A stretch of 64,000 nucleotides of DNA, from contig JAPKAM010000004.1 in the NCBI GenBank assembly GCA_028825265.1, forward strand, positions 333-64,332, read 5' to 3'. The notes under the pieces were generated by a model. The model had not been told where the DNA came from, searched no databases, and saw only the letters and a program-made list of their open reading frames with translations. The stretch is from Planctomycetota bacterium. Lineage in GTDB: Bacteria > Planctomycetota > UBA8108 > UBA1146. Shown piece after piece: positions 1 to 64,000 of this stretch (position 1 is the stretch's first letter; the number at the start of each line of letters is the position of its first letter). The translations under genes were made by a program, and so were the position numbers.

Positions 1-1152
1 CCAGGAAAGGGTGCCGCCATCGAATTTCTTTTTCCCATCGACACGGATGGCGAAATCGGCGCAGCCAATCCCCGCTTCCTCATCGGGAGGGCGACTGCTG
101 GCATCGATACCGGCGATGCCGACTAGGGTTCGATCACCCTCTTTGACCGCAAAGGTTAGGTAACTTCGGGAATGAACTCCGATTCCCGAAGAATATTGTC
201 GGGACCCGATCTGCAGTGGCTGACCCACTACATTGAGGTCTTTGCGCCAGGTCCACGGGAACCAGTCCGATCCGGGAATACCTTCATCCACTTTCAGCGG
301 CGGACGCTCGGTTAGCGGAATGATTCGACCCAGTTCAAAATGGATCTCAACGATTCGAGAGATGGGGATGGCGAGTTGCTGACGATCGGGTTGCTGCAAT
401 AGCAGGGAAGTTTCATCGCCCTGTAGTAATGCCCCGATGATCTCACTTCCTTCGATCGTCTGGACCCGCACCGGTAGCCCAACATCGGTGGCTGCGGGGC
501 GATCAGTGGGGATCTCCACCAGCCGGAAGGCGAGCAGTTTGGACCAAGGAATCGTCAGGGTTCCCAGGGAAGGGTCGTCAAACAGCACTCCTTCCGCCAG
601 TAAGGACTCGAGGATTCCCGTCAGCAAGGTCCCGTCACTGGTCAATAATTGGTCTGAATCGGTTTCCTGCAGCGGAAAGGGGGTGGCTGGAGCTCGATGG
701 GTTCGATATTCGATCAGATCCTCTAGCGAGATCTTCAACGGCGCCGAAAGCGAGGGGCTTTGCCACTGGATCGTCTCGGGACTCTGCTCCTGGTCGCGCA
801 GCAAATCCCCTTTCCAGAGGGTCCCATGACTCAGCAGGATCTGTTCCCTCGGCTGCCTCTCCAACGGATGAGAGGGGAATCGGATCGATAGGATGTCGCG
901 CATCGCCACGGTACGACCGGCCAACTCGATGCTCGGCTGGTCACCGCTAAAAGTGGGAATCGGAGCCTGAATTTTGCCATCGATGGTCTCGATCACCACC
1001 CCGACACCGTCCGCCTTGGAACGATCTAGTTCCGAGAAGAGTGAGGGGGGGGGATCTCCGCCTCCGAGATGGCTGGAGATCGTCATTGTCATGAAGAGTG
1101 CCATCCCTACTGTCAGTGGGGTGGTCCAGTTGGATCGGGCTACGCTGTTCAT
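1..1152 (-). CDS. Hypothetical secreted protein, 5' part only; the stop codon lies left of the window
   Basis: A minus-strand reading frame runs without stops from the ATG at 1152 (MNSVARSNWTTPLTVGMALFMTM..., hydrophobic N-terminus) to the window edge. It is absent from the ORF track only because there is no in-window stop. It contains a C9 run (plus-strand G9 at 1049-1057) that is read in frame. Confidence 0.45.
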   Translation of the reverse strand, partial: MNSVARSNWTTPLTVGMALFMTMTISSHLGGGDPPPSLFSELDRSKADGVGVVIETIDGKIQAPIPTFSGDQPSIELAGRTVAMRDILSIRFPSHPLERQPREQILLSHGTLWKGDLLRDQEQSPETIQWQSPSLSAPLKISLEDLIEYRTHRAPATPFPLQETDSDQLLTSDGTLLTGILESLLAEGVLFDDPSLGTLTIPWSKLLAFRLVEIPTDRPAATDVGLPVRVQTIEGSEIIGALLQGDETSLLLQQPDRQQLAIPISRIVEIHFELGRIIPLTERPPLKVDEGIPGSDWFPWTWRKDLNVVGQPLQIGSRQYSSGIGVHSRSYLTFAVKEGDRTLVGIAGIDASSRPPDEEAGIGCADFAIRVDGKKKFDGGTLSW

Positions 1153-1312
1153 CGACTCCCTTCCCGCAGATGTCGCGGACCTCTAAGGCGGGGACCGTAT
1201 CCACCATGATGAAGTCGGAATCGCTTTAACGCAACGCGTGCTTCTTGACCAGTCCCCTTTGCTCACCTATTCTCCCGTCAGGTACATGCCGGAAGATCAA
1301 TAAGGGGGAACT

Positions 1313-2215
1313 TTGGGGCGTCGAGATGATTTGAGCATGTTTGAAGTGCTTCATCAGCAGGGGAGTTCGTTACCTTCGCAGGAGCGGTCCAGTTCCGAAC
1401 CCTCAAATCCTGCATCCGCTTCTGCCAGTACGGATGACTCGACCAAGCCACCGGGGACCGGTTCGCGTCGACGAGTCTCTCTCGATGATCGGGCCAAGCG
1501 GAGTCCTGGTTCTCGACAATTGCCGGAGATTCCGGCGGCGAGCTCCTCCGGCGGATCGGCCGATGTGCCCCCCGCACGAGAGACCTTTCTCGCCGCAACG
1601 ATCGAGATCCGGCGGGCCACGTTGCTGGTCTTTGGCTTCGCCTCCCTGTTATTGATGGCGCTCTCATACATGACCGGAAAAAGTACCGCTCCGGTGCAAG
1701 AACCTGCTGGAATCGCAGAGATGGAGCGGACCCCCGTGAGTGACGATTCAAGTTGGCCGTTACTCGATCCAGAACCGGGAATCCGCCCCGCCATCCGGAA
1801 CATCGTGCAGCAGGCGGTGGCCCCCAGCAGTGCCGACTCCACGCAGAACTCCGATGTCGTAGTCGCGGTGGCTTCGGTCGCGGATGTCGTCGCGGTACCG
1901 GTGCAGCAAAATCTTTACGCGGTGTGGATCGGACAACACCTCAGCAAAGATCCAGCCGTGATCGATAAGTTGGTTCAATATGTGGACTCTGGATTAACTC
2001 GTTCGAAAGCAAGAGTTCGCATCAGCGATTCGGTCGGGGGGAAGCGGTACTTCAGCGTCTACGTTGGACCCTTCGAAAACCTCGACGACGCCCGATCTGC
2101 ACTGCGAGAAATCCAAGTCCTTCGACCTCATCAGGGAGTTCGTTTCCGCGATGCATTCCCGACCAATATGGTGTTCACCTCGGTTGAACTTCAAAATTTC
2201 CAGATGGGACGCTGA
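1313..2215 (+). CDS. Membrane-anchored SPOR-domain protein (peptidoglycan binding)
   Basis: One TM helix (LLVFGFASLLLMALSYM) and a C-terminal SPOR-like segment (RYFSVYVGPFENLDDARSALREIQ). The start could be the downstream M at 1337. Confidence 0.55.
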   Translation: MGRRDDLSMFEVLHQQGSSLPSQERSSSEPSNPASASASTDDSTKPPGTGSRRRVSLDDRAKRSPGSRQLPEIPAASSSGGSADVPPARETFLAATIEIRRATLLVFGFASLLLMALSYMTGKSTAPVQEPAGIAEMERTPVSDDSSWPLLDPEPGIRPAIRNIVQQAVAPSSADSTQNSDVVVAVASVADVVAVPVQQNLYAVWIGQHLSKDPAVIDKLVQYVDSGLTRSKARVRISDSVGGKRYFSVYVGPFENLDDARSALREIQVLRPHQGVRFRDAFPTNMVFTSVELQNFQMGR

Positions 2216-2218
2216 CCC

Positions 2219-3109
2219 TTGTCACGCTTTGTTCCACAGTGCTATCCGTGCGCTCTTCGGAGAGCACTCTGTACTGCAGAGCGAATCAGTGATGACGATT
2301 GGTTGCAGCAAAAAGTGGTCGACGAATCGATGCGGATCCTTCGCCAAGCGGAAACGGGGCAATCTCCGGCCGAGATGGTCGGCGGCTTGCTGAAAAGTGT
2401 CCACTCGGTGCTTGGCTCGGCAGATCCGTGGAGAGAGGTTCGGGAACGTTGGTTGGCCGAGATGCAGGAAGCGTTGCCAGGGATGCGCCAGCAAGCAGCG
2501 CAGGACTCGGATCCGCTCGGTCGAGCGCTCTTGATCTCGGCACGATGTAATGTCTTCGCCAACGAGATCCTCCAGTCGAAGGCGATCCGTGAGGATCTGA
2601 GAAGACTGGGGATGCGAGCCGGAGATCCGATGGATGGAGAATTTGTCCATGACGAGCGAAAAGCACTCGATCGGGCCCTCTCGGGGGCTTCTCGGCTGCT
2701 GTTCTTGCACGATACAGCCCCCGAATTGCCGGCAGATCTGGTGCTGCTGGAACAGTTGAAACAAGCGCGTAGCGGGCTTCATATCACCAGTGTCGTCCGA
2801 GAATCGCCGATGCTGCTGAAGGCGTGCCAGGAAGACGCAGATCGAGTCGAACTGGTCGGAGACCAGCGCGCAGACGATCTCTTCACGGTCGGCGGAGATG
2901 GCCTGGGATTGATGCTGGACGAGGTGGGGGAGTCGCTGCGGAAACGACTCGATCAGGCGGATCTGATCCTGGCCAAGGGGTCGTCTCATCAGCAGACCCT
3001 GGCCGCCAGCGGATTGCCGGTCTTCTTCCTGGTGCGGGCCAAATGTCCGGTCACTGCTGCTGCCCAGAGTTGCCGTATCGGCGAACTGCTACTAATCCGC
3101 TCCGACTGA
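2219..3109 (+). CDS. DUF89 / ARMT1-like damage-control phosphatase family protein
   Basis: N-terminal CxxC (CYPCALRR), then ...ILAKGSSHQQTL...FFLVRAKCPVTAAAQSCRIGELLL. This matches the DUF89 signature (IIAKGQGNFETL...FFLLKAKCP...). The antisense ORF 2222..2989 is spurious. Confidence 0.7.
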   Translation: MSRFVPQCYPCALRRALCTAERISDDDWLQQKVVDESMRILRQAETGQSPAEMVGGLLKSVHSVLGSADPWREVRERWLAEMQEALPGMRQQAAQDSDPLGRALLISARCNVFANEILQSKAIREDLRRLGMRAGDPMDGEFVHDERKALDRALSGASRLLFLHDTAPELPADLVLLEQLKQARSGLHITSVVRESPMLLKACQEDADRVELVGDQRADDLFTVGGDGLGLMLDEVGESLRKRLDQADLILAKGSSHQQTLAASGLPVFFLVRAKCPVTAAAQSCRIGELLLIRSD

Positions 3110-3305
3110 TCGGGGAATATTGGCAGCTTCGGCGGTTCGGTCCCTTCTCGGAGTCTCGCCGTGTGACTTCTCGTGGGATTGATTCCTCTAGATCTGTGTG
3201 TGAAGTTGACACACCACGTCCTGCCACATAGGATCCACCCTCTCTCTTCGCTCCATTATTTTGGAGGCGAAGGGGCTTCCGATCTGAAACGATCTGGGTC
3301 ATCGG

Positions 3306-3352
3306 CTTAGACCTACGACTTAGACCTACGACTTCGATCATTGACTTAGACC
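3306..3352. repeat. Direct repeats CTTAGACCTACGA x2 plus a partial third (GACTTAGACC)
   Basis: atcggCTTAGACCTACGA CTTAGACCTACGA cttcgatcattGACTTAGACCatcg, in a 375-bp intergenic region. Confidence 0.7.
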
Positions 3353-3441
3353 ATCGATGGATGGCATGCGTTTCGGGCCGGGCAGGGGTCGAAGTACACC
3401 TGCAATGAAGGGGAAGGAGGAGGACCATCCAGAATAATGCA

Positions 3442-3480
3442 ATTGATCACACGGGTATTGATCACACGTGTATTGAGCAT
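3442..3480. repeat. Tandem 15-bp repeats ATTGATCACACG(G/T)GT x2 plus a partial third, ending 3 bp before the ATG at 3484
   Basis: aATTGATCACACGGGTATTGATCACACGTGTATTGAGCATgag ATG. Confidence 0.7.
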
Positions 3481-3483
3481 GAG

Positions 3484-4767
3484 ATGATGGCGTCTTCCAT
3501 TTCGAGGTTCGGATCCCTGGTCAGTTCCTGTCTCGGTGTCGTACTCCTGCTGCTGACGATTGGACTGCTGACGATCGGATCTCCGATCCAGGCTCAGGAT
3601 GATCCGGTGAGAGGGCAGCCGACACTTCAACCCTGGATGGGTGAAGTGACGGGGAGTGTCGTCAATATCAGAACCGGTCCATCGACCAATCACTTGGCCT
3701 TCTTCCAGTTGGGTGGAGGGACTGCCCTCATCGCGCTGGGTGGCCAGGGAGATTGGGTCGAGGTTGCGGTTCCGGCCGATCGGCCAGTCTGGGTACATGG
3801 TGATTATCTGGCTGCGGATGGGGATACCCTCCGTGTCACAGGAAGTCGTGTGAGACTTCGTGCTTCTGCAGGCACGAAACATGCGCCGCTCGGGTTGACC
3901 GTCGCGGGCCAGAAATTGAAAGCGACCGGCAAGACCGATGCGAATGGAGACTGGATTGAAGTGTTTGCGCCTCTCAATGCGCATGCATGGATTCATGGAG
4001 ATTATATTCGTCGTAGTTCGTCAAAAATCCAATCGCTGCACCTATCCAGGCAGCACCAACAGATTCGAAGTTTCGGCGGGACCGTAACTACGGGAGTCGC
4101 TAATCCTGTCGGGAAAGAGCCCGAGTCTGCGGTGGAACCGATCGCCAGTGGCGATACAGGACCGGGTGCCGGAAATGCCGAGCCCGAGCAAGTTCTAGAT
4201 CCAAACACGGTCAAGATACCTGCGTTTGAATCTGCGAAATTGAAGAGATTGTTCGAGGATTTCCGTACAGAGACGCAAAAGAACCCAGTGGAATGGAACT
4301 TCAGTTCCTTGCTGGAGCAGATGAAAAGCATTGAGAATTCCAGTGAAGACATCGGAGAGGTCGAGGTCGTCCGAGATCTTTCCAGCACCATTTTAGAACA
4401 CTTCATGCCACTACATCGCCGACTGGTCGAGATCCAGCGGCAACAGCAAAAGGCCAAGATCGAGCGAGAGCTCGCCAAAGCCAAAGAGAATGAAATTTTG
4501 CGAAGGACAGGACATCGCAGCACGAGCCCTGGTGTCAAATACCAGGCCGTTGGCTGGGTCGTCCCGCTTGGGAAACACCGGGATGTCGAGGCAACTCACA
4601 AGTTGATGAAGGGGAATCAACTCCTCTTCTACCTCGATGGCGGCAAATTGAAACTTGATCCATACGTGAATAAAAGAGTTGGCATCGTTGGGTCTGTTGA
4701 AGAACAGGCCCCCAGTACTGGAGCCCGACTCATCCGAATCCGTAGTATCGAGGTTCTGTCGCAGTAG
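3484..4767 (+). CDS. Secreted protein with two bacterial SH3-like repeats and a coiled-coil C-terminal region
   Basis: Signal peptide (LVSSCLGVVLLLLTIGLLTIGSPIQA), then two SH3b-like units (VNIRTGPS...GDWVEVAVPADRPVWVHGDYL and RVRLRASAGT...GDWIEVFAPLNAHAWIHGDYI). Confidence 0.55.
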   Translation: MMASSISRFGSLVSSCLGVVLLLLTIGLLTIGSPIQAQDDPVRGQPTLQPWMGEVTGSVVNIRTGPSTNHLAFFQLGGGTALIALGGQGDWVEVAVPADRPVWVHGDYLAADGDTLRVTGSRVRLRASAGTKHAPLGLTVAGQKLKATGKTDANGDWIEVFAPLNAHAWIHGDYIRRSSSKIQSLHLSRQHQQIRSFGGTVTTGVANPVGKEPESAVEPIASGDTGPGAGNAEPEQVLDPNTVKIPAFESAKLKRLFEDFRTETQKNPVEWNFSSLLEQMKSIENSSEDIGEVEVVRDLSSTILEHFMPLHRRLVEIQRQQQKAKIERELAKAKENEILRRTGHRSTSPGVKYQAVGWVVPLGKHRDVEATHKLMKGNQLLFYLDGGKLKLDPYVNKRVGIVGSVEEQAPSTGARLIRIRSIEVLSQ

Positions 4768-4827
4768 CCCCTCGGGGCCGCCTTCCTCTGGTCTTTCCCC
4801 TGCAGTGCCTTCTGCGGGAGGAATGAT

Positions 4828-6456
4828 TTGATCAAATTTCTAGTACTGTCCCCAGAGCTGTCCTCAGCCCTGTCGCCTGCCCTATCCCCTACCCTGTCTC
4901 TTGCACAGGTCAATACCGCTGACTGGCTGGTTCCAGTGGGCCTGATCCTGGCTGCACTAATTGGGATCGCCGTCATGACTCAGCGATCTCAGGCTCGTAA
5001 TCGTGAAGAGCGCCGTGTCTTGCTCGAGGAAAGCCGGGAAGAGGCGGACCGGATTCGCAAGGACACTCGCACGGAGACCCAGGATTGGGTCAAGCATCAA
5101 CGAAGCGATGTCCTGCAGCAGCAACGCGAACTTCGGGATGAGGCCAAGGAATCAGAAAAGCAGTTCAGCAAGCGTGAGGATGGACTCGAGCGCCGGATGG
5201 CCCTTCTCACCAAGAAGGAAACGGGTCTTCAATCGGAAGAGTCCGATCTCAACAACCGGGTGCTTCGCATCAAGACCCGTGAGGAAGAGTTGGACGAGGT
5301 GCTCGATACTGAGCGTGAAAACCTCGAACGAATTGCAGACATGACGCGAGAGGAAGCTCGCAACTCCCTGGTCCAGAAGATGGAGAAAGAAGTCGAACAC
5401 GAGGGAGATATCCTCATCCAGCGGATGGTGGAACGGGTCAAGGATACTGCCGATTCCAAGGCTCGAGATATCCTGGCCTCGACTCTGCAGCGTATTTCTT
5501 CCGGATATTGTCAGGAGTCAACGGTCACCACTATCGACATCATTTCTGACGATATGAAGGGCCGGATCATCGGTCGTGAGGGACGTAACATCCGTGCTTT
5601 CGAAAAAGCTACAGGCGTCGATGTGATCGTCGATGATAGTCCCGGCGTGATCACTCTTTCTTGTTTTGATCCGATTCGGCGCGAGATGGCGGGGCGTTCA
5701 CTCAATAAACTTTTGGCCGATGGACGGATTCACCCCAGTCGCATCGAAGAGGTCGTGGCAGAGGCGAAGAAATCTCTCAACGAGGAAATCCAGAAAACAG
5801 GAGTTCAGGTCTCCTATGACCTCGATCTTCCCGGTGTCCATCCAAAACTGGTGACGATGCTAGGTCGTCTCAAATACCGGACATCCTATGGGCAAAACAT
5901 GCTCTCTCATTCCGTGGAGTGTGCCCAGATGTGCGGCATGATTGCTGCTGAGTTTGGTCTCGATCAGGATCTGGCCAAGCGTTGTGGATTGTTTCATGAC
6001 ATCGGCAAGGCGGTCGATCACCAGTACGAAGGTGGACATCCGGAGATCGGCGCGACCATCCTCAAAAGGTATGACGAACCGAAAGAAGTCGTGAACTCTG
6101 CGGCCAGTCACCACAACGATGTTCCGCAGGAGAGTCTCTACGCAGTGCTCGTCCAGGCGGCTGATTCCATCAGTGGCAGCCGTCCCGGGGCGAGAGGCGA
6201 ATCTCTGGATCGCTATGTCGAACGCCTCGAGAAACTGGAGGGATTGGTCAATTCCTTTGCTGGAGTCTCCAATGCACAGGCGATTCAAGCGGGCCGTGAA
6301 GTGAGAGTGTTCGTCAATGCTCACAAGGTCAGTGACAAGAAGGCGGTTCGACTGGCTCATGAGGTGGCCAAGCAGATCGAGGATCAATTGACTTACCCCG
6401 GCGAGATCAAAATTACCCTGATCAGAGAAACCCGTGTGGTCGAATATGCCCGCTGA
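4828..6456 (+). CDS. rny: Ribonuclease Y
   Basis: N-terminal TM helix, KH domain (GRIIGREGRNIRAFEKATGVDVIVDD) and HD domain (HSVECAQMCGMIAAEFG...HDIGKA). There is a ~30-aa N-terminal extension before the TM helix, so the true start is uncertain. Confidence 0.85.
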   Translation: MIKFLVLSPELSSALSPALSPTLSLAQVNTADWLVPVGLILAALIGIAVMTQRSQARNREERRVLLEESREEADRIRKDTRTETQDWVKHQRSDVLQQQRELRDEAKESEKQFSKREDGLERRMALLTKKETGLQSEESDLNNRVLRIKTREEELDEVLDTERENLERIADMTREEARNSLVQKMEKEVEHEGDILIQRMVERVKDTADSKARDILASTLQRISSGYCQESTVTTIDIISDDMKGRIIGREGRNIRAFEKATGVDVIVDDSPGVITLSCFDPIRREMAGRSLNKLLADGRIHPSRIEEVVAEAKKSLNEEIQKTGVQVSYDLDLPGVHPKLVTMLGRLKYRTSYGQNMLSHSVECAQMCGMIAAEFGLDQDLAKRCGLFHDIGKAVDHQYEGGHPEIGATILKRYDEPKEVVNSAASHHNDVPQESLYAVLVQAADSISGSRPGARGESLDRYVERLEKLEGLVNSFAGVSNAQAIQAGREVRVFVNAHKVSDKKAVRLAHEVAKQIEDQLTYPGEIKITLIRETRVVEYAR

Positions 6457-7300
6457 TAGTTCCGCCACTCGAATCCTCCTGATTGGTGACATTGTCGGTA
6501 GACCCGGTAGAAGAATCGTTCAAGAAATGCTGCCAGGTTTGCGTGATTCATTGAATCTTGACCTGGTGATCGCCAATGCCGAAAATTCGGCAGCGGGATC
6601 GGGGATCACCCCGAAGATTTTCGCAGAGCTTCTGGCAGCGGGGGTCGATCTAATGACTCTGGGTGATCATGCGTGGAAACGCAGGGATAATCTCGAGGTT
6701 CTTGAGAAGGAACCCCTCTGTTTGCGACCGCATAATTATCCGGATGAGGCGCTGGGTACCGGCTGGGCTGTGGTGGAAACTGCCGGTGGAGTGAAGGTCG
6801 CTCACATCATCGTCCTGGGACGTGTCTTCATGGACTCCGTCGCATGTCCTTTCCGCACTGTGGATGCGGTCTTGCAGGAAATCCCTGAAGAAGTGAAAAT
6901 CCGGATCGTCGAGTTCCATGCCGAAGCGACCAGCGAGAAACAAGCCGCGGGCTGGCATTTCGATGGTCGTGTGAGTGCTGTGGTCGGCACTCATACTCAT
7001 GTAATGACTGCTGACGCCCGAATCCTGCCCGGAGGCACCGGATATCTTTCCGATATGGGAATGACCGGACCCTACGATGGTGTCATCGGGCGAGACTCCC
7101 GACCGGTTCTGCACAAGTTCCTGACCTCGATGCATGCTCCATTCACGGTGGCTGAAAACAATGCTCACCTCTGCGGAGTGTTGCTCACGGTCGATCCCAC
7201 CTCGGGAAAACCGACCTCTTTCAGATCCGTCGATATCGCCGAAGCGCCGGAAGGTGCCTTCTTCCACGATGTCATTGAGGGGCCCGATTTGACCATCTAG
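6434..7300 (+). CDS. ymdB: YmdB-like metallophosphoesterase (TIGR00282 family)
   Basis: ILLIGDIVGRPGRR...VIANAEN...GDHAW motifs. It sits directly downstream of rny, overlapping its end, as in the conserved rny-ymdB pair. Confidence 0.75.
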   Translation: MWSNMPADSSATRILLIGDIVGRPGRRIVQEMLPGLRDSLNLDLVIANAENSAAGSGITPKIFAELLAAGVDLMTLGDHAWKRRDNLEVLEKEPLCLRPHNYPDEALGTGWAVVETAGGVKVAHIIVLGRVFMDSVACPFRTVDAVLQEIPEEVKIRIVEFHAEATSEKQAAGWHFDGRVSAVVGTHTHVMTADARILPGGTGYLSDMGMTGPYDGVIGRDSRPVLHKFLTSMHAPFTVAENNAHLCGVLLTVDPTSGKPTSFRSVDIAEAPEGAFFHDVIEGPDLTI

Positions 7301-7362
7301 CCAGGTTCTCCTCCTGGTCATCTCGATTCCTGATATCATCGCGAGATGGATATGGAGGTGAT

Positions 7363-7815
7363 GTGCGTGTACTGGTACAGCGAGTTCTGCAAGCCCAAGT
7401 CGAGGTCGATGGCGTAACGGTCGGTTCCATCGGCGCCGGCCTGCTGCTGCTGATCGGTCTCGGCATTGGCGATGGTTCTGCGGAACTGGAGTGGATGGCA
7501 CGTAAGGTGGCAGGACTACGAATTTTCCCCGATACCGAGGGCCAGATGAATCTCGATTTGACTCAGGTGGACGGAGCCATCCTGGCAGTGAGCCAGTTCA
7601 CTCTTTACGGAGATTGCAGTCATGGTCGGCGCCCTTCATGGATGAAGGCGCTTGAACCGGGCCTGGCGGAGCCATTATTCGAACAGTTTGTAGATCTAGT
7701 TCGCGAGCAAGGTATTCCCACAGTGGAGACTGGACGCTTTGGAGCCGACATGAAGGTCCACATGATCAACGACGGACCGGTGACTCTCTGGATCGAACGT
7801 GAGGCCGTCAGTTGA
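7363..7815 (+). CDS. dtd: D-aminoacyl-tRNA deacylase
   Basis: MRVLVQRV...VEVDG...SQFTLYGD...NDGPVT; typical 150-aa Dtd. Confidence 0.85.
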   Translation: MRVLVQRVLQAQVEVDGVTVGSIGAGLLLLIGLGIGDGSAELEWMARKVAGLRIFPDTEGQMNLDLTQVDGAILAVSQFTLYGDCSHGRRPSWMKALEPGLAEPLFEQFVDLVREQGIPTVETGRFGADMKVHMINDGPVTLWIEREAVS

Positions 7816-8621
7816 AGAATGGATTCGTAGATCACTACTTGGTCCTTCGTGTCGATCCCGATTGCAGGCAAGAGCAGATACGCGTTTCTTTTCGCAAACG
7901 CTTGCTGGAGATTCATCCCGATAAGACGGAACACCCGAAGGATCCTGAAGAGATGCGTGCGCTATTACTGGCGTTTGAGATCCTCTCCGATACCGAGCGA
8001 CGCGACAATTACGACAATATGTGGAAGATCGTCGCCGGGAAAAATTCGGATCTGTCATCGATCCCTCATGTTACGGAAAGTGGCAGGCCTGCGGCTCGTG
8101 TGAGATCGGTCCTTTTCTTGTTACTAGAACAGCGGAACGAAGAAGCACTCGAACGACTTTCGGAGTTGGAACCAGGAAGTCGGATTCTGCTGCGGAACCA
8201 TCTTGCGACTAGTGAATTCGTGGATGCTTGCTTCTTGCTGGGGGAGATCGACGAGGATCGCAAGAACTGGAGCGGTGCGCTCGAATGGTACGAGGAACTG
8301 ATCCGAGTAGAACAACCTCGAAATGTCAAACGACCCTGTTTCACCGAAGCGATGGAAAGAGCCAGAAAGCTGTTGCTGAAACGTACGACCGGGCGACTCG
8401 ATCCCCGAATCGGCCTGGAATATCTTCGCCGTGCAGAGATCCTCGGACTCGATCGGGCCGGTCATGCGGAGGTCGCCAAGAAAAGAGCGAGTTGCTACCT
8501 CGAAATGGAAATGAAAGTCGAGGCGGCCAAGCATTTCAAGGAGTACTTGAAACTTCAGCCTCGAGCCAAGGGAGTGGATCGGCTCAAATCGGCACTGCAG
8601 GGATATCTGGAAGATGAGTGA
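7812..8621 (+). CDS. J-domain (DnaJ-like) protein with TPR-like C-terminus
   Basis: DHYLVLRVDPDCRQEQIRVSFRKRLLEIHPDK (HPD motif). TTG start overlapping the dtd stop. Confidence 0.65.
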   Translation: MKNGFVDHYLVLRVDPDCRQEQIRVSFRKRLLEIHPDKTEHPKDPEEMRALLLAFEILSDTERRDNYDNMWKIVAGKNSDLSSIPHVTESGRPAARVRSVLFLLLEQRNEEALERLSELEPGSRILLRNHLATSEFVDACFLLGEIDEDRKNWSGALEWYEELIRVEQPRNVKRPCFTEAMERARKLLLKRTTGRLDPRIGLEYLRRAEILGLDRAGHAEVAKKRASCYLEMEMKVEAAKHFKEYLKLQPRAKGVDRLKSALQGYLEDE

Positions 8622-9807
8622 AGCACTGCATGTGGTCATCCTGGCAGGAGGCGGGGGGCAGCGTCTGTGGCCCTGGAGTCGCAAGGATCGTCCCAAACCT
8701 TGTCTGCCACTACTGAATGATCGCTCCCTTCTGAAGCAAACCCTCGACCGGGCATCGCAACTGGCGACCGCACAGCAGATTCACCTGGTGGCCGGGCCAG
8801 AACTGGTCGATTGGGCTGAAGGATGTCAATTCCTCGAAGAGGCCGTCAGTCGCAATACCGCACCCGCCATCATCTCTGCAGTGACCGAAATCGCCCAACG
8901 AGATCCTACTGCGTTGGTCCTGGTGGTTCCGGCAGATCATCACGTGCAAGATCCCGATCAATATCTGCAGTACATCAGGAATACCATCGAAAAAGCGGCT
9001 TCGGCCCCGGATCGGCTGTGGTTGTTCGGGACCTCTGCTGAATCGGATCGGGCCTACGGATTCATCGTTCCCGAAAATCTAGAGCCGGTCTCCTCGGTGC
9101 TAGAATTCGTAGAGAAGCCGGCTGCCGCCGATCAACCACGCCTCGATGATGCCGGAGCCCTTCGGAACTGTGGCGTGTTGCTCTTTCGAGCTCAGTTCTT
9201 GCTGGATCTGGTCGGCGCAACGATGCTCGATGATGATTCTCGATCGCAGAGTGCGGACTCGATACCGGCGATTTCCTTCGATCACTTCCTGTTGTCACGA
9301 CCAGAGATTCAACCGCATCTGATGGTCGTCCGGGTCGACCCCATCTGGCACGATCTGGGCTCATGGCCGGCGCTTCGCCGCTGGCATGATGTCGACGATC
9401 AGGGCAATCTTCGATTCCAGATCGACACCTCTCCCATCGAGAGAATCGAACCCGGATCGCCCATCTCGATTCGTGCGGAACCATCTCACCTTGAAAGTGA
9501 TGGTGTTCGTCAATTGGTGCTGCTCGGAACCGGGCCCTTAAATCTTGAATCGGTGCGGGATGGTGTCACCGTGGATATGAGAGAAGGAGGTGAGGATCCC
9601 ATCGAATCGGGTGATTCACTGAGCGATTGCCAGCAACTGATTTGCCTGGTAGAGGGGGAGATCGCTGTCCAGGTGATCTCTGCACGAGGAGGCCTGGTGG
9701 CGGTGTCTCCAGACCTAGTGCTGGTGGCGACTGAAGCGGAAATCGGTTCGGGAGGATTGCGTGATGTCTTGAAGGTACTCGAACAACGCGAAGGAGAGTG
9801 CCGATGA
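8614..9807 (+). CDS. Sugar-phosphate nucleotidyltransferase (mannose-1-phosphate guanylyltransferase-like)
   Basis: HVVILAGGGGQRLWPWSRKDRPKPCLPL N-terminus and LVVPADHHV motif. Confidence 0.6.
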   Translation: MSEALHVVILAGGGGQRLWPWSRKDRPKPCLPLLNDRSLLKQTLDRASQLATAQQIHLVAGPELVDWAEGCQFLEEAVSRNTAPAIISAVTEIAQRDPTALVLVVPADHHVQDPDQYLQYIRNTIEKAASAPDRLWLFGTSAESDRAYGFIVPENLEPVSSVLEFVEKPAAADQPRLDDAGALRNCGVLLFRAQFLLDLVGATMLDDDSRSQSADSIPAISFDHFLLSRPEIQPHLMVVRVDPIWHDLGSWPALRRWHDVDDQGNLRFQIDTSPIERIEPGSPISIRAEPSHLESDGVRQLVLLGTGPLNLESVRDGVTVDMREGGEDPIESGDSLSDCQQLICLVEGEIAVQVISARGGLVAVSPDLVLVATEAEIGSGGLRDVLKVLEQREGECR

Positions 9808-10235
9808 GTGTCTGGATCGGAGTCGACCCTGGTGAGAAGAGAATCGGGATTTCTCGCGGAGATCCTCTCGGTGTGCTGGCGACTCCGCGAGCGGTGGTGG
9901 CCACTCGACAGGATCTGGTTCGCTGGATCGAGGCTGCGGATCAGGAGTTCGGCGTGATCGGCGTACTGATCGGCATGCCTCGCAACATGGACGGCTCCTT
10001 TGGTCCGATGGCGATTCGTTCCCTGCAACTGGTGCGGTGGCTGCGGGAGCAGGTCGACTTGGACTTCCAACTGTGGGATGAGCGTTTGACTTCTTCTCAG
10101 GCGGAGAAGGTCGGGACTCACTCCGGACTCGACCAGAAGGCGGCAGCGATCCTCTTACAATCGTTCCTCGACGCGGGGACCCCGTCTTTGCCCGATCCTC
10201 CAGGGTTGGTGGAGGCGGCCGAGCGGGCAAAATAG
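9804..10235 (+). CDS. ruvX: Holliday junction resolvase-like RNase (YqgF/RuvX)
   Basis: [28 protein letters not shown]...[25 protein letters not shown]; ATGA overlap with the upstream gene. Confidence 0.8.
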
Positions 10236-10414
10236 AGCCGTTTCTGCCAATTTTACCTCCCTGGGCCTTACATTGTCTTGCCCTTCCTGGGCCTCGCTGT
10301 AGCATCCACCACTGGTCTGGTTGGACCGAGCCGTTGCGGGAATCCGCTGGCTTAGGTCACAGGATTTTAGTTCATCGCAGACAGGGTTACATACAGACAG
10401 GGTTGCATCGGCAA

Positions 10415-10684
10415 ATGAGCATCACAGCAGAACGCAAGACCGCATTGATTGTTGAGTACCGTACTTCGGAAAACGACAAGGGATCTGTTCAGGTCCAGGT
10501 CGCGATCCTGACGGAGAGAATCCGGAATATTACGGATCATCTTCGTTCTCGGAAGAAAGATTACGCAAGTCAGCGTGGCCTGCTCATTCTGGTGGGAAAG
10601 CGTAAGCGTCTCCTCCAGTACCTGATGCGCAAGAATCGGCCCGAATACCGGCTCTTGATCGAATCCCTCGGATTGCGTCGTTAG
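10415..10684 (+). CDS. rpsO: 30S ribosomal protein S15
   Basis: [15 protein letters not shown]...[16 protein letters not shown], 89 aa. The ORF-track start at 10334 is an upstream extension. Confidence 0.9.
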
Positions 10685-10886
10685 TTCGACCGTTGCCGTG
10701 TAGTGGCTTTCGAGATCGAGTCGAGGATAGTCCTGCGGAGTGTCGTGTGGCCGCTGGCCACTGACCCGTACAGAGACTTCAATCCTCCCTTCCAGTAAGA
10801 ATATAAATCAGAAGTAATTAAAGTTAGTAAGAATAGTGGATGAGGGCGCAAGGGCGCCCAGGCAGCAAGGGCTGCCAGGAGGATGG

Positions 10887-13139
10887 ATGAAACATATTGT
10901 AAGCCGGGAAATTGGTGGCCGTACCATCAGTATCGAAACCGGAGAAATTGCAAAACAAGCGGCAGGCTCGACCATCGTTCGCTGCGGCGATTGCGCGGTT
11001 TTCTGCGCAGTCACCTGGGGTGAGCCCCGCTGGGGTGGAGACTTCTTCCCCCTGACCGTCGACTATCGTGAGAATAACTATGCCGCGGGCAAGATCCCCG
11101 GTGGGTTCTTCAAGCGAGAAGGTCGCCCGACGACCAAGGAAGTGCTGACTTCCAGATTGATTGACCGCCCGGTGCGTCCTCTGTTCCCCGATGGGTACAT
11201 GAAGGACGTGATGGTGACGGTGGCGGTTCTTTCCGCAGATCGTGAGAACGACCCTGATATCCTGGCAATGATCGCGGCCTCTTCGGCGCTCTCCATCTCA
11301 GAGTTGCCATTCCAGGGTCCCATCGGAGCGGTTCGTATTGGACGCGTGGATGGAAAACTGATCATCAACCCGACACACCAACAGCGTGATCAGGGTGATA
11401 TCGACCTGGTGGTTGCCGGAACCGAGAAAGCGATCGTGATGGTGGAAGCGGGAGCCAAGGAAGTGGCCGAAGCCGAGATGATCGATGCACTTGAAAAGGC
11501 CCATGACGTCTCCACCGAGGTGGTTTCGATGGTGAAGGAGTTTGCCAAACTCGCAGGCAAGCCAAAAATCGAGTTCAAGGCTCCTGAGGTGAACGAGGAA
11601 CTGAAGGCCAAGGTCTTCTCGATGGCCTATGACGACGTTCGCAAGGTGATTCACACCGATGGCAAGTTCGCACGATCGAACGCCATGAGTGCCGTTTGTG
11701 ATGGAGTCTTCGATCAACTTTGCCCGAAGGAGCAGCGGGAAGCCGACAACTGCGAAAATGATCCGAAAGAGGTCAAGAAGTTCCTCTCGGGCGTCAAGAA
11801 AAAGGTCGAACGCGACATCATCATCGAGGATCAGAAGAGATGTGATGGCCGTTCATTCACCGATATTCGCAACATCGATACCGAATTGGCACTGTTGCCG
11901 AGAACCCATGGTTCTGCACTGTTCACCCGTGGTGAGACACAGGCGATCGTCACTGCAACTCTGGGTACATCCTTCGACGAACAGCGTGTGGATGGATTGA
12001 TCGACGAGAAGAAAGATCACTTCATGCTGCACTACAACTTCCCGGGATACTGTGTCGGGGAGTCGTGGCCCAATCGTGGACCCAAACGCCGAGAGATCGG
12101 CCACGGGGCCCTGGCAGAGCGTTCCATCCGTCACATCCTTCCCGATCACGATGACTTCCCTTACACGATTCGTATCGTCAGTGATATCACGGAGTCCAAT
12201 GGATCCTCGTCGATGGCGAGCGTCTGTGGAGGAACCCTGGCACTAATGGATGCTGGAGTTCCACTCAAGCGACCTGTTGCAGGAATCGCCATGGGATTGA
12301 TCGAAGATGGTAGTGATCACTACATCCTCTCCGACATCCTCGGTAGTGAAGACCACAACGGAGACATGGATTTCAAGGTGGCCGGATCGCAGAACGGGAT
12401 CACCGCACTCCAGATGGATGTGAAGATTTCCGGACTTAGTCGCGAACTGATGGGCCGTGCTCTCGAGCAAGCTCGTGAGGGGCGTCTGCATATCCTCAGG
12501 GAGATGCTGAAAAAACTCGATCGTCCGAGAACCGAAGTTTCTCCGCTGGCACCCAAGATCATGCGCATCAACATCGATCCGGAAAAGATCGGTCTGGTGA
12601 TCGGGCCTGGCGGCAAGGTGATCAAGGGAATCCAGGAAGCGACCGGTGCGACGATTGAAATTGTCGATTCCGGAGTCATCACCATCTGGGGCAAAGATTT
12701 CGACAGTGCCAACGAGGCTCGTGAGCAGATCGAGATGATCACTCAAGACGTCGAGGTGGGACGTACCTACGATGGAAAGGTCGTCTCCATCAAGGATTTC
12801 GGCTGCTTTGTCGAGGTTCTACCGGGCCAGGAAGGCCTGGTTCACGTTTCTGAACTCTCCGGAGACTTTGTCGATGATGTTTCCTCCGTGGTGAAACGGG
12901 GAGATGCTCTCAGGGTCAAGGTCCTCGAATGTGATCCACAGGGTCGACTGCGACTCTCGCACAAGGCGGTTCTCATCGAAGAGGGCAAATTGGAAGAGAC
13001 CGTGGCTACTGGAGATTCAGGCCGTAGCGGAGGATCCGATCGTGGGAGTCGCGGCGGCGGTGGCGGCGACCGTGATCGTCGCGGCGGCGGCGGCGGCGGA
13101 GGCCGAGATGGCGGAGGCGACCGCGGAGGTCGTCGCTGA
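10887..13139 (+). CDS. pnp: Polyribonucleotide nucleotidyltransferase (PNPase) with C-terminal Gly/Arg-rich tail
   Basis: MKHIVSREIGGRTISIETGEIAKQAAGS, two RNase PH domains, KH and S1 domains; AGGAGG RBS. The tail is GDSGRSGGSDRGSRGGGGGDRDRRGGGGGGGRDGGGDRGGRR. Confidence 0.9.
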   Translation: MKHIVSREIGGRTISIETGEIAKQAAGSTIVRCGDCAVFCAVTWGEPRWGGDFFPLTVDYRENNYAAGKIPGGFFKREGRPTTKEVLTSRLIDRPVRPLFPDGYMKDVMVTVAVLSADRENDPDILAMIAASSALSISELPFQGPIGAVRIGRVDGKLIINPTHQQRDQGDIDLVVAGTEKAIVMVEAGAKEVAEAEMIDALEKAHDVSTEVVSMVKEFAKLAGKPKIEFKAPEVNEELKAKVFSMAYDDVRKVIHTDGKFARSNAMSAVCDGVFDQLCPKEQREADNCENDPKEVKKFLSGVKKKVERDIIIEDQKRCDGRSFTDIRNIDTELALLPRTHGSALFTRGETQAIVTATLGTSFDEQRVDGLIDEKKDHFMLHYNFPGYCVGESWPNRGPKRREIGHGALAERSIRHILPDHDDFPYTIRIVSDITESNGSSSMASVCGGTLALMDAGVPLKRPVAGIAMGLIEDGSDHYILSDILGSEDHNGDMDFKVAGSQNGITALQMDVKISGLSRELMGRALEQAREGRLHILREMLKKLDRPRTEVSPLAPKIMRINIDPEKIGLVIGPGGKVIKGIQEATGATIEIVDSGVITIWGKDFDSANEAREQIEMITQDVEVGRTYDGKVVSIKDFGCFVEVLPGQEGLVHVSELSGDFVDDVSSVVKRGDALRVKVLECDPQGRLRLSHKAVLIEEGKLEETVATGDSGRSGGSDRGSRGGGGGDRDRRGGGGGGGRDGGGDRGGRR

Positions 13140-13157
13140 TCAGCAACGTATTTCAAA

Positions 13158-13192
13158 GGGGGACGGTCCAGGTAGGATCGTCCCCCTTTTTT
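13158..13192 (+). terminator. Rho-independent terminator after pnp
   Basis: GGGGGACG ...13 nt... CGTCCCCC followed by TTTTTT. Confidence 0.6.
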
Positions 13193-13208
13193 CATGCTGG
13201 AGGTGTGA

Positions 13209-14729
13209 GTGGGCGCCTGGTTACTGCGAGGCGTGAAAAGATTCCCAGGTGATCCAGGGAATCGATACGATTTGCGAATTGATGATGGGGTGATCACGAA
13301 TTGGTGCAATGCCGGTCGGGGCGATTCCAACGATGCACAGGTTCGAGATCTCGATGATCATTGGATTCTGCCAGCCTTTGTCGATAGTCACCTTCACCTG
13401 TTGTATTCCCTCGAGCATGCTCGTCAGCTCGACCTTTCAAATCTGACACCAGAATCGATTCGATCGCTGCTGACGCCCAGTGATCGGGTCGGGGACGCGG
13501 CCACCCGGGTGGTCGGACATGGCTGGAAGGATCCGCTCGGCGAGCAACTCCGACCTGACCCACGTCGTTTTCTCGATTCAATTCTTCCCGACAGTGCGGT
13601 GTTCCTGTGGAACTCCGATCATCACCGAGCCTTGGTTTCATCCGTGGCGTTGGAGTCGGCAGGAATCGAACCCGTCGGCCATAGCGGCGTCGTGACGGAA
13701 CAGGATGCCGAAAGGGTATGGGCTTCGCTCGGTCCGCCACCACAACCGGATGCTGCTGCGGCATCTCGCTGGCTTCTCGAGCGTGGCATCACTGCAGCCA
13801 CGACCTTTGATCGAGGCGACTCCATCGAATGTCTTCGCCGAGAAAACTCCGAAGGCCAACTTGGCGTACGTCTGCGTCATGGATTGCCAGAGTGCCAGTT
13901 CCTCGAAATTCTCGAGAGCGGCGCGGGTTGTCACCCCGAGGGTGGTGAAGACAGTTCTTTCGCCATGCCATGGATCAAGATCTTCCTCGACGGAACCCTC
14001 GGATCGCGGACCGCTTGGATGAAATCTGAATATGACGATGATCCCAACAATTTCGGCGTCGTACGAAGGACTGCCGAGACTCTCGAAAAAACCGCACGGC
14101 TCGCTGCAGAGCATGGTTGGGCTCTTGCAATCCATGCCATCGGCGATGCCGCTGTGGCGGAAGCAAACCGCTGGATCCACTTCACACGAGAACTTCGAGG
14201 ATCTGATTTGCCCGATCGAATCGAGCATTTCCAGTGTTTTGACCCGGCCGACCTGGCGGCAATTCGGCAAGCCGGTTCCATCGCATCGATGCAACCGTGT
14301 CATCTGTTTCAGGATCGTAAAATCATCGAGAGTCGATGGGGTTCTCGTGCTGCCCATGCGTTGGCGATGAACTCCATCGATGAAGCCGGGATTCCCATCG
14401 TCATGGGATCGGACGCTCCTATCGAAAGTGCCGACCCTTGGCTGGATATCGATGCCGCTGTCCGCCGTCTCGATCGCGATGGCGAAGGAAATAGTTTCTA
14501 TCCTCAGCAACGTGTTTCGTTCGAGAAGGCGTTTGGTTGGAGAACCGCTGCTGCTGCATTCGCAAACATGCTGCCTTCCGGATGGGGGACACTCGAACCG
14601 GGGAGTGTTGCCGATCTTCAGATCATCGGCGCAGATGATCCTTCCCAGGTACGATGTGTGGCGGATGCGAAGTTGATCGACGTATTCAGTTTGGGACAGT
14701 GGCGCCTCGGGGATCGGGAGGACCGATGA
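13209..14729 (+). CDS. Amidohydrolase-3 family metal-dependent hydrolase (YtcJ-like)
   Basis: ILPAFVDSHLHL metal-binding motif, IHAIGDAAV, GSDAPIE C-terminal motif. Confidence 0.65.
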   Translation: MGAWLLRGVKRFPGDPGNRYDLRIDDGVITNWCNAGRGDSNDAQVRDLDDHWILPAFVDSHLHLLYSLEHARQLDLSNLTPESIRSLLTPSDRVGDAATRVVGHGWKDPLGEQLRPDPRRFLDSILPDSAVFLWNSDHHRALVSSVALESAGIEPVGHSGVVTEQDAERVWASLGPPPQPDAAAASRWLLERGITAATTFDRGDSIECLRRENSEGQLGVRLRHGLPECQFLEILESGAGCHPEGGEDSSFAMPWIKIFLDGTLGSRTAWMKSEYDDDPNNFGVVRRTAETLEKTARLAAEHGWALAIHAIGDAAVAEANRWIHFTRELRGSDLPDRIEHFQCFDPADLAAIRQAGSIASMQPCHLFQDRKIIESRWGSRAAHALAMNSIDEAGIPIVMGSDAPIESADPWLDIDAAVRRLDRDGEGNSFYPQQRVSFEKAFGWRTAAAAFANMLPSGWGTLEPGSVADLQIIGADDPSQVRCVADAKLIDVFSLGQWRLGDREDR

Positions 14730-15667
14730 GAGTGGATCTGCATGTCGATACGTTGTGGCGACTCGAGGAGAAGGGCGGAGGCCTGTACCCTCGACGAGAT
14801 GAACTTCATATCGATGCGCAACGCTGTCGTGAAGGTGCGGTTCGATTGCTCTGTACCGCAGTCTTCACGGAAGATCGGAACCCGGATCCGTGGGGGCATT
14901 GCAATCGCCTGCTCGATGTCCGTGATCGATTACATGAAAGCCGTGAGGAACCATTCCAGATGGTCACGGCTCCCTCCGAACTGGCCACCTTGCCCATCGA
15001 GATGACCGGCATGCTGGCCACCATCGAGAATGCATCCTGTCTCGAGGGAGATCTGTCGAGGATTGAGGAACTGCACCGAAGAGGGGTGAGAATTCTCGGG
15101 GTGACTTGGAACGGCGCGAATCAATTGGGCCAGGGTGTCCTTCAAGATGATCACGAGGGGTTAACTCCGTTCGGCATGGAGGCGATCCAACTGGCTACCG
15201 AATTAGGGTGGGCCATCGATGTTTCTCATCTGAATCGTGAGGGAGTCATCGACGTTTGCCAAACGGGAGCGACTGTTATGGCCACCCATTCCAATGTCCG
15301 GTCGATTCATGATCACCCCAGAAATTTATCGGACGAGTTGATTGAGATGATCGGGAGTCGTGGGGGAATGGTGGGGGTCAACCTGTACCCTCCCTTCCTC
15401 GGACCGAAGGACCATTCCATCACACTGGAAACCGTGACACAACACGTACTACACCTGCTGGAGATCCTCGGAGAGGATCGGGTAGGAGTGGGTACCGATC
15501 TGGACGGGATCGAGCAAACTCCGCAAGGGTTCCGCGATCATCGAGACCTGCCTTGCCTGGCCGATGCGCTCCAAAGCGGGGGGATCCCGCTGGCCACGGT
15601 CGATAAGATACTGGGGACTGGATTCATTGGTTGGTGGGAGTCCTGGAGCCAGAAAAGCCACTCATGA
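14726..15667 (+). CDS. Membrane dipeptidase (peptidase M19 family)
   Basis: MRVDLHVDTLWRL...ATHSNVRSIHDHPRNLSDE, typical M19. ATGA overlap with the upstream gene; the ORF track starts it earlier, at 14654. Confidence 0.7.
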   Translation: MRVDLHVDTLWRLEEKGGGLYPRRDELHIDAQRCREGAVRLLCTAVFTEDRNPDPWGHCNRLLDVRDRLHESREEPFQMVTAPSELATLPIEMTGMLATIENASCLEGDLSRIEELHRRGVRILGVTWNGANQLGQGVLQDDHEGLTPFGMEAIQLATELGWAIDVSHLNREGVIDVCQTGATVMATHSNVRSIHDHPRNLSDELIEMIGSRGGMVGVNLYPPFLGPKDHSITLETVTQHVLHLLEILGEDRVGVGTDLDGIEQTPQGFRDHRDLPCLADALQSGGIPLATVDKILGTGFIGWWESWSQKSHS

Positions 15668-16888
15668 GGCGTGACCTTGAGAGAGTCCGGGGCTTCCCGG
15701 TTCGGTGGATTGTCGAACTCGATCGATCAAGGCGTGCGCCCTCGTTTTAGTCATTGGAACCCAGCGAGAACGAGCGATTCTTGATTGAATCGAGTCCGTG
15801 CTATAAACGGCACTGGTGATATGCCTTCCGCTAGAGGTGAAGATGTGGATTCTTCCCTGTGGACCACGAAGGACGATGGTCGATTCCCTGCGGTCCTCGA
15901 ACAGGTCCGATTCGTCGCCATCGAGAAGGTCTGACAGCGCCGCAGAAGTGGGTCGATTGGGGTCTTCCGAGCGTTGCTGCGCATGTTTGGTTCGTCGATC
16001 ATTGCGCCGCCGTAACGTTTCCAACTGAGATCTTGATTCGATGAGCAGATCGACGATTCTTTGGCGTGAACTCTTTAATGAGGCTCGCTTGCCTTTCGAA
16101 GCATCGACCAGTAACTGCTCCTGGAAATGATGCAGTGAGGATCGAAGCGCGCCGATCCAACCCGACATGATCGAGCGCGAGTGGTCCGCGGTGATGGTGT
16201 CGATGTGATGGGGCGCAGGGACTGCACAGAGCAGGTTGAGTGAGTATCGAGGAACCACCCTTCCCACTCTCGATTCAAGAATCAGCGCAGTGATGCAAAG
16301 GGATTCGGATGCCTGACCAGGGATCGGAAAACCGCCCGCCAGTAACGCACCGACCGGTCGGGCGAAGAGAGAATCGTTGAGGTATTCCGGCAAGATTTCA
16401 CCGAGCAGTTCACCCTCACCCAGCCAGCAGACTGCCGGACCTGGATGTTCGCCATAGAGCAGGTCGATCTGGGGATCCCCGTTCTCGATGAAGAGGGATG
16501 CCAACTCTCTCCAGATCGGGATTCCTGTGGCGGACCACCCGACCAGAATGGAGCGAGAATCGGGTGGCTGCGAATGCTGGCAGACCGGTGCTTGGCACCA
16601 GTAACAAGGTGCATGGCCAGTACGATGCCCGAGAGATTCGGTTTCTCCCTGGATCCGAAGTGTTTCGACCTGTGCGAGGAGTGAGTCGGCGAATTGCACA
16701 GAATCGCGGTGATCATTCTCTTGTAGATGGATGGGAATCCGGAGCCGCAACTCGATGTGGTCTGGAAGGCCAGCGAGTGAGTCGCCGTCAGTCCCATTCA
16801 GGAGAGCCTTCACCACTCCTCGGATCCTTCGGTGAATCGCTTCCGCGGCTCGGGATCTGGGTTTTCTGTGTGGGCCTTGTGGTTCCAT
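15662..16888 (-). CDS. Hypothetical Cys-containing protein, the only opposite-strand gene in this block
   Basis: 408-aa ORF with no recognisable motif (CYWCQAPVCQHSQ). Confidence 0.35.
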   Translation of the reverse strand: MEPQGPHRKPRSRAAEAIHRRIRGVVKALLNGTDGDSLAGLPDHIELRLRIPIHLQENDHRDSVQFADSLLAQVETLRIQGETESLGHRTGHAPCYWCQAPVCQHSQPPDSRSILVGWSATGIPIWRELASLFIENGDPQIDLLYGEHPGPAVCWLGEGELLGEILPEYLNDSLFARPVGALLAGGFPIPGQASESLCITALILESRVGRVVPRYSLNLLCAVPAPHHIDTITADHSRSIMSGWIGALRSSLHHFQEQLLVDASKGKRASLKSSRQRIVDLLIESRSQLETLRRRNDRRTKHAQQRSEDPNRPTSAALSDLLDGDESDLFEDRRESTIVLRGPQGRIHIFTSSGRHITSAVYSTDSIQSRIARSRWVPMTKTRAHALIDRVRQSTEPGSPGLSQGHAS

Positions 16889-16999
16889 GATGTTTCTCCT
16901 ACTCGATCCTAGTCGCTGATCAACGGCTAGTCAGCCTTGTGATCTCCCTCTTCCGGGTCTAGTCTTGCGGAGGATCAGTAGGCATCAGGAGGTATCTGG

Positions 17000-18472
17000 A
17001 TGAGAAAACCGAAAAATCATTCTGTTGACGATTTCCGACCGGTTCTCGCACTACTGGTCGGACTTCTTCTGGCCTTCATCGCACCTTCGCTACTGGCGGG
17101 GTCAGACCTGGTCGATTCGATCATGGCGGAAGCCAAGAAACTAGGATTGAAGGAAACTGAAATTTCTTTCTCGATACGAATCCCTGCTGGAGAGGTGCTC
17201 GAGCACCGTGGATCCCAGCTTCGGGCACCGGCGTCGTGCATGAAGTTGGTGGTGGCTGCAGCGACACTGGATCGGCTCGGACCCGATCATTTACTGCAGA
17301 CTGAATTGATGCATCTCGGGGAGATCCAGGACGGGGTACTTCAGGGAGATCTTCTGGTGATCGGTGGTGGAGATCCAGCCATCTGTGGCCGAGAAAACAA
17401 GGACGATCTGTTGTGGGAATTGCGCCCGTGGATCTCTCGCCTGAAGGAACTGGGCATCCGGCGAATCGACGGTCGTGTCCTCGCCGATGTTCGCTACCTA
17501 TCGGGTCCAGGGATTCACCCCGATTGGCCCGTTGAACAGTTAACCCGCTGGTACTGTGCTCCCTCGGGAGCGTTGAACCTCAATGATAACTGCATCGATG
17601 TCGTCATCGGTCCGGTGGTCGAGGGTCTGGTTTCGGTTCAACTCAAACCGGAGCATTCACTTCTTTCCCTTCGCAATCGGTTGATCCCGACCCGCAATAA
17701 AAAGGATCACCTCTATCGAATTGATCGGAAAGAGAAGGGCTGGGAGGTGACCGTTTCGGGGAAATTCCTGGCCACCTCCGGTGCCAGGACGGAATGGATC
17801 ACGGTTCCAGATCCAGCGGATGGATTTGCCAGCATCCTGCTGAAGATGATCGAGGATTCAGGGATTGAGGTGTTGGGAAAGACGCTCGCTCCTGCAGCGA
17901 AAGCCATTTCGGTGGCCAGAATTCACCACTCACTTTCATCCCGGTTACCGGTGATGCTCAAGCAGAGTCAGAATCTATACGCAGATGCATTGGCACGAGT
18001 GCTCGGACGAGAGAGCGGTGGAGATGGGTCCTTTGAGTCGGCGTCCTCGGCGCTGAAATCATGGATCGTGAAAAACCTATCGGTTCACGAAGGCGTGGTG
18101 ATTCGCGATGGATCGGGTCTCTCGCAACGCAATCGTCTCGACACTCGGCTACTGAGGGAACTGATGGAAAAGGCACTGGTGAGTCGCTGGGGTGGGGTAC
18201 TGCTCGACGGTCTACCGGTCGGTGCGATCGACGGGACGCTGGCCAAACGATTCCGATCATCGCCGCTGGCGGGAAAGGTGCGAGCCAAGACCGGCACCAT
18301 CCGGGGTGTCAGTTCGCTAACAGGGGTGCTGGAGACGAAGGAGACATCGGTCCCCTTCAGTTTGATCTATCAGGGTCGCCATGGCTTCACCTCTCGCGCT
18401 CGTGATTGGCAGGATAAATCACTGTATTTGCTCCATAAGGCATTTGGAGCCGACCTGAAGCCCTCTGGGTGA
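17000..18472 (+). CDS. dacB: D-alanyl-D-alanine carboxypeptidase/endopeptidase (PBP4, peptidase S13)
   Basis: Signal peptide, SxxK motif (ASCMK), S13-like length and SGLS motif. Confidence 0.75.
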   Translation: MRKPKNHSVDDFRPVLALLVGLLLAFIAPSLLAGSDLVDSIMAEAKKLGLKETEISFSIRIPAGEVLEHRGSQLRAPASCMKLVVAAATLDRLGPDHLLQTELMHLGEIQDGVLQGDLLVIGGGDPAICGRENKDDLLWELRPWISRLKELGIRRIDGRVLADVRYLSGPGIHPDWPVEQLTRWYCAPSGALNLNDNCIDVVIGPVVEGLVSVQLKPEHSLLSLRNRLIPTRNKKDHLYRIDRKEKGWEVTVSGKFLATSGARTEWITVPDPADGFASILLKMIEDSGIEVLGKTLAPAAKAISVARIHHSLSSRLPVMLKQSQNLYADALARVLGRESGGDGSFESASSALKSWIVKNLSVHEGVVIRDGSGLSQRNRLDTRLLRELMEKALVSRWGGVLLDGLPVGAIDGTLAKRFRSSPLAGKVRAKTGTIRGVSSLTGVLETKETSVPFSLIYQGRHGFTSRARDWQDKSLYLLHKAFGADLKPSG

Positions 18473-18514
18473 TCTGCACCCCCCTGTAAAATCCTCTTTA
18501 CATCTGGATTCTCC

Positions 18515-20659
18515 ATGCGACCATCTAGAAGTCCCTGGAATCCCATTCCAAGCCCAAAGATGGAGACTCAATTGGACGTGCCAGAACGAGCACGAGGTGA
18601 GAGGCAGTCGAACTCTTCGGCGAGCCCTACCCGACTGGTCATCCGTGATATGGCGGGGGAACGCTATGTCACGCTCGATGGCGATACCATCTCGATCGGT
18701 CGCTCTCGCGATAACGACATAGAGGTGGGAGACATCTCATCTTCTCGTCAGCATTGCCAGATGAAGAGGATTCAGGGGCGCTGGCACATCGAGGACTTAC
18801 GTAGTCGAAATGGAACTCTCGTCAACGGGATCCTCATCCGCCGTCAACCCTTGATGGGGGGAGATCTGATCGAGATCGGCAAGACCCAGATCTTTTTTGG
18901 CGAAATTCCTGAACTGCATCGGGAGAATGCTCCAGCGGGAGAGACCCTGATACTCAGCACCGAGTACTTTCTCGAGCCGATCGCAGAAGAGGTCACCACC
19001 GAAGATCCGATTCGATTCCAGAAGGAACGAGAAATCTTCCTCCGATTACTCGAGTTGACCAGGGATCTCGGAGCCATCCTCGTGACAGAAGAATTGTTCG
19101 AAGTTATTCTTCAGAATATCATCGAGATTTCCGGAGCCGAGCGGGGATTCCTGATCATCGAGGATGATCAGGAATTACGGGTGGCTTCTTCTCGAAACAT
19201 CGACCGTGATGTGGTTCGAAGAGCTCATTTGCAGGTGAGCCAGTCTCTCACTCGAAGAGTGATCGATTCAGGTGAGCCGGTTCTGACTGGCGATGCTCGA
19301 AGTGATCCTCGTTTTCATGATTCTGCATCGATCGCAAATCTGCGGCTGGAATCGGTTCTGTGCGTGCCCCTCCGATTGCGCGGCAAGATTCTGGGGGCTG
19401 CATATGTCGATAATCGATTTGAAAAGCACTCCTTCCACCAGGGGACTCTCCGTTTCGTTCAGTTTCTTGCGGACCAAGCAGCGATCTATATCGAAAATGC
19501 CCGATTGTTCGAGGAACTGCAGCGTAAGCAGGAAGCGATCCAAACCTCCAAGGATCAGGTCGAGGCGCTGAACCGGGAACTACAGGCGATGTTGATCGCT
19601 CGCGACGTGGAACCCGAGGATGTCCGGGAATTGCTCAAGCGTGGAGCGCGACCTGATCTGAAGCACTCCTTTGATCGAATCGTGACTCGCTCTCCGGTCA
19701 TGATCCGGGTCTTCGAGTTGCTCGATCGCATCATCGATACCGACATGCCGGTGTTGATTCTTGGAGAAAGTGGAACCGGGAAGGAACTGGTGGCTCAGGC
19801 GATCCATGTTGGATCGGATCGAAGAAGTGACGCCTTTGTTTCCCAGAACTGCGCGGCGATCCCTGAGAACTTGCTGGAGAGCGAATTCTTTGGTCACGTC
19901 AAGGGCGCCTTTACCGGTGCTCATCGTGACAAGAAGGGTCTTTTCGAATTGGCCGACGGAGGGACTCTGTTCCTCGATGAGATCGGAGATATGAGTACAG
20001 ATCTTCAGGCGAAGTTACTTCGGGTACTCGAAGACGGGGAAATTCGTCCAGTTGGGTCTCGAGATACGATTCGCGTGAAAGTGAGAATCATCTCCGCCAC
20101 CAATCAGAAACTGGAAGAGATGGTTCGCAACGGTAAATTCCGTGAAGATCTCTACTACCGATTGAATGTGCTGACGGTTCAGTTGCCTGCACTGCGGGAA
20201 CGCCGCGAGGATATCCCTCTGCTGGTAGACCATTTCATCGATGAGGTTTGTTCCCGTCATGATCGGGAGCGCCCCAAGATGGATCCGAGAACTTTGTATG
20301 CGCTTTACCACAGCCCTTGGCCTGGAAATGTTCGACAACTGGAAAATGAAATAGAGCGACTGGTGGCACTCTCCGAAGGTGTCATCGTGCCAGAAACGAT
20401 TTCTCCATCGGTGTTGTCGCATGGCCCTACGGCCGGTTCGGGAAATCGGGAGCCGATGCGTGGCACACTTCGGGAACTGGTCGCTGAAGCGACCGAGGGG
20501 CTGGAACGGCAGGTCATCAGTGCGACCCTCGAGGAGAACTCATGGAACAAAAGCCAGACCGCCCGACAATTGGGAGTCTCCAGGCCAACACTGGATCAGA
20601 AGATCGAGAAGTATCAACTGAAGCGCAAATCAGAGACGGATGGGGAGAATCTAGCATGA
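18515..20659 (+). CDS. Sigma-54-dependent transcriptional activator with N-terminal FHA domain and GAF domain
   Basis: FHA (ISIGRSRDNDIEVGD...SRQHCQM...NGTLVNG), GAF, AAA+ (GESGTGKELVAQAIH, GAFTGA, ESEFFGH) and Fis-type HTH (QTARQLGVSRPTLDQKIEKY). The real start may be the internal M at 18560 or 18650. Confidence 0.8.
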   Translation: MRPSRSPWNPIPSPKMETQLDVPERARGERQSNSSASPTRLVIRDMAGERYVTLDGDTISIGRSRDNDIEVGDISSSRQHCQMKRIQGRWHIEDLRSRNGTLVNGILIRRQPLMGGDLIEIGKTQIFFGEIPELHRENAPAGETLILSTEYFLEPIAEEVTTEDPIRFQKEREIFLRLLELTRDLGAILVTEELFEVILQNIIEISGAERGFLIIEDDQELRVASSRNIDRDVVRRAHLQVSQSLTRRVIDSGEPVLTGDARSDPRFHDSASIANLRLESVLCVPLRLRGKILGAAYVDNRFEKHSFHQGTLRFVQFLADQAAIYIENARLFEELQRKQEAIQTSKDQVEALNRELQAMLIARDVEPEDVRELLKRGARPDLKHSFDRIVTRSPVMIRVFELLDRIIDTDMPVLILGESGTGKELVAQAIHVGSDRRSDAFVSQNCAAIPENLLESEFFGHVKGAFTGAHRDKKGLFELADGGTLFLDEIGDMSTDLQAKLLRVLEDGEIRPVGSRDTIRVKVRIISATNQKLEEMVRNGKFREDLYYRLNVLTVQLPALRERREDIPLLVDHFIDEVCSRHDRERPKMDPRTLYALYHSPWPGNVRQLENEIERLVALSEGVIVPETISPSVLSHGPTAGSGNREPMRGTLRELVAEATEGLERQVISATLEENSWNKSQTARQLGVSRPTLDQKIEKYQLKRKSETDGENLA

Positions 20660-23217
20660 GTGGCAGGATTCGCGTGAAGGACCTCGGTCGCAAGACTATC
20701 GTCAACATTTCAGATCAACCGATCACTGTCGGCCGGGACCCCGATTCCCGCATCGTGATCGGCGATCGAGCGGCTTCTCGTAAACATGGAGTGTTTAGTT
20801 GGGAAGGGAGTGACTTTGTCTATCAAGATCTCTCCTCATCCAATGGAAGTGTCCTGGCGGGAAAGAAGATCGATAAGGTGTCGCTGTCTCATGGAGACTG
20901 CATCTACATCGGAGATGCGGAGTTCCAATTGGAACTGTTGGACGGGGCCCCTCTCGATGACGAGACCGATCGAACGCCGATCGATGGTGTTGTTTCCTCA
21001 CGAGGGAACGATGCACCTACTGGCCCTGGCCTAGTTTATCAACATGAAGGTACCGATCAGTGGGTCCAGGCGGTCGGAAGGATCGTTGTCGGTCGCTCCG
21101 AGGAAGCCGATGTGACCCTAAATGACGGTCGAGTGTCATCCAAGCACGCCGTCATGCTCGAACAAGATGGATGCTGGTACATGGCCGATCTTGGCTCCGG
21201 AAACGGCATTGTGGTGGGACAAACAAAGGTCAAGAAACTTGAACTCACCGATGGTGTTCAGTTTCGAATTGGTTCCACGGAGTTCAAGGCGAGAGGCTTC
21301 TTGAACCGGGCACAACCCTCCAGGGATGGCGGGACAGCCGCTTCGATCTCGACTCGGTCTGTCGCGAATCGGGCTGTCTCGAATCGATCTTCTGCGAATC
21401 GGCCTGTCGCGAATCCAGCGGCGGAGATGACGGTGGGGCGAAGTACCCGGGTCGATGTCGGTTCGGAGGGTTCCCAGGGTCTCTTTACCATCGCCTTCAT
21501 CTTGGTACTGGGGGTGGTGCTCTACTCCGGTTACGGCTGGCTTCAAGACCTCGCGAGTAATCCTGACCTGGTGGTCCCGGAGGGGGATCGACTCTCCGGT
21601 GCTGGTCATTTTGAACTGGTTCCCCCTGGGCCGCTCGATGATGGTCCGTGGCGCTGGATCAGTGGTGAGGGTTCACTCGTTGTCGAGCGAGGGGAAGCGG
21701 CTCCCCACGGCCAGCAATGGCTCTCTTGTCGCGGCTCCTCCGATCCACGAGGTGTCATGCGACTCGAATATGACACCGTTTTCGAGGTGCAACAGGGACA
21801 AGGGTTACGCCTTAGTGCACGGCTCCAGAATACAGGATTCGATCGAATCGGACTGTCCGTCCGCTGGATTGAATCACGCGATGAGGGCGATCGAATTGTC
21901 GATGAGCAATTCTCTTCCTTGAAATCATCTTCCAACTGGAGTGGTCATGCTGCCGAGTTTGCCCCTCCGGTGGCGGGCAAGGGAGGTTCTGCAAGAGTCT
22001 CCGTGGTTGCATTGGGTCAAGGCAGAGAAATCCAGGTGGATCAAATGGTGATTCGCACAGTCGAAGCGCAGCGAGATCAACTGATTCATATCACCGCAGG
22101 AGATGCCGAACAGAAGATGGATCTTGCCATCGACGCCTCGGGAGTCGGCAAGTTGGTGCGCGGGCGGCAGGAGCTGATTTCAGATTTGCGGATCGCGATC
22201 GGTCCTCCAAGGAGCATGCCCTGGGGCCAACTTTTACCGATTCGCCGTGAGCAAATCGTCAGCGGCGATGATGGTTCCATCCGGCTTGGCTTCGAACTCG
22301 ATGAACAAGGACAAGGAAAAGTAGCGATTCAGCAGTTTGCCCGTTCGATCGGCTGGAAGATTGCTGCCAGTTGGACTCCGCAACGACCCACTCCGATGAT
22401 CCTGGTGGGAAGGGTGCCGATCCGAAGGGGTTCTTCACCGGTGCAAGTTTTTGCCGGCAGTAAATCCGTCGCAGTGGCGGATCGTTGGACCGATCTTGAG
22501 CCCTGTTCCGGGACAGAGATCTCGATTGGAATCGGTAACGATCAGATGGTTGCGACCTTTCAGCAGCCGATGATGTTCTCAGTGATCCCCGGTCAGGACG
22601 GTCGAGGTGCACTGTTGGTGGCCGATGCTGGAATCGTCATCGCTGGAGGTTCTCTCGATGTTTCATTCTCCGCCAGTAGCGAGCGCGAGCAATCCCGGGT
22701 GCTGGAGGCTCTCGCCGAGGTGAACCGAACGCTGGACGCGAGATCTGAGGGAGAGGCGGCTCAACTGATCCGACTGGCCCGAGCCGATTTCCCTTGGAGA
22801 GTGGACTTGGCCCGCAAACTGGACCTGATCGAAGAACGCATCGAGGTCGAAGTCGACGCTGCGCTGGGCCAGATCGCTGCCGTACTCGAAGATTCGAGGA
22901 AGTATCCAGGATCCTCAACCAGCATGTATTTGGAGAGAATTTGTCGCGAGGCGGTTGGTAGATTTGTCGGACTAGATCCCGCCCAGGAGTCGCAGCAGAT
23001 CCTGGATCAGCGCAAGAGTGCCAGTCAAAACGCAAATGACCGGATGGCCGTGGGGAAAGTCGAACTACTGCTGGCTCGTGGGCGATCCGCTCTAGGGAAA
23101 CATCGTTTCGAGATCGCTCGCTTCTACTTCCGCATGCTACTGGATCAGTATCCAGAATCTCCCGGTGCGGCGATCGCGGCTCAGGAATTAAAACTCATCA
23201 CTGCGAGGGGGGACTGA
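20656..23217 (+). CDS. Membrane protein with two N-terminal FHA domains and a large periplasmic domain
   Basis: FHA1 (ITVGRDPDSRIVIGD...SRKHGVF...SSNGSVLAG) and FHA2 (IVVGRSEEADVTLND...SSKHAVM...GSGNGIVVG). One TM helix (LFTIAFILVLGVVLYSGYGWL), then ~570 periplasmic aa. ATGA overlap with the upstream activator; the ORF track starts it earlier, at 20542. Confidence 0.65.
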   Translation: MSGRIRVKDLGRKTIVNISDQPITVGRDPDSRIVIGDRAASRKHGVFSWEGSDFVYQDLSSSNGSVLAGKKIDKVSLSHGDCIYIGDAEFQLELLDGAPLDDETDRTPIDGVVSSRGNDAPTGPGLVYQHEGTDQWVQAVGRIVVGRSEEADVTLNDGRVSSKHAVMLEQDGCWYMADLGSGNGIVVGQTKVKKLELTDGVQFRIGSTEFKARGFLNRAQPSRDGGTAASISTRSVANRAVSNRSSANRPVANPAAEMTVGRSTRVDVGSEGSQGLFTIAFILVLGVVLYSGYGWLQDLASNPDLVVPEGDRLSGAGHFELVPPGPLDDGPWRWISGEGSLVVERGEAAPHGQQWLSCRGSSDPRGVMRLEYDTVFEVQQGQGLRLSARLQNTGFDRIGLSVRWIESRDEGDRIVDEQFSSLKSSSNWSGHAAEFAPPVAGKGGSARVSVVALGQGREIQVDQMVIRTVEAQRDQLIHITAGDAEQKMDLAIDASGVGKLVRGRQELISDLRIAIGPPRSMPWGQLLPIRREQIVSGDDGSIRLGFELDEQGQGKVAIQQFARSIGWKIAASWTPQRPTPMILVGRVPIRRGSSPVQVFAGSKSVAVADRWTDLEPCSGTEISIGIGNDQMVATFQQPMMFSVIPGQDGRGALLVADAGIVIAGGSLDVSFSASSEREQSRVLEALAEVNRTLDARSEGEAAQLIRLARADFPWRVDLARKLDLIEERIEVEVDAALGQIAAVLEDSRKYPGSSTSMYLERICREAVGRFVGLDPAQESQQILDQRKSASQNANDRMAVGKVELLLARGRSALGKHRFEIARFYFRMLLDQYPESPGAAIAAQELKLITARGD

Positions 23218-24836
23218 TGGCTTACAAGGGACAGGTCACTGTTCTCGAGTTGAAGTCCCACCGCTGGCGTGCAGTCCATGTGCGTGGAATCGGGCATACC
23301 GTTGAGGTGGTCTCGGTTAACGAGGTGGAATCCCCCGCAGATGAAGACATCGGGGCATGGGTCAAGGAACTGACGACCAGAAAATTTCCGACCGGAAACA
23401 TTGTACTTCTGCTCGATGGAGAGAGTTCATCACTTCGCTACCATAGCGTGCCTCCGGTACCTTCCTGGCGGCTCGACCTGATCCTTCATTACGAGATCGA
23501 GGAGATCGCAGAAAAGACTGGTGATGCCCTCTCCGGGGGGCACATCGAACTGCTGGTTCCGGAGAGCCTATCCGAGGACACCTTGTTGCTGCTTGGGGTC
23601 GGGAAAGACTCGGTGATCCAGCCCCTCATCGACCAAATCCGGGAGGGCCATGGACAAGTGAAGTTGGCCTTGCCTTCTGCGATCGGAACTTTCCACGGAC
23701 ATCTCGCCAGTCACGGACCTGAGAGCGAAGATCAGACGGTCTTGCTGTGCGATGTGCAGGAGACTGAAACACAGGTGCTCGTGGTTCGGGAAAACCGATT
23801 ACTTTTTGCTCGAAGTGTCGGATTTGGTCTTCAAGGAATGGTCGATCTGGTCACCGAACGAACATCGGTTTCTGAAGCGAAAGCACGTCAGATGATCGCC
23901 GCATTCGTTTCGGGAGATCTGATCGATGGAGAAGAAGCGATGGTCGGCTGTCACCGCGGCTGGACCAGTCAGTTGGGGCAAATGCTCACGTCTTCTCTCT
24001 CCTTCTGTAAAGCTCAGCTGAAGATTGACGATGTCATCGCAGATCGAGTACTACTTTCGGGTATCGGAGCAGAGCTCGTAAGTCGATGCGATCAGCTCCG
24101 TCGATTGATGGATAAAGATCTAGAGGTGGTCTCCTTCGCGGGAACCGCTGGATCGCAGTGGACTCTGAATATAGGGACTGCAGCAGCAGCCCTCGATTCC
24201 GACGATCGAATTGTCGATCTGCTGCCCACTGCCGAGCGCAAGCGCAGAACGTTTCGAGACCACACACGCTTTTTGTGGGCCGGTGTTGCTGCGTTGGTTT
24301 TGGCCGTCGGATTGCAGGCGATGGATGTGTCTGTTTCTGCCGCACGCGCTACCGGTGCATCCCAAACGATTCGTCAGTGGCGCGGCGATATTTCCAACTG
24401 GCGGTCGGCAGAAGAAGATGCTCGAAAAAGTAACGATGTGTTCCGGAAAAGGGAGACCAGGATCATCCAGGAGATCGAGACGGGGAAGTTTTACTCGAAG
24501 ATCCTCGACCGACTTCGGCAGGATCTTCCCTCCGAAATCTCACTGGAGCAGATCAGCCTTCGCAGGGTTGTCGGCGATTCAGAGATCGGTATCGAGATCG
24601 AACTGATCGGCCAGGCGGACAATTCTCGACGTAATGGCCTCGAAGCCATCGAGACGTTGCAGGGTAACCTCGAGGGTATTCCTGGTGTTGAACGGGTTCG
24701 TTCCACACCTGAAGACCAGAAATCAGGCGCCTATCCATTCAGTATCTTGGTTTCTCCGGATGAAAAGTTGCCGGAGAAGAGTAACCGGGGTCCTGGCAAC
24801 CGTCGTAGGAAGTCACCGTTCGGGGGGAGAGGATGA
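23217..24836 (+). CDS. GspL-like / PilM-PilN fusion-like inner-membrane assembly protein
   Basis: Cytoplasmic actin-like segment (LLCDVQETETQVLVV...FARSVGFG...RVLLSGIGAEL), single TM helix (FLWAGVAALVLAVGLQAM) and a periplasmic coiled-coil domain. TGATG overlap with the upstream gene. Confidence 0.4.
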   Translation: MAYKGQVTVLELKSHRWRAVHVRGIGHTVEVVSVNEVESPADEDIGAWVKELTTRKFPTGNIVLLLDGESSSLRYHSVPPVPSWRLDLILHYEIEEIAEKTGDALSGGHIELLVPESLSEDTLLLLGVGKDSVIQPLIDQIREGHGQVKLALPSAIGTFHGHLASHGPESEDQTVLLCDVQETETQVLVVRENRLLFARSVGFGLQGMVDLVTERTSVSEAKARQMIAAFVSGDLIDGEEAMVGCHRGWTSQLGQMLTSSLSFCKAQLKIDDVIADRVLLSGIGAELVSRCDQLRRLMDKDLEVVSFAGTAGSQWTLNIGTAAAALDSDDRIVDLLPTAERKRRTFRDHTRFLWAGVAALVLAVGLQAMDVSVSAARATGASQTIRQWRGDISNWRSAEEDARKSNDVFRKRETRIIQEIETGKFYSKILDRLRQDLPSEISLEQISLRRVVGDSEIGIEIELIGQADNSRRNGLEAIETLQGNLEGIPGVERVRSTPEDQKSGAYPFSILVSPDEKLPEKSNRGPGNRRRKSPFGGRG

Positions 24837-25639
24837 TCCAGGAAATCTGGCAAAAAAACCGCAAGGTTTTGATTCAGGTGCTTTCAGCACTGGCGATTTT
24901 TCTGGTCGCTACTAATGTCACTAGCAGTTATCGAGCCGACCATGAAAAAAACCTGATTCGACATGAAGAGGACGCCCAACTGGTCGCACAGGATCTCGAG
25001 GGGCTCGAAGGTGTGGTCGATGTGGAGAGAAAATCTCGGACCGCCCTTGAGGATCGGAATCTGGATCTCCTTAAGAAACTGGGGATCTCTTTTTCAGCAA
25101 TTCATCAACCATCGGTGGATGAGGCATCTGTCAGTACTGATTTCAAGAGAGCCAAGGACCTGGTCTGGAACAACTTCAGGGACCAGGCCAATCGAGCTGG
25201 AATGGTGACTCCCGCCGAGATTCCGAATTTTGATGAGCGTTCTGATCTGTCATTGCTGGAATGGGCCGATCGGTATCGACTGCTGGAAGTTCTCGATCGA
25301 TTCACCAGGGTCTGCCTTCAAACCGGGGTTGCGCGCCTTGATGATGTGATCCCTGCGAAACGGCTGCAGGAGGCATTAGAAGATCCTAACAAGGTGCTCG
25401 CTCGTTATCCGCTCCACGTCAAGATGCTCTGCAAGCCCGAGCAATTGGTGGAGATGCTGCTTCGTTTTCAGCGCGACGGCGGATTCCTGTCACTAGAGCC
25501 GACAAGGGTGACCCAGGAAAAGTCCGGCGGTGAGAAAATCGAAGTGGATTTACTAGTTGTTGGAATTGACATGGAAGACCCTCGAGTCGACAGCGGCTCG
25601 ACTCGTCGGGGATCCGACCGTTCGAGGAGGGGATTCTGA
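24833..25639 (+). CDS. Bitopic membrane protein, GspM/PilO-like by architecture
   Basis: N-terminal TM helix (VLIQVLSALAIFLVATNV) plus a periplasmic domain. ATGA-coupled within the operon. Confidence 0.35.
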   Translation: MIQEIWQKNRKVLIQVLSALAIFLVATNVTSSYRADHEKNLIRHEEDAQLVAQDLEGLEGVVDVERKSRTALEDRNLDLLKKLGISFSAIHQPSVDEASVSTDFKRAKDLVWNNFRDQANRAGMVTPAEIPNFDERSDLSLLEWADRYRLLEVLDRFTRVCLQTGVARLDDVIPAKRLQEALEDPNKVLARYPLHVKMLCKPEQLVEMLLRFQRDGGFLSLEPTRVTQEKSGGEKIEVDLLVVGIDMEDPRVDSGSTRRGSDRSRRGF

Positions 25640-26025
25640 TGCGCTGGAACATCGAAAAGGGATTCTGTGTTATCTGCCTCGGGTTTTTACTCCTGAGTGT
25701 TCTGGGGCTAGCTAAAACCTACATCCTGGAAGATCCACTGGCGGGGGTCGATCTCAGGGTCCCTGAATCCAGTGATGGGGGAACTGTCGGAGGGCTGGTG
25801 AGGCTGGAGTGGTATGAACCGGCTCCCATAGAAATGGCCAGAAATCCATTCTCCAGTGTCAGCGAATGGAAAACTGCTCCAACAGATTTGTTGGGCGTGC
25901 CGCCCCTCAGTCCCGTACTACGCAGGGTACCGCTGCCGGCACTGGTGTCTGGCGACCCCAGGACCCGCCTTCGTGCCGAACTGGCGACTCCCGTAGCGGT
26001 CGAAGATGAGAAGGAGTCTCAATGA
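25639..26025 (+). CDS. Small bitopic membrane protein (GspC/PilP-like position)
   Basis: TM helix (FCVICLGFLLLSVLGLA) and a Pro-rich periplasmic tail. Translationally coupled at both ends. Confidence 0.3.
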   Translation: MRWNIEKGFCVICLGFLLLSVLGLAKTYILEDPLAGVDLRVPESSDGGTVGGLVRLEWYEPAPIEMARNPFSSVSEWKTAPTDLLGVPPLSPVLRRVPLPALVSGDPRTRLRAELATPVAVEDEKESQ

Positions 26026-28352
26026 CGAAGTGGTTCAGTTGCCTGCTCTTCATCGCCTTTCTACTGTTCCCACGGGCAGTTCTTGAAGGTCAAACGGCCA
26101 TCGATCTAGAGATCCGTGCCTACGATGTCATCGAATTGAATAATGGAAATCAGTTCGAGGGCAGGATCATCGCAGAGTTATCGAATTTGATTCAATTTGA
26201 AACTGCGGCGGGAAAAGTCACCTTCCCTCTTTCAGATGTCCGTAACATCTTCTACAGAAATCCTCCCGAAAAGGTCTACCAGACTCGGCTGCAGGATGGA
26301 TTTGATGAGTCTTCAGCTGCCGAGCAATTTGAAATCGGCAGATGGTGCCTGGATCCAGCAGTCGGACTGCTGGAGCAAGCCGTGAATCACCTGGAGATGG
26401 CCGTCCAACTCGATCCGACATCGGCGGCTCCTTACCAGCTGTTGATCCCCATCTACCAGCAAGACGATGCTCGCCAATTCCAGTCCACTGATCATGAAAT
26501 GACTGCCGATGTGGCGATGACGCAGACACTTCTGAAGGGTGTTCGTGCCAACATCGAGATCGAAGGTCTCTTCGAACTCACGGTCACCCAACTGATCCAG
26601 ATCGGCGAATCAGAAGCGGCCGTGTTGCTGTTGATGCGCCAGAGTGAAGGTGACGTCACGATTCCTTCCGTCGCGGCGGCGCTGAAAAAATTGGTGGTAC
26701 TTCTCGATGCACTGGGTCGTAGTGAAGAGTCGAGACAGGCCGCCAGTCGACTTCGCAAAGGCGGTGGTGGAAGCGATGTCGAGGTCTTGCAGCGAGAAAT
26801 TCGATGGGCGGTCCTCGACTATGCCGCTGGATCGCTGGATTCACGCGATGCGATCGAACAGTTGTTCGATGATCTGATCGCCGCGGGTGGTGCGGATGGG
26901 CAGAGTTATCTCTATCGTGGTACGGCTCGGTTACTCGACGATCAACTAGTACTGGCGCAAGACGACTTCAAGAAGGCTTTTCGGGCCGGAAGTGTCGATG
27001 CCATTGCTGCCACCACTTTTGCCCTCTCCTTCGCCAGGATGGGCGATTTCGACAAAGCACTAGGACTACTGGGGCCCGCTTCCGAGGGGGACCAGGTCAA
27101 CGTGGATTGGCGACTCGTGGAAGCCTACGTACTGGAATCTCAGGGAGAATCCAGGGCTGCGGTAGATCTCTATCAGGAGGCGACCGAGCAGGCTGAGGCC
27201 ACCTGGCAATCACGCCTGTTAAGCATCGAAGCGAGGCGGAGGCTAGATCCGAACTGGGATCCGACTTCGGATGTTGAAAAGGTCATGCGACACGACGTGC
27301 TGTCCTCCGCTGCTTTTGCCGAATGCGCACTGGTGCTGGGAGACCATGCTCTTTCACGAGGAAAACAGGCGGAAGCCAGACGTTGGTTGGAATACGCCGT
27401 TGCCAGTGGGCTCGACGGTTCTGATGTGATGCTTCGCCTCGGTCTCGCACAACGCGGACCGGGTGGTGATCCGAAGAGAGCGCGAGATGCACTGACTCTG
27501 GTGACGATAGATCAGCCAAAGAACCCCGACGGTTGGAATGCTCTGGCGGAGTTCCTCCATTCCAATGGTGAACTCGAAGACGCTCGTTTAGCCCTGCGGA
27601 AGTCGCTGGACCTGTTCCCTGAAAAGATGCGAGATAACTGGGCGCCCGATGCGCCGGCTCCTTTGCGCTGGGCACTGCGCGCTCAGCGACGAATCAATCG
27701 GACCCTTTCAGAAGAGTACTGGTACGATGATTTTGATCGAGCAAATGACTCTTCACTACAGAATAACTGGCGTGAAGAAGAAGCCTTTGGTGTCTCCGTT
27801 TCTCTCAAGGATGGCATGGCGATCATCGAAGGAGTCCAGAAACATCAACCGGACCGCTTGACCTCGATGAAACGTGAAATCCTGACTTCTCGTCTGACAG
27901 GATTTCGGTCGACACTTCGGTTATTGGCTGCTGGCACTGGCACGCGGATTGCATTTCGTGTGGAAGACCAATCGGGTGGTGGGCTGATCTTCTTCCGAGA
28001 TCCCGATGGTGTCCTTGGTTTCGCCCTTCTCGGGGGGAAAGAGATCAAGATGGTTCGCAGCGACGATGCCGAACAGGGGGAGGACTTTGGTTTGATTGAA
28101 ACCATCTGGTCGCCGGACGATCGTGCTCACCAGTTGGAAATCATTTTCACGCGGGAAGGCAAGGAGGGCGCCGAGTTGTGGTTTGACGGCATCCTTGTGG
28201 CGCGGGAAATTCCATATCGACCGGCCAGGAAGGCTGGCTTGACGGCTGGTTTTTCCGGTCAGGCTCCTCTCGATGAAAAATATCATCTGGCCATCGAGGA
28301 GTTCGAGGTGTTTCGCCGAAAGGCGGTCTCAATCAGGGAGCAGGAGTACTAG
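26022..28352 (+). CDS. Secreted TPR-repeat protein with C-terminal beta-rich domain
   Basis: Signal peptide (WFSCLLFIAFLLFPRAVLEG), multiple TPR-like helical repeats and a ~200-aa non-TPR C-terminal domain. Coupled within the operon. Confidence 0.5.
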   Translation: MTKWFSCLLFIAFLLFPRAVLEGQTAIDLEIRAYDVIELNNGNQFEGRIIAELSNLIQFETAAGKVTFPLSDVRNIFYRNPPEKVYQTRLQDGFDESSAAEQFEIGRWCLDPAVGLLEQAVNHLEMAVQLDPTSAAPYQLLIPIYQQDDARQFQSTDHEMTADVAMTQTLLKGVRANIEIEGLFELTVTQLIQIGESEAAVLLLMRQSEGDVTIPSVAAALKKLVVLLDALGRSEESRQAASRLRKGGGGSDVEVLQREIRWAVLDYAAGSLDSRDAIEQLFDDLIAAGGADGQSYLYRGTARLLDDQLVLAQDDFKKAFRAGSVDAIAATTFALSFARMGDFDKALGLLGPASEGDQVNVDWRLVEAYVLESQGESRAAVDLYQEATEQAEATWQSRLLSIEARRRLDPNWDPTSDVEKVMRHDVLSSAAFAECALVLGDHALSRGKQAEARRWLEYAVASGLDGSDVMLRLGLAQRGPGGDPKRARDALTLVTIDQPKNPDGWNALAEFLHSNGELEDARLALRKSLDLFPEKMRDNWAPDAPAPLRWALRAQRRINRTLSEEYWYDDFDRANDSSLQNNWREEEAFGVSVSLKDGMAIIEGVQKHQPDRLTSMKREILTSRLTGFRSTLRLLAAGTGTRIAFRVEDQSGGGLIFFRDPDGVLGFALLGGKEIKMVRSDDAEQGEDFGLIETIWSPDDRAHQLEIIFTREGKEGAELWFDGILVAREIPYRPARKAGLTAGFSGQAPLDEKYHLAIEEFEVFRRKAVSIREQEY

Positions 28353-28994
28353 ATGAACCCTTCACCACGAGCCGGATTCACCCTGGTCGAACTACTGGTG
28401 GTGATTGCCATCATCGGCGTTTTGGCTGGACTGGGTTCGAAGATGCTGAGCTTTGCCACCAAGAGCAGTGCCATCGGCCTGGCCGAACAGGAGATGCAAC
28501 GATTGGTGCTGGGCGTGGAAACCTATCAACTCGATTTCGGCGATTTCCCACCCAGTTCGATGGAGCAAGAGTACGAGATCTCCGGCAATGGTCTAGACGA
28601 GGGAAACGAGAGTTTGGTGGCCCATCTCGCCAGTCGCTCGAGAGGCCGGAGTTACTTCGAGTTCAAGGAGGAGTTTCTCGAGAATCTCGATGATGATCGT
28701 ATCGGTGATGCAGATCTCTATCAGCAGATGCGCTGGGTTTTCGGCGATGAACAACTGAGAGAATACGTAGATCCCTGGGGAGTTCCTTACGTCTACATTC
28801 ACAATAGAGATTACGGCATCGATTACTCTGTGACTCAAGAATCAGGCCCGATCAAGATCCACGCAGGGAATTCTCGTAAAACTGCGACCTATCATGAACC
28901 ACTTCGTTTCCAGATATGGTCAGCGGGGCCGGATGGTATTCACCAGATCGATGTCGATGATCCGGATGCCTCGGATGACGTGGCGCCATGGTGA
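28353..28994 (+). CDS. gspG: Major pseudopilin, GspG-like (type II secretion / type IV pilin-like)
   Basis: Class III signal RAG|FTLVELLVVIAIIGVLAGL with Glu+5, GspG 'DPWGVPYVY' motif, and C-terminal SAGPDG (cf. GspG GADG). 213 aa against a canonical ~145. Confidence 0.7.
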   Translation: MNPSPRAGFTLVELLVVIAIIGVLAGLGSKMLSFATKSSAIGLAEQEMQRLVLGVETYQLDFGDFPPSSMEQEYEISGNGLDEGNESLVAHLASRSRGRSYFEFKEEFLENLDDDRIGDADLYQQMRWVFGDEQLREYVDPWGVPYVYIHNRDYGIDYSVTQESGPIKIHAGNSRKTATYHEPLRFQIWSAGPDGIHQIDVDDPDASDDVAPW

Positions 28995-30376
28995 GAAGAA
29001 GTTTCGATTCGAATCACGGCGTGACCTTGATCGAGCTCCTGGTGGTGCTTTCGATCCTGTCGGTCATGCTCGGAATGTCGATGTCCGTTTTTCGGTCCTT
29101 CGGCGAGGCCCAGACGCTGGAGATCGCTTCCAGCAGCATCTCTACGACGGTCAGAGCTGCGCGGAACTGGTCGATCTCATCCGGGATGCAGAGCCGGATT
29201 CTGGTCGATCCAGAGCATCGTAAAGTGACCGCCTTCGGATTTCAATTGGCGGGTGCCTGGGGTTTCGAGGATTTTTACGGCCTTCCTGAAAAGCAGTTAT
29301 TGCCGCCGGGATCGGTGACCCTCGGTGCCTATCGCCAGCCAGCAGAACTGGTCGGCCAGGTGGAACCCTGTGCCGGATCGATCGGTCGAGGGGCGATGTT
29401 CGTCAACGATGGTGCCGCATTTCGTGCTCGTCGCCTGGCCAGTTACGAGGGTCGTAATGGGGTTTCCATCGAAGCGTGGGTTCATTTCTGGAAGCCGCCC
29501 TGGCGTCCAGAAGATGGAATTGAGCCGGATGGGGGCTTTTCCGATCCGCGGCGGGAGATGCGCATGGCCGTGCTTGGCATTCCCGATTCATTCGAGATGG
29601 GAATCCTCGGCGATGGCGCCGTTTACATGCAGATCGGTGATCCGCAGAGGGCCATCGATGGGCAATACATCCGCGCCCAGACGGAGGGATCTGCGGTCCT
29701 TGCGGATCGATGGGTACACCTGAGAGCCACTTTTGATTGTACCGAACTGATTCTCGAGGTGGACGGCGTCGAGCAGGCTTGGATTCCTGAGGGCTTCGAA
29801 ATGATCGAACAGTGGCCGCCATTACCCACTGCAATCCCTCACAGCGATTCCGATCTGTGGATTAGTCATCCCAATCGATTTTTCATGGGAGCCATCGATC
29901 AGGTGGTCCTGAGGGTGGCAACGACACCAGAGATCGTCGAATTGCCCATCGATATCGAACTGTTGGGTCCCACGACGCTGATTTATCTCGACAGCCGAGG
30001 GGCTCTCGATCCGTTGCTGCACAATTTCCCTGTGGTGATTCACGTGGCGGAGGTCGGAGATTTTTCTGAAATTGAAGCCGCAGATGGAACTGCAGTTGCA
30101 AAAGAAGGATTCAGGGATCGCATCGAACGAGAGCGACAGGAACAGGCGGCTAGAGACGGTGAGATCGTCCAGGCATTTGGCGATCCCATCTCGGATCTGA
30201 TGAAGCATCTGGAAGGCTGGGAAACCGATCCAGATGCTCTCATCGAAGAGGAAGAAGAGAAGAACCCGGTGCCATTGACTCCAGGAATGCACTACGGAAT
30301 TGGCGATGTGGATGGAACATCAGTGCTTCGTCTTCATAACATCGTGATTGATATGACGGGAGCTATTCGTGGTTAA
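28988..30376 (+). CDS. Large pseudopilin-like protein (GspH-like position)
   Basis: Prepilin N-terminus NHG|VTLIELLVVLSIL with Glu+5. 462 aa. Confidence 0.5.
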   Translation: MVRRSFDSNHGVTLIELLVVLSILSVMLGMSMSVFRSFGEAQTLEIASSSISTTVRAARNWSISSGMQSRILVDPEHRKVTAFGFQLAGAWGFEDFYGLPEKQLLPPGSVTLGAYRQPAELVGQVEPCAGSIGRGAMFVNDGAAFRARRLASYEGRNGVSIEAWVHFWKPPWRPEDGIEPDGGFSDPRREMRMAVLGIPDSFEMGILGDGAVYMQIGDPQRAIDGQYIRAQTEGSAVLADRWVHLRATFDCTELILEVDGVEQAWIPEGFEMIEQWPPLPTAIPHSDSDLWISHPNRFFMGAIDQVVLRVATTPEIVELPIDIELLGPTTLIYLDSRGALDPLLHNFPVVIHVAEVGDFSEIEAADGTAVAKEGFRDRIERERQEQAARDGEIVQAFGDPISDLMKHLEGWETDPDALIEEEEEKNPVPLTPGMHYGIGDVDGTSVLRLHNIVIDMTGAIRG

Positions 30377-33300
30377 GCCAGAGAGAAATCTTGAACGAGG
30401 AATGGCCTTGTTGATGGTCATCCTGGTGCTCTCCGCGCTGGCAGCGATCGGTACTCCGTTTGTGATTTCGATGAAACTTCAAGAAAGAGGTGCCGCTCGG
30501 GCAATCGCACAGCAGCACGCACAACTCGCTGCGCAAAGTGCCAGAGGACATGCTCTTAGCCGATTGTTCGATACTCATCATAGTCGAGAACGAGATCGCT
30601 GGCGCCCCGGAGTGGAGGCTCCTGACTTGGTCGATGGACTGGACGAATTGAAAGTCGACTTTCCTGGTGTGATCACAACTGTACCTGTGGTCGGTACACC
30701 TCCGGAGGATTTTCAAATTCGAGGTAATTCTCAGGTGATCCTCGATGCTCGCGTGACTGACGAGCAGGGCAAGATCAACATCAACTCTGCGATGCCTAAT
30801 CTCATGGGCAACTTGTTGGCCGGGAGTCATCTGTCCGAAGCGATCAGCTATGAAACGGATCTGGGAGAGTTGCCACTCGACGACACCTCTTCTTTTCCCG
30901 CGGATGATGATCCGGAGACGATTGATGGTGTCGTCGTGATCCTCAATCCGATCTTCTTCACTGTCGAGGCGATTTCATACACTGGAAAAACTGAAACAGC
31001 GTTGACCGGGATCTTCAGGGGACAATACCTGTCGGGGACATGGGAGCACCAGAAAGGTTGGCCAGTCTTCGACCTTCGTGGGTTGAAGGTCTTCTTGCAT
31101 CGGCTCGCCAATCTCTCTGACGGTGAAATCGCGACCTTCCGTACTCCGATTGGAATCCGTCAGATTGCCGATTGGTCGGTGGTTCCCTATTTCCTCAAGA
31201 CCCTGGCAGTGGTGGGGCTCAATTTCAAGAACATGGCGGAATGGGGTCTGACCACAGAGATGCTGGTGCGTGCGGGGATCGATCCATCCTTGCTCCAGGG
31301 GGATACAGAACAAGTGGATGAAGCGGAATATCGTAAAGCACGAAAGATGTTTCTCGATAATAACATCCCCAAGGATGTGGTCGATCTGGTCGAGTCGATT
31401 CGTGGAAAAGCTGCGGTGATCGAAGCGGCTGAGGTGGTCGCGGGCTTTGGTCTGACCAAGGCCAGGGGGAATGCATTCAAGGGTGTCTATCTGACCTTCA
31501 TCGCACCGGAGCTGAAGAAGATCAAGAAGAGGGGCAAGAGTTATTTCCCCAGCGCCATCCTCGCTTACCAGGAAATTTTTGATCTCCCCGGAATGGAAAC
31601 CTTTTCAGCTTTTGAGTTTGAGCAAATCCGCGACCTGATCACGACCACCTCGACCCAGCCGAGGGCATGGTCGCAGGAACAGATGGTCGAGGGAGAGATC
31701 ACCGATAGTGCGCTACTCGGAGTCCCGCAGATGCGTCTGCCACGGTATGACTTCTTCAATCCTGGAACTGTGGTGAGAATCCGCAGCATCGATGATCCCT
31801 CGAAGGTTGAATATGGACTCGCTGCGGGGGCTTTCCCGACTCCTCGGGGAGGATTCCGGGGATTGGGAGCTGGCTCCATCTTTCAGGGCGGTGTGATTCT
31901 CAAGGAACCCTTGAAATATCAGTGGGGCGAGCGCGAGGCGATGGTTAGTGCCGCACTTCGGCATCCGGTCAACATCAATACCGCCCCTCGTAGGGTCCTC
32001 GAAGCGGTCTTGACCGGGCTCTCCACCGATCGGTTCGAGGCACGATTCAACGGAGTGACCGTCGAAGAAGCGCGTGGATTGACCGACCTCCTGATGGAAG
32101 CGATGCCGATTTCTGGTTTCGCCGCTTTGCGGGAGGTGGTGGAAGCCGCTCAGATGAGTGGCGTCCTCGATGGCGGTGATTCCGAAGCGATTCTCATTAA
32201 CGCACTGAACCCAAATCAGCCACGACTCTCCATCTCCACCACGGGATTTTGTTACGCCACTTCTGAGATCTACACCGTTGAATCGACCGGAGTGGCCAGG
32301 AGCCCGGTGGGTACTCCTCAAGCGACGGTTCGCCTTCGTGAGGTGATCGAGGTTGCACCTCCGGATCCGCTTTCGCTAAGGCTGGAAACGCAGGAGGACT
32401 GGTCTTCCATCTTTCTCACACGTAATTCGAGCGGTGGGATGTTCTCTCGATTCAACACGACTTTCGTCCCCGGTCGGGCGTCGAACCTGGTGATCAGTGG
32501 TCCGATCCCTCTCAACCGTCGCAAGTTCACCGGGCCTTCTCTCGATGAAGGAACTCTTCGTGGAGCGACCATCTCGTATGATCGAGATTCAGGGAACTAC
32601 GGTTTCGGCTCGGTCGGCTTGCTGGATGTCGAGCACTTTAGCGAAACCATCGAGGGGTATGAACTGGAAGACGGTTCCTGGAAGCGATCGATTCTCCTCC
32701 AGCAAGAAACCGAACCGACTCGGGGCCGAGGACGCAGGGGGGCGGCGCCTGATCCCCAAGTTTTGGATCAAAATTCGACTGAAGACGCCCTTTCGACCAT
32801 CCCTGCGATGATTGATTTCTGGTACCGCCCGCGCTGGGGCTCGCGAAGTGGAAACCGAATTATCTTCGATACCGTGGGCCCGACCCTGGATCGATATCGT
32901 GATCGTGTGCGATTGTTCTTCTCCGGGGATACACAGGAACTGGTGCTGCAGGTCTTTGATGAGACCGGATCTGCAGTGGCGTGGGATACCAATGTTCTAC
33001 CTGCGGCAGAGGTTCGGCACTCGGTCACGACCATCAACTTTGCAGATGACACCTGGTATCACATCTCTGCGGGATGGAGATCGACGAGGCCTGGAGATCT
33101 GGTGCTGATGATCGATCGTCGGCCGGTCGGTCGTCAGTCCTGGTTGTCACGCCTCAATGGTGCGCTTTCATTCTCGGGCAATCGTGTTTCCATCGTCGAT
33201 GGTGACATGGCGACCCGGTTCCCCCCGATGGGCACCTTGCTGGTGGGTTCTGAAGCGATCGATTACTCGGGTCGGGAAGGGGCTGCCTTCATCGTCAGGT

Positions 33301-36092
33301 CACCAGGGCTCAACGGCTCTCCTCCGATCGGGCGCGGAGTTCGTGGGACGGTTCGGTCGAGCCATGCTGCGGGCACTCCTGTAAGGCTTCTGGGGTATTC
33401 ATTGCCCATCGCCAATTCTGATCCACGACGCGGACTGGCCGATTCCTCCAGTGACATCATCATCGGTCCTGGTGGGGCATCTCTGGAGATTGAGATCACT
33501 CCGACGATGAGGGTTGCGGCCTTCAACACCGGTACAGGTGCAGTGGAATTGACGCCTGCGACATTTTCACGTGCCTCGACCCAGATCCCCTTCTCTGCCG
33601 GAAGTCCCGTGACCAGTACCCTGGAATTGGAGCCGTTTGCGGCCACTTCGTCTTCCTTGCTGGTTCAGACCAACGGAAGCCATCCTCTGGAACTGGGTTT
33701 TCCGCCGCGAGGATATCTTCATATCCAACAGTGGACCCAGCAGGGGATCGAAAGGGCGCAATTGGTGGCGTCTGAATTCGCCAAGTACTCCTCCATCACT
33801 CCGGGACCGATCCCTGGCCTCTATCGCTTCACCGCCATGGGTAGAGCGCTGCTAAACTCGACGGCGACCCAGGGTGTCATCACGGCCACCTCCACAACCA
33901 CCCTGCAGGTCAGGGGTGTTTCTATCGAGTCGAATGCGACCGATTTGAATCTGAGTTATGCACCTTCCGGTGTGATTCAGATCGATTACATGCCTGGCTC
34001 GCAGAGTCTCGGGCTGCTCCAGGATGCCGAATGGATTCGATACACGCAGATCGCCGAGGGCAAGTTCTTCATCTGTGATCCGGATCAGGTCGAGGCCTTT
34101 CGTGGCTTCACCGGGGACCAGTACATCAACACCAGTGATCCATTCCGTCGTAATCGGCCACTGTGGGATATGAATGGCATCGTGCGCCATGCTGCCGGAC
34201 AGGAGATCACTCAGGTGGTCCGCGCGGTCGGGGCCTCTGCTGGATTTGGTGACGAAGTGATCCTCGGGGATGGCTATGGCGATCCGACTACCCGGCTGCG
34301 AGAAGAAACGCCGCTGAGAGTTCGCAAGGTCCGCGAAACCGACAGTGGCACCTATGTCAGCTTTTACTGGCCTCCTGAGGGAATCTATCGGCCGGGACAG
34401 GATCCACGAATCCGTCGTTTCCCCAGTGGTGGTTTACCTTCTTCATCCAACGGGGAGATTCGCTTCGGGTCATCGATGATCAGCGGCGATGGGATCGATG
34501 CACCGGGGACCCTGGACGAGGTTCGTTTTAGTCGCCTCGACTCGAGTGACGTCGACACCTATGCATTTCCCGCCGCTTCCAATGGTGGGTTCCGGACGAT
34601 GCCGATCCAGGCTTCGCCGGGATTGCCGTCGGGGGTTCGAACCGAGGTGCTGCGTAGCGGATACACGGAACAGGATTCTGAACAGCCGGGCGGAGTGCTC
34701 GACAAGATTCACTTGTTGGCTCGTTCAAAACTCACCGCTTCCGCTGTGACGCCACCGGAAGGTGCCACTGATTTCACTGCAGGATCGGTTCGATCCTTTT
34801 CAGTCGGCGATCCTCGAGGATTTGGGCTGGGAAAACGAGAAGGATTGTTTCAGGTCGATGATGAGGTGATGCATTACACCTTTGACCCCGGCTCGGTCGA
34901 GGCCTCGGTGGTGATCCAGTTGGAGCAGGATCTTCCGCGCGATCCTTACCTGGATGAAGATGCGCTCGGTGAAGGGGAGGTGGTTCCCTATGACCCCAAC
35001 CGAGACCTGAGAGTGGAAGTGGTCAACATTGTCCGGGTCAACAACACCGCCAACCTACCTCCCAACGGCGGATTCCTTGAGATGATCTCCGGACCCACCA
35101 ACGAAGTGCTCTACTACCAGCAAGCTTCGAACGGGGTGCTACGCAATGTGCTGCGCGGCCAGCTCGGATCATCGGTGGGTGGGTATGTTTATCAGTGGTC
35201 CTACACCGACGCCGCCGGTGCTGTTCAAGTTGTGACCAATACCCACCAATTGCGGTTGATCCCCAGTCGTACCATCGATGTGATGACCCGAGGAATGCTC
35301 ACCACGGAACGTGCTAGCAATGAGTTGGGACACGAACCTCTGGTTCCGCTCCCCAGTATCCCAGTGGCACGGCTCGCCGGGCAGGTCGCTGAATCGGGTT
35401 TGACGCTGGAGGTGATGGGACTTCCCGGAAACGAAGGTGAGAATCGCCAGCTGCTGGGATTCCCTTCCGGCGAGGGATATCTGCTGGTGGATGACGGAAT
35501 CGTCTCGACACCCGACGAGATCATCGCTCACACCGGAGCGCAGGGCGGTAGCTTTGGACTGTTCCGTGACGATCGCACTGGCAAGGGAATTTTCCGCGGT
35601 CGCTTCGGCACCGATTTTAAGGTCCATGCCGCGGGTACCCCTGTCATCGAACTTCTGGCTCGACATCACGATCGTTATCAGCCGCTGGTGGAATCGAAGG
35701 ATCTCCAGTATCTCGAGCGGGCCTGGACGATGCCAGGAACGATGTGGGACCGCATCAGTTGGGCTGTGGAACAGTCTCGAAACCGTTCCACCGCCGGAAC
35801 CGTACGAATACTCGCCCGTTTTGATGGCATCCCTGGTTGGGATTCCACTCCGACCAATGCACCGGGTGGGCTCTATCTGTTCGACGATCCAGATGACGCG
35901 AATCGACTGGGGAGATTTGGTGATGCGATTGAAATTCGGATTCACTATCGTCACCGAAAAGGAGCCTTTGGCCTGACGCGTCAGTCGGGGATCTGGAATG
36001 ACGAATGGAAACATCTTCCCATCTTGAAAAGCGTAGCGATCGAGCACCGCAAGGAGTGGCGTATCTTGCATCACGAGGAATACCCGTATTGA
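30369..36092 (+). CDS. Giant GspK-like minor pseudopilin (1907 aa)
   Basis: GTG start. GspK-type N-terminus RG|MALLMVILVLSALAAIG lacking Glu+5, as in GspK. GspK family motif HPVNINTAPRRVLEAVLTGLS, followed by >1500 aa of extra sequence. Confidence 0.5.
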   Translation: MVKPERNLERGMALLMVILVLSALAAIGTPFVISMKLQERGAARAIAQQHAQLAAQSARGHALSRLFDTHHSRERDRWRPGVEAPDLVDGLDELKVDFPGVITTVPVVGTPPEDFQIRGNSQVILDARVTDEQGKININSAMPNLMGNLLAGSHLSEAISYETDLGELPLDDTSSFPADDDPETIDGVVVILNPIFFTVEAISYTGKTETALTGIFRGQYLSGTWEHQKGWPVFDLRGLKVFLHRLANLSDGEIATFRTPIGIRQIADWSVVPYFLKTLAVVGLNFKNMAEWGLTTEMLVRAGIDPSLLQGDTEQVDEAEYRKARKMFLDNNIPKDVVDLVESIRGKAAVIEAAEVVAGFGLTKARGNAFKGVYLTFIAPELKKIKKRGKSYFPSAILAYQEIFDLPGMETFSAFEFEQIRDLITTTSTQPRAWSQEQMVEGEITDSALLGVPQMRLPRYDFFNPGTVVRIRSIDDPSKVEYGLAAGAFPTPRGGFRGLGAGSIFQGGVILKEPLKYQWGEREAMVSAALRHPVNINTAPRRVLEAVLTGLSTDRFEARFNGVTVEEARGLTDLLMEAMPISGFAALREVVEAAQMSGVLDGGDSEAILINALNPNQPRLSISTTGFCYATSEIYTVESTGVARSPVGTPQATVRLREVIEVAPPDPLSLRLETQEDWSSIFLTRNSSGGMFSRFNTTFVPGRASNLVISGPIPLNRRKFTGPSLDEGTLRGATISYDRDSGNYGFGSVGLLDVEHFSETIEGYELEDGSWKRSILLQQETEPTRGRGRRGAAPDPQVLDQNSTEDALSTIPAMIDFWYRPRWGSRSGNRIIFDTVGPTLDRYRDRVRLFFSGDTQELVLQVFDETGSAVAWDTNVLPAAEVRHSVTTINFADDTWYHISAGWRSTRPGDLVLMIDRRPVGRQSWLSRLNGALSFSGNRVSIVDGDMATRFPPMGTLLVGSEAIDYSGREGAAFIVRSPGLNGSPPIGRGVRGTVRSSHAAGTPVRLLGYSLPIANSDPRRGLADSSSDIIIGPGGASLEIEITPTMRVAAFNTGTGAVELTPATFSRASTQIPFSAGSPVTSTLELEPFAATSSSLLVQTNGSHPLELGFPPRGYLHIQQWTQQGIERAQLVASEFAKYSSITPGPIPGLYRFTAMGRALLNSTATQGVITATSTTTLQVRGVSIESNATDLNLSYAPSGVIQIDYMPGSQSLGLLQDAEWIRYTQIAEGKFFICDPDQVEAFRGFTGDQYINTSDPFRRNRPLWDMNGIVRHAAGQEITQVVRAVGASAGFGDEVILGDGYGDPTTRLREETPLRVRKVRETDSGTYVSFYWPPEGIYRPGQDPRIRRFPSGGLPSSSNGEIRFGSSMISGDGIDAPGTLDEVRFSRLDSSDVDTYAFPAASNGGFRTMPIQASPGLPSGVRTEVLRSGYTEQDSEQPGGVLDKIHLLARSKLTASAVTPPEGATDFTAGSVRSFSVGDPRGFGLGKREGLFQVDDEVMHYTFDPGSVEASVVIQLEQDLPRDPYLDEDALGEGEVVPYDPNRDLRVEVVNIVRVNNTANLPPNGGFLEMISGPTNEVLYYQQASNGVLRNVLRGQLGSSVGGYVYQWSYTDAAGAVQVVTNTHQLRLIPSRTIDVMTRGMLTTERASNELGHEPLVPLPSIPVARLAGQVAESGLTLEVMGLPGNEGENRQLLGFPSGEGYLLVDDGIVSTPDEIIAHTGAQGGSFGLFRDDRTGKGIFRGRFGTDFKVHAAGTPVIELLARHHDRYQPLVESKDLQYLERAWTMPGTMWDRISWAVEQSRNRSTAGTVRILARFDGIPGWDSTPTNAPGGLYLFDDPDDANRLGRFGDAIEIRIHYRHRKGAFGLTRQSGIWNDEWKHLPILKSVAIEHRKEWRILHHEEYPY

Positions 36093-37174
36093 TGAACAAA
36101 GAACAAGGAATGACTCTGATCGAGATTCTCGTATCGCTGGGTATCTTCGTGATGCTCGGGAGTGGCCTGGTTGTGTTTCTGAAAGATGGAATTTCCACCT
36201 GGCAAGTCGGCGAATCGAGACGTGAAGCGATCGAACGATCGGAGGCGATTCTGCAGCCGCTTTGTGCCGATCTGAGATCTCTCTTCTCGCAACCCGATCC
36301 TGGACCTGGTGGTGGACTCGTCGATGTACTGCTGCTGTGTGATCGTGACGCTCTGGGTCGATCCCGATTGCGCATGGTCAGTGTGCTTGACGAGGAGGTT
36401 CGCAATCCGATCACCCGGATTGCTGGATCGCTGACGGGCGGTCTTGCCGACATCGATTACCGAAATGATGCGATGGAAGCTCGGCTGGGAATTCTTCGTG
36501 CCCCTGGCGGCCTGTGCGAGGTGAGCTATTCGATGGGACCCGCGGCAGGTTCCGAAGTGTTGTGGAAGGGGTTCAAGAGCCCCATCGGGGGCGAAGGCAC
36601 CCTTTTCAATCAGGCCAACTTGGCGCCCGATGTCGATGGCACTCCGATGCGGAGTCGCCCCATCGCCGATGGTGTGCTCTACATCGAATGGTCCTTCTGG
36701 GGTGGAGATCGTCGTCGCTGGGTCGATGGCAAAATCCAGCCCCCGATCACCCGCTGGGATTCGACTCGCGGTATCTTGCCGATGGATCGAAAAACTGGAA
36801 TTCGCTGGGATCCTGACAGTCGAGATGATCCCTCCGATGATGTGTTCCCCGACACCGTCGAGGTGCTGCTGGTTCTGAGACCTGCCCGGTCGATGGCTCT
36901 AGCAAGACTGATTTCGGATATCGACGATAGAACCGCTGAGATTCGGGTTGATTCCACCGCGCAGTATCCAGTGGGTCCTGATCATTACATCCGCATCGAC
37001 TCCGAATGGATTCGCGTGGGGCGCATCACACGAGGTGCTTTTCTCGATTGCGAAAGAGGAATGCGAGGTTCGGTAGCGCAGCAACACGCACGTCTGCGGC
37101 CGGTGGTCCACGGCTCTGAATTCCGGAAAACGGTTCGGATTCCAGGATCCCGGGATCCGGGGGGGCAGCGATGA
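36092..37174 (+). CDS. Pseudopilin-like protein (GspJ-like position)
   Basis: QG|MTLIEILVSLGIFVMLGS with Glu+5. TGATG overlap with the giant gene; the ORF track starts it earlier, at 36005. Confidence 0.55.
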   Translation: MNKEQGMTLIEILVSLGIFVMLGSGLVVFLKDGISTWQVGESRREAIERSEAILQPLCADLRSLFSQPDPGPGGGLVDVLLLCDRDALGRSRLRMVSVLDEEVRNPITRIAGSLTGGLADIDYRNDAMEARLGILRAPGGLCEVSYSMGPAAGSEVLWKGFKSPIGGEGTLFNQANLAPDVDGTPMRSRPIADGVLYIEWSFWGGDRRRWVDGKIQPPITRWDSTRGILPMDRKTGIRWDPDSRDDPSDDVFPDTVEVLLVLRPARSMALARLISDIDDRTAEIRVDSTAQYPVGPDHYIRIDSEWIRVGRITRGAFLDCERGMRGSVAQQHARLRPVVHGSEFRKTVRIPGSRDPGGQR

Positions 37175-37596
37175 AAGTGCAGCACAAAGAATCAGGATTC
37201 ACCTTGCTCGAGGTGGTCGTGGCTCTCGGAATCCTGACGGTCGGAGTCAGTGCTGCCATCTCCCTGTTCGCCGCAGGTACCGCTTCGCATCGGCGTGCGG
37301 TCGATCGGATCCGGGCCATCGAGGTCTCGGAAGTGGTCCTCTCCGCCCTCGAAGGGACGATTCGCGACGGAGCAACGGTGACCGATTTGATCCAGAATCC
37401 ACCGTGGCAACCATTGATCTCTCGGTGGCCTGGAATCTCAGTGGAGGTGCGTTATGGCACCGTTCCCAAGGTAGACTTCACCGATGAGCTGCTGGTCGAG
37501 ATTCATGTGCAGTGGATCTCTCGCGGGCTCGATAGTGAGGAAGTGTTTCGACAGATCGTTCCGAGGATGAGAAGTATCCGATTGGATGCGCCCTGA
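37171..37596 (+). CDS. Small pseudopilin (GspI-like)
   Basis: SG|FTLLEVVVALGILTVGVSAAISLF with Glu+5. 141 aa. ATGA overlap. Confidence 0.6.
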   Translation: MKVQHKESGFTLLEVVVALGILTVGVSAAISLFAAGTASHRRAVDRIRAIEVSEVVLSALEGTIRDGATVTDLIQNPPWQPLISRWPGISVEVRYGTVPKVDFTDELLVEIHVQWISRGLDSEEVFRQIVPRMRSIRLDAP

Positions 37597-37608
37597 GACG
37601 GGATCGGG

Positions 37609-38730
37609 TCAGACGCTGACCACTGCGCGCTCGATCAACTCTACCGGTAAAGCTCCACTACCACTCTTGAGTTGCCAGTCCATCTCGATCAAGGTTTCGA
37701 TGATCCGCAGGGTTCTGGGAAGATCGCAACTTTTGTACTGCTTGCGAATCCTCGGCAGGAACGGGCGGGCGATCCCTGCTTGTTCGAGAATTTGCTGTTC
37801 TCCTCCGCCTTCGGCAACGATTCGATGCACGCTTCTCAACTCTCGGGCACGTTTGAGCGATAGGGCGAGAAACTGAAGCAACAACCTCTGGGGGTCTCGA
37901 ACTCGTTGGTTCTTTTCATCGAGAGCCCCTCGGGCAACGATATCGGAAAGCACCCGGAGTGATCGTGCTCGGTCCTGCTCGAACCAGGAATCCACCAGTT
38001 CAAAAGCGGACCCGTCGCCTCCGGCCGCACTGTTATCGATGACGATGCTCTCGGAGACCTGCTGAATCTGACGAGAATCACAGATGGTGGAGATCTTCTC
38101 GATGGTTCCGGCGAGTTGATCCATCTGCGGACCGATTCGATCGATGAGAAGTTGGGCCACCGGAGCCGTCACCTTCAAAGATTGTTTTTGAAATCGATGG
38201 ATCACCCAGGTATTCAACTCGTGTTCCCAAGGCTTGGCATCGGGCTGCCAGGGGGGTGGCCGGTGAAAGGGTCGATCTGCGGAGATGGAAAGACCGAATT
38301 TGGTGATCGCCTTGGCCACCTTGCTTCGACCGTCGAGTGCGTCGGCGGTGAGGATCAGCAGGGATCCGGTGGGGGCCGCTGAGAAAAACTTGACCCAGGC
38401 ATCGGGATCTGATTTGAACCAGTTCTGAGCGTCCTGGACGATCACTACAGGACCTCCTCCGAACAGGCTCGGAGTCCTCAGTTCGTCAAATATTTCACGA
38501 ATCTGATCGTCGGAGGCGGAGCGGGTTCCCTGGTAGCGGATGATCGAGTCGGAGTCTGGAGTGCCGCCCGGGAGGGATTCCAGGAGCATTTCGATCGCTT
38601 CACGGCGCAGCAGTTGTTCCTGTCCTACCACCATGGAGATGGCCGGTGGCCCCTCTTTGAGTCGTGCGGGCAGGGTGGTCACGGTCACCTTGCGGTCAGA
38701 AGATCGAGTTCTGGAAGCTGATTTCGCCAT
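37609..38730 (-). CDS. holA: DNA polymerase III delta subunit
   Basis: MAKSASR...VVGQEQLLRREAIEML...LILTADALDGRSKVAKAI. The ORF-track extension to 39135 is an in-frame stop-free run in high-GC DNA. The ATG at 38730 gives 373 aa. Confidence 0.7.
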   Translation of the reverse strand: MAKSASRTRSSDRKVTVTTLPARLKEGPPAISMVVGQEQLLRREAIEMLLESLPGGTPDSDSIIRYQGTRSASDDQIREIFDELRTPSLFGGGPVVIVQDAQNWFKSDPDAWVKFFSAAPTGSLLILTADALDGRSKVAKAITKFGLSISADRPFHRPPPWQPDAKPWEHELNTWVIHRFQKQSLKVTAPVAQLLIDRIGPQMDQLAGTIEKISTICDSRQIQQVSESIVIDNSAAGGDGSAFELVDSWFEQDRARSLRVLSDIVARGALDEKNQRVRDPQRLLLQFLALSLKRARELRSVHRIVAEGGGEQQILEQAGIARPFLPRIRKQYKSCDLPRTLRIIETLIEMDWQLKSGSGALPVELIERAVVSV

Positions 38731-38825
38731 GACCCCAGTGTCCGGCCGTATCTGGCTCAATTCAACTGTTGGTCCTTGAACCGGGGTAAAAGGTTTTGTA
38801 TCTAGGGCCGTGACAGGATTGATCC

Positions 38826-38995
38826 GGGGCAACCTGGATCGGAAGTGTGGTGAGATTCCACCGCGGTGCCGCCGCTGTAACCGGGGACAACCCCTGCACT
38901 CCAGGTTTGAGCCTGGAAAGCCACTACGGGATTCCGTGGCAAGGCGCAGGGAGAGGATGATCCGGGAGCCAGAAGACCTCCTGTCAGGCGAATCG
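38826..38995 (+). promoter_or_regulatory. Probable cobalamin (AdoCbl) riboswitch; boundaries approximate
   Basis: GGUGAGAUUCCACCGCGGUGCCGCCGCUGUAACCGGGGA matches the cobalamin aptamer core (GGUGnnAAnUCCnnnGCGGUCCCGCCACUGUnAnCGGnGA). Downstream GAGCCAGAAGACCUCC matches the B12-box (btuB AAGCCCGAAGACCUGCC). It is followed by a hairpin, GGCCCG-UUUGUG-CGGGUC. Confidence 0.6.
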
Positions 38996-39095
38996 GGCCC
39001 GTTTGTGCGGGTCTGATTCCAACCTGGATGGCTCCGGTGTACGCACAGTGCGTGACTCCGGCATCCAGCACTCCGAGCAGAGAGGTGAGGTCCCG

Positions 39096-40463
39096 TTGCT
39101 TTCAGCGCTTTTTTCACTCCTATCTGTGGATTCAACCACTACACCTTTGCGAATCTTTGTGCTGATGGGTTGTTGGGTGCCGGTCCTCGGTTTTTGCGGG
39201 GATCCGATCGCCGAGGTTTCATTTTCGAATCCTTCTTCGATCGTCGATTCTCACCCTTACTCGATTGTGATCGATGACCTTCACCAGTTTGGCTATGCCT
39301 CGATCTGTGGGGATGTGGCTCCGATGGGTGAGCCGGTCGAGGATCACAGCGGCCATCAGGTGGTCGAGTTTGATGCTCGCTCTCTCAAGGTGCTGAGAAC
39401 TTTCGATGTCGGCTACTACCCGACCGATATGTTGATCTCTGGCTCCGATCTGTGGGTCAGTTGCTCCACCGTCAGCAGTCTGTTCAGGGTCGATCTGGTC
39501 AGCGGCGAGGTCTCTTCGGTACCGTTCACGGACAGTTCTGGATCCGACATCGGATATCCATCGGGACTGGCCCTCGGCTGGAACGGGGAAATCATCGTCT
39601 CTTCCAATGGCGGTAATTTTGACGGATCCGATGAAAACATCGTGATTCTGAATCCGCTGACCGAGGAAGTTATTCAGCACATCGAAGTCGCAGGAGGCAT
39701 CTCTACCATGGCGGCACTCGAAGATGGTTCCCTGCTGGTTCCGGTCGGTTTCCCCGGCAATGACTTCACGGCGGCGCCGCTGTTGCAGTGGATCAACCCG
39801 ATCGATGGTCAACTGCTCGATCAACTCATCATCGATGTCGAGACTTCAGATTTTCCTGCACCGAGTGACCTGGAGATCCTGGATGACCAAAGTGCGCTGC
39901 TGACCATCTTCGGAGGAAGTGCGGTGGTTTACCGCATCGACCTCATCAACCGGACCCTGATGATGGAATACCCGATGGATTCGGTCGATCCGGTTCAGAG
40001 TGCCGTGGTCCAGGGGGATTCCGACACCTTCCTCGTGGCTGAATATTTCGCAGGAACCGTGTCACGATATCAGCTCGATAGCGGTGAACTGGTCGAAACT
40101 CTCACCGGGGGAGATCTTCCCAATCGGATCTGTGTCTCGGGAGGGCGGATTTTTACCACCCAACAGGGTGTCGAGTCGATCACCGTTCACGGCGGGGTCG
40201 GGGCCTTTGTCCGCGCGGATCTGAATCTGGACGGACAGGTGGATCTGGCCGATCCGATCCGATTACTCAATTACTTGTTTCTTGGGACATCGCTGGATTG
40301 CCTCGATTCCGCCGACAGCAACGACGATGGGGCGCTGGATCTCTCCGATGTGATCCACATCTTATCTTTCCTCTTTTCACAGGGGCCGTCTCCGCTATAC
40401 CCTTTCCCAGTGGCCGGTGGAGACCTGAGCGATGACAACCTGGATTGCGAGACCACCGGATGA
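39096..40463 (+). CDS. Beta-propeller (YVTN/NHL-like repeat) protein with C-terminal dockerin-like Ca-binding domain
   Basis: Repeated blade-like units (VGYYPTDMLISGSDLWVSCS...). C-terminal DLNLDGQVDLADPIRLLNYLF...DSNDDGALDLSDVIHILSFLF (dockerin type-I-like repeats). Start uncertain: TTG at 39096 follows AGGTGAGG; ATG at 39165. The ORF-track ATG at 39003 lies inside the riboswitch. Confidence 0.5.
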   Translation: MLSALFSLLSVDSTTTPLRIFVLMGCWVPVLGFCGDPIAEVSFSNPSSIVDSHPYSIVIDDLHQFGYASICGDVAPMGEPVEDHSGHQVVEFDARSLKVLRTFDVGYYPTDMLISGSDLWVSCSTVSSLFRVDLVSGEVSSVPFTDSSGSDIGYPSGLALGWNGEIIVSSNGGNFDGSDENIVILNPLTEEVIQHIEVAGGISTMAALEDGSLLVPVGFPGNDFTAAPLLQWINPIDGQLLDQLIIDVETSDFPAPSDLEILDDQSALLTIFGGSAVVYRIDLINRTLMMEYPMDSVDPVQSAVVQGDSDTFLVAEYFAGTVSRYQLDSGELVETLTGGDLPNRICVSGGRIFTTQQGVESITVHGGVGAFVRADLNLDGQVDLADPIRLLNYLFLGTSLDCLDSADSNDDGALDLSDVIHILSFLFSQGPSPLYPFPVAGGDLSDDNLDCETTG

Positions 40464-40504
40464 AACTTACAACCTGCCCATCCCCGTTCGAGAGAGGAAA
40501 CTTC

Positions 40505-41776
40505 ATGTCCTTCCCCAGCAAGATTCTGCTCTGTTGTGCGATCGTTTTTTCGACTTGGATCGGTTTTCCGACAGGTCTTCTCGGTCAGGGGGCCTGGTAC
40601 GGTGACCAGCAGAATCTTTGGGTCCACGGGGAGGCGGGTTCGACACCCATAGTGAATCTCTCCACCGATCTGCGAGCCATCGCTCGAACCGCCGATGGCG
40701 GCGGTTGGATCGCCATCGATGGCAGCCAGCAGGTGATTCATGTCGATGCCAGTGGATCCATCGTCGAAGTGGTCGATACCGTGGTGGGCGTACAGTCGCT
40801 GGCCATCGATGCCAGCGGCCTGGTGTGGGGAACCCGACCGGGACTCGATGATTTGATCGTGATCGAATCGGGTTCGGGGATCATCGCCACTCATTCGGTC
40901 GGCTCGGTCCCCTATGGTCTCTCGATCGATTCCGATGGACGGATCTGGGTCAGTTGCTCCTATGCGAACCAGATCGATCTTCTCGATGGATCCGGGTCGC
41001 TGCTTGCGAGTTTCCCGGTGGGTTTCTTCCCGACCGGAATCAGTGCGGCTCACGGGGGAGGTGTCTGGGTTGCCGAGAAAGGCGGCTTGAAGCGATTGTC
41101 TTCTACCGGAGAGGTGCTGTGGAGCGAGACGGTCGGCACCTTTCCCATCGCCGTCACCACCGACCTGCAGGGGCGAGCTTGGTTTTGCTGTCAAACCAGC
41201 GATCAGGTAGTGGTGGTGGGCGATCTGGGTGTCGAATCGATCATCGATGTGCCCGCTCGTCCATTGGGCATCAGTGCCAACGGAGATGGGACCGTTACGG
41301 TGGTTTGTCGGGATGGATCGGCACTGGTGAGGATCTCCTCTCAGAGTGAGATCCTTTCGTTGGAAATGGTTGCGAATCCCATCGGTCACGGCGATCTGAC
41401 TGGCCTCCAGCGAGCTTTGCTGGCGGATCCACTCGGAGATCAGGATTTCGACGGGGTGGCCAATCTCGAAGAGGCGCAGTTCGGGTTCAATCCCCTCGAT
41501 GCGGCTTCGGTTCCGGCACTCTTTGTCCGAGGCGATACCAACCGCGATGGAATGGTCGATCTCGCGGACGCGATTCATGAATTGTTGGTGCTGTTTGGGG
41601 TGGCCACGAGCCCCTGCCTGGAAGCCTTGGATGTGGATGACGATGCAAGGTTGACCCTGGCAGATCCGATCCGGATCCTTGATTTTGTCTTTTCTGCGGG
41701 ACCTCCTCCTGGGGCTCCATTCCCCGAATACGGTCTGGATCCATCTCCTATGCAGGGTTTTCCTTGCTCCCCCTGA
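40505..41776 (+). CDS. Paralogous beta-propeller protein with C-terminal dockerin-like domain
   Basis: Signal peptide MSFPSKILLCCAIVFSTWIGFPTGLLGQ. YVTN-like repeats (VGSVPYGLSIDSDGRIWVSCS..). C-terminal RGDTNRDGMVDLADAIHELLVLF...LDVDDDARLTLADPIRILDFVF. Confidence 0.55.
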   Translation: MSFPSKILLCCAIVFSTWIGFPTGLLGQGAWYGDQQNLWVHGEAGSTPIVNLSTDLRAIARTADGGGWIAIDGSQQVIHVDASGSIVEVVDTVVGVQSLAIDASGLVWGTRPGLDDLIVIESGSGIIATHSVGSVPYGLSIDSDGRIWVSCSYANQIDLLDGSGSLLASFPVGFFPTGISAAHGGGVWVAEKGGLKRLSSTGEVLWSETVGTFPIAVTTDLQGRAWFCCQTSDQVVVVGDLGVESIIDVPARPLGISANGDGTVTVVCRDGSALVRISSQSEILSLEMVANPIGHGDLTGLQRALLADPLGDQDFDGVANLEEAQFGFNPLDAASVPALFVRGDTNRDGMVDLADAIHELLVLFGVATSPCLEALDVDDDARLTLADPIRILDFVFSAGPPPGAPFPEYGLDPSPMQGFPCSP

Positions 41777-42030
41777 TGGCACTCTCTGTCTCTTCGGAAG
41801 ATCGGTGCCCGAGCGGGGTTGCATCGACGGGGGAGGACATGGCATGATGTGCAGGTCTGCTTCTCGCCGGAGAAGCCGCTCGTCGATCCTCGGTTGGGGA
41901 TTGACCACTCGTTCAGCCTTGAATCCCCCGAGTGGGAGTCAAGAAGGACGAATTCTCCAGATGAACTGGCGTCCCTTCCCGTTTTCAGGAATGTAGGACT
42001 CGCCGGTACCCCGATCGAAGGGGGACTGAA

Positions 42031-42822
42031 TTGAACAATAACAAGGCGGAGCCGGAGCACCAGATCGCCGTATTTGTCGACCTCGACAACATCGCCATCG
42101 GTGTCAAGGAAGCCAAAATTGCCAAACTGGATATTTCCAAGATTCTCGACCGACTGGTCGAGAAGGGCAAAATCACAGTCAAGCGAGCTTACGCTGACTG
42201 GTCCAACTGGACTCATTACAAGCGACCCTTTCATGAGTGTGCGATCGAACTGATCGACATTCCCCAGCGCAGGATGGGTGGCAAGAATAGCGCTGATATC
42301 AAGATGGTGGTCGATGCCCTGGAACTGTCTTACTCGAAACCGCACGTCGATACCTTCGTGTTGATCTCGGGTGATAGTGACTTCTCGCCACTGGTCTCTC
42401 AGTTACGAGAGAACAACAAGAAGATCATCGGGCTCGGGGTCAAGCATTCATCCAGTAACCTGCTCATCGATAACTGCGATGAGTTCATCTTTTACGAAGA
42501 TCTGGTTCGGACTCGCAAGAAGAGAATCCGCAAGACGACCAAGAAGGCCTCTCCCAAGGTCAGCAAAGATCAAGAGGCCGCTTTCTCACTGTTGATCAGT
42601 TCGATCGCTGCCCTGCAACGAGAGAACTACGAAATTATCTGGGCGTCGATGGTCAAGCAAACAATGAAGCGCAAGCAGCCGACCTTTAGCGAGGAATATC
42701 ACGGCTACACCCACTTTTCCAAGTTGCTTGTCGATGCCGAAAAGCATCAATTGATCAGTGTCCACAAGGACCAGCGATCGGGCACCTACATCATCGACGA
42801 GTTGCTCGAAGACGAGATCTAG
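42031..42822 (+). CDS. NYN-domain (PIN-like RNase) protein with C-terminal OST-HTH/LOTUS domain
   Basis: IAVFVDLDNIAIG...RAYADWSNW...FVLISGDSDFSPL (NYN). C-terminal LLISSIAALQRENYEIIWASMV...HGYTHFSKLL (OST-HTH-like). Confidence 0.65.
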   Translation: MNNNKAEPEHQIAVFVDLDNIAIGVKEAKIAKLDISKILDRLVEKGKITVKRAYADWSNWTHYKRPFHECAIELIDIPQRRMGGKNSADIKMVVDALELSYSKPHVDTFVLISGDSDFSPLVSQLRENNKKIIGLGVKHSSSNLLIDNCDEFIFYEDLVRTRKKRIRKTTKKASPKVSKDQEAAFSLLISSIAALQRENYEIIWASMVKQTMKRKQPTFSEEYHGYTHFSKLLVDAEKHQLISVHKDQRSGTYIIDELLEDEI

Positions 42823-43658
42823 TCCTGATCGATACGATCCTCTGGCAAGCATGCGATTCGGTGAGTCCTTCCGCCCGCTAGCGAGAAGGCCACCAGGTCA
42901 CCTCCATAGACGCAACCCGCGTCGATGCTGATGTGCTTCTCATGGCGAACCAGCCCTAGAGCGGCCCAGTGGCCAGAGACACTCGCGTGTTCCCGGGTGA
43001 GTCGATTCTCGATCTGGAACCAAGGGGTCACCGATGGAGGCCAAGAACTTGGATGTCCGGTCCACTGATCCGCCAGTGACAGGTCTGCATTGAATCCTCT
43101 CAGACGGGTCAGGATGGCTGCGGTATATCCATCAGGATCGGTGATGTTTCGGTACCAAGACCAATCACCGCTGCGAAGACGATGGGAGAGACTCTCAGCT
43201 CTGATCAGCACTTCGGCGACACTCCACTGCGGATGGATTCCCGCGTGAACCAACAACCACGGGGTTCCGGTCGAATCGGATTGGAGCAGGGCGAGAGGCT
43301 TTTGCTCCAGCCAACGAACCCAGCACCACGAGGATGGAGGTGAAGGTTCCGCTTCTTCGAGGCACGGTTCCAGCAGATCACCAGGGCGAGATTTCGCCAC
43401 CTGTGCATGAACCGCAAGCAGATGCAGATCATGATTGCCGAGAATCACCTGGGCACGATCCCCCAGCGAATCGACGGTTTTTAGCACCTCGAGACTGGCG
43501 GGGCCCTTACCGACGAGGTCCCCGACGAAAACGAATCGACTATCAAGATCGATTTCCAGCAACGAATCGAGCAGCTTTTTGAGGGTGGAGTGGCAACCGT
43601 GGACATCCCCGATGACCCAGGTGTCGGGACCTTCCTGCTCCGTAGTGGGTGAATTCAA
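42819..43658 (-). CDS. ApaH/PrpE-like metallophosphoesterase (bis(5'-nucleosyl)-tetraphosphatase-like)
   Basis: VIGDVHGCH...GDLVGKGP...GNHD motifs. The ORF track's GTG start at 43745 lies inside tRNA-Arg. The first start past the tRNA is the TTG at 43658, so the start is uncertain. Confidence 0.55.
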   Translation of the reverse strand: MNSPTTEQEGPDTWVIGDVHGCHSTLKKLLDSLLEIDLDSRFVFVGDLVGKGPASLEVLKTVDSLGDRAQVILGNHDLHLLAVHAQVAKSRPGDLLEPCLEEAEPSPPSSWCWVRWLEQKPLALLQSDSTGTPWLLVHAGIHPQWSVAEVLIRAESLSHRLRSGDWSWYRNITDPDGYTAAILTRLRGFNADLSLADQWTGHPSSWPPSVTPWFQIENRLTREHASVSGHWAALGLVRHEKHISIDAGCVYGGDLVAFSLAGGRTHRIACLPEDRIDQD

Positions 43659-43715
43659 AGATCCTCCCGCAAAGAAGCCCGCGCCGGGAGCGAGGGCTCC
43701 CGGCGCCGATTTGAA

Positions 43716-43788
43716 TGACCCTGGCACGATTCGAACGTGCGACACCCGGCTTCGGAGGCCGGTGCTCTATCCACTGAGCTACAGGGCC
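43716..43788 (-). tRNA. tRNA-Arg (anticodon CCG)
   Basis: Manual fold: acceptor GGCCCUG/CAGGGUC, D-arm GCUC-AGUGGAUA-GAGC, anticodon stem CCGGC/GCCGG with loop CUCCGAA, T-arm GCACG-UUCGAAU-CGUGC, discriminator A. Confidence 0.85.
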
Positions 43789-43916
43789 CTGTTGACAGGG
43801 AATAGGGGTTGTCGGACTGGATTGAACCCCGATGTCGTGCCGTTTTTTAGCAGATCCACCGACCAGAATCCAGACGCACTGGCCCCAAGAGCCGAGTTCC
43901 TGCACAATCAATCGCC

Positions 43917-45512
43917 ATGAACTTCATCTCCTACTCCTGCCGTGTATTGATGCCAGTCACCGCTTTGATGGTGCTGGGCCCTTGGTTCCTCAGTCCGACG
44001 GGTAGCACGCCGGTCGAGGGATGGGCCACGCTCCCCCTCGCAATGGGGTTTGTGGCCCTGATCGAGTTGCTCCTGCAAATTCGAATCGGCGCTTTTCGCA
44101 CTGCTCTACCCGGATTTACGGTGCTGCTGCTGTGCTTGACTGGCGCCATTTGGAGTCATGAAGTGCTGGTCATCATCGGTGCCCTGCTGGCTCTTGGATT
44201 CAGTCTGTTGCGAGCGCTTTCTTTCCTGCTCGATCGAATGCGACGGGGCGGCGCTCTGGTGGTTTTCCTCTTCTTCTTGGCGCCAGTGCTAGTCGGAGCG
44301 CTGCTACTGGTGCAACCTCGTTGCCAGGGGGGTGGCGACCCGCTGACCGGTTCGGAGGCGATCTTCACCGCCGTCAGTGCCGTGACGGTCACAGGCCTGA
44401 CCGTCATCGATGTTGGCTCCCGATTGTCGGTCGAGGGACAGTGGCTGCTGCTGGGATTGATTCAACTGGGAGGCCTCGGTGTCATCAGTCTGTTTGCCTT
44501 TTTTGCCATGGTACTGAGCAATGGCCTAGGAATCCGTCAGGGCAGAGCTGTACGAGACGCGCTCGATGGAGTCGGAATCGCTGAATTGAAGCAATTGTTG
44601 AGTGTGATCGTGATCTCCACACTACTGGTGGAGACGATCGGCACCTTGCTGTTGTTCCTTGCGCCAGAATCGAAGGGTTCCTTCTTCGATGCTCTATTCC
44701 ATGCCATCAGTGCTTTCTGCAATGCGGGATTTTCACTCCATTCCACATCACTGGAGTCGTATCCGACGATATCACGTGCGGTGATGGCACTACTGATCAT
44801 CGTCGGCGGACTCGGATTTCCGGTACTTCTCGATCTGTGGCGCCACTATCGTTCGGGAAGAAGCCAGCGAGTCCCACTCCAGACCCGGTTAATTCTCTCG
44901 GTTAGTTTTATCTTGCTGGCGGTTGGAGGCCTACTCCTGTCCATCACCGGAGCGGGGCCCGATGCATGGTTTTGGACCGTGACGGCTAGGACTGCCGGAT
45001 TCAATACGTCGTCAACCAGCCAACTCCCTCTGGCCAGTACCCTGGTTTTGATGTTCCTGATGGGCATTGGAGCCTCTCCAGGGTCGACGGGCGGGGGCTT
45101 GAAGACGACGACCCTCGGTGTCTTGGTCCTGGCGACTTGGTCGGAGTTGCGTGGCGGGGGTCCGGTGGTGGCCTGGAAACGCTGGATACCCGACACGGTG
45201 ATCCGGACCGCAGCAGTCCTGACGATCATCGGAATGCTGCTGTGGGGAATCCTGCTGGGCTTGCTACTGCTGGTTGAAAAAGGCCAATCCTACCAATTCA
45301 TCGATTATGCCTTCGAGGTGACCAGTGCACTGGCGACCGTGGGATTGAGTCGAGGTGTGACCTCAGAGTTGAGTGTTTCGGGTCAGTGGATCATCGAGGT
45401 GGCGATGATCTGCGGTCGATTGGGGCCGCTGGCGCTGGTTCTGGCGATGGCATCGATTTCCAGTACCACGACGCGTGGCGAGCGACCTGCCGGTCGCGTG
45501 ATGCTGGGCTAG
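43917..45512 (+). CDS. trkH: Trk-type potassium uptake protein, membrane subunit
   Basis: Multi-pass membrane protein with repeated GGLGVISL / GIGASPGSTGGGLKTTT selectivity-filter-like motifs. Confidence 0.8.
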   Translation: MNFISYSCRVLMPVTALMVLGPWFLSPTGSTPVEGWATLPLAMGFVALIELLLQIRIGAFRTALPGFTVLLLCLTGAIWSHEVLVIIGALLALGFSLLRALSFLLDRMRRGGALVVFLFFLAPVLVGALLLVQPRCQGGGDPLTGSEAIFTAVSAVTVTGLTVIDVGSRLSVEGQWLLLGLIQLGGLGVISLFAFFAMVLSNGLGIRQGRAVRDALDGVGIAELKQLLSVIVISTLLVETIGTLLLFLAPESKGSFFDALFHAISAFCNAGFSLHSTSLESYPTISRAVMALLIIVGGLGFPVLLDLWRHYRSGRSQRVPLQTRLILSVSFILLAVGGLLLSITGAGPDAWFWTVTARTAGFNTSSTSQLPLASTLVLMFLMGIGASPGSTGGGLKTTTLGVLVLATWSELRGGGPVVAWKRWIPDTVIRTAAVLTIIGMLLWGILLGLLLLVEKGQSYQFIDYAFEVTSALATVGLSRGVTSELSVSGQWIIEVAMICGRLGPLALVLAMASISSTTTRGERPAGRVMLG

Positions 45513-45517
45513 TCGAA

Positions 45518-46180
45518 CTAAGAGTCCAACTGCTTCAGATTCGCCAGTCGATCCTTCGATCCGAGCAAGTAGATCTTGTCTCCTTCCAGGAGAGGATCAT
45601 CGATCGCTGGGCTGAAGTCTGCTTCTGCCGTTCCGGCGCGTTGGATGCAGATCAGGTTGAGAGCATGTTTCTGGCGGATATTAATCTCGCCAATGGTTTG
45701 GCCGAGCCAGGATTCCGGCACCGGGATCTCGACGATGGCCTGATCTTCCATCATCGGCAGGGAATCGACGAAGTTGGGCACCGCCAATTTCTGCGCCATC
45801 TGGTGAGCGGCTTTTTTCTCCGGCGAATAGACATCGTCGGCACCCAGTTTGAGGAGAATTTTTTTAGCGGTATTTCCGTGAGCTCGAACAAGAATCCGCG
45901 GGATATCCAACTCCTTGGCGATGGTGGTTAGCAAGATTCCTGGCATCGGAGTTTCTCCGATGCACACCACCAGCGTCTGGACTCCGGTGAGATGATCTCG
46001 GATCGCCTCTTCATCGAGGATATCTAGAGTCAGGGCGTCGTCACAATATTCGGCGATCTCCTCGACCTTTCGAGGATCCTTGTCGATGGCGAGAATCTCG
46101 ACCTTATTGCGGGCCAGTTCACGAACCAAGGAAGTGCCGAATTGTCCCAGTCCAATGACCGCGATTCGTTCTTTATTCAT
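45518..46180 (-). CDS. trkA: Trk/Ktr system NAD-binding subunit (TrkA-N/KtrA-like)
   Basis: MNKERIAVIGLGQFGTSLVRELARNKVEILAIDKD Rossmann motif. GGAG RBS before the ATG at 46180. The ORF-track start at 46315 is an extension. Confidence 0.75.
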   Translation of the reverse strand: MNKERIAVIGLGQFGTSLVRELARNKVEILAIDKDPRKVEEIAEYCDDALTLDILDEEAIRDHLTGVQTLVVCIGETPMPGILLTTIAKELDIPRILVRAHGNTAKKILLKLGADDVYSPEKKAAHQMAQKLAVPNFVDSLPMMEDQAIVEIPVPESWLGQTIGEINIRQKHALNLICIQRAGTAEADFSPAIDDPLLEGDKIYLLGSKDRLANLKQLDS

Positions 46181-46194
46181 CGGGGATCTCCTCG

Positions 46195-47145
46195 CTAAAA
46201 ACCTGTGCTTTTGACGATATCCAGCTTCAACAGGCGAAGTTGATGACGGATTTGCAAGTATCGCGTCTGCGATGAGTAACTCTGGGTTCCATGCATGTCT
46301 AGCCACTGGTCCCACAGGTCGAGTTTTTCCAGGACTTCTCTACGTTGCTCGGTCGGGAATCCTTCCCTCAGCCTTGAACGGATCGAGGACATCCAACGTT
46401 CCAGTTGTTCCGTTGATTTGCCATCCGCCTCGGGAAGTGGAGATGTGGGAAGACTCCAGGCGATTCTGGTCAGATTTTGGAGCCGTTTCGATCGTTCCGA
46501 GGGGATCAGGCGTACCAGTCCCTCGGGACCCCCTTGTTGAATCCAGGCGTTCCAGCGGACCTTTTCGATCGGCTCATCTCTGCCGATGCTCTCGATCATA
46601 GAGAGGGTGTCGACCAGGCTACCCGGTGGAAGTGTGTGGGCTGGTGCGGTCGGCGCAGCAACGCGTGTTGCGCGGATGCGTGATGTTGGGACTCGGATCA
46701 CCAGACCTCCGGGGAGTTCGATTTCTCCGGTACCGGCGTGGATACGCAGCGATCGATAGGCGAGTGATGCACCGCCTTTGAGGTTCATGTAGAGCAGTGG
46801 TTCTGCAGCGGTGCCTGCACTCTGTCCGAGGCGTCTCAGTTCTCGCTGACAAATCGATTCGAGGAGCAGCAGTTGATCCTCTGTGGAAGAATCGGCTCGA
46901 TCTAATTCGTTGCGGTCGATGGGAGACCAACTAGAGAGACGTGCTTGGATCGAGCGCCTTTGTTCCGGAGACCACGACTTGGGCTGCGGGACCGGCTCGA
47001 CCGCTCGGGGATCGGATTCAAGTTCCGTGTTGGTGGAAGTCGTAACAGAGTACTCGATGAATTCGACCTTCGGTGGGCGATCCTGCAGTGCTTGTAAAAG
47101 CACTCCGGTCGTCAACATGGCACAGAAGATCAACATCCTCGTCAT
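46195..47145 (-). CDS. Hypothetical secreted protein
   Basis: Signal peptide MTRMLIFCAMLTTGVLLQALQ. No recognisable domain. Confidence 0.4.
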   Translation of the reverse strand: MTRMLIFCAMLTTGVLLQALQDRPPKVEFIEYSVTTSTNTELESDPRAVEPVPQPKSWSPEQRRSIQARLSSWSPIDRNELDRADSSTEDQLLLLESICQRELRRLGQSAGTAAEPLLYMNLKGGASLAYRSLRIHAGTGEIELPGGLVIRVPTSRIRATRVAAPTAPAHTLPPGSLVDTLSMIESIGRDEPIEKVRWNAWIQQGGPEGLVRLIPSERSKRLQNLTRIAWSLPTSPLPEADGKSTEQLERWMSSIRSRLREGFPTEQRREVLEKLDLWDQWLDMHGTQSYSSQTRYLQIRHQLRLLKLDIVKSTGF

Positions 47146-48242
47146 CTGGACTTTCCTTTTCCATGTTGGAGAAATGCACGGATCAAATGCTGGGCAGGTT
47201 TCCCCGCTGGAGTGTAACTTGGGTCTTGCTCACCGCCATCCATGTGAAGTGCATAGAAGAAGACACCCTGCAGGTGAGGATCCGCCGAAAAAGTGTCAAA
47301 GAAGGACTGATAACCCCGAGCCTGAATCCAGGGGTCTGCAGGTAACTGCACGGTATGATTCCACGGCTCCTTGAGCCCCAGGGAATGAGCTGGGAATCCC
47401 AATTCGCTGAAAAAAACCGGGATGCCAGATTGCACCGTCCAGCGATGGATTTGGGATCGAAATGGTAGCCATCGAGCGATCAGCGCTTCATTCCGATCAT
47501 GCGGGTCGGTCGCCAGCGGGATGTAGCCGTTGAGGCCCAGTGCGTCGAGGTGTCTGGCAAATTCGATCTGCTGCCAATCATCCCAGTTGGCGGAATAACT
47601 GATCCACCCGGAAAATGAAAGCCTGACCTGCTCGATGATGTGATTCCAGCGAACGGTGTCACGCTGCATCGAGGACAACTCACTTCCGATGAAGAACAGA
47701 TCCACCTGATGCTGCTGAGCCAGTTGAGCCAGATCGAGAATCCACCGCTTGTAACTCTCAAACCAGCGCGATCGGTGGTCCGGTTTCAGTTGCCCTCGCC
47801 AGTGAGGATCCAGTGGGTCCTGGATCAGTAAAAGAGGGTGGAGGGCGACCTGCATGCCGGCATTCTTGGCGCAGATGATGGCATCCGAAAGGCTCTCCAG
47901 TGATGGACTCCTGTGATCTTCGATCGGGAAATTAGTAGAATCGAAACGCCGCTGGTATGCCGGAAAAGAAATCTGGATCCAGTCGAAACCCAGCTGACGA
48001 GCCCACTGAAGGTTGGCGGGGAATCTTGCCGGTGGATCTTCTCCCATCAGCAAAATGGTCATTCCTAGCGGTGCACTCCATGGCGGGCTGGGTTCGACAG
48101 AAGAGGTTGGTCTGGATGGAGCCTGCGGGCCTGCCGAGAAACTGACGGGTGGAAGGGAGACCAGAAGGATGGCCAGCAAGATCACCGGTGAGATGGAAGC
48201 GAGGAAGCGGAAATTCAACAATCTTCTCCTGGAGTCCATCAT
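47142..48242 (-). CDS. Putative secreted TIM-barrel glycoside hydrolase (GH5/GH113-like)
   Basis: Signal peptide MMDSRRRLLNFRFLASISPVILLAILLVSL. Candidate catalytic glutamates in FFIGSELSS and FFSELGFPA. The GTG start at 48329 in the ORF track would add a repeat-encoded extension. Confidence 0.4.
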   Translation of the reverse strand: MMDSRRRLLNFRFLASISPVILLAILLVSLPPVSFSAGPQAPSRPTSSVEPSPPWSAPLGMTILLMGEDPPARFPANLQWARQLGFDWIQISFPAYQRRFDSTNFPIEDHRSPSLESLSDAIICAKNAGMQVALHPLLLIQDPLDPHWRGQLKPDHRSRWFESYKRWILDLAQLAQQHQVDLFFIGSELSSMQRDTVRWNHIIEQVRLSFSGWISYSANWDDWQQIEFARHLDALGLNGYIPLATDPHDRNEALIARWLPFRSQIHRWTVQSGIPVFFSELGFPAHSLGLKEPWNHTVQLPADPWIQARGYQSFFDTFSADPHLQGVFFYALHMDGGEQDPSYTPAGKPAQHLIRAFLQHGKGKSR

Positions 48243-48274
48243 GGGCCTATCTGGGAGTGGTAGGGATCGCACTG

Positions 48275-48326
48275 TGGGGATGGCATTGTGGGGATGGAAT
48301 GGCTGGGATGGAATGGCTGGGATGGA
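48275..48326. repeat. Tandem ~14-bp repeats TGGGGATGG(C/A)ATGGC x ~3.7
   Basis: Read directly: tggggatggcattg tggggatggaatggc tgggatggaatggc tgggatgg. They lie between divergent genes, upstream of the GH-like gene. Confidence 0.7.
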
Positions 48327-48498
48327 CACGAGCCGTTCCTGTCGCCAGAATCACATCCTCGCTGGTGGTTTGAAGTGGACAGGATAACCTGTATCGGGTC
48401 GCTTTCATCGAGTGGCGGTAGACACTGGATTGACCGCGCTGGTTCATCGGAAGCGATACCCGACCAGCGACATCTCGGATCCTCGTGGAGGTATTTCA

Positions 48499-50202
48499 AT
48501 GTTCGATGGTTCAAGGCTCACCGCTTTCTCCCGAATCTTCCTGCTCTTTGTTTTGATGCTCTACTCCTCTTCCACTGACGTGGAGGCGCAGGGACTGGAC
48601 CATTGGAAGGAACAATTCCGCCAGCAAAAAAATCTGGAAGTACTGGAACGAATCGATGCGATCCAGAAGATCGGCGAAATGGACACCTTGGAAGCTTCTG
48701 AATTTTTGGCCAAGATCATCGAGGATCGAGCCGAGAAAACTTCGATCATCGAGTCCGCAATTCGATTGGTGGCTCTCCATCGCCATGCGGTCGGTCTCAA
48801 GGCTGTGGTGGAATCGGGGTTCACGATTCTTCCGACCCGCTCCTACTGGGTGATCAGGGATTGCTGGGACCGGGATCTGAGTCAGGAAGAAGCGGATTAC
48901 CTCGCAGAGACCGGGATTCTCAGGGTTCCGGCTCTCGATATTGAATCGCAGAATATTCTCTTATCGATGGCGCTCAGGGCCGACAATTCCGTGGCGGGTG
49001 AGTCCGCTGCGAAAATACTCGGAAATCGAAAAATCGCTCCGCACAACCAGGCATTGATCGTCGATCTGATCCGCTTACATCGGGTCGATTCGGTCAACAA
49101 GAAACTGGGGAAACTGTTCCGGGTCAACGATGCCAAGTTACAGGTCGCGGTGCTTCAAGCGCTTCAGCAGTTGGAAGCCGATGATCAGAGTCGCACTTTC
49201 CACAAAGCCCTCAAGAGTACTCACTGGACCGTTCGTGCCTGTGCGGTGGATATCTTCGGTGACACTCACGACCCGGATGTGGTCAAGGTCTTGCTTCCGA
49301 TGCTGAAGGATCCTTTTGTCGAGGTGCAAGTGTCGACGGTCATGGCATTGCGCAAGATTGGCGGTAAGGAAGTGGCCAAGGCTCTGGTCAAACAGGTGGG
49401 CCAGCAAAAGGGCCGGGTACTCGATGATATCTGTGATGCGCTGGTCTGGTTGACGGGGCAGGACTACGGCCCCAGCGAGGTCTCCTGGACCTCATGGTGG
49501 GACCGAGAAGGTGCGGATGCGAAGATCGAGGGGATCTCTCGTGAAGAGTACGAGCGGATTCGAGCCGAAGCGTCAGAGAGCAGCACAGGAACCTATTATG
49601 GACTGCGGGTGATCAGTCGCTTCGTGACCTTCATCGTCGATATTTCGGGGAGCATGGAGGAGCCCTACGAGGTGGATTCGATCAAATTACCAGGAGGGCG
49701 CATCCAACGCGGTGGCACCGGTGTGGCCCCCGGCGATTCAGGTAAGACGCGCAAGCGGGAAAAGCTGGCCAAGATCGAGGTCGCTCGGCGGGAGTTAGTG
49801 AGGGTTCTCGACGGAATACCGAATGGAACGCAGTTCAATATCATTGCCTTTGAGAGTACTTTCACGCCCTGGAGACCTGCCCTTGTCGAGATGGAGGAGG
49901 GGATCCGATCGGATGCCATGGATTACGTGAGATCCCTCGGCCCCCGTGGCATGACCAATGTTTACGACACACTGGTCTCCGCTTTCGACGATCCGGATGT
50001 GAACACCATCTACTTCCTCAGCGATGGATCTCCAACGATGGGGAAAATCGTCGAACCGGGGGGCATCCTGGCTGCGATTCGATCACTAAATCAGCAGCGC
50101 AAGGTCAAAATCCACACCATTGGATTTCATCTGGATCCTGCAGCTTCGCAATTGATGCGCCTGCTGGCCGAAGAAAATCATGGGACCTTCGTCGAGCGTT
50201 GA
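48499..50202 (+). CDS. HEAT-repeat protein with C-terminal von Willebrand factor A domain
   Basis: Signal-like N-terminus, PBS-lyase HEAT-like repeats (AVLQALQQLEADD.., VDIFGDTHDPDV..), VWA MIDAS motif (VTFIVDISGSM). Confidence 0.6.
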   Translation: MFDGSRLTAFSRIFLLFVLMLYSSSTDVEAQGLDHWKEQFRQQKNLEVLERIDAIQKIGEMDTLEASEFLAKIIEDRAEKTSIIESAIRLVALHRHAVGLKAVVESGFTILPTRSYWVIRDCWDRDLSQEEADYLAETGILRVPALDIESQNILLSMALRADNSVAGESAAKILGNRKIAPHNQALIVDLIRLHRVDSVNKKLGKLFRVNDAKLQVAVLQALQQLEADDQSRTFHKALKSTHWTVRACAVDIFGDTHDPDVVKVLLPMLKDPFVEVQVSTVMALRKIGGKEVAKALVKQVGQQKGRVLDDICDALVWLTGQDYGPSEVSWTSWWDREGADAKIEGISREEYERIRAEASESSTGTYYGLRVISRFVTFIVDISGSMEEPYEVDSIKLPGGRIQRGGTGVAPGDSGKTRKREKLAKIEVARRELVRVLDGIPNGTQFNIIAFESTFTPWRPALVEMEEGIRSDAMDYVRSLGPRGMTNVYDTLVSAFDDPDVNTIYFLSDGSPTMGKIVEPGGILAAIRSLNQQRKVKIHTIGFHLDPAASQLMRLLAEENHGTFVER

Positions 50203-50212
50203 TGAAATGGAT

Positions 50213-50253
50213 CCGCAGTGAATCTAGAAATAGATTTCGCTGCGGCTCTTTTC
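50213..50253. terminator. Bidirectional hairpin terminator between convergent genes
   Basis: Near-perfect inverted repeat ccgcagTgaatcta-gaaa-tagatttcGctgcgg, then ctcttttc. The minus-strand stop codon (CTA at 50224-50226) lies in the stem. Confidence 0.45.
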
Positions 50254-50685
50254 ATATCGAGCGGCGAAGACGAGGGTGATCAAGAAAAACAAGATGGTTC
50301 CACCGAGCAGTGAATAGTTCAGCGCCGGGCCGAGTTCTGTCGTAGATCCTGCCGAGTTCAACTGCATCAGATAGATCAGTCCGATGAGGATGAACAGAAT
50401 CCCTGGAACTGAAGCAGAGATGAGGGCTTTCTTTTCACTCGCTTTAGCCATCGATATTCTGGCGATCTCACCGGAGTCTGGAACCTGGCCGCTGTGCATG
50501 CAGATGGGACAGTTTGCGGATGTACTGGAACTGTTTTGCATGAACAAGAAGTCAGAGTAGCACTCACTACAGACGACGGGGATGCCGCCTGAAGTTGGAG
50601 CTGTCGCGACTAACTTCGGGGTGTTCTTCTTGCTGGATCCACCGCGTTTAGTTTTTCTTGCGGAGGGTTTGCTTCGCTTGGCCAT
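50224..50685 (-). CDS. Small membrane protein with zinc-ribbon-like Cys motifs
   Basis: CSECYSDFLF...CPICMHSG pairs, then two TM helices. Confidence 0.4.
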   Translation of the reverse strand: MAKRSKPSARKTKRGGSSKKNTPKLVATAPTSGGIPVVCSECYSDFLFMQNSSSTSANCPICMHSGQVPDSGEIARISMAKASEKKALISASVPGILFILIGLIYLMQLNSAGSTTELGPALNYSLLGGTILFFLITLVFAARYEKSRSEIYF

Positions 50686-50823
50686 CGGTTCCTCTCGGGT
50701 TCGTTCAGGAATCTAAAATCCTAGCAAGCAGAGAAATCGGGTCAAGGTGAGAAGATGGTGGAATCGGAGACTCTCCCATGACCCGGAGGGGCTGCCAGGG
50801 ACCCTCATCGAAGCCGATGTGGA

Positions 50824-51834
50824 TCAGGTATTGTGATCCAGAGCACCCAGGTCCTGCTGGGAGCGACGCTGGGCTTCCAGTGTGCTGACTGGAGATAATC
50901 GAGGAGATCGGCCCTTGTGCCGCTCAGCACCATCGATTTGACCTGGATGCCTTCGCTTTCCGGCTCCCGGAGGGGTTCGTCGCTCCCCGGCTCCCGGAGG
51001 AGGTCTTCGTTCCCCGGCTCCCGGAGGGAGTCTTCGCTCCTCGGCTCCCTGAGGGGGTCTTCGGCGCAGCCGATGTCGACCCATTCTCTGCTGGCGTCGC
51101 TCCATCCCCTTTCGAAGCATTCTCTGAATTCGTTGCTTCATTTGACTGCTCAACTGCTGGACCACTGTTTGCAGATGAGGGTGGCTTCCATCCAATTCAC
51201 CGCTCTCGATGAATCGTTCCATCTGGACGCGATCGAGATCGCGGGCCAGATCCAAGACACGGTGGGCGGCCGGGGACAGCGAGGAGAGGCGGTGGTTCTT
51301 TCTTCTCATCAATTCCAGCCGTTGCTGTCGTGCAGGCAACTGTTCGATCCGTTGGCGTTCTAGGGGTGGGAGAGTGGCGAGGATGCGCGGTATACGCAAT
51401 TTGATTTCATCGTCGATGATGGCCATCTTCTCCGCCGCAGAACCCTGGCGAAATAGCTTTCGATCTGCCGTGGAAAGCTCGATATCCCATAACCGTAATG
51501 CAGTTCGTTTTTGACGCACCACTTTTTGGGCCGCATCGGATGACTTCAAGAACTGATGAAGTTTTCGAATCACCTTGGGTGCCTCTCTGGGGGACAGTTC
51601 TCTCAATCTCTGAATCAACTGGCTTCGCTGCTGTTCAGAAAGATGTTGAAGAGCCGTATGGATTCGGACCAGTGATCGACGCTTCTCGATGGGCAATGAC
51701 TTCCAGCGATCGAGCGCATCCGAGGCGCTGGTGGAAGCGGTGTCGGCCGGCGTTTGTGCGTGATTCGGTGATGACGATCCCAGTAGAAGAAGGGTCCCGA
51801 AGATCAGCAGAAAGAATGTGTCTCTTTTCATCAC
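50824..51834 (-). CDS. Periplasmic helical protein with C-terminal RRxPPGAGE repeats (ECF-operon member)
   Basis: Signal peptide MMKRDTFFLLIFGTLLLLGSSSP. Helical Arg/Gln-rich body. C-terminal 4x repeat encoded by 30-bp DNA tandem repeats. Confidence 0.4.
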   Translation of the reverse strand: MMKRDTFFLLIFGTLLLLGSSSPNHAQTPADTASTSASDALDRWKSLPIEKRRSLVRIHTALQHLSEQQRSQLIQRLRELSPREAPKVIRKLHQFLKSSDAAQKVVRQKRTALRLWDIELSTADRKLFRQGSAAEKMAIIDDEIKLRIPRILATLPPLERQRIEQLPARQQRLELMRRKNHRLSSLSPAAHRVLDLARDLDRVQMERFIESGELDGSHPHLQTVVQQLSSQMKQRIQRMLRKGMERRQQRMGRHRLRRRPPQGAEERRLPPGAGERRPPPGAGERRTPPGAGKRRHPGQIDGAERHKGRSPRLSPVSTLEAQRRSQQDLGALDHNT

Positions 51835-52379
51835 TCCTCCTCTTGCTCGTCTACGAGTAGTTCCAGGGGTAGAGCTGCGAGATCGAGATCGAATCCATAA
51901 AGATCGAATCCATCGAGGGTGTCGATGTGAGTGGGAGCCAGAATCGCGATCAGTTCTGGATCCATTCCTTCGAGGAGTTCCAGCACGTAGAGTTGCTCCA
52001 GCAACTGGGAGGAAGGATTCTGGACCAGAACATGATCCAGTGTTGGAGGGGTGGAGCCGGGATCTGGCATGGTGTACGGAAAGATGATGGCGAACAGCAC
52101 CACTGCCGCGGCTGCGGCGGTGAACAATTTCTGGAGACGTTGACGACGCTGGAGCCGCTGATTCAGGCGGACCAAAAATGGCTCGGGATCGATCGTGTCG
52201 ACCGTCTCCTTGCGGGCCGCTTCGTCGAGGAGCGACTGCAATTCCAGGCTCTCATCATCGTGTTCGTGTTCATCGAGTTCGTGTTCATCGTGTTCGTGCT
52301 CATTCATCATCATACCTGCATTTCTCTGCGGAGCCGTGGGTGACCAGCCAAGATCACAGTCGCGGCGCTCAAGGACCAT
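51831..52379 (-). CDS. Putative anti-sigma factor with His/Glu-rich N-terminus
   Basis: Immediately downstream of, and overlapping, the ECF sigma gene. Cytoplasmic NEHEHDEHELDEHEHDDE, single TM helix (LFTAAAAAVVLFAIIFPY), periplasmic tail. The start is probably the internal M at 52313. Confidence 0.4.
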   Translation of the reverse strand: MVLERRDCDLGWSPTAPQRNAGMMMNEHEHDEHELDEHEHDDESLELQSLLDEAARKETVDTIDPEPFLVRLNQRLQRRQRLQKLFTAAAAAVVLFAIIFPYTMPDPGSTPPTLDHVLVQNPSSQLLEQLYVLELLEGMDPELIAILAPTHIDTLDGFDLYGFDLDLAALPLELLVDEQEEE

Positions 52380-52971
52380 CTCTTTTCGTATCGTCGATGT
52401 AAGCCTTCAACTCACTCAGTAACAACTTTCTAGCCCTGAACAGCACAGACTTGGTTGCCGGAATCGTCAAACCGAGCGACTCGGCAATTCTGGAAACCGG
52501 CCACTGTTCAAAGTTCTGCAGCCAGATCGCCTGTCGAGCGGGTTCCTCGAGGCGTTCAATCGCGTCCCTTACGGCCTGTTCTTTCTCCTGATTCAGGAGA
52601 CTCTGAGTCGGGTCTATCGAACGATTGGAGCCGCCCACCCAGTCGCTTCCCGCCTCCACGTCAGGATCGCTGGAAAGAGATGAACGAGGAATCCAGCGCT
52701 TCCTTTTTCGTGTACGAATCTCATTCAGAGCAATCCTGGTGGTGATTTTCGCGATCCAACCTCGAAAGGAGATGGCCTCGCGAAAGCGGTCTCTGGAGCT
52801 CCATACCCGCAGAAACACGGCCTGGGCCACATCCTCGGCTCCCGCCAGATCCTTGACGTAGCGTCGGGCATGACGCACCACGAAATCGAGATTTGTCCGG
52901 ACCAGCGTCTCGAAAGCGTCTGAATCACCTTGTTGGAAGCGACGCATCAGCAGTTCATCGTCATCTTTCAT
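52369..52971 (-). CDS. ECF (extracytoplasmic function) sigma-70 family factor
   Basis: Region 2 (LMRRFQQGDSDAFETLVRTNLDFVVRHARRY..DVAQAVFLRVW) and region 4 (ESLGLTIPATKSVLFRARKLL). Confidence 0.8.
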   Translation of the reverse strand: MKDDDELLMRRFQQGDSDAFETLVRTNLDFVVRHARRYVKDLAGAEDVAQAVFLRVWSSRDRFREAISFRGWIAKITTRIALNEIRTRKRKRWIPRSSLSSDPDVEAGSDWVGGSNRSIDPTQSLLNQEKEQAVRDAIERLEEPARQAIWLQNFEQWPVSRIAESLGLTIPATKSVLFRARKLLLSELKAYIDDTKRDGP

Positions 52972-53066
52972 CAAGATCTCTCCGACATGACATCTGAACC
53001 CCTCTAATTGGTCCCAGGTCGCTCGAATTAGAAGTATTCTGACGATATTGGCCACACTTTTACAGG

Positions 53067-54188
53067 TTGGAGCCTGATTTGCCTCCAAAATCGTCAGATA
53101 TTCACCACGATGGATTCCGGCCGACGGAGAACCCGGTTCCGGAGGTGCTCTATTCTGCGCTGGCCTGCGGCGATCGCGTCATCGACGTTCGTTCGCCGGG
53201 TGAGTTTGCCGAAGATCACATTCCTGGAGCTCGCAATGTGCCATTGCTCGACGATGAGGAGCGCAAGGTCACCGGCACCTTGTATCGTGTCGAGGGGGCT
53301 GATTCCGCGACCCAGTGGGCCTTGCAGAGGCTGAATCTGCGTCTGCAGGCATTCCTGTCCGAGTTGCTGTCCCACATCACAACCGACAGTGTTCCGATCA
53401 TCTGTTGTGCCAGGGGAGGCGATCGATCCGCCCACGTGGTCCAATTTTTGATCCAGTCGGGACTGGCTGCAAAGCAACTGATCGGCGGCTATCGCAGTTA
53501 CCGCAAGGATGTTTGTCAGCAACTGGAGCAATGCGATCTGAAGCAACTGTGGATCCTAGACGGATACACCGGAGTCGGGAAAACCGATGTCTTGCGCCAG
53601 ATTGCGCTTCAACAGCCAGATCGCATCATCGATCTGGAAGGTCATGCAGGGCATCGATCATCGATTCTTGGCGATCTCGGGTTGAAGCCGACCAGTCAGA
53701 AGCGATTCGAAAGTCTACTGGCTGCAGCACTGACGAAACTCGATCGACAAGCACGCTGGATTCTCATCGAAGGCGAAAGTCGTAAAGTGGGGAATCGGCA
53801 GATTCCTGCGGCTCTGTGGCAACGGATGGCCAAGGCTCCGCGGATCGAGTTGTTCGCCTCGATGGAACTACGGGTCCGCTGGTTGGTCGATGAGTACGAC
53901 ACCGGAGATGACTGGCGGCAACTTCATCAGAGAGTCGATCGTTTGCGAAGTTACCGTCAACTGGGAGATGAACGGGTCGATCATCTTCAAAAGTGTCTTG
54001 AACTGGGGGATCCTGAATCTGCAGCGCGCAGTTTACTGGAACATCATTACGATCCCCGATATCAGCATGGCCCACAGAAGAACTTCCAGATTCGGCTCGA
54101 AAACCTCGACGCTTGTCGAGCCGCTGTTGCGCTAGTGGAGCAACTGGAGCAGGTCACCACCGATCGCCCCGATGAAGCGGGAGCATGA
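53067..54188 (+). CDS. selU: tRNA 2-selenouridine synthase (rhodanese + P-loop)
   Basis: Rhodanese CCARGGDRSAHVVQFL, Walker A DGYTGVGKT, and EHHYDPRY matching E. coli SelU/YbbB. Confidence 0.7.
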   Translation: MEPDLPPKSSDIHHDGFRPTENPVPEVLYSALACGDRVIDVRSPGEFAEDHIPGARNVPLLDDEERKVTGTLYRVEGADSATQWALQRLNLRLQAFLSELLSHITTDSVPIICCARGGDRSAHVVQFLIQSGLAAKQLIGGYRSYRKDVCQQLEQCDLKQLWILDGYTGVGKTDVLRQIALQQPDRIIDLEGHAGHRSSILGDLGLKPTSQKRFESLLAAALTKLDRQARWILIEGESRKVGNRQIPAALWQRMAKAPRIELFASMELRVRWLVDEYDTGDDWRQLHQRVDRLRSYRQLGDERVDHLQKCLELGDPESAARSLLEHHYDPRYQHGPQKNFQIRLENLDACRAAVALVEQLEQVTTDRPDEAGA

Positions 54189-54192
54189 CCGC

Positions 54193-54927
54193 TCAGGAGC
54201 GGGGAGCGTCGTCAGAAAAGCGCCCATGAATCAAGAAATGAATGATTTCTTGCTGGGTACGGGTACGCCAGAAAACAAAGGTATGTGAGCCCGGCAGGTG
54301 GATCTGATCGGCCGCTCCATCGAGTTGGGTCAGTTCCTGGGGGACCAGAGTGTCGCTGTTGGCGGCAATCACTCCGGTGGTGGATCCAGGCATCGTTCCC
54401 CGTGGCAGCGGCCCACCCTCGCGGCTGGAGAGATCCTCGATCGTTGCGATCCACGGCCCCAGCACCCCCTCCAACTTCGAGGCCCAAGGCGATCCAAGAT
54501 TGGGTGGGCTGATCTGTACGACCCGTCCGATGCCGGGGATGGTCGGAGTCGTGGCCTTGACCGAGATCACGGCGCCAAGACTGTGTCCGACGACATGAAG
54601 CGGAACTTGCGGATCCCGGGCGATCTGGTCGACGAGGAACTGGCGTAGATTCCGCCCCAGTTCTTCGACACTCTTCTGGGTGGAAGGGTAACGATATTCG
54701 ATGACATGGAAGCCGGCTTCAGTCAGTGGCGTACGCAACGGCCGCATCGCGCGCTGGGTCCGGAATAAACCATGAACCACGACGACGTTTTGCTGCTCGG
54801 CGAGTTTCATTTGTTTCCCCTCGGTCAGATCGGGCAAGGAATTGCAGCCGACCAGATGGACCACCAGCCACGGCGTGAGCCAGATCCAGTGGCGGATGAT
54901 TGTGGTCAAACCGGAAACACGCTCCAT
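54193..54927 (-). CDS. Alpha/beta-hydrolase (lipase-like) lipoprotein
   Basis: Lipobox LVG|C after a hydrophobic stretch. GHSLG nucleophile elbow (VVGHSLGAV). The ORF-track start at 55086 abuts the tRNA. Confidence 0.5.
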   Translation of the reverse strand: MERVSGLTTIIRHWIWLTPWLVVHLVGCNSLPDLTEGKQMKLAEQQNVVVVHGLFRTQRAMRPLRTPLTEAGFHVIEYRYPSTQKSVEELGRNLRQFLVDQIARDPQVPLHVVGHSLGAVISVKATTPTIPGIGRVVQISPPNLGSPWASKLEGVLGPWIATIEDLSSREGGPLPRGTMPGSTTGVIAANSDTLVPQELTQLDGAADQIHLPGSHTFVFWRTRTQQEIIHFLIHGRFSDDAPRS

Positions 54928-55094
54928 CAATACTCCCCGATCTTCATGGAAACCCATTGGAACCGAACCCGAGTCGGCTGTCTCCGATGAACTTCGCCAT
55001 CCGCGCGGAACTAGCGCGTGATCAGTCATCTCCATCGCTGGGCACGAAGAAACCCGCCAAGCGGTAAAGCCTGGCGGGTTCTCCACTTGATTTC

Positions 55095-55170
55095 TGGTGG
55101 ACCTGAGGGGGCTCGAACCCCTGACCTCTGCGTTGCGAACGCAGCGCTCTCCCAGCTGAGCTACAGGCCC
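55095..55170 (-). tRNA. tRNA-Ala (anticodon CGC), CCA encoded
   Basis: Manual fold: acceptor GGGCCUG/CAGGUCC with G3:U70, anticodon stem CUGCG/CGCAG with loop UUCGCAA, T-arm AGGGG-UUCGAGC-CCCCU, ACCA 3' end. Confidence 0.85.
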
Positions 55171-55280
55171 TGATGATTAAACCTAACGGAACTCCAGCCG
55201 TCAGGGTGGCGCTGGAGTTGGGTCGAAGCGAGTCTCAATTTATAGAGAGACGCTGAGGAGACGGCAAGGGATAAAGAAGA

Positions 55281-56318
55281 TCAAGAACGATCGAGTAGAC
55301 CCTTGAGCTGACTTTCCAGATCTCGGATCCGTTCCCTCAGTTCGGGTAATTGTGAGATGACACCATAGATCTTGCGTGTCTGCCGAGCTTCCGCCGCCGG
55401 AGTGCCCATGAGGACCTGATTTCCTTCAAAACTGCGCATCACGGCTGATTTGGCCGCGACCTGGGTCTTGCTCCCCAGTTCCACGTGGCCAACCACTCCG
55501 CTTTGACCACCAAACGCACAATCATCACCGATGACGGTCGATCCGGCGATACCGACCTGTGCGGCGAAGAAACAACGTGAGCCGATCACCACATTATGAG
55601 CAATGTGCACCAGGTTGTCGATCTTGGTCGCCTCACCGATGTGGGTATCCTCGAGGGCTCCACGATCGATGGTGCAGTTGCAACCGATCTCGACATCTCG
55701 GCTGATCTGAACACCGCCGCGATGGGGGATCTTGCAAGGACCGTCGGTGCCCTGTGCGTATCCGAAACCATCTCCTCCGACCACGGTTCCCGAATGGATG
55801 GTGGTCCCTTCTCCGATGGTGGTATTTCCGTAGATCACCACATTCGCGTGCAACGTGACCCCGGCGGCGATGGTGGTTGGGCCCAGAATCACCACTCCTG
55901 GATGAATCACCGCTTCGGTGGAAACGACAACTTCGCCACCGATGAAGGCCCCGGGACCGATGGAAACGTGCTCCTCGATATGAGCATCGGGGTGAATTCG
56001 TGCCTGGTCGCTGATTCCGATGAAGGGGGGATCCGGTTCAGGATGGAGCAGCAAGATGGCTCGGGCAAAGGCTTCATTGGTATTGGAGTGTCGGATGATG
56101 GCGGGAACCTCGATCAGATTCTCGCATTCTCGATCGGGTCCGATGAGCACTGCGGAAGCGGCGATGCCCGCGGGTACCGTGCGGTCGTCCGCGATCCAGG
56201 CCAGATCTCCATCGCCCGCACTTTCCGGTGGGCGCACCCTGTGGAGCAGGGCATCGGACTGGCCTTCGAGCTGGCCACCAATTCGATCGGCAAGTTCCTG
56301 AGCTTCCATCGCCATCAT
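55281..56318 (-). CDS. lpxD: UDP-3-O-acylglucosamine N-acyltransferase
   Basis: 345 aa. N-terminal LpxD domain plus left-handed beta-helix hexapeptide repeats (HPGVVILGPTTIAAGVTLHANVVIYGNTTIGEGTTIHSGTVVGGDGFG). Confidence 0.8.
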   Translation of the reverse strand: MMAMEAQELADRIGGQLEGQSDALLHRVRPPESAGDGDLAWIADDRTVPAGIAASAVLIGPDRECENLIEVPAIIRHSNTNEAFARAILLLHPEPDPPFIGISDQARIHPDAHIEEHVSIGPGAFIGGEVVVSTEAVIHPGVVILGPTTIAAGVTLHANVVIYGNTTIGEGTTIHSGTVVGGDGFGYAQGTDGPCKIPHRGGVQISRDVEIGCNCTIDRGALEDTHIGEATKIDNLVHIAHNVVIGSRCFFAAQVGIAGSTVIGDDCAFGGQSGVVGHVELGSKTQVAAKSAVMRSFEGNQVLMGTPAAEARQTRKIYGVISQLPELRERIRDLESQLKGLLDRS

Positions 56319-57385
56319 CGACTCCCCGGTCGGACCACTCCGAGAAGGTCGATGACGAGTGGTTTTGACAGTTCGGTATCCAGCGTCACCGTCAACTTAC
56401 CGTAGATCCCACCTGGAGAATTCGGGAACGGTTCGGCGACAAAAGCGCGCATCTGAACGCTGCCATCGGTGAGATTCTTGGAGGTGAAGGAGAGTTCGAG
56501 ACCGCTCGGATGGCGAGTTAGATCGAGTCGGATATCGACCACCTTGAGCGGCTTGCCATCGACTCTTCGTAGCGTCAGCACACTGTCCGAAAATCCACAC
56601 TGTTTGACTTGGTTGAGGTTCCACGCTTGCGGCTGATACATCACCAGGCCAAAGGCGCGTCCCCGGATGGGGACGGTGAAGGGGAGTCCGTTACAGAATC
56701 CATGGATGCGACCGGCAAATCGACCGGGAGCGATCTCCGATCGTACGGTGACTTCGACTCGGGCACGATTCTTCAGCGGTTCGAGCAAGCGCACTCGGAA
56801 GTTCGAGTGGTCGCTGGTCAACTGGGTGATGACGGGCGCTTGGATCGCAGAGAGCGCCTCGAACTCGACCACCTGAGTCGCTTCCGGAATTTCTGCGACC
56901 TTCGAGGTGGACAGCACCAACTCGCGTCGTGATGTGCGAATGCCAGGGTGGAATTGGGCGATGACTGGAAGCCTGAGCACCGGTTGATTTCCGACATGGA
57001 CTTCGATTTTCTTGGAGAATGAGCCCCATCCACGACCGAAACTCAGGTCGAAGCGGAAAGTTCTTTTCTCTCCGGGGCCGAGCGGAGTCCTGACATCGGG
57101 AGATCTCATCTTCATGCAACCACAGGTCGGGTGAATCTTCGTCAGTTGGATCGGTTCCTTGGTCAGGTTGATCAGCTGGAACTCGAGAGTTTTCACCTGA
57201 CCATGGCCAACGACGCCGACATCGAGCTGCCTTGGAGCCAGTTCCAGCGAGGAAGCGGAGGATTGGCCAGCCAGCGGAATTGGCATCGATATTAGCATCG
57301 AGCCGATCAGGACCGAGAGCAGCAGCCCGCTGAGCAGCGACGGACGGCGACCAAGGGGCGAGAGGGCCTGTCGAAAGTGGTGCAT
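56315..57385 (-). CDS. Secreted DUF1573-like beta-sandwich protein
   Basis: Signal peptide. HPTCGCMKM motif (cf. the DUF1573 CGC motif). Beta-rich sequence. Confidence 0.4.
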   Translation of the reverse strand: MHHFRQALSPLGRRPSLLSGLLLSVLIGSMLISMPIPLAGQSSASSLELAPRQLDVGVVGHGQVKTLEFQLINLTKEPIQLTKIHPTCGCMKMRSPDVRTPLGPGEKRTFRFDLSFGRGWGSFSKKIEVHVGNQPVLRLPVIAQFHPGIRTSRRELVLSTSKVAEIPEATQVVEFEALSAIQAPVITQLTSDHSNFRVRLLEPLKNRARVEVTVRSEIAPGRFAGRIHGFCNGLPFTVPIRGRAFGLVMYQPQAWNLNQVKQCGFSDSVLTLRRVDGKPLKVVDIRLDLTRHPSGLELSFTSKNLTDGSVQMRAFVAEPFPNSPGGIYGKLTVTLDTELSKPLVIDLLGVVRPGSR

Positions 57386-57429
57386 CGGGTCTTCTCCTCG
57401 CGGGAGATTGTAACCTTTTCTGACCCGCT

Positions 57430-58167
57430 TTGGGGGTGCATCTGGTGCCTAGCGATCGGGTGGTCTATTTTCCAGTTCCCCTGCCGGATCGGGGGCAGAG
57501 AGTCGCAGCACAAAAAGGGGGCATCGTGGGCAAAGAGGTGGTCGAGCAGGTGTGGGGCATTTCCCGCCCGGTGATGGAGCAACAGATCGGTCGCTTCCAG
57601 GGCTTCCTTGCGGACCGAGGGGATCTGATCCGTCGCTGCCAGGCGCTGGAAGATCTGGGAACCTTTCGACCGCGAGATCAGGTCGAGGAGGATTCGAGCT
57701 GGAAACAGGTCATCCCCTACATGGTCTTGCGCCACGACCAGCAGATTTTGCAACTACGGCGTCTGTCGACCCAGGGGGAAGCTCGCTTGCATCATCGGAT
57801 TTCCATCGGAGTCGGAGGACATGTCAATCCGGAACCGGGTGCCCATGAACCGTTGTTGCTGCGCGGGATGCGACGTGAATTGGCCGAGGAGATCTGCATC
57901 GATGCCCAATCGGTTCAGTTTCGACTGCTGGGTTGGATCAATGACGATGAGACGGAAGTGGGGCAGGTTCACTTGGGCCTGGCGGTCGAGGCGTTTCTCG
58001 ACCACCGGCCAGAAATTCGTGAAACGGACCGGATGGAGGGGACCTGGCAGCGGTTGGATCGAATCGACGCGACCGATCCTGCCTGGGAATCGTGGTCTGC
58101 ACTGCTTCTTTCGGCTTTGGAGTCGGATCCTTCGGTCGCCGAGAGAAATATCAGTCATCTGAAGTGA
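57430..58167 (+). CDS. NUDIX-like hydrolase
   Basis: Degenerate Nudix box around GMRRELAEEICI. The start is uncertain. Confidence 0.4.
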   Translation: MGVHLVPSDRVVYFPVPLPDRGQRVAAQKGGIVGKEVVEQVWGISRPVMEQQIGRFQGFLADRGDLIRRCQALEDLGTFRPRDQVEEDSSWKQVIPYMVLRHDQQILQLRRLSTQGEARLHHRISIGVGGHVNPEPGAHEPLLLRGMRRELAEEICIDAQSVQFRLLGWINDDETEVGQVHLGLAVEAFLDHRPEIRETDRMEGTWQRLDRIDATDPAWESWSALLLSALESDPSVAERNISHLK

Positions 58168-58258
58168 AACCGACCCGGTGCGATTGACGCTCCATTCGGT
58201 GCCGGGATAGAATCACGGCGAGTCGAGCAGGATCGGCAGCAGCGATCGGGCGACAATC

Positions 58259-58310
58259 GGTGTCACTAGACACTGGTGTCACTAAACTCGGTGTCACTAC
58301 AGTTCGTCAC
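58259..58310 (+). repeat. Three direct copies of GGTGTCACTA at 15-16-bp spacing upstream of tRNA-Gln
   Basis: cGGTGTCACTAgacacTGGTGTCACTAaactcGGTGTCACTAcagttcGTCACgatgg; the last copy ends 26 bp before the tRNA. Confidence 0.7.
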
Positions 58311-58324
58311 GATGGAAATACAGC

Positions 58325-58399
58325 TACCCGGTGGTGTAATTGGCAACACAACTGGTTTTGGTCCAGTCATTCGAGGTTCGAGTCCTCGCCGGGTAGCCA
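58325..58399 (+). tRNA. tRNA-Gln (anticodon UUG), CCA encoded
   Basis: Manual fold: acceptor UACCCGG/CCGGGUA, D-arm GUGU-AAUUGGCA-ACAC, anticodon stem ACUGG/CCAGU with loop UUUUGGU, T-arm CGAGG-UUCGAGU-CCUCG, discriminator G, CCA. Confidence 0.85.
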
Positions 58400-58521
58400 T
58401 TCGTCAAAGTGTCGATTGAGACTCTGGGCATCGGTCAGCAATACCGAACAGCGACCGGATCTCCTTCGAATCTGTGGAATCTTTCGCCGGACAGGCGATG
58501 TAGCAGGACAGGACACCTTCG

Positions 58522-59841
58522 ATGGACATCCAGTTGTCCGCCATCATCCTGGCTGCCGGTCGCGGTTCACGGATGAAGTCCGATGTACCCAAGGTCCTAC
58601 ACCCAGTCCTCGGGATTCCGATGATCGAACTGGTCACCCAACAGGTACGTCAGTGTGGAGCGGATGACCTGACCTTGGTGCTGGGGCACGGCGCACCGTT
58701 GGTCGAGAAGGCGCTCGGGGATGCCCCGATCCGCTGTGCGATCCAGGAACCACAAAGAGGCACTGCGGATGCGGTGCTGGCCGGATTGTTACAGCAGCCG
58801 CCGTTGCATTCGGATGTACTGGTCGTCAACGGCGATCTTCCCGACCTCGATCCCAAGTTGCTGGCCCGTTTTGTCGCCGACCATCGCAGCGGCGGAGCCG
58901 CTTTTTCGGTGGCGACTGCCCAGGTCAGTGATCCCGTTGGGATGGGAAGAATCGTTCGAAATGATGAGGGCGCTTTCCAACAGATCGTCGAGCAACAGGA
59001 TGCAAATCCTGTCATCCAGCAGATCGATGAGGTCAACCTGGGGCTGTACATGCTCCAGGTCGAGACGATATTGCCGATCCTTCAGCAGGTCGTGACGGAG
59101 GATCTCTCTACCGCAGATGCGGGTTTTGAGAGTTATCTGACCCGAGTGGTCGAGGTGCTTGTCCAGAAGGACATTGCAGTGGCCGCGGTCCCAGTCGCTG
59201 CGGATCGCCAGTTCTTGCAGGTCAATGACCGGAGAGGGTTGGCTCGAGCCTCGAGAGTTCTACAAGATCGGCTCCAGCAACAGTTTCTCGAGGCAGGAGT
59301 GACCATCATCGACCCGCTCACCACCTGGATCGAACTGGAGGTCGAGATCGGCACTGACACAGTGATCCATCCCCAGACAGTGATTCGACGCGGAGTTCGT
59401 GTCGGTCGTCATTGCGAGATTGGCCCCTTTGCACACCTTCGCGAAGGTACCGTGATCGAGAACGATGTGAAGGTGGGGAACTTTGTCGAGATCAACCGCA
59501 GCCACCTGGCCAATGGTGTTCGGGCCAAGCACCTCGCCTACCTGGGAGACACCCAAGTCGAGAGAGGTGCCAACATCGGAGCCGGGGCGGTGGTCGCGAA
59601 CTACGACGGAACCAAGAAATCTCCGACCGTCATCGGCGAACGGGCATTTATCGGCAGCGGTAGTGTCATCGTGGCTCCTGGTCAGATCGGTGCGGATTCC
59701 ATCGTCGGGGCCGGGGCAGTCGTCCCACCTGGGAAACCAGTCGAGTCCGGCTCGATCGTCGTCGGTGTACCGGCACGAAAATTGAAACGAAATATTAACC
59801 GTCCCGGAGAAATCCGTGAGGATGAAAGAGGAATCCGATGA
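58522..59841 (+). CDS. glmU: Bifunctional GlcNAc-1-phosphate uridyltransferase / GlcN-1-phosphate acetyltransferase
   Basis: AIILAAGRGSRMKSDVPKVLHPVLG N-terminus. C-terminal hexapeptide repeats (GANIGAGAVVANYDG). Confidence 0.85.
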   Translation: MDIQLSAIILAAGRGSRMKSDVPKVLHPVLGIPMIELVTQQVRQCGADDLTLVLGHGAPLVEKALGDAPIRCAIQEPQRGTADAVLAGLLQQPPLHSDVLVVNGDLPDLDPKLLARFVADHRSGGAAFSVATAQVSDPVGMGRIVRNDEGAFQQIVEQQDANPVIQQIDEVNLGLYMLQVETILPILQQVVTEDLSTADAGFESYLTRVVEVLVQKDIAVAAVPVAADRQFLQVNDRRGLARASRVLQDRLQQQFLEAGVTIIDPLTTWIELEVEIGTDTVIHPQTVIRRGVRVGRHCEIGPFAHLREGTVIENDVKVGNFVEINRSHLANGVRAKHLAYLGDTQVERGANIGAGAVVANYDGTKKSPTVIGERAFIGSGSVIVAPGQIGADSIVGAGAVVPPGKPVESGSIVVGVPARKLKRNINRPGEIREDERGIR

Positions 59842-60791
59842 GCCAGAAACTGTCCGATCGAATGGTGGTTCTGAGTGGCAACTCGAATCGATCGCTGGCT
59901 GCGGATATCTGTTCCGAACTGGGACTGGAACCGGGCCGAGCGGATGTGACTCGGTTCCCCGACGGAGAGATCTCAGTGACACTCGGCGAAGATGTTCGTG
60001 GTAAGGATGTGTTTGTCGTCCAATCGACCTGTCCGCCAGTCAATGAGAACTTGATGGAACTGTTGGTGATGATCGACTGCGTCAAGCGATCGTCAGCCGC
60101 CCGGATTACCGCTGTCATTCCCTACTTTGGCTACGCTCGACAAGACCGTAGGGAGCAGGGTGCACGGGTCCCGATCACCGCCAAGATGGTCGCCAACTTG
60201 ATCGTGGCCTCCGGAGCCGATCGAGTGGTGACGATGGACCTACACTGCGAACAGATTCAGGGTTTCTTTGATATTCCGGTGGATCACGTTTACGCAGGAT
60301 CGGTCCTCGTCGATCACTACGCCCGCAAGAAAATGACCGACCTGGTGGTGGTCAGCCCCGATGTCGGAGCCATCAAGATGGCCCGTGCCTACAGTCGCGG
60401 CCTGGGAGCCAGACTGGCCACCGTCGATAAACGCCGAGTGAGTGGCGAGAAGACCGAGATCGGCTTCATCATTGGGGAGGTGGCCGGACTCCATGCGATT
60501 ATCGCCGATGATGTCATCGCCACCGGCGGGTCGATTACCGCTGCTGCCCAGTTGATCCTCGAGAAAGGGGCCAAATCGGTGTTTCTGGCCTGTACCCATC
60601 CGGTGCTCTGCGGCCCTGCGGTGGAGCGACTGCAGGCCAGTCCCGCCCAGGAGTTTGCATTCGTGGACACCATTCCCGTGGACGGAAAGTTATCTGGTGA
60701 TAGGGTAGTCCTGTTGTCAAGTGCCCCGGCCTTTGCCAATTCAATCCGGCAGATTCATAAATCTGCTTCGATAGGGCGCAACAGCTTGTGA
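59838..60791 (+). CDS. prs: Ribose-phosphate pyrophosphokinase
   Basis: LSGNSNRSLA...FPDGEISV...DLHCEQIQGFFDIPVDH...DDVIATGGS. ATGA overlap with glmU. Confidence 0.85.
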   Translation: MSQKLSDRMVVLSGNSNRSLAADICSELGLEPGRADVTRFPDGEISVTLGEDVRGKDVFVVQSTCPPVNENLMELLVMIDCVKRSSAARITAVIPYFGYARQDRREQGARVPITAKMVANLIVASGADRVVTMDLHCEQIQGFFDIPVDHVYAGSVLVDHYARKKMTDLVVVSPDVGAIKMARAYSRGLGARLATVDKRRVSGEKTEIGFIIGEVAGLHAIIADDVIATGGSITAAAQLILEKGAKSVFLACTHPVLCGPAVERLQASPAQEFAFVDTIPVDGKLSGDRVVLLSSAPAFANSIRQIHKSASIGRNSL

Positions 60792-60835
60792 TTTAGTAGG
60801 TCCGCAGAGGCTGGACCATGAAAGGCGACGAGACG

Positions 60836-61393
60836 ATGGACAAGTATGTGCTGGAGGGCCAGTCAAGAGAGGCCTCAAATCAGGGCACCCGTGCGGCCCG
60901 AAAACTCCGTAGTGATGGGCAGATGCCGGTCAACGTTTATGGAGCCGGAAAACCTAATCAATTCTTCTCAGTCAAAGCGACCGAGTTTTTTGGTGCGCTT
61001 GAGGGGAGTCACAGGCTCTTCGAGATCACCTGCAATGGGCAAACGGAGATGGGCCTCGTCAAAGAGGTCCAGTACGACACCTTTGGTGATCATGCGATCC
61101 ACGCCGATCTGAACCGTGTTTCGATGGATGACGTGGTCGATTCCACGATGCACATCAAGACGCTTGGCGTTCCCAAGGGTCTCAGTACTGGCGGCACCCT
61201 CGATGTCGCTTATCACCACATGCCAGTGCGCGGCAAGGTCAGCGCTCTGAAGGACTCCGTGGTGATCAATATCGAAAATCTCGCATCCGACGAATCGATT
61301 CGAGCGCGAGATATCGATCTTCCCGCTGGTGTCGAGACGCCATTACCCGAGGGAACTCCGATCATCATCGTGCACGGTCGCCGCGGCGGTTAA
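60836..61393 (+). CDS. rplY: 50S ribosomal protein L25 / general stress protein Ctc
   Basis: MDKYVLEGQSRE..GTRAARKLRSDGQMPVNVYG. Long Ctc-type form. Confidence 0.8.
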   Translation: MDKYVLEGQSREASNQGTRAARKLRSDGQMPVNVYGAGKPNQFFSVKATEFFGALEGSHRLFEITCNGQTEMGLVKEVQYDTFGDHAIHADLNRVSMDDVVDSTMHIKTLGVPKGLSTGGTLDVAYHHMPVRGKVSALKDSVVINIENLASDESIRARDIDLPAGVETPLPEGTPIIIVHGRRGG

Positions 61394-61428
61394 TCGTCGC
61401 GTGAGATCTGTATGGGGAGGCCGAAGCG

Positions 61429-62079
61429 TTGCAGCACTCTTCAGTGCAAGAACGGGGACCTGATCGATCGGTCCCACTGGTGCTGATCGGGCTCGGGAAT
61501 CCTGGCCCCGAATACCTCGGAAGCCGCCACAATGTCGGATTCACAGTGGCGGACCAGGTCGTCGAGCGATTGCGCCGACCGGTCGAGGGTTCTGCGACCG
61601 GCGCATTTGTCACCTCCGGCTCCTGGAAGTGGCGCAAGGTCCACGTGCTCAAACCCAATCGCTTCATGAATCTGAGTGGTGATCCGGTCAGGATCTTCCT
61701 CGAACGTCATCAACTGACCCCAAAGCAATGCCTGGTGGTGGTCGATGATCTGGATCTTCCGCCAGGAACCCTCCGTATCCGCGGCCAGGGTTCTTCCGGG
61801 GGGCAGAAGGGGCTGGAAGATATCATCTCGGCCCTGGGAACCCCGAACATCGCGCGTTGCCGGATCGGCATCGGTCGTCCGGAAGCGGGCCAGGATGTCT
61901 CCAAGCATGTGCTGGAAAGACCGGCCGGGCAGCAGAAACTCGATTTTGAGCGATCTCTGACCCGGGCGACCGATTCCGTACTTTGCTGGTTGGTTGAGGG
62001 TGTATTGAATGCGGCTCGTCGCTACAATGGGCCGCTTCCTGGACCGGAGATCGAGATTCCGGAGGGGCTGGAAAACTAG
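61429..62079 (+). CDS. pth: Peptidyl-tRNA hydrolase
   Basis: LVLIGLGNPGPEYLGSRHNVGF, FMNLSG, VVVDDLDLPPG. Confidence 0.8.
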   Translation: MQHSSVQERGPDRSVPLVLIGLGNPGPEYLGSRHNVGFTVADQVVERLRRPVEGSATGAFVTSGSWKWRKVHVLKPNRFMNLSGDPVRIFLERHQLTPKQCLVVVDDLDLPPGTLRIRGQGSSGGQKGLEDIISALGTPNIARCRIGIGRPEAGQDVSKHVLERPAGQQKLDFERSLTRATDSVLCWLVEGVLNAARRYNGPLPGPEIEIPEGLEN

Positions 62080-62302
62080 TTTGTGGAGTGAATAGGATCG
62101 CAGTCCCAGTGGCTCGATCGCCTGCTGATTGCAGGTCCGCTGGCTGCAAGTCCGCTAGTTGCAAGTCGGCTGGCTGTAGGTCACTGGTTGAGTTGAATAT
62201 CGCGCAGAAAAAACAGGTGCTGCCATTGCATAGATTCCCTGAAGGTCATCGGGGGGGCAGGGCGGCGGATCATGATCTTGGATAGATCTAGAGGAGACCA
62301 TT

Positions 62303-62950
62303 TTGACCGAACGACTTTACGAGGGCTTATTCCTCGTCGCTGCGACAGAAGCAGCATCTGAATGGACCGCGATCGAGGGACAGATTCGTGCCATGATCGA
62401 GAGCCACGGCGCGACCATCGAATATGCTGAACGGTGGCCGGAGCAGCGCCTGGCCTATCCGGTCAAGGGAGTGAAGCGAGGAGTTTATTTCCTGGCCTAC
62501 TTTACCTCTGATACTGGAGCCATCGCATCGATTCGAACCGATGGTCAACTGAATGAAAAAATCTTGCGTATGCTGATCATCCAAGAGGACTTCCTCGTGA
62601 CAGAGATGGCCAAGCGCAAAGAATCTGCGGCTCGTTCAGCCGAATATGCGGCCAAAAAAGCCAGTGCAGAAGCCGAATCCACGAGTGCCGATGCGAAGGC
62701 TGCGGATGCCACAGTTGCAGATGCCACCGATACAGATACAGATGCCGCGGATGCGGATGCCACAGTTGCGGATGCCACGGATTCTGTGCCAGCAGCGGCT
62801 GGAGCCACAGATGCTGGCGAGGCTGCCGTGGATGCTCCGGTCAGCTCCGACGAGACGGTCGCCGCTGCGGATGAGGAGCGCGTTGTGGCCCAGGTCGATG
62901 AAGAGTCGCCGGTCGAAGAGGTCGCCAATACAGAAGAAGAAACGCAGTAA
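62303..62950 (+). CDS. rpsF: 30S ribosomal protein S6 with ~110-aa acidic, Ala/Asp/Thr-rich C-terminal extension
   Basis: YEGLFLV...RWPEQRLAYPVKGVKRGVYFL S6 core, then a repetitive tail (ADATVADATDTDTDAADADATVADATDS...). Confidence 0.8.
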   Translation: MTERLYEGLFLVAATEAASEWTAIEGQIRAMIESHGATIEYAERWPEQRLAYPVKGVKRGVYFLAYFTSDTGAIASIRTDGQLNEKILRMLIIQEDFLVTEMAKRKESAARSAEYAAKKASAEAESTSADAKAADATVADATDTDTDAADADATVADATDSVPAAAGATDAGEAAVDAPVSSDETVAAADEERVVAQVDEESPVEEVANTEEETQ

Positions 62951-62974
62951 TTTCTGAAACGAGAAGAGGGAGTC

Positions 62975-63424
62975 ATGGAAATCAACAGAGTCATCATCGC
63001 GGGCAATCTGACGAGGGATCCAGAACTCAAGATGATTGCTGGAGGCACGGCAGTCTGTGATCTAGGGCTCGCCTCGAATCGGCGCTTTCGCAAGAAAGAT
63101 TCGGAACAGATGCAGGAAGAAACTTGCTATGTTTCGATCACCGTGTGGGGGCGCCAGGCCGAAACTTGCAACCAGTACCTGAGCAAGGGCAAGCAAGTCG
63201 TGGTCGAGGGAAGACTCAAGTACGACCAGTGGGTCGACAAGGACAGTGGTAAAAATCGTAACAAGTTGACAGTGGTGGCCGATCGGGTCCACTTCATGCC
63301 TCGCTCTAGCGAGGGAGGATCCACACCGGGTGGCTACTCCACGACCGGCGAGCAGAGCTCGGGAGAAAAAACTCCCAGCGACTTCCCCCAGGGCCAACCA
63401 TTTAACGACGAGGTGCCCTTCTAG
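62975..63424 (+). CDS. ssb: Single-stranded DNA-binding protein
   Basis: OB-fold N-terminus (NRVIIAGNLTRDPEL). Gly-rich tail ending in the acidic tip NDEVPF. Confidence 0.8.
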   Translation: MEINRVIIAGNLTRDPELKMIAGGTAVCDLGLASNRRFRKKDSEQMQEETCYVSITVWGRQAETCNQYLSKGKQVVVEGRLKYDQWVDKDSGKNRNKLTVVADRVHFMPRSSEGGSTPGGYSTTGEQSSGEKTPSDFPQGQPFNDEVPF

Positions 63425-63441
63425 GGCAGAAAGAGATCAAC

Positions 63442-63648
63442 ATGTTTGGACGCAGAGATAAAAAGTCGGTGGTCGCGGATATGACCTACATCGACTACAA
63501 GAATGTCGACCTTTTACACAAGTTGCTGACCGGTGGAGGAAAACTCACCTCTCGCCGGCAGATCGGCTGTGATGCGAGGATGCAACACCGCATCAAGCGA
63601 GCGGTCCATCAGGCCCGTTTCATGGCATTGGTTCCGTACGGACAGTGA
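63442..63648 (+). CDS. rpsR: 30S ribosomal protein S18
   Basis: IDYKNVDLLHKLLTGGGKLTSRRQIG...QHRIKRAVHQARFMALVPY. Confidence 0.85.
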   Translation: MFGRRDKKSVVADMTYIDYKNVDLLHKLLTGGGKLTSRRQIGCDARMQHRIKRAVHQARFMALVPYGQ

Positions 63649-63703
63649 TTCCTTACGGACAGTGATTCCAAACGGAGAGTGAATTCGAACGAATAGTGAT
63701 TCC
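63634..63703 (+). repeat. Four tandem ~17-bp repeats (ACGGACAGTGATTCC-like) spanning the rpsR stop and the rpsR-rplI spacer
   Basis: ccgtacggacagtgattcc / ttacggacagtgattcc / aaacggagagtgaattc / gaacgaatagtgattcc. Confidence 0.7.
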
Positions 63704-63767
63704 TTCGGAGACTCAAAATACTTTGTAGACATCCCCCAAGGGGGAAATGGTAACTGGAGCCAAATCG

Positions 63768-64000
63768 ATGAAATTGTTTCTCAAGAAGAATATCAAGGAA
63801 CTGGGTGAGATCGGCGAAGTGATCGATGTGAAAACTGGTTACGCCCGGAACTTCCTGATTCCTCAGGGAATTGGTGTCGAGGTGGGGCAGGCAAACCTGC
63901 AGTGGATCGATGCACAAAAGCGACGCCTGGTCGTGGAAGAAACTGAGCGCAATGCAGAGATGAAGGATCTCGCAGATCGCATCAATGGCGCTTCCTGTAC
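63768..64000 (+). CDS. rplI: 50S ribosomal protein L9, N-terminal part (runs off the window)
   Basis: MKLFLKKNIKELGEIGEVIDVKTGYARNFLIPQG matches the L9 N-domain. There is no stop in the window. Confidence 0.75.
   Translation, partial: MKLFLKKNIKELGEIGEVIDVKTGYARNFLIPQGIGVEVGQANLQWIDAQKRRLVVEETERNAEMKDLADRINGASC

Follow-up and report, generated by a model that had tools for sequence, protein, structure and literature searches.

The question raised by this locus is whether a run of unusually large prepilin-like genes, found in an uncultured marine Planctomycetota lineage, encodes a genuine set of pseudopilins and, if so, what kind of structure such a set would build. Throughout the window (the whole 64-kb stretch of DNA that was analyzed), only five open reading frames (ORFs) carry a class III signal. 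They are referred to here as G, H, K, J, and I.

Organization and conservation of the locus

The five pilin genes follow each other in the order G-H-K-J-I on the plus strand, between positions 28353 and 37596. Successive genes overlap by 7, 8, 1, and 4 nt, indicating tight coupling. The full block starts with a sigma-54 activator, continues with an FHA protein, a PilM-PilN fusion, two small membrane proteins, and a TPR protein, and ends with the pilin genes (Table 1). Its collinearity extends to about 20 independent metagenome-assembled genome loci of Planctomycetota, in which the identity to G declines from 88% to approximately 30%. The window has the order H-K-J-I, as does each related locus that extends far enough to reveal it, and subunit sizes as well as gene order are kept over this deep divergence. 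The ORF coupling, family size, and collinearity are far beyond chance, and the pilin genes together with those upstream form a conserved operon-like block. The initial annotation had reported genes for proteins of 213 and 462 aa at 28353 to 30376, an order of G-H-K-J-I rather than G-H-I-J-K, and I-like (141 aa) and J-like (360 aa) genes located after a giant K. Both ORFs proved to be exact and represent conserved prepilin-type genes, the order was borne out by the collinear loci, and the coordinates confirm the placement of I and J.

Table 1. Genes of the conserved block, with coordinates in the window and the basis of each assignment
Feature	Length (aa)	Coordinates	Strand	Basis
FHA-GAF-sigma-54 activator-HTH regulator	714	18515..20659	+	Pfam; first gene of conserved block
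Double-FHA membrane protein		20656..23217	+	Pfam FHA 7e-29, two stretches, plus Yop-YscD_cpl; position conserved
PilM-PilN-type fusion	539	23217..24836	+	Family profile versus solved PilM
Bitopic membrane protein	268	24833..25639	+	PilO/GspM-like position; position conserved; N-terminal hydrophobic segment (from sequence)
Small membrane protein	128	25639..26025	+	Conserved in closer loci
Secreted TPR protein	776	26022..28352	+	Directly upstream of G; position conserved
G, GspG-type major (pseudo)pilin	213	28353..28994	+	N_methyl, hhalign, fold matches
H, modular H-type minor pilin	462	28988..30376	+	N_methyl, Laminin_G_3, GspH, fold
K, K-type minor pilin (GTG start)	1,907	30369..36092	+	GspK profile, xNxN motifs, no Glu+5
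J-like minor pilin	360	36092..37174	+	N_methyl; Verru_Chthon C/GspJ/GspI matches
I-like minor pilin	141	37171..37596	+	PilV/GspI profiles

The regulator at the head of the block keeps its collinear position relative to the pilin genes in related loci and matches FHA, GAF, Sigma54_activat (E = 3e-72), and HTH_8, all above the Pfam cutoff. The mechanical ORF of the double-FHA gene begins at 20542; its likely start is the ATG at 20656, which overlaps the stop of the regulator gene. In the 539-aa fusion, a transmembrane segment connects the actin-like PilM domain, which is cytoplasmic, with a periplasmic part. Its family profile matched solved PilM structures from Myxococcus (E = 6e-29, residues 1 to 328), Thermus (6e-24), and Pseudomonas (4e-16), and GspL at an E value of only 0.7. 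The window protein alone scored 13.6 bits against PF11104 (cutoff, 27), and its residues 319 to 440 weakly matched the NCBIfam model of the Amuc_1101 PilM-like family. Judged by these profiles, an actin-like PilM domain is present in the fusion. The 268-aa protein had no match in Pfam, NCBIfam, or PDB, and its gene position suggests a putative PilO/GspM-like role. The 128-aa protein had no family match in Pfam or NCBIfam. In the 776-aa protein, TPR_16 (2e-13) and other Pfam TPR models were detected, as were weak PilW/PrsT-type TPR matches.

A possible sigma-54 promoter was considered 415 nt upstream of G, where positions 27938 to 27953 contain an exact −24/−12 consensus (TGGCACGCGGATTGCA). The consensus is missing in 20 related loci, and variation at the aligned site tracks codon wobble within the TPR gene; the match was therefore treated as chance.

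A gene for an assembly ATPase, platform protein, secretin, or prepilin peptidase was found neither in the 64-kb window nor in the flanks (up to 10 kb) of 27 related loci. A tblastn search of the window and these 27 loci with the E. coli gspC/D/E/F/L/M/O proteins returned no credible match (a few had E values of 0.35 to 0.85), and the called neighbors of related loci contained no gspC/D/E/F/L/M/O-type Pfam families. The absence of these four components from the surveyed sequence counts against the filament model presented below.

Assignment of the five pilin-type proteins

The N terminus of G (MNPSPRAG/FTLVELLVV) has Gly−1, Phe+1, and Glu+5 and matches N_methyl at 1.6e-8, as is characteristic of a class III signal. 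Residues 140 to 151 read DPWGVPYVYIHN, and residues 186 to 195 (FQIWSAGPDG) are followed by a DD..W tail. When the 89-member G family was aligned by hhalign to GspG of E. coli K-12, the match spanned residues 1 to 145 with a probability of 99.8% (E = 2e-28). The curated cutoffs were not reached, with 42.1 bits against TIGR01710 (cutoff, 88.85) and 20.4 bits against PF08334 (cutoff, 21), and these matches span only residues 8 to 68 and 37 to 68, respectively. For the AlphaFold2 model of G (pLDDT of 89.8), the top 11 Foldseek matches were all GspG/EpsG/PulG, most with probabilities of 0.87 to 0.99 (range, 0.63 to 0.99) and a target-normalized TM score of about 0.6. By its profile and fold matches, G is a true but divergent GspG homologue.

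Compared to the 145-aa GspG of E. coli K-12, the alignment places extra residues in G at 68 to 79, 113 to 137, and 153 to 182, with 7 more in the C-terminal loop, approximately 74 in total. The three larger insertions are kept across the 89 family members, whereas the 7-aa insertion in the C-terminal (Ca) loop is local; N111, D113, D115, E137, D140, and P145 are invariant or nearly so. The family comprises 620 database matches, and its 191 clusters at 50% identity with E values of ≤1e-10 are nearly all 200 to 230 aa long. The C-terminal motif SAGPDG...DD..W aligns with the loop of PulG, with S190 and G192 invariant and D208 and D209 found in at least 90% of members. By motif, it is a candidate Ca2+-binding loop. 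One distant homologue of G, P0041, carries PF07596.

H matches N_methyl at 9e-7. Its helix alpha1 and first strands (residues ~14 to 91) are followed by a ConA/LamG-like sandwich (~95 to 356), a low-confidence acidic linker (357 to 430) that is variable in the family, and a conserved terminal hairpin (433 to 454; ...IVIDxTGxIRG). This C-terminal motif is retained even in relatives of 340 aa. Laminin_G_3 was matched by residues 158 to 308 at 2.7e-5 (24.8 bits; cutoff, 27.6), and the AlphaFold2 model (pLDDT of 80) retrieved arabinanase domain 4, botulinum Hc, and PL7 lyases in Foldseek, with E values down to 3e-7. GspH was the best specific NCBIfam model in all 22 H members, whereas hhalign of the H family against the single E. 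coli GspH did not discriminate it from other pilins. H is best described as an H-type minor pilin that owes its size to a ConA/LamG-like beta-sandwich. It fits the definition of a modular pilin, since it combines a class III signal with a domain that is not specific to pilus biology (Laminin_G_3/ConA-like fold). With the linker and conserved hairpin coming after it, the sandwich looks inserted rather than appended.

The signal of K (G/MALLM) lacks Glu+5. Position +5 is M, V, A, or L in the window protein and in 22 of 22 K sequences from related loci, and it is E in G, H, J, and I. GspK was the only specific family in all 15 K members searched (best E value, 1.5e-15). In the window protein, residues 9 to 141 matched the NF037980 GspK model with 40 to 44 bits (cutoff, 130) and residues 534 to 555 matched PF03934. 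Two GspK-type xNxN motifs are present, KININSA at 135 to 141 (ININ at 136) and PVNINTA at 533 to 539 (VNIN at 534). The hhalign match of K to GspK shrank to the N terminus on realignment. Profile searches of PDB with H and K retrieved only the N-terminal helix or a marginal match to XcpX (E = 1). In Pfam, no LamG match was obtained for K of the window, whereas K homologues carry PF13385. From these matches and motifs, K is best described as a GspK-type pilin without Glu+5, of about 200 kDa and with an extension of roughly 1,300 residues.

The J-like gene starts at an internal ATG (36092); its mechanical ORF from 36005 yields 389 aa and is 29 codons too long. N_methyl, found in 13 of 13 members, is the sole Pfam match for J. 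Matches within the family were divided between Verru_Chthon C (10/13; 6e-6), GspJ (9/13; 3e-5), and GspI (11/13), and hhalign gave probabilities of 95.7% for GspJ and 91.8% for GspI, covering the N-terminal part only. A conserved C-terminal motif of about 50 aa in the J-like pilin recurs in K. The I family is matched by PilV (11/11; best, 6e-9), GspI (11/11; 4e-8), and XpsI (10/11), and its alignment comprises alpha1 and a short conserved strand region. J is thus only weakly resolved from I in these comparisons and, because the two are not cleanly separated, the letters K-J-I rest partly on size.

It should be noted that all specific pilin-family matches of the five proteins are below curated cutoffs and mostly N terminal. 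With this caveat, profile searches favor the proposed letters G, H, K, and I. The models TIGR01710, PF08334, NF037980, and TIGR01708 miss the pilin genes of this lineage, which are at present labeled [quoted passage not shown] or "hypothetical." The possibility that the proteins are generic DUF1559-type prepilins was rejected, as none of the five matched PF07596 (DUF1559) or H-X9-DG (TIGR04294) at an E value of ≤0.1. Most of what the initial annotation had said of the subunits was upheld. The prepilin cleavage site, Glu+5, the PWG(V)PY(V)Y-type motif, and SAGPDG are all present in G; its approximately 70 extra residues correspond to the three conserved insertions and the short local one; and H, at 462 aa, is about three times as long as the 169-aa GspH of E. 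coli K-12. Its G/H/J/I-type assignments, as opposed to generic DUF1559 proteins, agree with the lack of DUF1559 matches. As for the individual letters, those of G (hhalign), H (22/22), and I (11/11) were supported, whereas J is weakly set apart from I.

Proposed filament model and alternative explanations

We consider it likely that the locus encodes the pilins and the alignment subcomplex of a type IV filament that is specific to this lineage and whose tip bears lectin-type modules. Processing of G and its polymerization into a fiber would depend on components encoded outside the locus, namely, a prepilin peptidase, an assembly ATPase, and a platform protein. The insertions of G, located in the alpha-beta loop and the beta-sheet, would face outward, since those regions are outward facing in solved GspG pseudopili, and would thereby thicken and decorate the fiber surface. 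A priming tip complex would consist of I, J, K, and H, with K placed on top because it is without Glu+5. At this tip, the lectin-type module of H and the extension of K would serve in binding, with glycans or particles as the most plausible targets, and the FHA/sigma-54 regulator may control expression. Published precedents exist for modular pilins that contribute lectin modules to a tip complex and for a tip-located K without Glu5 (PMC8179133, PMC9934059). The initial annotation had proposed that domain inflation and reordering point to a lineage-specific fiber with a decorated surface. As regards decoration, this is a fair reading only for the insertions of G; H, and K in homologues, are inflated by lectin-type modules, a known design of modular pilins that would be expected at the tip of a fiber and not along its surface. 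An extracellular adhesive or capture fiber is preferred over a periplasmic secretion piston because K is so large. A more far-reaching version, in which an undescribed class of thickened, GspG-derived capture fiber with a tip of ~200-kDa multi-module K and lectin-type H harvests polysaccharides or particles outside the cell, is speculative and rather unlikely. If true, it could provide a molecular identity for planctomycetal surface fibers, for which a link to macromolecule uptake has tentatively been made, and one of its subunits would be the largest of the pilin type described to date.

A classical type II secretion (T2SS) pseudopilus, i.e., a short periplasmic piston for folded exoproteins acting via a secretin, with enlarged subunits and a shuffled gene order, would agree with G being specifically GspG-like and not type IVa-pilin-like and with the best family names of H, K, and I, which are T2SS pseudopilins. 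The alignment protein, however, is of the PilM type (6e-29) and not GspL (0.7), and no GspC/D/E/F/L/M was found in or near any locus. In addition, a ~200-kDa K and a 50-kDa lectin-bearing H would be hard to fit in the secretin vestibule, and lectin-type modules of pilins are reported to function in adhesion (PMC9934059). Taken together, a secretion piston seems unlikely to us. It is somewhat less probable still that no fiber is formed and that the pilin-like N termini just anchor a membrane or periplasmic lectin complex, e.g., for polysaccharide capture or uptake, a situation that may also apply to many solitary prepilin-like proteins of planctomycetes. Glu+5 is present in G, H, J, and I and lost just in K in every locus, a pattern that fits filament packing, and a full H/I/J/K-type set lies beside a GspG-type subunit and a PilM-PilN protein. 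The window pilins also lack DUF1559 and H-X9-DG matches, although PF07596 does occur in the distant homologue P0041. Planctomycetota genomes contain many orphan prepilin-like genes, which, like the lack of an adjacent assembly ATPase, platform, and peptidase, would be in line with a mere anchoring role. That the 213- and 462-aa ORFs are fused or mis-started is highly improbable. Apart from the overlong mechanical ORF of the J-like gene, nothing was found in favor of such an artifact. Lengths are stable across many independent assemblies (206 to 239 aa for G and 340 to 464 aa for H), and the inserted segments show sequence conservation and are folded with high confidence in the models. These data on length and insertion conservation refute it.

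Comparison with known systems

Literature searches yielded no description of this pilin cluster. Pilin-like sets of the PVC superphylum include the Verru_Chthon cassette A to D (TIGR02600/02598/02599/02596), for which a literature search found no publication, and the Amuc_1101 family of Akkermansia (NF045709). Matches to the cassette were weak but consistent, with D for H in 22/22 members, C for J in 10/13, B for I in 6/11, and A for K in 1/15. With scores far below the cutoffs, such as 22.4 bits for H against TIGR02596 (cutoff, 70) and 15.4 bits for I against TIGR02598 (cutoff, 51.4), the block is a relative and not a member.

Like GspG/PulG/EpsG of the T2SS (TIGR01710, PF08334; PDB 3FU1, 3G20, 5WDA), G combines a class III signal and Glu+5 with a long alpha1, followed by G(D)YP, GxESLV, DPWGxPY, and SxGPDG...DD..W. 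It differs from them in being ~70 residues longer, where the added parts include an N-x-D-x-D segment that hardly varies and an additional beta-hairpin, and in its setting: G is not beside gspC-F/L-O, and its partner protein is of the PilM and not the GspL type. As in the H-I-J-K tip sets (GspH/I/J/K; FimU/PilV/PilW/PilX), the major subunit gene is followed by a run of four minor pilin genes, K alone is without Glu+5, and the best specific matches are to H, K, and I types. Instead of the canonical H-I-J-K order, the block has H-K-J-I, with products of 462, 1,907, 360, and 141 aa, whereas the E. coli K-12 counterparts measure 169, 327, 195, and 125 aa.

The closest parallel for H is found in the modular pilins of Streptococcus sanguinis, PilC (ConA-like lectin) and PilB (vWA), in that a pilin part is likewise joined to a ConA/LamG-type module. 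The combination of N_methyl and PF13385 is one of the architectures that modular pilins often have, with carbohydrate binding as its predicted function (Raynaud et al. 2021, PMC8179133), and modular pilins have been proposed to sit in the tip complex (PMC9934059). In H, however, the sandwich leads into an acidic linker of variable sequence and then into the conserved hairpin at the terminus, K is more than twice as long as the 860-residue extreme of the modular-pilin survey (PMC8179133), and, in contrast to S. sanguinis, the host is a diderm planctomycete with a GspG-type major subunit. H residues ~95 to 356, the extension of K, and the N-x-D-x-D segment of G are concrete targets for studying the contact of Planctomycetota with glycans or particles. 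What is new here is the extreme to which two known principles (modular pilins and the tip complex of H, I, J, and K) are taken in an abundant uncultured marine lineage: the K-type pilin reaches 1,907 residues, and the major subunit carries three conserved insertions.

The pilin gene run

The two ORFs flagged as enlarged pseudopilins in the initial annotation, G and H (lettered, like K, J, and I, after the T2SS pseudopilins), had been placed exactly, and they are members of a run of tightly coupled plus-strand genes (see the table). A six-frame motif scan of the 64-kb window yielded exactly five ORFs with a class-III (prepilin-type N-terminal) signal, namely, G, H, K, J, and I. The reservation that these might be generic DUF1559 proteins was not borne out: none of the five matched a DUF1559 or H-X9-DG model in Pfam and NCBIfam.

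Coordinates of the gene run and of other features in the window
Feature	Position	Strand	Remark
FHA-GAF-sigma-54 activator	18515-20659	+	
Double-FHA membrane protein	20656-23217	+	
539-aa protein	23217-24836	+	PilM-PilN-type fusion
268-aa protein	24833-25639	+	
128-aa protein	25639-26025	+	
TPR protein	26022-28352	+	776 aa
TGGCACGCGGATTGCA	27938-27953	+	sigma-54 -24/-12 consensus; inside TPR gene, 415 nt upstream of G start codon
G	28353-28994	+	213 aa
H	28988-30376	+	462 aa
K	30369-36092	+	1,907 aa
J	36092-37174	+	360 aa from internal ATG; mechanical ORF from 36005, 389 aa
I	37171-37596	+	141 aa
Secreted-looking protein	39003-40463	+	no Pfam match
Secreted-looking protein	40445-41776	+	NHL/Vgb-lyase-type beta-propeller, 2e-15
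GH113 glycoside hydrolase	47142-48329	-	3e-38
HEAT-repeat/VWA protein	48412-50202	+	

The order from the activator to I was collinear in about 20 independent Planctomycetota metagenome-assembled genome (MAG) loci, among which the identity of G ranged from 88% down to about 30%. Sizes across these loci were 340 to 464 aa for H, 1,750 to 2,070 aa for K, 354 to 434 aa for J, and 141 to 204 aa for I. The K-J-I order pointed out in the initial annotation is inverted and conserved across related loci; we attach no mechanism to it. The same cluster, at about 72% identity, occurs in records labeled "Bacillota bacterium MAG 7" (locus L013, QNYK01000100.1) and "Roseibacillus sp." (protein P0008), likely owing to mis-binning or a wrong taxonomic label. 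The only exact match to the sigma-54 consensus in the window, TGGCACGCGGATTGCA, was absent from 20 related loci, where variation at the aligned site tracked codon wobble; as a promoter it was rejected, and the match is probably due to chance.

In the window, I is followed by holA on the opposite strand. In the most distant loci, two extra same-strand genes without Pfam matches (534/564 aa and 331 aa; L005 18669-20273 and L006 18821-20515), absent from the window, follow the I-like gene. Downstream of holA lie two adjacent secreted-looking proteins, both of which end, by eye, in Asp-rich paired dockerin-like repeats; the glycoside hydrolase and the HEAT-repeat/VWA protein are located about 10 kb downstream of the pilin block.

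Enlargement of G and H

The N-terminal methylation motif of G was recognized by both Pfam and NCBIfam. Its best specific family was GspG, yet under the curated cutoffs and over the N-terminal helix only (TIGR01710, 42 bits against 88.85; PF08334, 20.4 against 21). A profile of the G family (89 members) aligned to E. coli K-12 GspG, whose sequence was taken from an annotated record, over its full length with 99.8% probability (hhalign, E = 2e-28), whereas GspH, I, J, and K matched it at the helix only. The same profile matched solved PulG (E = 1.7e-16), with a second stretch, FQlWSaGPDG..DDI, aligned to the PulG C-terminal loop. The AlphaFold model of G was confident (pLDDT 89.8), and its best eleven PDB matches were all GspG/EpsG/PulG, most with a probability of 0.87 to 0.99 (range, 0.63 to 0.99) and a TM score of about 0.6 normalized on the target.

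Alignment to E. coli GspG, a check of the kind proposed in the initial annotation, located the extra residues at 68-79, at 113-137, where they include a helix, and at 153-182, where they form an additional beta-hairpin. A fourth, acidic insertion of 7 residues in the C-terminal loop is common to the closest relatives only. The insertions are conserved in sequence: N111, D113, D115, E137, and P145 each occur in 90% or more of the members, and D140 and Y148 do not vary. The family returned 620 matches in the 90% database, and its size class is stable, since 191 clusters at 50% identity (E ≤ 1e-10) matched end to end and were almost all 200 to 230 aa long. On the basis of profile, PulG, fold, insertion conservation, and size class, G genuinely belongs to the GspG superfamily, within a distinct enlarged subfamily. 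The nearly invariant N-x-D-x-D segment (residues 111-115), which opens the second insertion, might be a second metal site.

The sequence of H matches an NCBI protein recorded for a "Planctomycetota bacterium" MAG at 100% identity, and H belongs to a well-conserved family of 28 clusters. It carries the methylation motif and a Pfam Laminin_G_3 match over 158-308, just short of the cutoff. In its model (pLDDT 80), alpha1 (14-65) and three strands (69-91) are followed by a large sandwich, which ends near residue 356. An acidic/helical stretch of low confidence (357-430) comes next, and then a terminal hairpin that is modeled confidently (433-454). Foldseek returned only ConA/LamG-type sandwiches (E down to 3e-7), including arabinanase AbnA domain 4, botulinum toxin Hc, PL7 alginate lyases, and a trans-sialidase lectin domain. 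Because the terminal motif ..IVIDxTGxIRG persists in 340-aa relatives without the linker, the sandwich seems to interrupt the pilin module instead of being attached to its end. As to pilin type, GspH was the best specific NCBIfam model in 22 of 22 members (best, 4e-9). Next came Verru_Chthon D (22/22), XpsH (21/22), and ComGD (16/22), and every one of these matches, GspH included, was under the cutoff; hhalign of the family against the single E. coli GspH did not discriminate pilin type.

Other pilins and neighboring genes

The sole specific family for K was GspK (NF037980), matching 15/15 members, with the best match (1.5e-15) covering approximately residues 9-141, and PF03934 touches residues 534-555. 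K has counterparts, ININ at 136 and VNIN at 534, of both xNxN motifs found in E. coli GspK (FNLN at 104 and INLN at 216). Glu+5, the glutamate at position 5 after the cleavage site, is present in G, H, J, and I and missing from K at every locus; its absence is a recognized hallmark of the tip subunit (PMC9934059). I was matched by PilV and GspI in 11/11 members each. The letters of the initial annotation proved essentially right, with J the least certain among K, I, and J: it matched Verru_Chthon C (10/13 members), GspJ (9/13), and GspI (11/13), only N_methyl in Pfam, and, over the helix alone, GspJ at 95.7% and GspI at 91.8% (hhalign). A conserved C-terminal motif of about 50 residues in J, EWIxV...RGxRGTxAxxHxxGxxV (residues 296-344; window 36977-37123), recurs two to three times in K (987-1005, 1219-1237, and 1742-1760; hmmsearch full-sequence E = 5e-9), which suggests a small domain in both proteins.

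The 539-aa protein matched solved Myxococcus PilM with an E value of 6e-29 over residues 1-328, against 0.7 for GspL. Its PilM-type actin-like domain is followed first by a membrane segment and then by a periplasmic part, and the protein is a PilM-PilN-type fusion in one chain. A further, weak match, to the Akkermansia Amuc_1101 "PilM-like pilus complex" family, hints that the machine layout may be common to the PVC superphylum. For the 268- and 128-aa proteins, Pfam and NCBIfam detected no relatives of known function, and a PDB profile search with the former gave no match. Homologues of GspD, E, F, and O were found neither in the window nor within 10 kb in 27 related loci, and the corresponding Pfam families were absent among the called neighbors. 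The remainder of the pilus machine must either lie at other loci or be missing.

A probable lineage-specific filament with a giant pilin

What the initial annotation described as systematic inflation can be traced to two separate causes. In G, the alpha-beta loop and the sheet together carry three conserved insertions. These regions face outward in solved GspG pseudopili, so a thicker, decorated fiber surface is a reasonable inference by analogy. In H and in K homologues, several of which contain PF13385, enlargement reflects added lectin-type modules, a known modular-pilin design. N_methyl plus PF13385, with a predicted carbohydrate-binding role, is among the commonest modular-pilin architectures (PMC8179133); a lectin-type module of this kind in S. 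sanguinis binds glycans from a tip complex (PMC9934059).

Given the insertions in G and the lectin-type modules in H and K homologues, we read the block, from activator to I, as putatively encoding the pilin set and the alignment subcomplex of a type IV filament specific to this lineage. Such a filament would combine a major subunit of T2SS type with a PilM of T4aP type and would end in a bulky, lectin-bearing tip. That the block instead encodes a periplasmic secretion piston is unlikely in view of the ~200-kDa K.

Our literature search found no paper describing this cluster, and database names of its proteins are generic. Because every part has homology to a known kind, the block represents no new category. 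Its single most unusual feature is not within the flagged G and H coordinates: the K-type pilin, at 1,907 residues, is more than twice as long as the 860-residue extreme of the 2021 modular-pilin survey (PMC8179133).

What the first reader, a model, noticed from the sequence alone, without database searches (positions are those of the whole stretch)
30369..36092. A 1907-aa GspK-like minor pseudopilin, about six times canonical size
The N-terminus (RG|MALLMVILVLSALAAIG) has a prepilin-like hydrophobic helix without Glu+5, which is the GspK hallmark. The GspK family motif NINTAPRRVLEAVLTGLS is present. The protein then continues for more than 1500 residues. In T2SS, GspK caps the pseudopilus tip. 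A giant tip subunit would be analogous to fusing a minor pilin with a PilY1/PilC-like tip adhesin. It could be an adhesin, enzyme-bearing or substrate-selecting tip of a novel fibre. The GTG start overlaps the preceding gene by 8 nt.
Basis: partly seen in the sequence, partly recalled or inferred. Interest (0 to 1): 0.85.

Follow-up and report, generated by a model that had tools for sequence, protein, structure and literature searches.

The report
Giant GspK-like tip pseudopilin, Planctomycetota
This 1907-residue protein is a real, conserved, giant version of the small cap subunit (GspK) of bacterial type II secretion or type IV pilus-like filaments, fused to a lectin-like, all-beta head of about 1,230 residues, and it defines an uncharacterised family found almost only in Planctomycetota.

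Summary
ORF 30369..36092 (+) is an uninterrupted 1907-aa gene. It is conserved full length in relatives down to 35-40% identity, so it is not a frameshift or an assembly join.

The N-terminal ~676 residues are a GspK-type module:
- NCBIfam T2SS_GspK: E = 2.4e-10.
- Profile-profile match to a GspK alignment: 97.6% probability.

The module holds about 330 residues of insertions and scores below every curated GspK cut-off. Residues 808-1907 fold confidently (pLDDT 85, pTM 0.83) into a LamG/ConA-like lectin domain, six small phage-tail-like beta-barrels and a C-terminal beta-sandwich. No enzyme fold and no PilY1 propeller is present.

The gene lies in a conserved G-H-K-J-I pseudopilin cassette. 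The other four subunits have Glu+5 and K does not. No ATPase, platform, secretin or peptidase lies within 10 kb in 84 related loci.

Best reading: an apical filament subunit carrying a ligand-binding head. This is a new variant of the known modular minor pilins. All public annotations seen say 'hypothetical' or 'LamG domain-containing'.

The parts
30369..36092 (+). Whole gene for the 1907-aa giant K-type pseudopilin (GTG start; stop ends at 36092)
   Evidence: 100% identical to NCBI 'MAG: hypothetical protein OSB09_00930 [Planctomycetota bacterium]'.
30369..30572 (+). Leader (aa 1-11, ending in Gly11) and hydrophobic alpha-1 helix (aa 12-68). Position +5 is Met, not Glu.
   Evidence: Sequence. 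Model helix 8-68. NCBIfam GspK and hhalign alignments start here. Among family representatives with a recognisable N-terminus, 0 of 70 have Glu at +5.
30669..30785 (+). First pilin beta-strands, ending in the GspK-type motif DEQGKININ (aa 101-139)
   Evidence: Model strands 101-104, 113-116 and 123-131. D131 is invariant; E132, Q133, G134, K135, N137 and N139 are nearly invariant. Aligned to the GspK D-x-Q-x-x-F-N-L-N motif.
30816..31076 (+). Insertion 1 in the K module: small beta-barrel (aa 150-236), homologous to the repeats in the C-terminal head
   Evidence: hhalign self-comparison: 150-236 matches 1664-1762, 927-1005 and 1081-1171. Model strands 167-235.
31077..31637 (+). Insertion 2: helical domain (aa 237-423). 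Residues ~250-400 are absent from the shorter cousins.
   Evidence: Model helices 236-423. Occupancy in P0033-P0039 is 0.00-0.29 for residues 251-400.
31689..31955 (+). Insertion 3: second beta-barrel (aa 441-529), with the fold of EF-Tu domain II or a phage-tail barrel
31959..32207 (+). GspK alpha-domain core with the helix-hairpin-helix motif HPVNINTAPRRVLEAVLTGL (aa 531-613)
32268..32396 (+). Closing beta-strands of the pilin fold (aa 634-661), then the conserved segment PLSLRLETQ (aa 668-676). By position, this segment is equivalent to the terminal strand of GspK.
   Evidence: Model strands 634-644 and 650-661; residues 662-720 have low confidence. The hhalign match ends at residue 666, which equals GspK 314 of 327. 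Q675 is invariant.
32397..32789 (+). Linker (aa 677-807), partly conserved (P712 invariant), low model confidence
   Evidence: pLDDT below 50 for residues 678-720 in model 1, and for 708-727 and 780-803 in model 2.
32790..33203 (+). LamG / concanavalin-A-like lectin-fold domain (aa ~808-945)
33204..35654 (+). Array of small beta-barrel repeats (units at about aa 927-1008, 1081-1171, 1185-1282, 1481-1548, 1549-1663 and 1664-1762) with intervening beta structure
35655..36089 (+). C-terminal beta-sandwich (aa ~1763-1907) with a conserved extreme C-terminus (...EWRILHHEEYPY). One of the best-conserved parts of the family, and always at the protein's end.
   Evidence: Model strands 1782-1895. Conservation. 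In 450 representative clusters this domain maps to the C-terminal end.
28353..28994 (+). G-like (major?) pseudopilin, 213 aa, G|FTLVE with Glu+5
   Evidence: N_methyl and weak T2SSG. TIGR01710 gspG, E = 8e-11. tblastn with E. coli GspG.
28988..30376 (+). H-like pseudopilin carrying a LamG domain, 462 aa, G|VTLIE
   Evidence: N_methyl and Laminin_G_3. TIGR01708 gspH, E = 1e-6.
36092..37174 (+). J-position pseudopilin, 360 aa, G|MTLIE. Its start overlaps the stop codon of K by 1 nt. Its C-terminus carries one copy of the small-barrel motif.
   Evidence: N_methyl. The orthologue in L001 starts at the K stop. blastp E = 0.003 to K residues 1219-1252.
37171..37596 (+). I-like pseudopilin, 141 aa, G|FTLLE
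   Evidence: N_methyl. TIGR01707 gspI, E = 1.8e-5, and pilV, E = 1.3e-5.
23217..28352 (+). Conserved upstream genes: a PilM/GspL-like protein (539 aa), 268-aa and 128-aa membrane proteins, and a 776-aa TPR protein
   Evidence: Weak PilM_2, TIGR01175 and Amuc_1101-family hits. TPR. Synteny in 25-49 of 84 loci.
18515..23217 (+). FHA-GAF-sigma54 activator and a two-FHA-domain protein at the head of the cluster
   Evidence: Pfam. Conserved in 31-35 loci.

Best explanation
The protein is the K-type (apical, Glu5-less) subunit of a five-member pseudopilin set (G, H, K, J, I). The set belongs to a Planctomycetota-specific type IV filament, a system like a type II secretion system or a type IV pilus.

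Proposed mechanism; all steps are inferred unless marked as shown:
1. The N-terminal hydrophobic helix anchors the protein in the inner membrane. A prepilin peptidase encoded elsewhere probably cleaves after Gly11.
2. The GspK-fold module (aa 1 to about 676; the fold is shown) nucleates a tip complex with the adjacent I-like and J-like subunits. The H-like and G-like subunits then polymerise beneath it.
3. Lacking Glu5 (shown), K can only be the first, most distal subunit.
4. The head of about 1,100 residues (aa 808-1907) would therefore sit at the distal end of the filament. It holds a LamG/ConA-like domain, six small phage-tail-like beta-barrels and a conserved C-terminal beta-sandwich; the folds are predicted with high confidence.
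5. The head most likely acts as a ligand-binding device, probably for a glycan or a surface, and not as an enzyme. In effect it is a cap pilin and a PilY1/MshQ-type tip adhesin in one polypeptide.
For: **GspK homology**
- NCBIfam T2SS_GspK: E = 2.4e-10. The same model hits the compact N-modules of five distant cousins at E = 1e-6 to 1e-11, on profile positions 1-106 and 209-254.
- hhalign against a GspK alignment: 97.6% probability, plus a co-linear second match.

**Role as the apex subunit**
- No Glu+5 in this protein, nor in 70 of 70 family N-termini that could be read.
- The four neighbouring pseudopilins all have G|xTLxE.

**Context**
- The genes for H, K, J and I overlap by 1-8 nt, and G starts 1 nt after the TPR gene, which suggests translational coupling.
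- The G-H-K-J-I order is conserved in most of 84 loci across several Planctomycetota classes.

**Head**
- Model pLDDT 85.3, pTM 0.83.
- Internal repeats.

**Precedent**
- Modular pilins and GspK viewed as a modular pilin (PMC8179133).
- K-family subunits as licensing apex subunits, with CpaL, PilY1 and MshQ as tip partners (PMC12918778).
Against: - All curated cut-offs are missed: NF037980 scores 40.5 bits against 130, and PF03934 scores 18.9 against 24.2. PF21687 (T2SSK_1st) is not detected.
- Foldseek against the PDB found no GspK.
- No GspD, E, F or O homologue lies in the window or within 10 kb of the gene in any of 84 related loci. So no motor, platform, secretin or peptidase is tied to the cassette.
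- Some relatives, including both Ca. Uabimicrobium genomes, are solitary genes with no adjacent pilins.
- Whether a head of about 130 kDa can pass a secretin or reach the surface is unknown.
- No ligand, localisation or expression data exist.
- The I and J assignments rest on gene position and weak N-terminal HMM hits only.
Confidence: 0.68

Rival explanations
1. It is the K subunit of a true type II secretion pseudopilus that never leaves the periplasm. The bulky head would work as the piston face, a substrate-docking platform or a plug under the secretin, selecting or pushing exoproteins. It would not be a surface adhesin.
For: - The five-member set G, H, I, J, K, with only K lacking Glu5, is the T2SS signature.
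- The G-like subunit scores best on the gspG model.
- The 539-aa PilM-like protein with a transmembrane segment resembles GspL in layout.
- By position, the K module carries its own terminal strand, as GspK does in T2SS (PMC12918778).
Against: - The gene order (G-H-K-J-I) and the lack of linked gspC, D, E, F and O are not T2SS-like.
- All subunits are enlarged, and H and K carry lectin-type domains. That fits ligand capture better than a piston.
- A tip complex of roughly 250 kDa is hard to fit in a periplasmic vestibule. This last point is inference.
Confidence: 0.17
2. It is not a filament subunit at all. The GspK-like module has been reused as a membrane anchor or periplasmic stalk for a large cell-envelope or cell-surface beta-protein that works independently of any type IV filament machine.
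For: - Solitary copies without neighbouring pilins exist in Ca. Uabimicrobium and several MAGs.
- No assembly ATPase or secretin is linked in any locus.
- Planctomycetota are known for many giant cell-surface proteins (PMC12673574).
Against: - In most loci the gene is embedded in, and appears translationally coupled with, four Glu5-bearing pseudopilin genes and PilM-like genes.
- The GspK-specific motifs and the fold are strongly conserved: D131, N535, N537 and Q675 are invariant. That argues for a retained K function.
Confidence: 0.12
3. The long ORF is an artefact: a frameshift, a chimeric assembly, or a fusion of a small gspK with a separate downstream gene.
For: None found. Only the unusual size prompted the idea.
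Against: - The same architecture appears, with the same length (1790-2050 aa), in dozens of independent assemblies from NCBI, ENA, JGI and Logan at 35-90% identity.
- It also appears in 101 species-representative genomes.
- Conservation is continuous along the whole length.
- Both halves give confident single-chain models.
Confidence: 0.01

Closest known systems
GspK / XcpX, the minor pseudopilin K of type II secretion systems (PDB 3CI0 chain K, 5VTM chain X; NCBIfam NF037980; Pfam PF21687 + PF03934)
   Same: - Prepilin-like N-terminus without Glu5.
- The D-x-Q-G-x-(I/F)-N-(I/L)-N strand motif and the (I/V)-N-(I/V)-N-T-A helix-hairpin-helix motif.
- Encoded next to G-, H-, I- and J-type pseudopilin genes.
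   Different: - 1907 aa against about 330 aa.
- About 330 extra residues (two beta-barrels and a helical domain) inserted in the alpha-domain.
- The first SAM-like domain (PF21687) is not detectable.
- A linker and head of about 1,230 aa follow the module.
- Below all curated cut-offs.
- Gene order G-H-K-J-I, with no linked gspC, D, E, F, L, M or O of the canonical kind.
CpaL/TadG of Tad (type IVc) pili, as described in PMC12918778
   Same: A large K-analogous tip subunit: an N-terminal minor-pilin-like domain followed by a large non-pilin region. It is needed at the filament apex.
   Different: - CpaL is about 600 aa, and its extreme C-terminus folds back to complete the pilin sheet.
- Here the module is of GspK type and, by position, has its own terminal strand at aa 668-676. 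Whether the conserved extreme C-terminus also returns was not testable.
- No Tad-family domain was detected.
Modular minor pilins: S. sanguinis PilB (vWA) and PilC (ConA-like lectin), ETEC CofB, T. thermophilus ComZ (PMC8179133)
   Same: The same design principle: a pilin carrier module with a grafted effector module for display at the tip. PilC also uses a concanavalin-A-like lectin module.
   Different: - Those are ordinary Glu5-type or T4b pilins of about 450-860 aa, with one or a few extra domains.
- This is a K-type carrier with about 1,600 extra residues, both inserted and appended.
- It is more than twice the most extreme case (860 residues, 12 extra domain copies) named in that InterPro survey.
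PilY1/PilC and MshQ tip-associated adhesins of type IVa and MSHA pili
   Same: Functional analogy: a large protein (above 1,000 aa) at the filament tip, associated with the I-J-K minor pilin complex. From my own knowledge, not tested here, MshQ also contains LamG-type domains.
   Different: - PilY1 and MshQ are separate, non-pilin proteins that donate a C-terminal strand to the K subunit in trans (PMC12918778).
- Here the large part is covalently fused to K.
- No PilY1 beta-propeller.

Membership tests
GspK (T2SS minor pseudopilin K) | Prepilin-type N-terminus (Gly at -1, hydrophobic alpha-1) that lacks Glu at +5 | tested here: met
   ERG|MALLMVILVL, with Met at +5. Among family representatives with a recognisable N-terminus, 0 of 70 have Glu at +5.
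GspK (T2SS minor pseudopilin K) | Scores above the curated cut-off of the family HMMs (NF037980 at 130 bits; PF03934 at 24.2 bits; PF21687) | tested here: not met
   NF037980 gives 40.5 bits (E = 2.4e-10, partial, profile positions 1-106 of 307). PF03934 gives 18.9 bits. PF21687 gives no hit.
GspK (T2SS minor pseudopilin K) | Remote homology to the family by profile-profile comparison | tested here: met
   hhalign against an alignment of 33 GspK sequences: 97.6% probability and E = 2.6e-12 for residues 6-213 to GspK 2-177. A second, co-linear match for 523-666 to GspK 203-314 has 60.7% probability.
GspK (T2SS minor pseudopilin K) | Pilin fold with an alpha-domain (helix-hairpin-helix, SAM-like) inserted in the beta-sheet | tested here: met
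GspK (T2SS minor pseudopilin K) | Forms the GspI-GspJ-GspK tip trimer; encoded with gspI and gspJ | tested here: inconclusive
   Adjacent Glu5-bearing pseudopilin genes of 360 and 141 aa are present, and the arrangement is conserved. Their I/J identity rests on weak N-terminal hits. No complex model could be run.
GspK (T2SS minor pseudopilin K) | Part of a gsp operon with secretin GspD, ATPase GspE, platform GspF and peptidase GspO | tested here: not met
   tblastn with E. coli GspD, E, F and O found nothing in the window and nothing in 84 related loci with 10-kb flanks. The rest of these genomes could not be searched.
GspK (T2SS minor pseudopilin K) | Calcium site in the alpha-domain (D-W-I-D-x-D ... 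G-A-E-D-x-x-Y region) | tested here: inconclusive
   hhalign places the conserved ADDDPETIDG...TVEAISY (aa 177-204; D186, G187, E200 and Y204 are nearly invariant) opposite this region. The same stretch is also one of the small-barrel repeats.
PilY1/PilC tip adhesins | C-terminal PilY1/PilC beta-propeller domain | tested here: not met
TadG/CpaL (Tad pilus tip subunit) | TadE/TadG-type N-terminal domain, usually with a vWA middle domain | tested here: not met
   No Tad or vWA family found in the Pfam or NCBIfam scans.
Verru_Chthon cassette protein A (TIGR02600), the large protein of PVC pseudopilin cassettes | Match to TIGR02600 | tested here: not met
   No NCBIfam hit at E of 0.1 or below for the giant protein. 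The neighbours give only weak sub-threshold hits to cassette proteins B and D.
Modular type IV pilins (sensu PMC8179133) | N-terminal pilin module plus at least one non-pilin functional module in the same polypeptide | tested here: met
   K-type pilin module plus a LamG-fold domain and a beta-barrel array. The IPR012902/N_methyl signature itself is not detected in K, as is usual for GspK.

The most novel reading that the evidence does not exclude
The giant K protein and its conserved G-H-K-J-I cassette, with PilM-like and TPR genes, define a distinct, Planctomycetota-wide class of type IV filament. Its tip is a built-in, lectin-bearing capture device of about 130 kDa. These filaments could be the molecular basis of the still unidentified planctomycetal pili-like fibres, such as those at crateriform structures that bind dextran (PMC5394234). 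That would make macromolecule 'fishing' and uptake genetically testable. The presence of the family in the prey-engulfing Ca. Uabimicrobium would fit a capture role.
Probability: 0.15. Interest if true: 0.85.

Novelty: new variant of a known kind. Interest (0 to 1): 0.62.

Why it matters
- K-type minor pilins are the apex and 'licensing' subunits of type IV filaments. How filaments gain new functions at their tips is an active question, studied through modular pilins, PilY1, MshQ and CpaL.
- This family shows the extreme of that trend: the cap subunit itself has grown about six-fold, by insertions in its alpha-domain and by fusion to a lectin-plus-beta-barrel head.
- The family is large. It has 450 clusters at 50% identity and occurs in at least 101 species-level genomes. 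It spans several Planctomycetota classes, and every public annotation seen calls it only 'hypothetical' or 'LamG domain-containing'.
- It gives a concrete candidate gene set for planctomycetal fibres, whose molecular identity is unknown.
- It is also a natural test of how large a cargo a type IV filament tip can carry through the envelope.

Tried and rejected
- Sequence searches of the PDB with the single protein and with a 31-sequence profile found nothing useful.
- hhalign against a single E. coli GspK sequence aligned only the N-terminal helix, at 74% probability. A 33-sequence GspK alignment was needed.
- The PHROGs scan of K, J and H found no phage family for K or J. The phage-tail resemblance of the small barrels is structural only.
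- A profile search of the 5.8-billion-protein collection added only two partial family members and no informative names.
- A cluster look-up of 10 representatives gave only Planctomycetota MAG 'hypothetical' or 'LamG' names and no cultured model organism.
- An apparent relative of about 2,700 aa (L065) resolves into two ORFs in different frames, so it is not claimed as a larger member.
- The exact sigma-54 consensus upstream of the G gene is only partly conserved and lies inside a coding region, so it is not used as evidence.
- The PilY1, TadG, MshQ and Verru_Chthon-A identities were considered and rejected for lack of their defining domains.
Full report
**1. The observation**

The ORF 30369..36092 (+) starts with GTG, has no internal stop and encodes 1907 aa.
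- The N-terminus reads MVKPERNLERG|MALLMVILVLSALAAIG, so position +5 after the putative cleavage Gly is Met.
- NINTAPRRVLEAVLTGLS lies at residues 535-552.
- The GTG overlaps the stop of the upstream gene (28988..30376) by 8 nt.

Further details seen here:
- A GGGAG Shine-Dalgarno sits 6-7 nt before the GTG. The alternative ATG (Met12) has its purine-rich run immediately adjacent and would remove the charged leader.
- A second GspK-type motif, DEQGKININ, lies at residues 131-139.

The protein is 100% identical to an NCBI MAG entry, 'hypothetical protein OSB09_00930 [Planctomycetota bacterium]', on a 64.7-kb contig.

**2. Not an artefact**

- The 5.8-billion-protein collection holds 39 homologues. 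Many are full length (1790-2050 aa) at 35-90% identity. They come from independent NCBI, ENA, JGI and Logan assemblies.
- A scan of one genome per GTDB species found relatives in 101 genomes. Nearly all are Planctomycetota MAGs (UBA1146-like, TMED53, Brocadiia, Phycisphaeraceae). Two are Ca. Uabimicrobium chromosomes.
- An exhaustive phmmer search with the C-terminal 1200 residues found 450 clusters at 50% identity (308 at E of 1e-10 or below). Almost all members that are not obvious fragments are 1,250-2,190 aa long, and the C-terminal domain always maps to the protein's end.
- Conservation runs along the whole length.

**3. The N-terminal module is GspK-like**

Pfam alone is weak: T2SSK gives E = 0.0019, below its gathering score, on residues 534-555 only. 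Four further lines of evidence are stronger:
- NCBIfam T2SS_GspK matches residues 9-141 to profile positions 1-106 at E = 2.4e-10.
- The same model hits the compact N-modules of five distant cousins, on positions 1-106 and 209-254.
- I built a 33-sequence GspK alignment and compared profiles. The result was 97.6% probability and E = 2.6e-12 for residues 6-213 against GspK 2-177. A co-linear second hit covered 523-666 against GspK 203-314 of 327.

Foldseek had missed the GspK matches.

The module is interrupted by three insertions:
- a small beta-barrel (aa 150-236);
- a helical domain (aa 237-423, largely absent from the short cousins);
- a second barrel (aa 441-529).

Across the family the module ranges from 361 to 754 aa. 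The shortest forms are therefore near the canonical GspK size.

**4. The rest of the protein**

Residues 708-1907 gave a confident, compact, almost all-beta model (pLDDT 85.3, pTM 0.83).
- Nothing aligns more than 223 residues, and no catalytic or propeller fold appears.
- A profile self-comparison shows six copies of one small-barrel unit in the head, plus the copy inserted in the K module.
- Pfam finds Laminin_G_3 and a weak Rcc01698_C match in cousins. PHROGs finds nothing for K.
- The C-terminal ~145 residues are among the best-conserved parts of the family.

**5. Genomic context**

The gene is the third of five pseudopilin genes:

| Gene | Length | N-terminus |
|---|---|---|
| G-like | 213 aa | G\|FTLVE |
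| H-like with a LamG domain | 462 aa | G\|VTLIE |
| K | 1907 aa | G\|MALLM (no Glu+5) |
| J-position | 360 aa | G\|MTLIE |
| I-like | 141 aa | G\|FTLLE |

H, K, J and I overlap by 1-8 nt, and G starts 1 nt after the TPR gene. One Glu5-less subunit among four Glu5-bearing ones is the pattern of the GspG-K set.

Upstream lie a PilM/GspL-like 539-aa protein, two small membrane proteins, a 776-aa TPR protein, a two-FHA-domain protein and an FHA-GAF-sigma54 activator.

tblastn with all of these against 84 related loci shows the following:
- G-H-K-J-I is conserved in most loci (G in 67, H in 68, J in 53, I in 42).
- The upstream genes are conserved in 25-49 loci.
- E. coli GspD, E, F and O find nothing in any locus, and nothing in the window.
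- Both Ca. Uabimicrobium copies and a few MAG copies are solitary.

**6. Mechanism**

What is shown:
- homology to GspK and a GspK fold;
- absence of Glu5;
- the pseudopilin cassette and its conservation;
- a lectin-type domain and a beta-barrel head, predicted with high confidence.

What is inferred from established knowledge of GspK/PilK subunits (apical position, I-J-K tip complex; PMC12918778, PMC8179133):
- The protein caps a filament polymerised from the G-like subunit, and so displays its head at the distal end.
- The head binds a ligand, most plausibly a glycan. This rests only on fold analogy with LamG and CBM domains and on the absence of enzyme folds.

Open point: the K-family 'licensing' terminal beta-strand may be supplied by aa 668-676 (PLSLRLETQ). 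This segment is positionally equivalent to the last strand of GspK, and Q675 is invariant. Alternatively it may be supplied, CpaL-like, by the conserved extreme C-terminus (...EWRILHHEEYPY), whose last 7 residues are disordered in the isolated model.

**7. Comparison and novelty**

- The protein works like a GspK/PilK cap fused to a PilY1/MshQ-type tip protein. Conceptually it belongs with the modular minor pilins (PilB and PilC of S. sanguinis, CofB, ComZ, CpaL).
- It is a GspK homologue but fails the curated GspK thresholds, lacks PF21687 and is not in a gsp operon. I therefore do not file it as a GspK equivalog.
- It is not a PilY1, TadG, MshQ or Verru_Chthon-A family member, because their defining domains are absent.
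- The most extreme modular pilin named in the 2021 InterPro survey has 860 residues (PMC8179133).
- No paper found here describes a giant GspK.
- Every public annotation seen is 'hypothetical' or 'LamG domain-containing'.

Verdict: a new variant of a known kind, of moderate to high interest.

**8. Speculative extension**

Planctomycetes carry pili-like fibres of unknown composition that bind dextran (PMC5394234). A lectin-tipped filament cassette that is widespread in the phylum is a candidate for them. Nothing here links the two, and no carrier was found among the classical model strains.

Noticed in passing
window 27938-27953 (+): An exact sigma-54 -24/-12 consensus (TGGCACGCGGATTGCA). It lies inside the TPR gene, 415 nt upstream of the G-like pseudopilin gene, in a cluster headed by an FHA-GAF-sigma54 activator. 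At the same offset, seven close relatives keep GG-N10-GC with 2 mismatches, and the more distant relatives checked do not. Because the site is in coding sequence, its conservation is ambiguous.
   Followed up: partly
window 36092-37174 (+): The J-position pseudopilin is enlarged (360 aa). Its C-terminus (…IRIDSEWIRVGRITRGAFLDCERGMRGSVAQQHA…) carries one copy of the small beta-barrel motif that is repeated in the giant K protein (blastp E = 0.003 to K residues 1219-1252). The true start is 36092, a 1-nt overlap with the K stop, not the longer ORF starting at 36005.
   Followed up: partly
window 28988-30376 (+): The H-like pseudopilin is itself a modular pilin: 462 aa, with N_methyl and Laminin_G_3. 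Two subunits of the same cassette therefore carry LamG-type domains.
   Followed up: partly
window 23217-24836 (+): The 539-aa PilM-like protein gives a weak hit to the 'Amuc_1101 family PilM-like pilus complex protein' model of Akkermansia. Neighbouring pilins give weak hits to 'Verru_Chthon cassette' proteins B and D. This hints at a PVC-wide relationship among these cassettes.
   Followed up: no
window 39003-40463 and 40445-41776 (+): Two adjacent proteins end in similar dockerin/EF-hand-like D-x-D-x-D-G repeats (…DLNLDGQVDLADPIRLLNYLF…). Pfam gives NHL/Vgb-lyase-like beta-propeller hits only for the second. The pair is conserved downstream of the cassette in relative L001.
   Followed up: no
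window 20542-23217 (+): The 891-aa ORF with two FHA domains overlaps the sigma-54 activator gene by 118 nt. The orthologue in L001 is 832 aa and starts just after the activator's stop codon. The real start is therefore probably near 20656 (MSGRIRVKDLG…).
   Followed up: no
L064 and L083 (Ca. Uabimicrobium sp. HlEnr_7 and Ca. U. amorphum chromosomes), match at about 10001-13975: The phagocytosis-like, prey-engulfing planctomycetes encode a solitary member of this family of about 1,325 aa. It has a K-like N-terminus (KG|AALILAVVAL) and no adjacent pseudopilin genes.
   Followed up: partly
L065 9293-18148: The K-like tblastn match spans 8.1 kb but splits into two long ORFs (1501 and 1335 aa) in different frames. 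This could be a frameshift, a pseudogene or two tandem genes in that MAG.
   Followed up: no

What the first reader, a model, noticed from the sequence alone, without database searches (positions are those of the whole stretch)
38826..38995. Probable cobalamin riboswitch in the holA - beta-propeller intergenic region
The plus-strand RNA contains GGUGAGAUUCCACCGCGGUGCCGCCGCUGUAACCGGGGA, a near-consensus cobalamin aptamer core. About 90 nt downstream it contains GAGCCAGAAGACCUCC, a close match to the B12-box (btuB: AAGCCCGAAGACCUGCC). A hairpin and a purine-rich AGGTGAGG immediately before a TTG candidate start follow, consistent with an RBS-sequestering expression platform. The ORF-track ATG at 39003 sits inside this element and is unlikely to be a real start.
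Basis: partly seen in the sequence, partly recalled or inferred. Interest (0 to 1): 0.75.

Follow-up and report, generated by a model that had tools for sequence, protein, structure and literature searches.

The report
Cobalamin riboswitch controlling secreted propeller genes
This is a genuine vitamin-B12-sensing RNA switch of a well-known class; the only unusual thing is that, throughout one group of marine Planctomycetota, it sits in front of two exported beta-propeller proteins of unknown function, which may be a new kind of B12-scavenging protein.

Summary
The finding is confirmed. Rfam RF00174 (Cobalamin) matches window 38798-38998 on the + strand at 70.8 bits (gathering score 31.5, E 1.9e-15), over the full model, with no competing family. 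A cobalamin riboswitch is found at the same position (after divergent holA, before the propeller gene) in all 25 related loci examined, where the downstream protein is only 40-81% identical. Across 16 distinct aptamers, 20 of 44 helix pairs show compensatory changes.

Just before the start codon (TTG 39096) every locus has a short covarying hairpin (P13, 39071-39082). Its loop, CG[A/C]GCA, is complementary to aptamer loop L5 (UGCCG), and its 3' arm runs into the Shine-Dalgarno. This is the classical L5-L13 kissing-loop design, so I infer that translation is switched off when B12 is bound.

The regulated genes are two co-directional exported beta-propellers. A is YVTN-like with no Pfam family. 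B is NHL/Vgb-lyase-like. Both end in a dockerin-like module. Neither is a demonstrable BtuG homologue, and no other B12 gene lies nearby.

The riboswitch is a new member of a known kind. The cargo suggests a role in B12 acquisition, but nothing here tests that.

The parts
38798..38998 (+). Cobalamin riboswitch aptamer (RF00174, with P6 peripheral extension)
   Evidence: 70.8 bits, gathering score 31.5, E 1.9e-15, model 1-189/189; the only family hit; 20 of 44 predicted pairs show compensatory changes across 16 homologous aptamers.
38867..38871 (+). L5 loop UGCCG (closed by GG 38865-66 / CC 38872-73), the proposed kissing-loop partner
   Evidence: cmscan alignment. Invariant in all 16 aligned aptamers. 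It differs at one base from the published L5 consensus UCCCG (PMC10327014).
38966..38981 (+). B12 box GAGCCAGAAGACCUCC
   Evidence: sequence. Aligned to the B12-box positions of RF00174. AGAAGACC is invariant across loci.
38990..39068 (+). Structured J1/13 linker: two hairpins (38990-39019 and 39024-39068), specific to this subclade
   Evidence: Folds. Present, with sequence changes that keep the pairing, in L030/L036/L037. Absent from most other loci, where the distance from B12 box to L13 is 15-51 nt.
39071..39082 (+). P13 hairpin: stem CUC/GAG with loop L13 CGAGCA (39074-39079)
   Evidence: Exactly one copy in each of 24 sequences, always just 5' of the start codon. Stem covariation score 0.391 against 0.223 in shuffles (0 of 500 reach it); pair types UA:9 CG:6 UG:2 and CG:6 UA:3 AU:1 GC:1. 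The loop is invariant except for its third base.
39083..39090 (+). Shine-Dalgarno AGGUGAGG, directly abutting the P13 3' arm
   Evidence: sequence, 5 nt before TTG 39096. Purine-rich SD-like sequence in or next to the P13 3' arm in all loci.
39096..40463 (+). Propeller A: exported 7-bladed YVTN-like beta-propeller with a C-terminal dockerin-like module (455 aa, TTG start)
   Evidence: Identical to NCBI hypothetical protein OSB09_00950. AF2 model pLDDT 89.8. Generic propeller neighbours only. No Pfam or NCBIfam family. Dockerin-like C-terminus.
40505..41776 (+). Propeller B: exported NHL/Vgb-lyase-type beta-propeller with the same dockerin-like module (probable ATG start at 40505; the ORF opens at 40445)
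   Evidence: PF24684 Vgb_lyase 56.8 bits against a cutoff of 50. Profile hits Vgb lyase 2qc5 at 5e-21 and PknD at 8e-16. AF2 pLDDT 84.5. Always directly downstream of A.
37609..38730 (-). holA (DNA polymerase III delta), divergent upstream neighbour; not regulated by the element
   Evidence: Pfam DNA_pol3_delta and delta_C. On the opposite strand, transcribed away from the riboswitch.

Best explanation
Window 38798-38998 (+) is a bona fide cobalamin riboswitch aptamer of the RF00174 type, with the P6 peripheral extension typical of adenosylcobalamin-sensing class I. It lies in the 5' leader of a two-gene unit (propeller A 39096-40463, propeller B about 40505-41776). Shown here: the aptamer, its conservation and covariation, and a conserved covarying hairpin (P13, 39071-39082) whose loop CGAGCA is complementary to aptamer loop L5 (UGCCG) with one bulged base, and whose 3' arm runs into the Shine-Dalgarno 5 nt before the TTG start. 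Inferred: when B12 is bound, L5 and L13 form the kissing loop, P13 is locked, and the adjacent ribosome-binding site is occluded, so translation of propeller A (and, by coupling or mRNA decay, propeller B) is switched off. When B12 is scarce, the weak 3-5 bp P13 opens and the genes are expressed. Both products carry N-terminal signal-like hydrophobic segments and a C-terminal dockerin-like module that is found on many exported Planctomycetota proteins, so they are probably secreted or held at the cell surface. More speculatively (about 0.35-0.4): because they are made only when B12 is low, as btuB and Bacteroides BtuG are, they may act in capturing corrinoids outside the cell.
For: Aptamer. 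Conservation: RF00174 above the gathering score in 10/10, 13/13 and 2/2 related loci, with identical synteny, although protein A is only 40-81% identical. Aptamer helices: 20 of 44 pairs with compensatory changes. P13/L13: a single copy at a fixed position relative to the start codon, while its distance from the B12 box varies from 15 to 183 nt. Stem covariation 0.391 against 0.223 in shuffles, 0 of 500, with slid controls at or below 0.247. L5 UGCCG and L13 CG-x-GCA are both invariant, and only the predicted bulged base varies. Compared with the published consensus pairing (L5 UCCCG), both sides have changed in a compensatory way, and a bulge is the rule in AdoCbl-family kissing loops (PMC10327014; PMC5028336). 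No intrinsic terminator between aptamer and start beyond chance level. Exported propellers. The dockerin-like module occurs on many other exported proteins. Specificity: no riboswitch in 133 kb around 13 other dockerin-protein genes. Precedent: the B12-riboswitch-controlled, surface-exposed 7-bladed propeller BtuG binds B12 (PMC6143338; bioRxiv 2024.02.16.580637).
Confidence: 0.75

Rival explanations
1. The aptamer is the same, but the output differs. The switch might activate expression on B12 binding, or act mainly through Rho-dependent termination or mRNA decay rather than by blocking the ribosome-binding site.
For: An activating corrinoid riboswitch that also uses an L5-L13 kissing loop exists (A. 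halodurans cobT; PMC10327014). [quoted passage not shown] In an isolated fold of 38960-39130, the 3' part of the B12 box pairs with the SD region. If real, that pairing would sequester the SD in the ligand-free state.
Against: That alternative pairing is not conserved. Loci L028, L035, L047 and L050 have GACCGGCCUG in place of GACCUCCUG, with no matching change in the SD region. In the full-length fold the aptamer P1 forms instead. No terminator-like hairpin competes with P13. The known activating example works through a terminator that is mutually exclusive with P13, and there is no such terminator here. An SD directly abutting P13 is the layout of the repressing translational examples.
Confidence: 0.15
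2. The riboswitch is real, but the two propellers have nothing to do with B12 uptake. They could be surface adhesins or extracellular enzymes (lyase- or lactonase-like) that are useful under B12 starvation, for example for attaching to B12-producing partners or for scavenging a product of B12-dependent metabolism such as methionine.
Against: Known cobalamin-riboswitch regulons are dominated by B12 synthesis, B12 or cobalt transport, and B12-independent isozymes (established knowledge; Degnan et al. 2014, as cited in PMC6143338). Exported proteins fit the transport/capture category best, and an exported 7-bladed propeller has a direct precedent in BtuG. B scores far below the NCBIfam Vgb cutoffs (26 bits against 600).
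Confidence: 0.4
3. Chance resemblance, a decaying relic, or a different structured RNA such as RNase P.
For: None found.
Against: 70.8 bits over the full-length model. No other Rfam family at E<=1 on either strand. Present in 25 of 25 loci, with compensatory changes in 20 helix pairs.
Confidence: 0.01

Closest known systems
Rfam RF00174 cobalamin riboswitches of the AdoCbl (class I) type, e.g. E. coli btuB leader
   Same: Full aptamer core, B12 box, P6 peripheral extension, L5 loop. A downstream P13 hairpin has a loop complementary to L5 and lies next to the RBS. Located in the 5' leader of a gene for an exported protein that is probably needed when B12 is scarce.
   Different: L5 is UGCCG rather than the consensus UCCCG, with a matching L13 (CG-x-GCA). 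In this subclade the J1/13 linker carries about 75 nt of extra hairpins. The regulated genes are not btuB, cob or metE-type genes.
env8HyCbl riboswitch (translational kissing-loop switch; PMC5028336)
   Same: Regulation through an L5-L13 kissing loop with unpaired nucleotide(s). L13 is presented on a short stem-loop. The RBS is part of, or adjacent to, SL13. Linker length is variable.
   Different: env8 is a class II (AdoCbl-variant) aptamer without the P6 extension, and its RBS lies inside L13. Here the aptamer is RF00174-type and the SD lies in, and 3' of, the P13 3' arm.
Bacteroides BtuG1/2/3 (PDB 3DSM, 8BAI, 8BAZ, 8PTD; PMC6143338, bioRxiv 2024.02.16.580637)
   Same: Exported 7-bladed beta-propeller encoded behind a B12 riboswitch. 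Belongs to the YVTN-like structural neighbourhood: 1L0Q is the top Foldseek hit for A and the structure Wexler et al. overlaid on BtuG2.
   Different: No significant sequence homology (E 0.004-0.03, not specific). BtuG is a lipoprotein encoded next to btuB and was reported only in Bacteroidetes. Here there is an SPase-I-type signal, a dockerin-like tail, a second NHL-type propeller as partner, and no btuB nearby. B12 binding is untested.
Virginiamycin B lyase / PknD-sensor NHL propellers (PF24684; PDB 2Z2N, 2QC5, 1RWI)
   Different: B is exported, carries a dockerin-like module, scores far below the NCBIfam Vgb cutoffs, and is B12-regulated. The catalytic residues were not examined.

Membership tests
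Rfam RF00174 Cobalamin riboswitch | Covariance-model score at or above the curated gathering score, on the strand of the downstream gene | tested here: met
   70.8 bits against 31.5, + strand, model 1-189/189. The only family at E<=1.
Rfam RF00174 Cobalamin riboswitch | B12 box and conserved core (GGUG..CC T-loop, GCCACUG, AGCCAGAAGACC) | tested here: met
   Present at 38849-38887, 38921-38927 and 38966-38981. Invariant across 16 homologous aptamers.
Rfam RF00174 Cobalamin riboswitch | Helices maintained by compensatory substitutions in homologues | tested here: met
   20 of 44 predicted pairs have changes on both sides that keep pairing.
Rfam RF00174 Cobalamin riboswitch | Direct binding of a corrinoid ligand, and ligand selectivity | not testable with these tools
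   Requires in-line probing or ITC. AdoCbl preference is inferred only from the presence of the P6 extension (own knowledge).
Kissing-loop (L5-L13) translational expression platform | L13 presented on a stem-loop, complementary to L5 with at least one unpaired nucleotide, at or beside the RBS | tested here: met
   P13 stem covaries. L13 CG[A/C]GCA against L5 UGCCG gives 5 pairs plus 1 bulge, and the bulged base is the only variable one. The SD abuts the 3' arm. Criteria taken from PMC5028336 and PMC10327014.
Kissing-loop (L5-L13) translational expression platform | L5-L13 pairing demonstrated by covariation or mutation | tested here: inconclusive
   Both loops are invariant within the clade. 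The only support is a compensatory difference from the published consensus UCCCG.
BtuG family (Bacteroidetes B12-binding surface lipoproteins) | Sequence homology to BtuG1-3 (Wexler et al. treated e-values above 1e-10 as divergent; their exact BlastP cutoff was not seen) | tested here: not met
   Family A profile against PDB: BtuG2 E 0.004-0.006 (best-stretch E-value 0.075), BtuG1 E 0.028, weaker than hydrazine synthase beta at 2e-5. Family B gives no BtuG hit.
BtuG family (Bacteroidetes B12-binding surface lipoproteins) | Seven-bladed beta-propeller fold | tested here: met
BtuG family (Bacteroidetes B12-binding surface lipoproteins) | Lipoprotein encoded adjacent to a btuB TonB-dependent transporter | tested here: not met
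   No TonB-dependent receptor gene in the window or in any of the conserved loci. N-termini look like SPase-I signals (A-x-A) in most homologues (by eye).
BtuG family (Bacteroidetes B12-binding surface lipoproteins) | High-affinity corrinoid binding | not testable with these tools
   Needs purified protein.
Dockerin type I (PF00404) | Pfam gathering score; duplicated Ca-binding loop-helix motif | tested here: inconclusive
   A C-terminus scores 19.4 bits against a cutoff of 22.9; B scores 11.1 bits. The family A profile hits cellulosomal dockerins 1DAQ/2MTE at E 0.0016. Two DxDxDG-like repeats and helices are visible in the model.
Virginiamycin B lyase family (PF24684), propeller B | Pfam gathering score | tested here: met
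   56.8 bits against 50. However, NCBIfam Vgb(A)/(B) give 22-26 bits against 600, so B is a family-level relative and not a Vgb enzyme.

The most novel reading that the evidence does not exclude
The propeller A / propeller B pair is a previously unrecognised extracellular corrinoid-capture system of marine Planctomycetota. It would be a functional analogue of Bacteroides BtuG that arose independently: two different beta-propellers tethered to the cell surface by dockerin-like modules and made only when intracellular B12 is low.
Probability: 0.35. Interest if true: 0.65.

Novelty: new member of a known kind. Interest (0 to 1): 0.4.

Why it matters
The RNA itself is routine, and any Rfam-based annotation would find it. 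What it adds is a functional clue for two conserved proteins that otherwise have none. A B12 sensor is kept in front of them across a whole clade of uncultured marine Planctomycetota, so their expression is tied to B12 status. B12 is a scarce, traded micronutrient in the ocean, and how Planctomycetota acquire it is poorly known. Extracellular B12-binding propellers have so far been described only in gut Bacteroidetes. The locus therefore gives a concrete, testable candidate for a new B12-acquisition component. It also shows that several public gene calls wrongly extend propeller A through the riboswitch.

Tried and rejected
1. Intrinsic terminator as the expression platform. Only two terminator-like sites were found, which is chance level. 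One begins at the start codon and the other is inside the ORF. Rejected.
2. An alternative helix between the 3' part of the B12 box / P1 3' strand (GACCUCCUG) and the SD region, seen in an isolated fold. It is not conserved in L028, L035, L047 or L050 and is absent from the full-length MFE fold. Rejected as a conserved feature.
3. L5 (GAUUC-containing L4/T-loop region) pairing with GAAUC at 38990. This was considered by eye. It lies inside the subclade-specific linker hairpin, is absent elsewhere, and was dropped.
5. The genome-contig scan with protein A recovered only the dockerin-like tail in unrelated proteins. Those loci were used as negative controls instead.
6. Profile re-search of the 5.8-billion-protein set. 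No further full-length relatives were found.
8. Sigma-70 promoter scan of the leader: none found. This is uninformative for Planctomycetota.
9. Literature search for earlier links between cobalamin/B12 riboswitches and Planctomycetota propellers: nothing relevant.
10. The L13 motif alone is not statistically unusual within a single window (1 match against 1.13 expected). Its weight comes only from its conserved position across loci.

Full report
OBSERVATION. The aptamer core GGUGAGAUUCCACCGCGGUGCCGCCGCUGUAACCGGGGA is at 38849-38887. The B12 box GAGCCAGAAGACCUCC is at 38966-38981. AGGTGAGG is at 39083-39090 and an in-frame TTG at 39096. Rfam RF00174 (Cobalamin) matches 38798-38998 (+) at 70.8 bits against a gathering score of 31.5 (E 1.9e-15), covering model positions 1-189 of 189. 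The only other Rfam hits in the 64-kb window are three tRNAs. A permissive E-value scan of 38700-39200 on both strands returns only RF00174, so the RNase P and other-family alternatives are excluded. There are minor corrections. The element begins at 38798, not 38826. The B12 box is 79 nt, not about 90 nt, after the core. The ORF-track start at 39003 is TTG, not ATG.

CONTEXT. Upstream and divergent is holA (37609-38730, minus strand; Pfam DNA_pol3_delta and delta_C). Before that come pilin-like genes with N-terminal methylation motifs and a 1907-aa protein. Downstream on the + strand are two ORFs, A (39096-40463) and B (ORF opens at 40445, probable ATG at 40505, ends 41776). Then follow an NYN-domain gene, a metallophosphoesterase (minus strand), a tRNA and trkH/trkA. 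None of the roughly 39 larger ORFs scanned against Pfam, spread across the whole window, belongs to a B12-related family. Protein A is identical to the NCBI entry 'MAG: hypothetical protein OSB09_00950 [Planctomycetota bacterium]' (455 aa). This confirms TTG 39096 as the annotated start.

CONSERVATION. Protein A has about 30 full-length relatives (40-81% identity), all unnamed and all from Planctomycetota MAGs or marine metagenomes. I fetched their genomic context and the gene order is the same everywhere: pilin-like genes, holA (minus strand), a gap, A, B, then NYN. RF00174 scores above its gathering threshold in the holA-A gap, on the strand of A, in 10 of 10, 13 of 13 and 2 of 2 loci scanned (42-81 bits, with one at 36). 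Some of these loci are duplicates of the same contig in different databases, but at least 16 aptamer sequences are distinct. On their alignment, RNAalifold predicts 44 pairs, and 20 of them show changes on both sides that keep the pair. As a control, 133 kb around 13 unrelated Planctomycetota genes that share only the dockerin-like tail contains no Rfam hit at all. The element is therefore real, under selection, and specific to this operon.

EXPRESSION PLATFORM. I compared the leaders. Every sequence carries exactly one copy of YC-CG[A/C]GCA-GRR immediately upstream of the start codon, whereas its distance from the B12 box ranges from 15 to 183 nt. It forms a hairpin with the invariant loop CG[A/C]GCA and a 3-5 bp stem that covaries. 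Pair types at one stem position are UA:9, CG:6 and UG:2. At another they are CG:6, UA:3, AU:1 and GC:1. The covariation score is 0.391 against 0.223 in shuffles (0 of 500 reach it), and slid controls are at or below 0.247. In the window the stem is 39071-73 / 39080-82 and the loop 39074-79. The 3' arm continues directly into the Shine-Dalgarno AGGUGAGG (39083-90), 5 nt before TTG 39096. The aptamer's L5 loop is UGCCG (38867-71) and is invariant in all aptamers. It is complementary to CG-x-GCA, and the only variable loop base is the one left unpaired. The literature gives an L5 consensus of UCCCG and describes the L5-L13 kissing loop. In that design L13 must sit on a stem-loop at the RBS, and in the AdoCbl family at least one nucleotide is always unpaired (PMC10327014; PMC5028336). 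Compared with the consensus pairing, this clade has changed both partners in a compensatory way (C to G in L5, G to C in L13). I therefore infer the classical mechanism: bound B12 bridges L5 and L13, P13 is locked, the adjacent RBS is occluded, and translation is repressed. This is an inference from anatomy and I put it at about 0.7. Because the two loops do not vary within the clade, the kissing loop itself could not be tested by covariation. There is no terminator beyond chance expectation. A tempting alternative helix between the 3' part of the B12 box and the SD is not conserved. They are a structured insertion in the J1/13 linker found only in the window's close relatives, where pairing is kept despite sequence changes.

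INTERPRETATION. Three things are firmly shown: a class-I-type cobalamin riboswitch, its conserved linkage to the A-B gene pair, and a conserved SD-adjacent P13/L13 hairpin. Repression of translation by B12 through the kissing loop is inferred. A role for A and B in extracellular capture of corrinoids is speculative (about 0.35-0.4). It rests on regulatory logic (made when B12 is scarce), on their export, and on the BtuG precedent. The main rival for the cargo is that these are adhesins or extracellular enzymes needed under B12 limitation for some other reason. The main rival for the RNA mechanism is an ON switch or a Rho/decay-mediated output.

NOVELTY AND SCORE. The RNA is a new member of a known family, and any Rfam-based pipeline would detect it. 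That alone is of low interest. The conserved, clade-wide coupling to two uncharacterised exported propeller-dockerin proteins is a useful and testable lead into B12 acquisition in marine Planctomycetota. I give an overall interest of 0.4. The novel reading (a new extracellular B12-capture system) has a probability of about 0.35 and would merit about 0.65 if true.

Noticed in passing
L030 2886-, L033 5001-, L025 5001-; proteins P0003, P0008, P0013, P0019; window 39003-39095: Public gene calls for propeller A homologues often start upstream, inside the riboswitch. The extra N-terminal residues ('RRRERTIRKPEDLLS') are the translated B12 box. The window's longest ORF (TTG 39003) makes the same error.
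   Followed up: yes
window 38990-39068: The linker between the aptamer P1 and P13 carries two extra hairpins, including a palindromic ACGCACAGUGCGU core. They are found only in the window's closest relatives (L030, L036-L039), where the distance from B12 box to L13 is 94-95 nt, against 15-51 nt in most other loci. Published work on env8 shows that long linkers slow kissing-loop docking, so the effect of this structured insertion on regulation is unclear.
   Followed up: partly
window 40191-40463 and 41480-41776; loci L001-L023: A dockerin-like C-terminal module with two conserved cysteines is shared by A, B and many unrelated exported Planctomycetota proteins (peptidases, FG-GAP, PKD, lamin-tail). 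No cohesin-like partner is known from this analysis. One hit (L001) is in a MAG labelled Nanoarchaeota, which may be a binning artefact.
   Followed up: partly
window 28988-37596: A conserved cluster lies immediately upstream of holA in all related loci. It contains pilin- or pseudopilin-like genes (N-terminal methylation motif), one with a laminin-G/ConA-like domain, and a 1907-aa protein with no Pfam domain. Its function is unknown, and no link to the riboswitch operon is evident beyond synteny.
   Followed up: no
window 42819-43745 (-) and tRNA 43716-43788 (-): The mechanical ORF for the metallophosphoesterase (GTG 43745) overlaps the 3' part of a tRNA gene by 30 nt, so its real start is probably further downstream. 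The tRNA is conserved at this position in the related loci.
   Followed up: no
window 18515-23217: A sigma-54 activator with FHA and GAF domains is followed by an 891-aa protein with two FHA domains. This looks like a signalling module and is unrelated to the finding.
   Followed up: no
window 39096-40463 (family alignment A1): Family A has strikingly invariant loop motifs (SNGGxFDGSxxN, DxFTAxP, VDTxDFPxPxD) rich in Asp, Asn and Ser. These suggest a conserved ligand- or metal-binding site, but they could not be mapped onto the model with the tools available.
   Followed up: no
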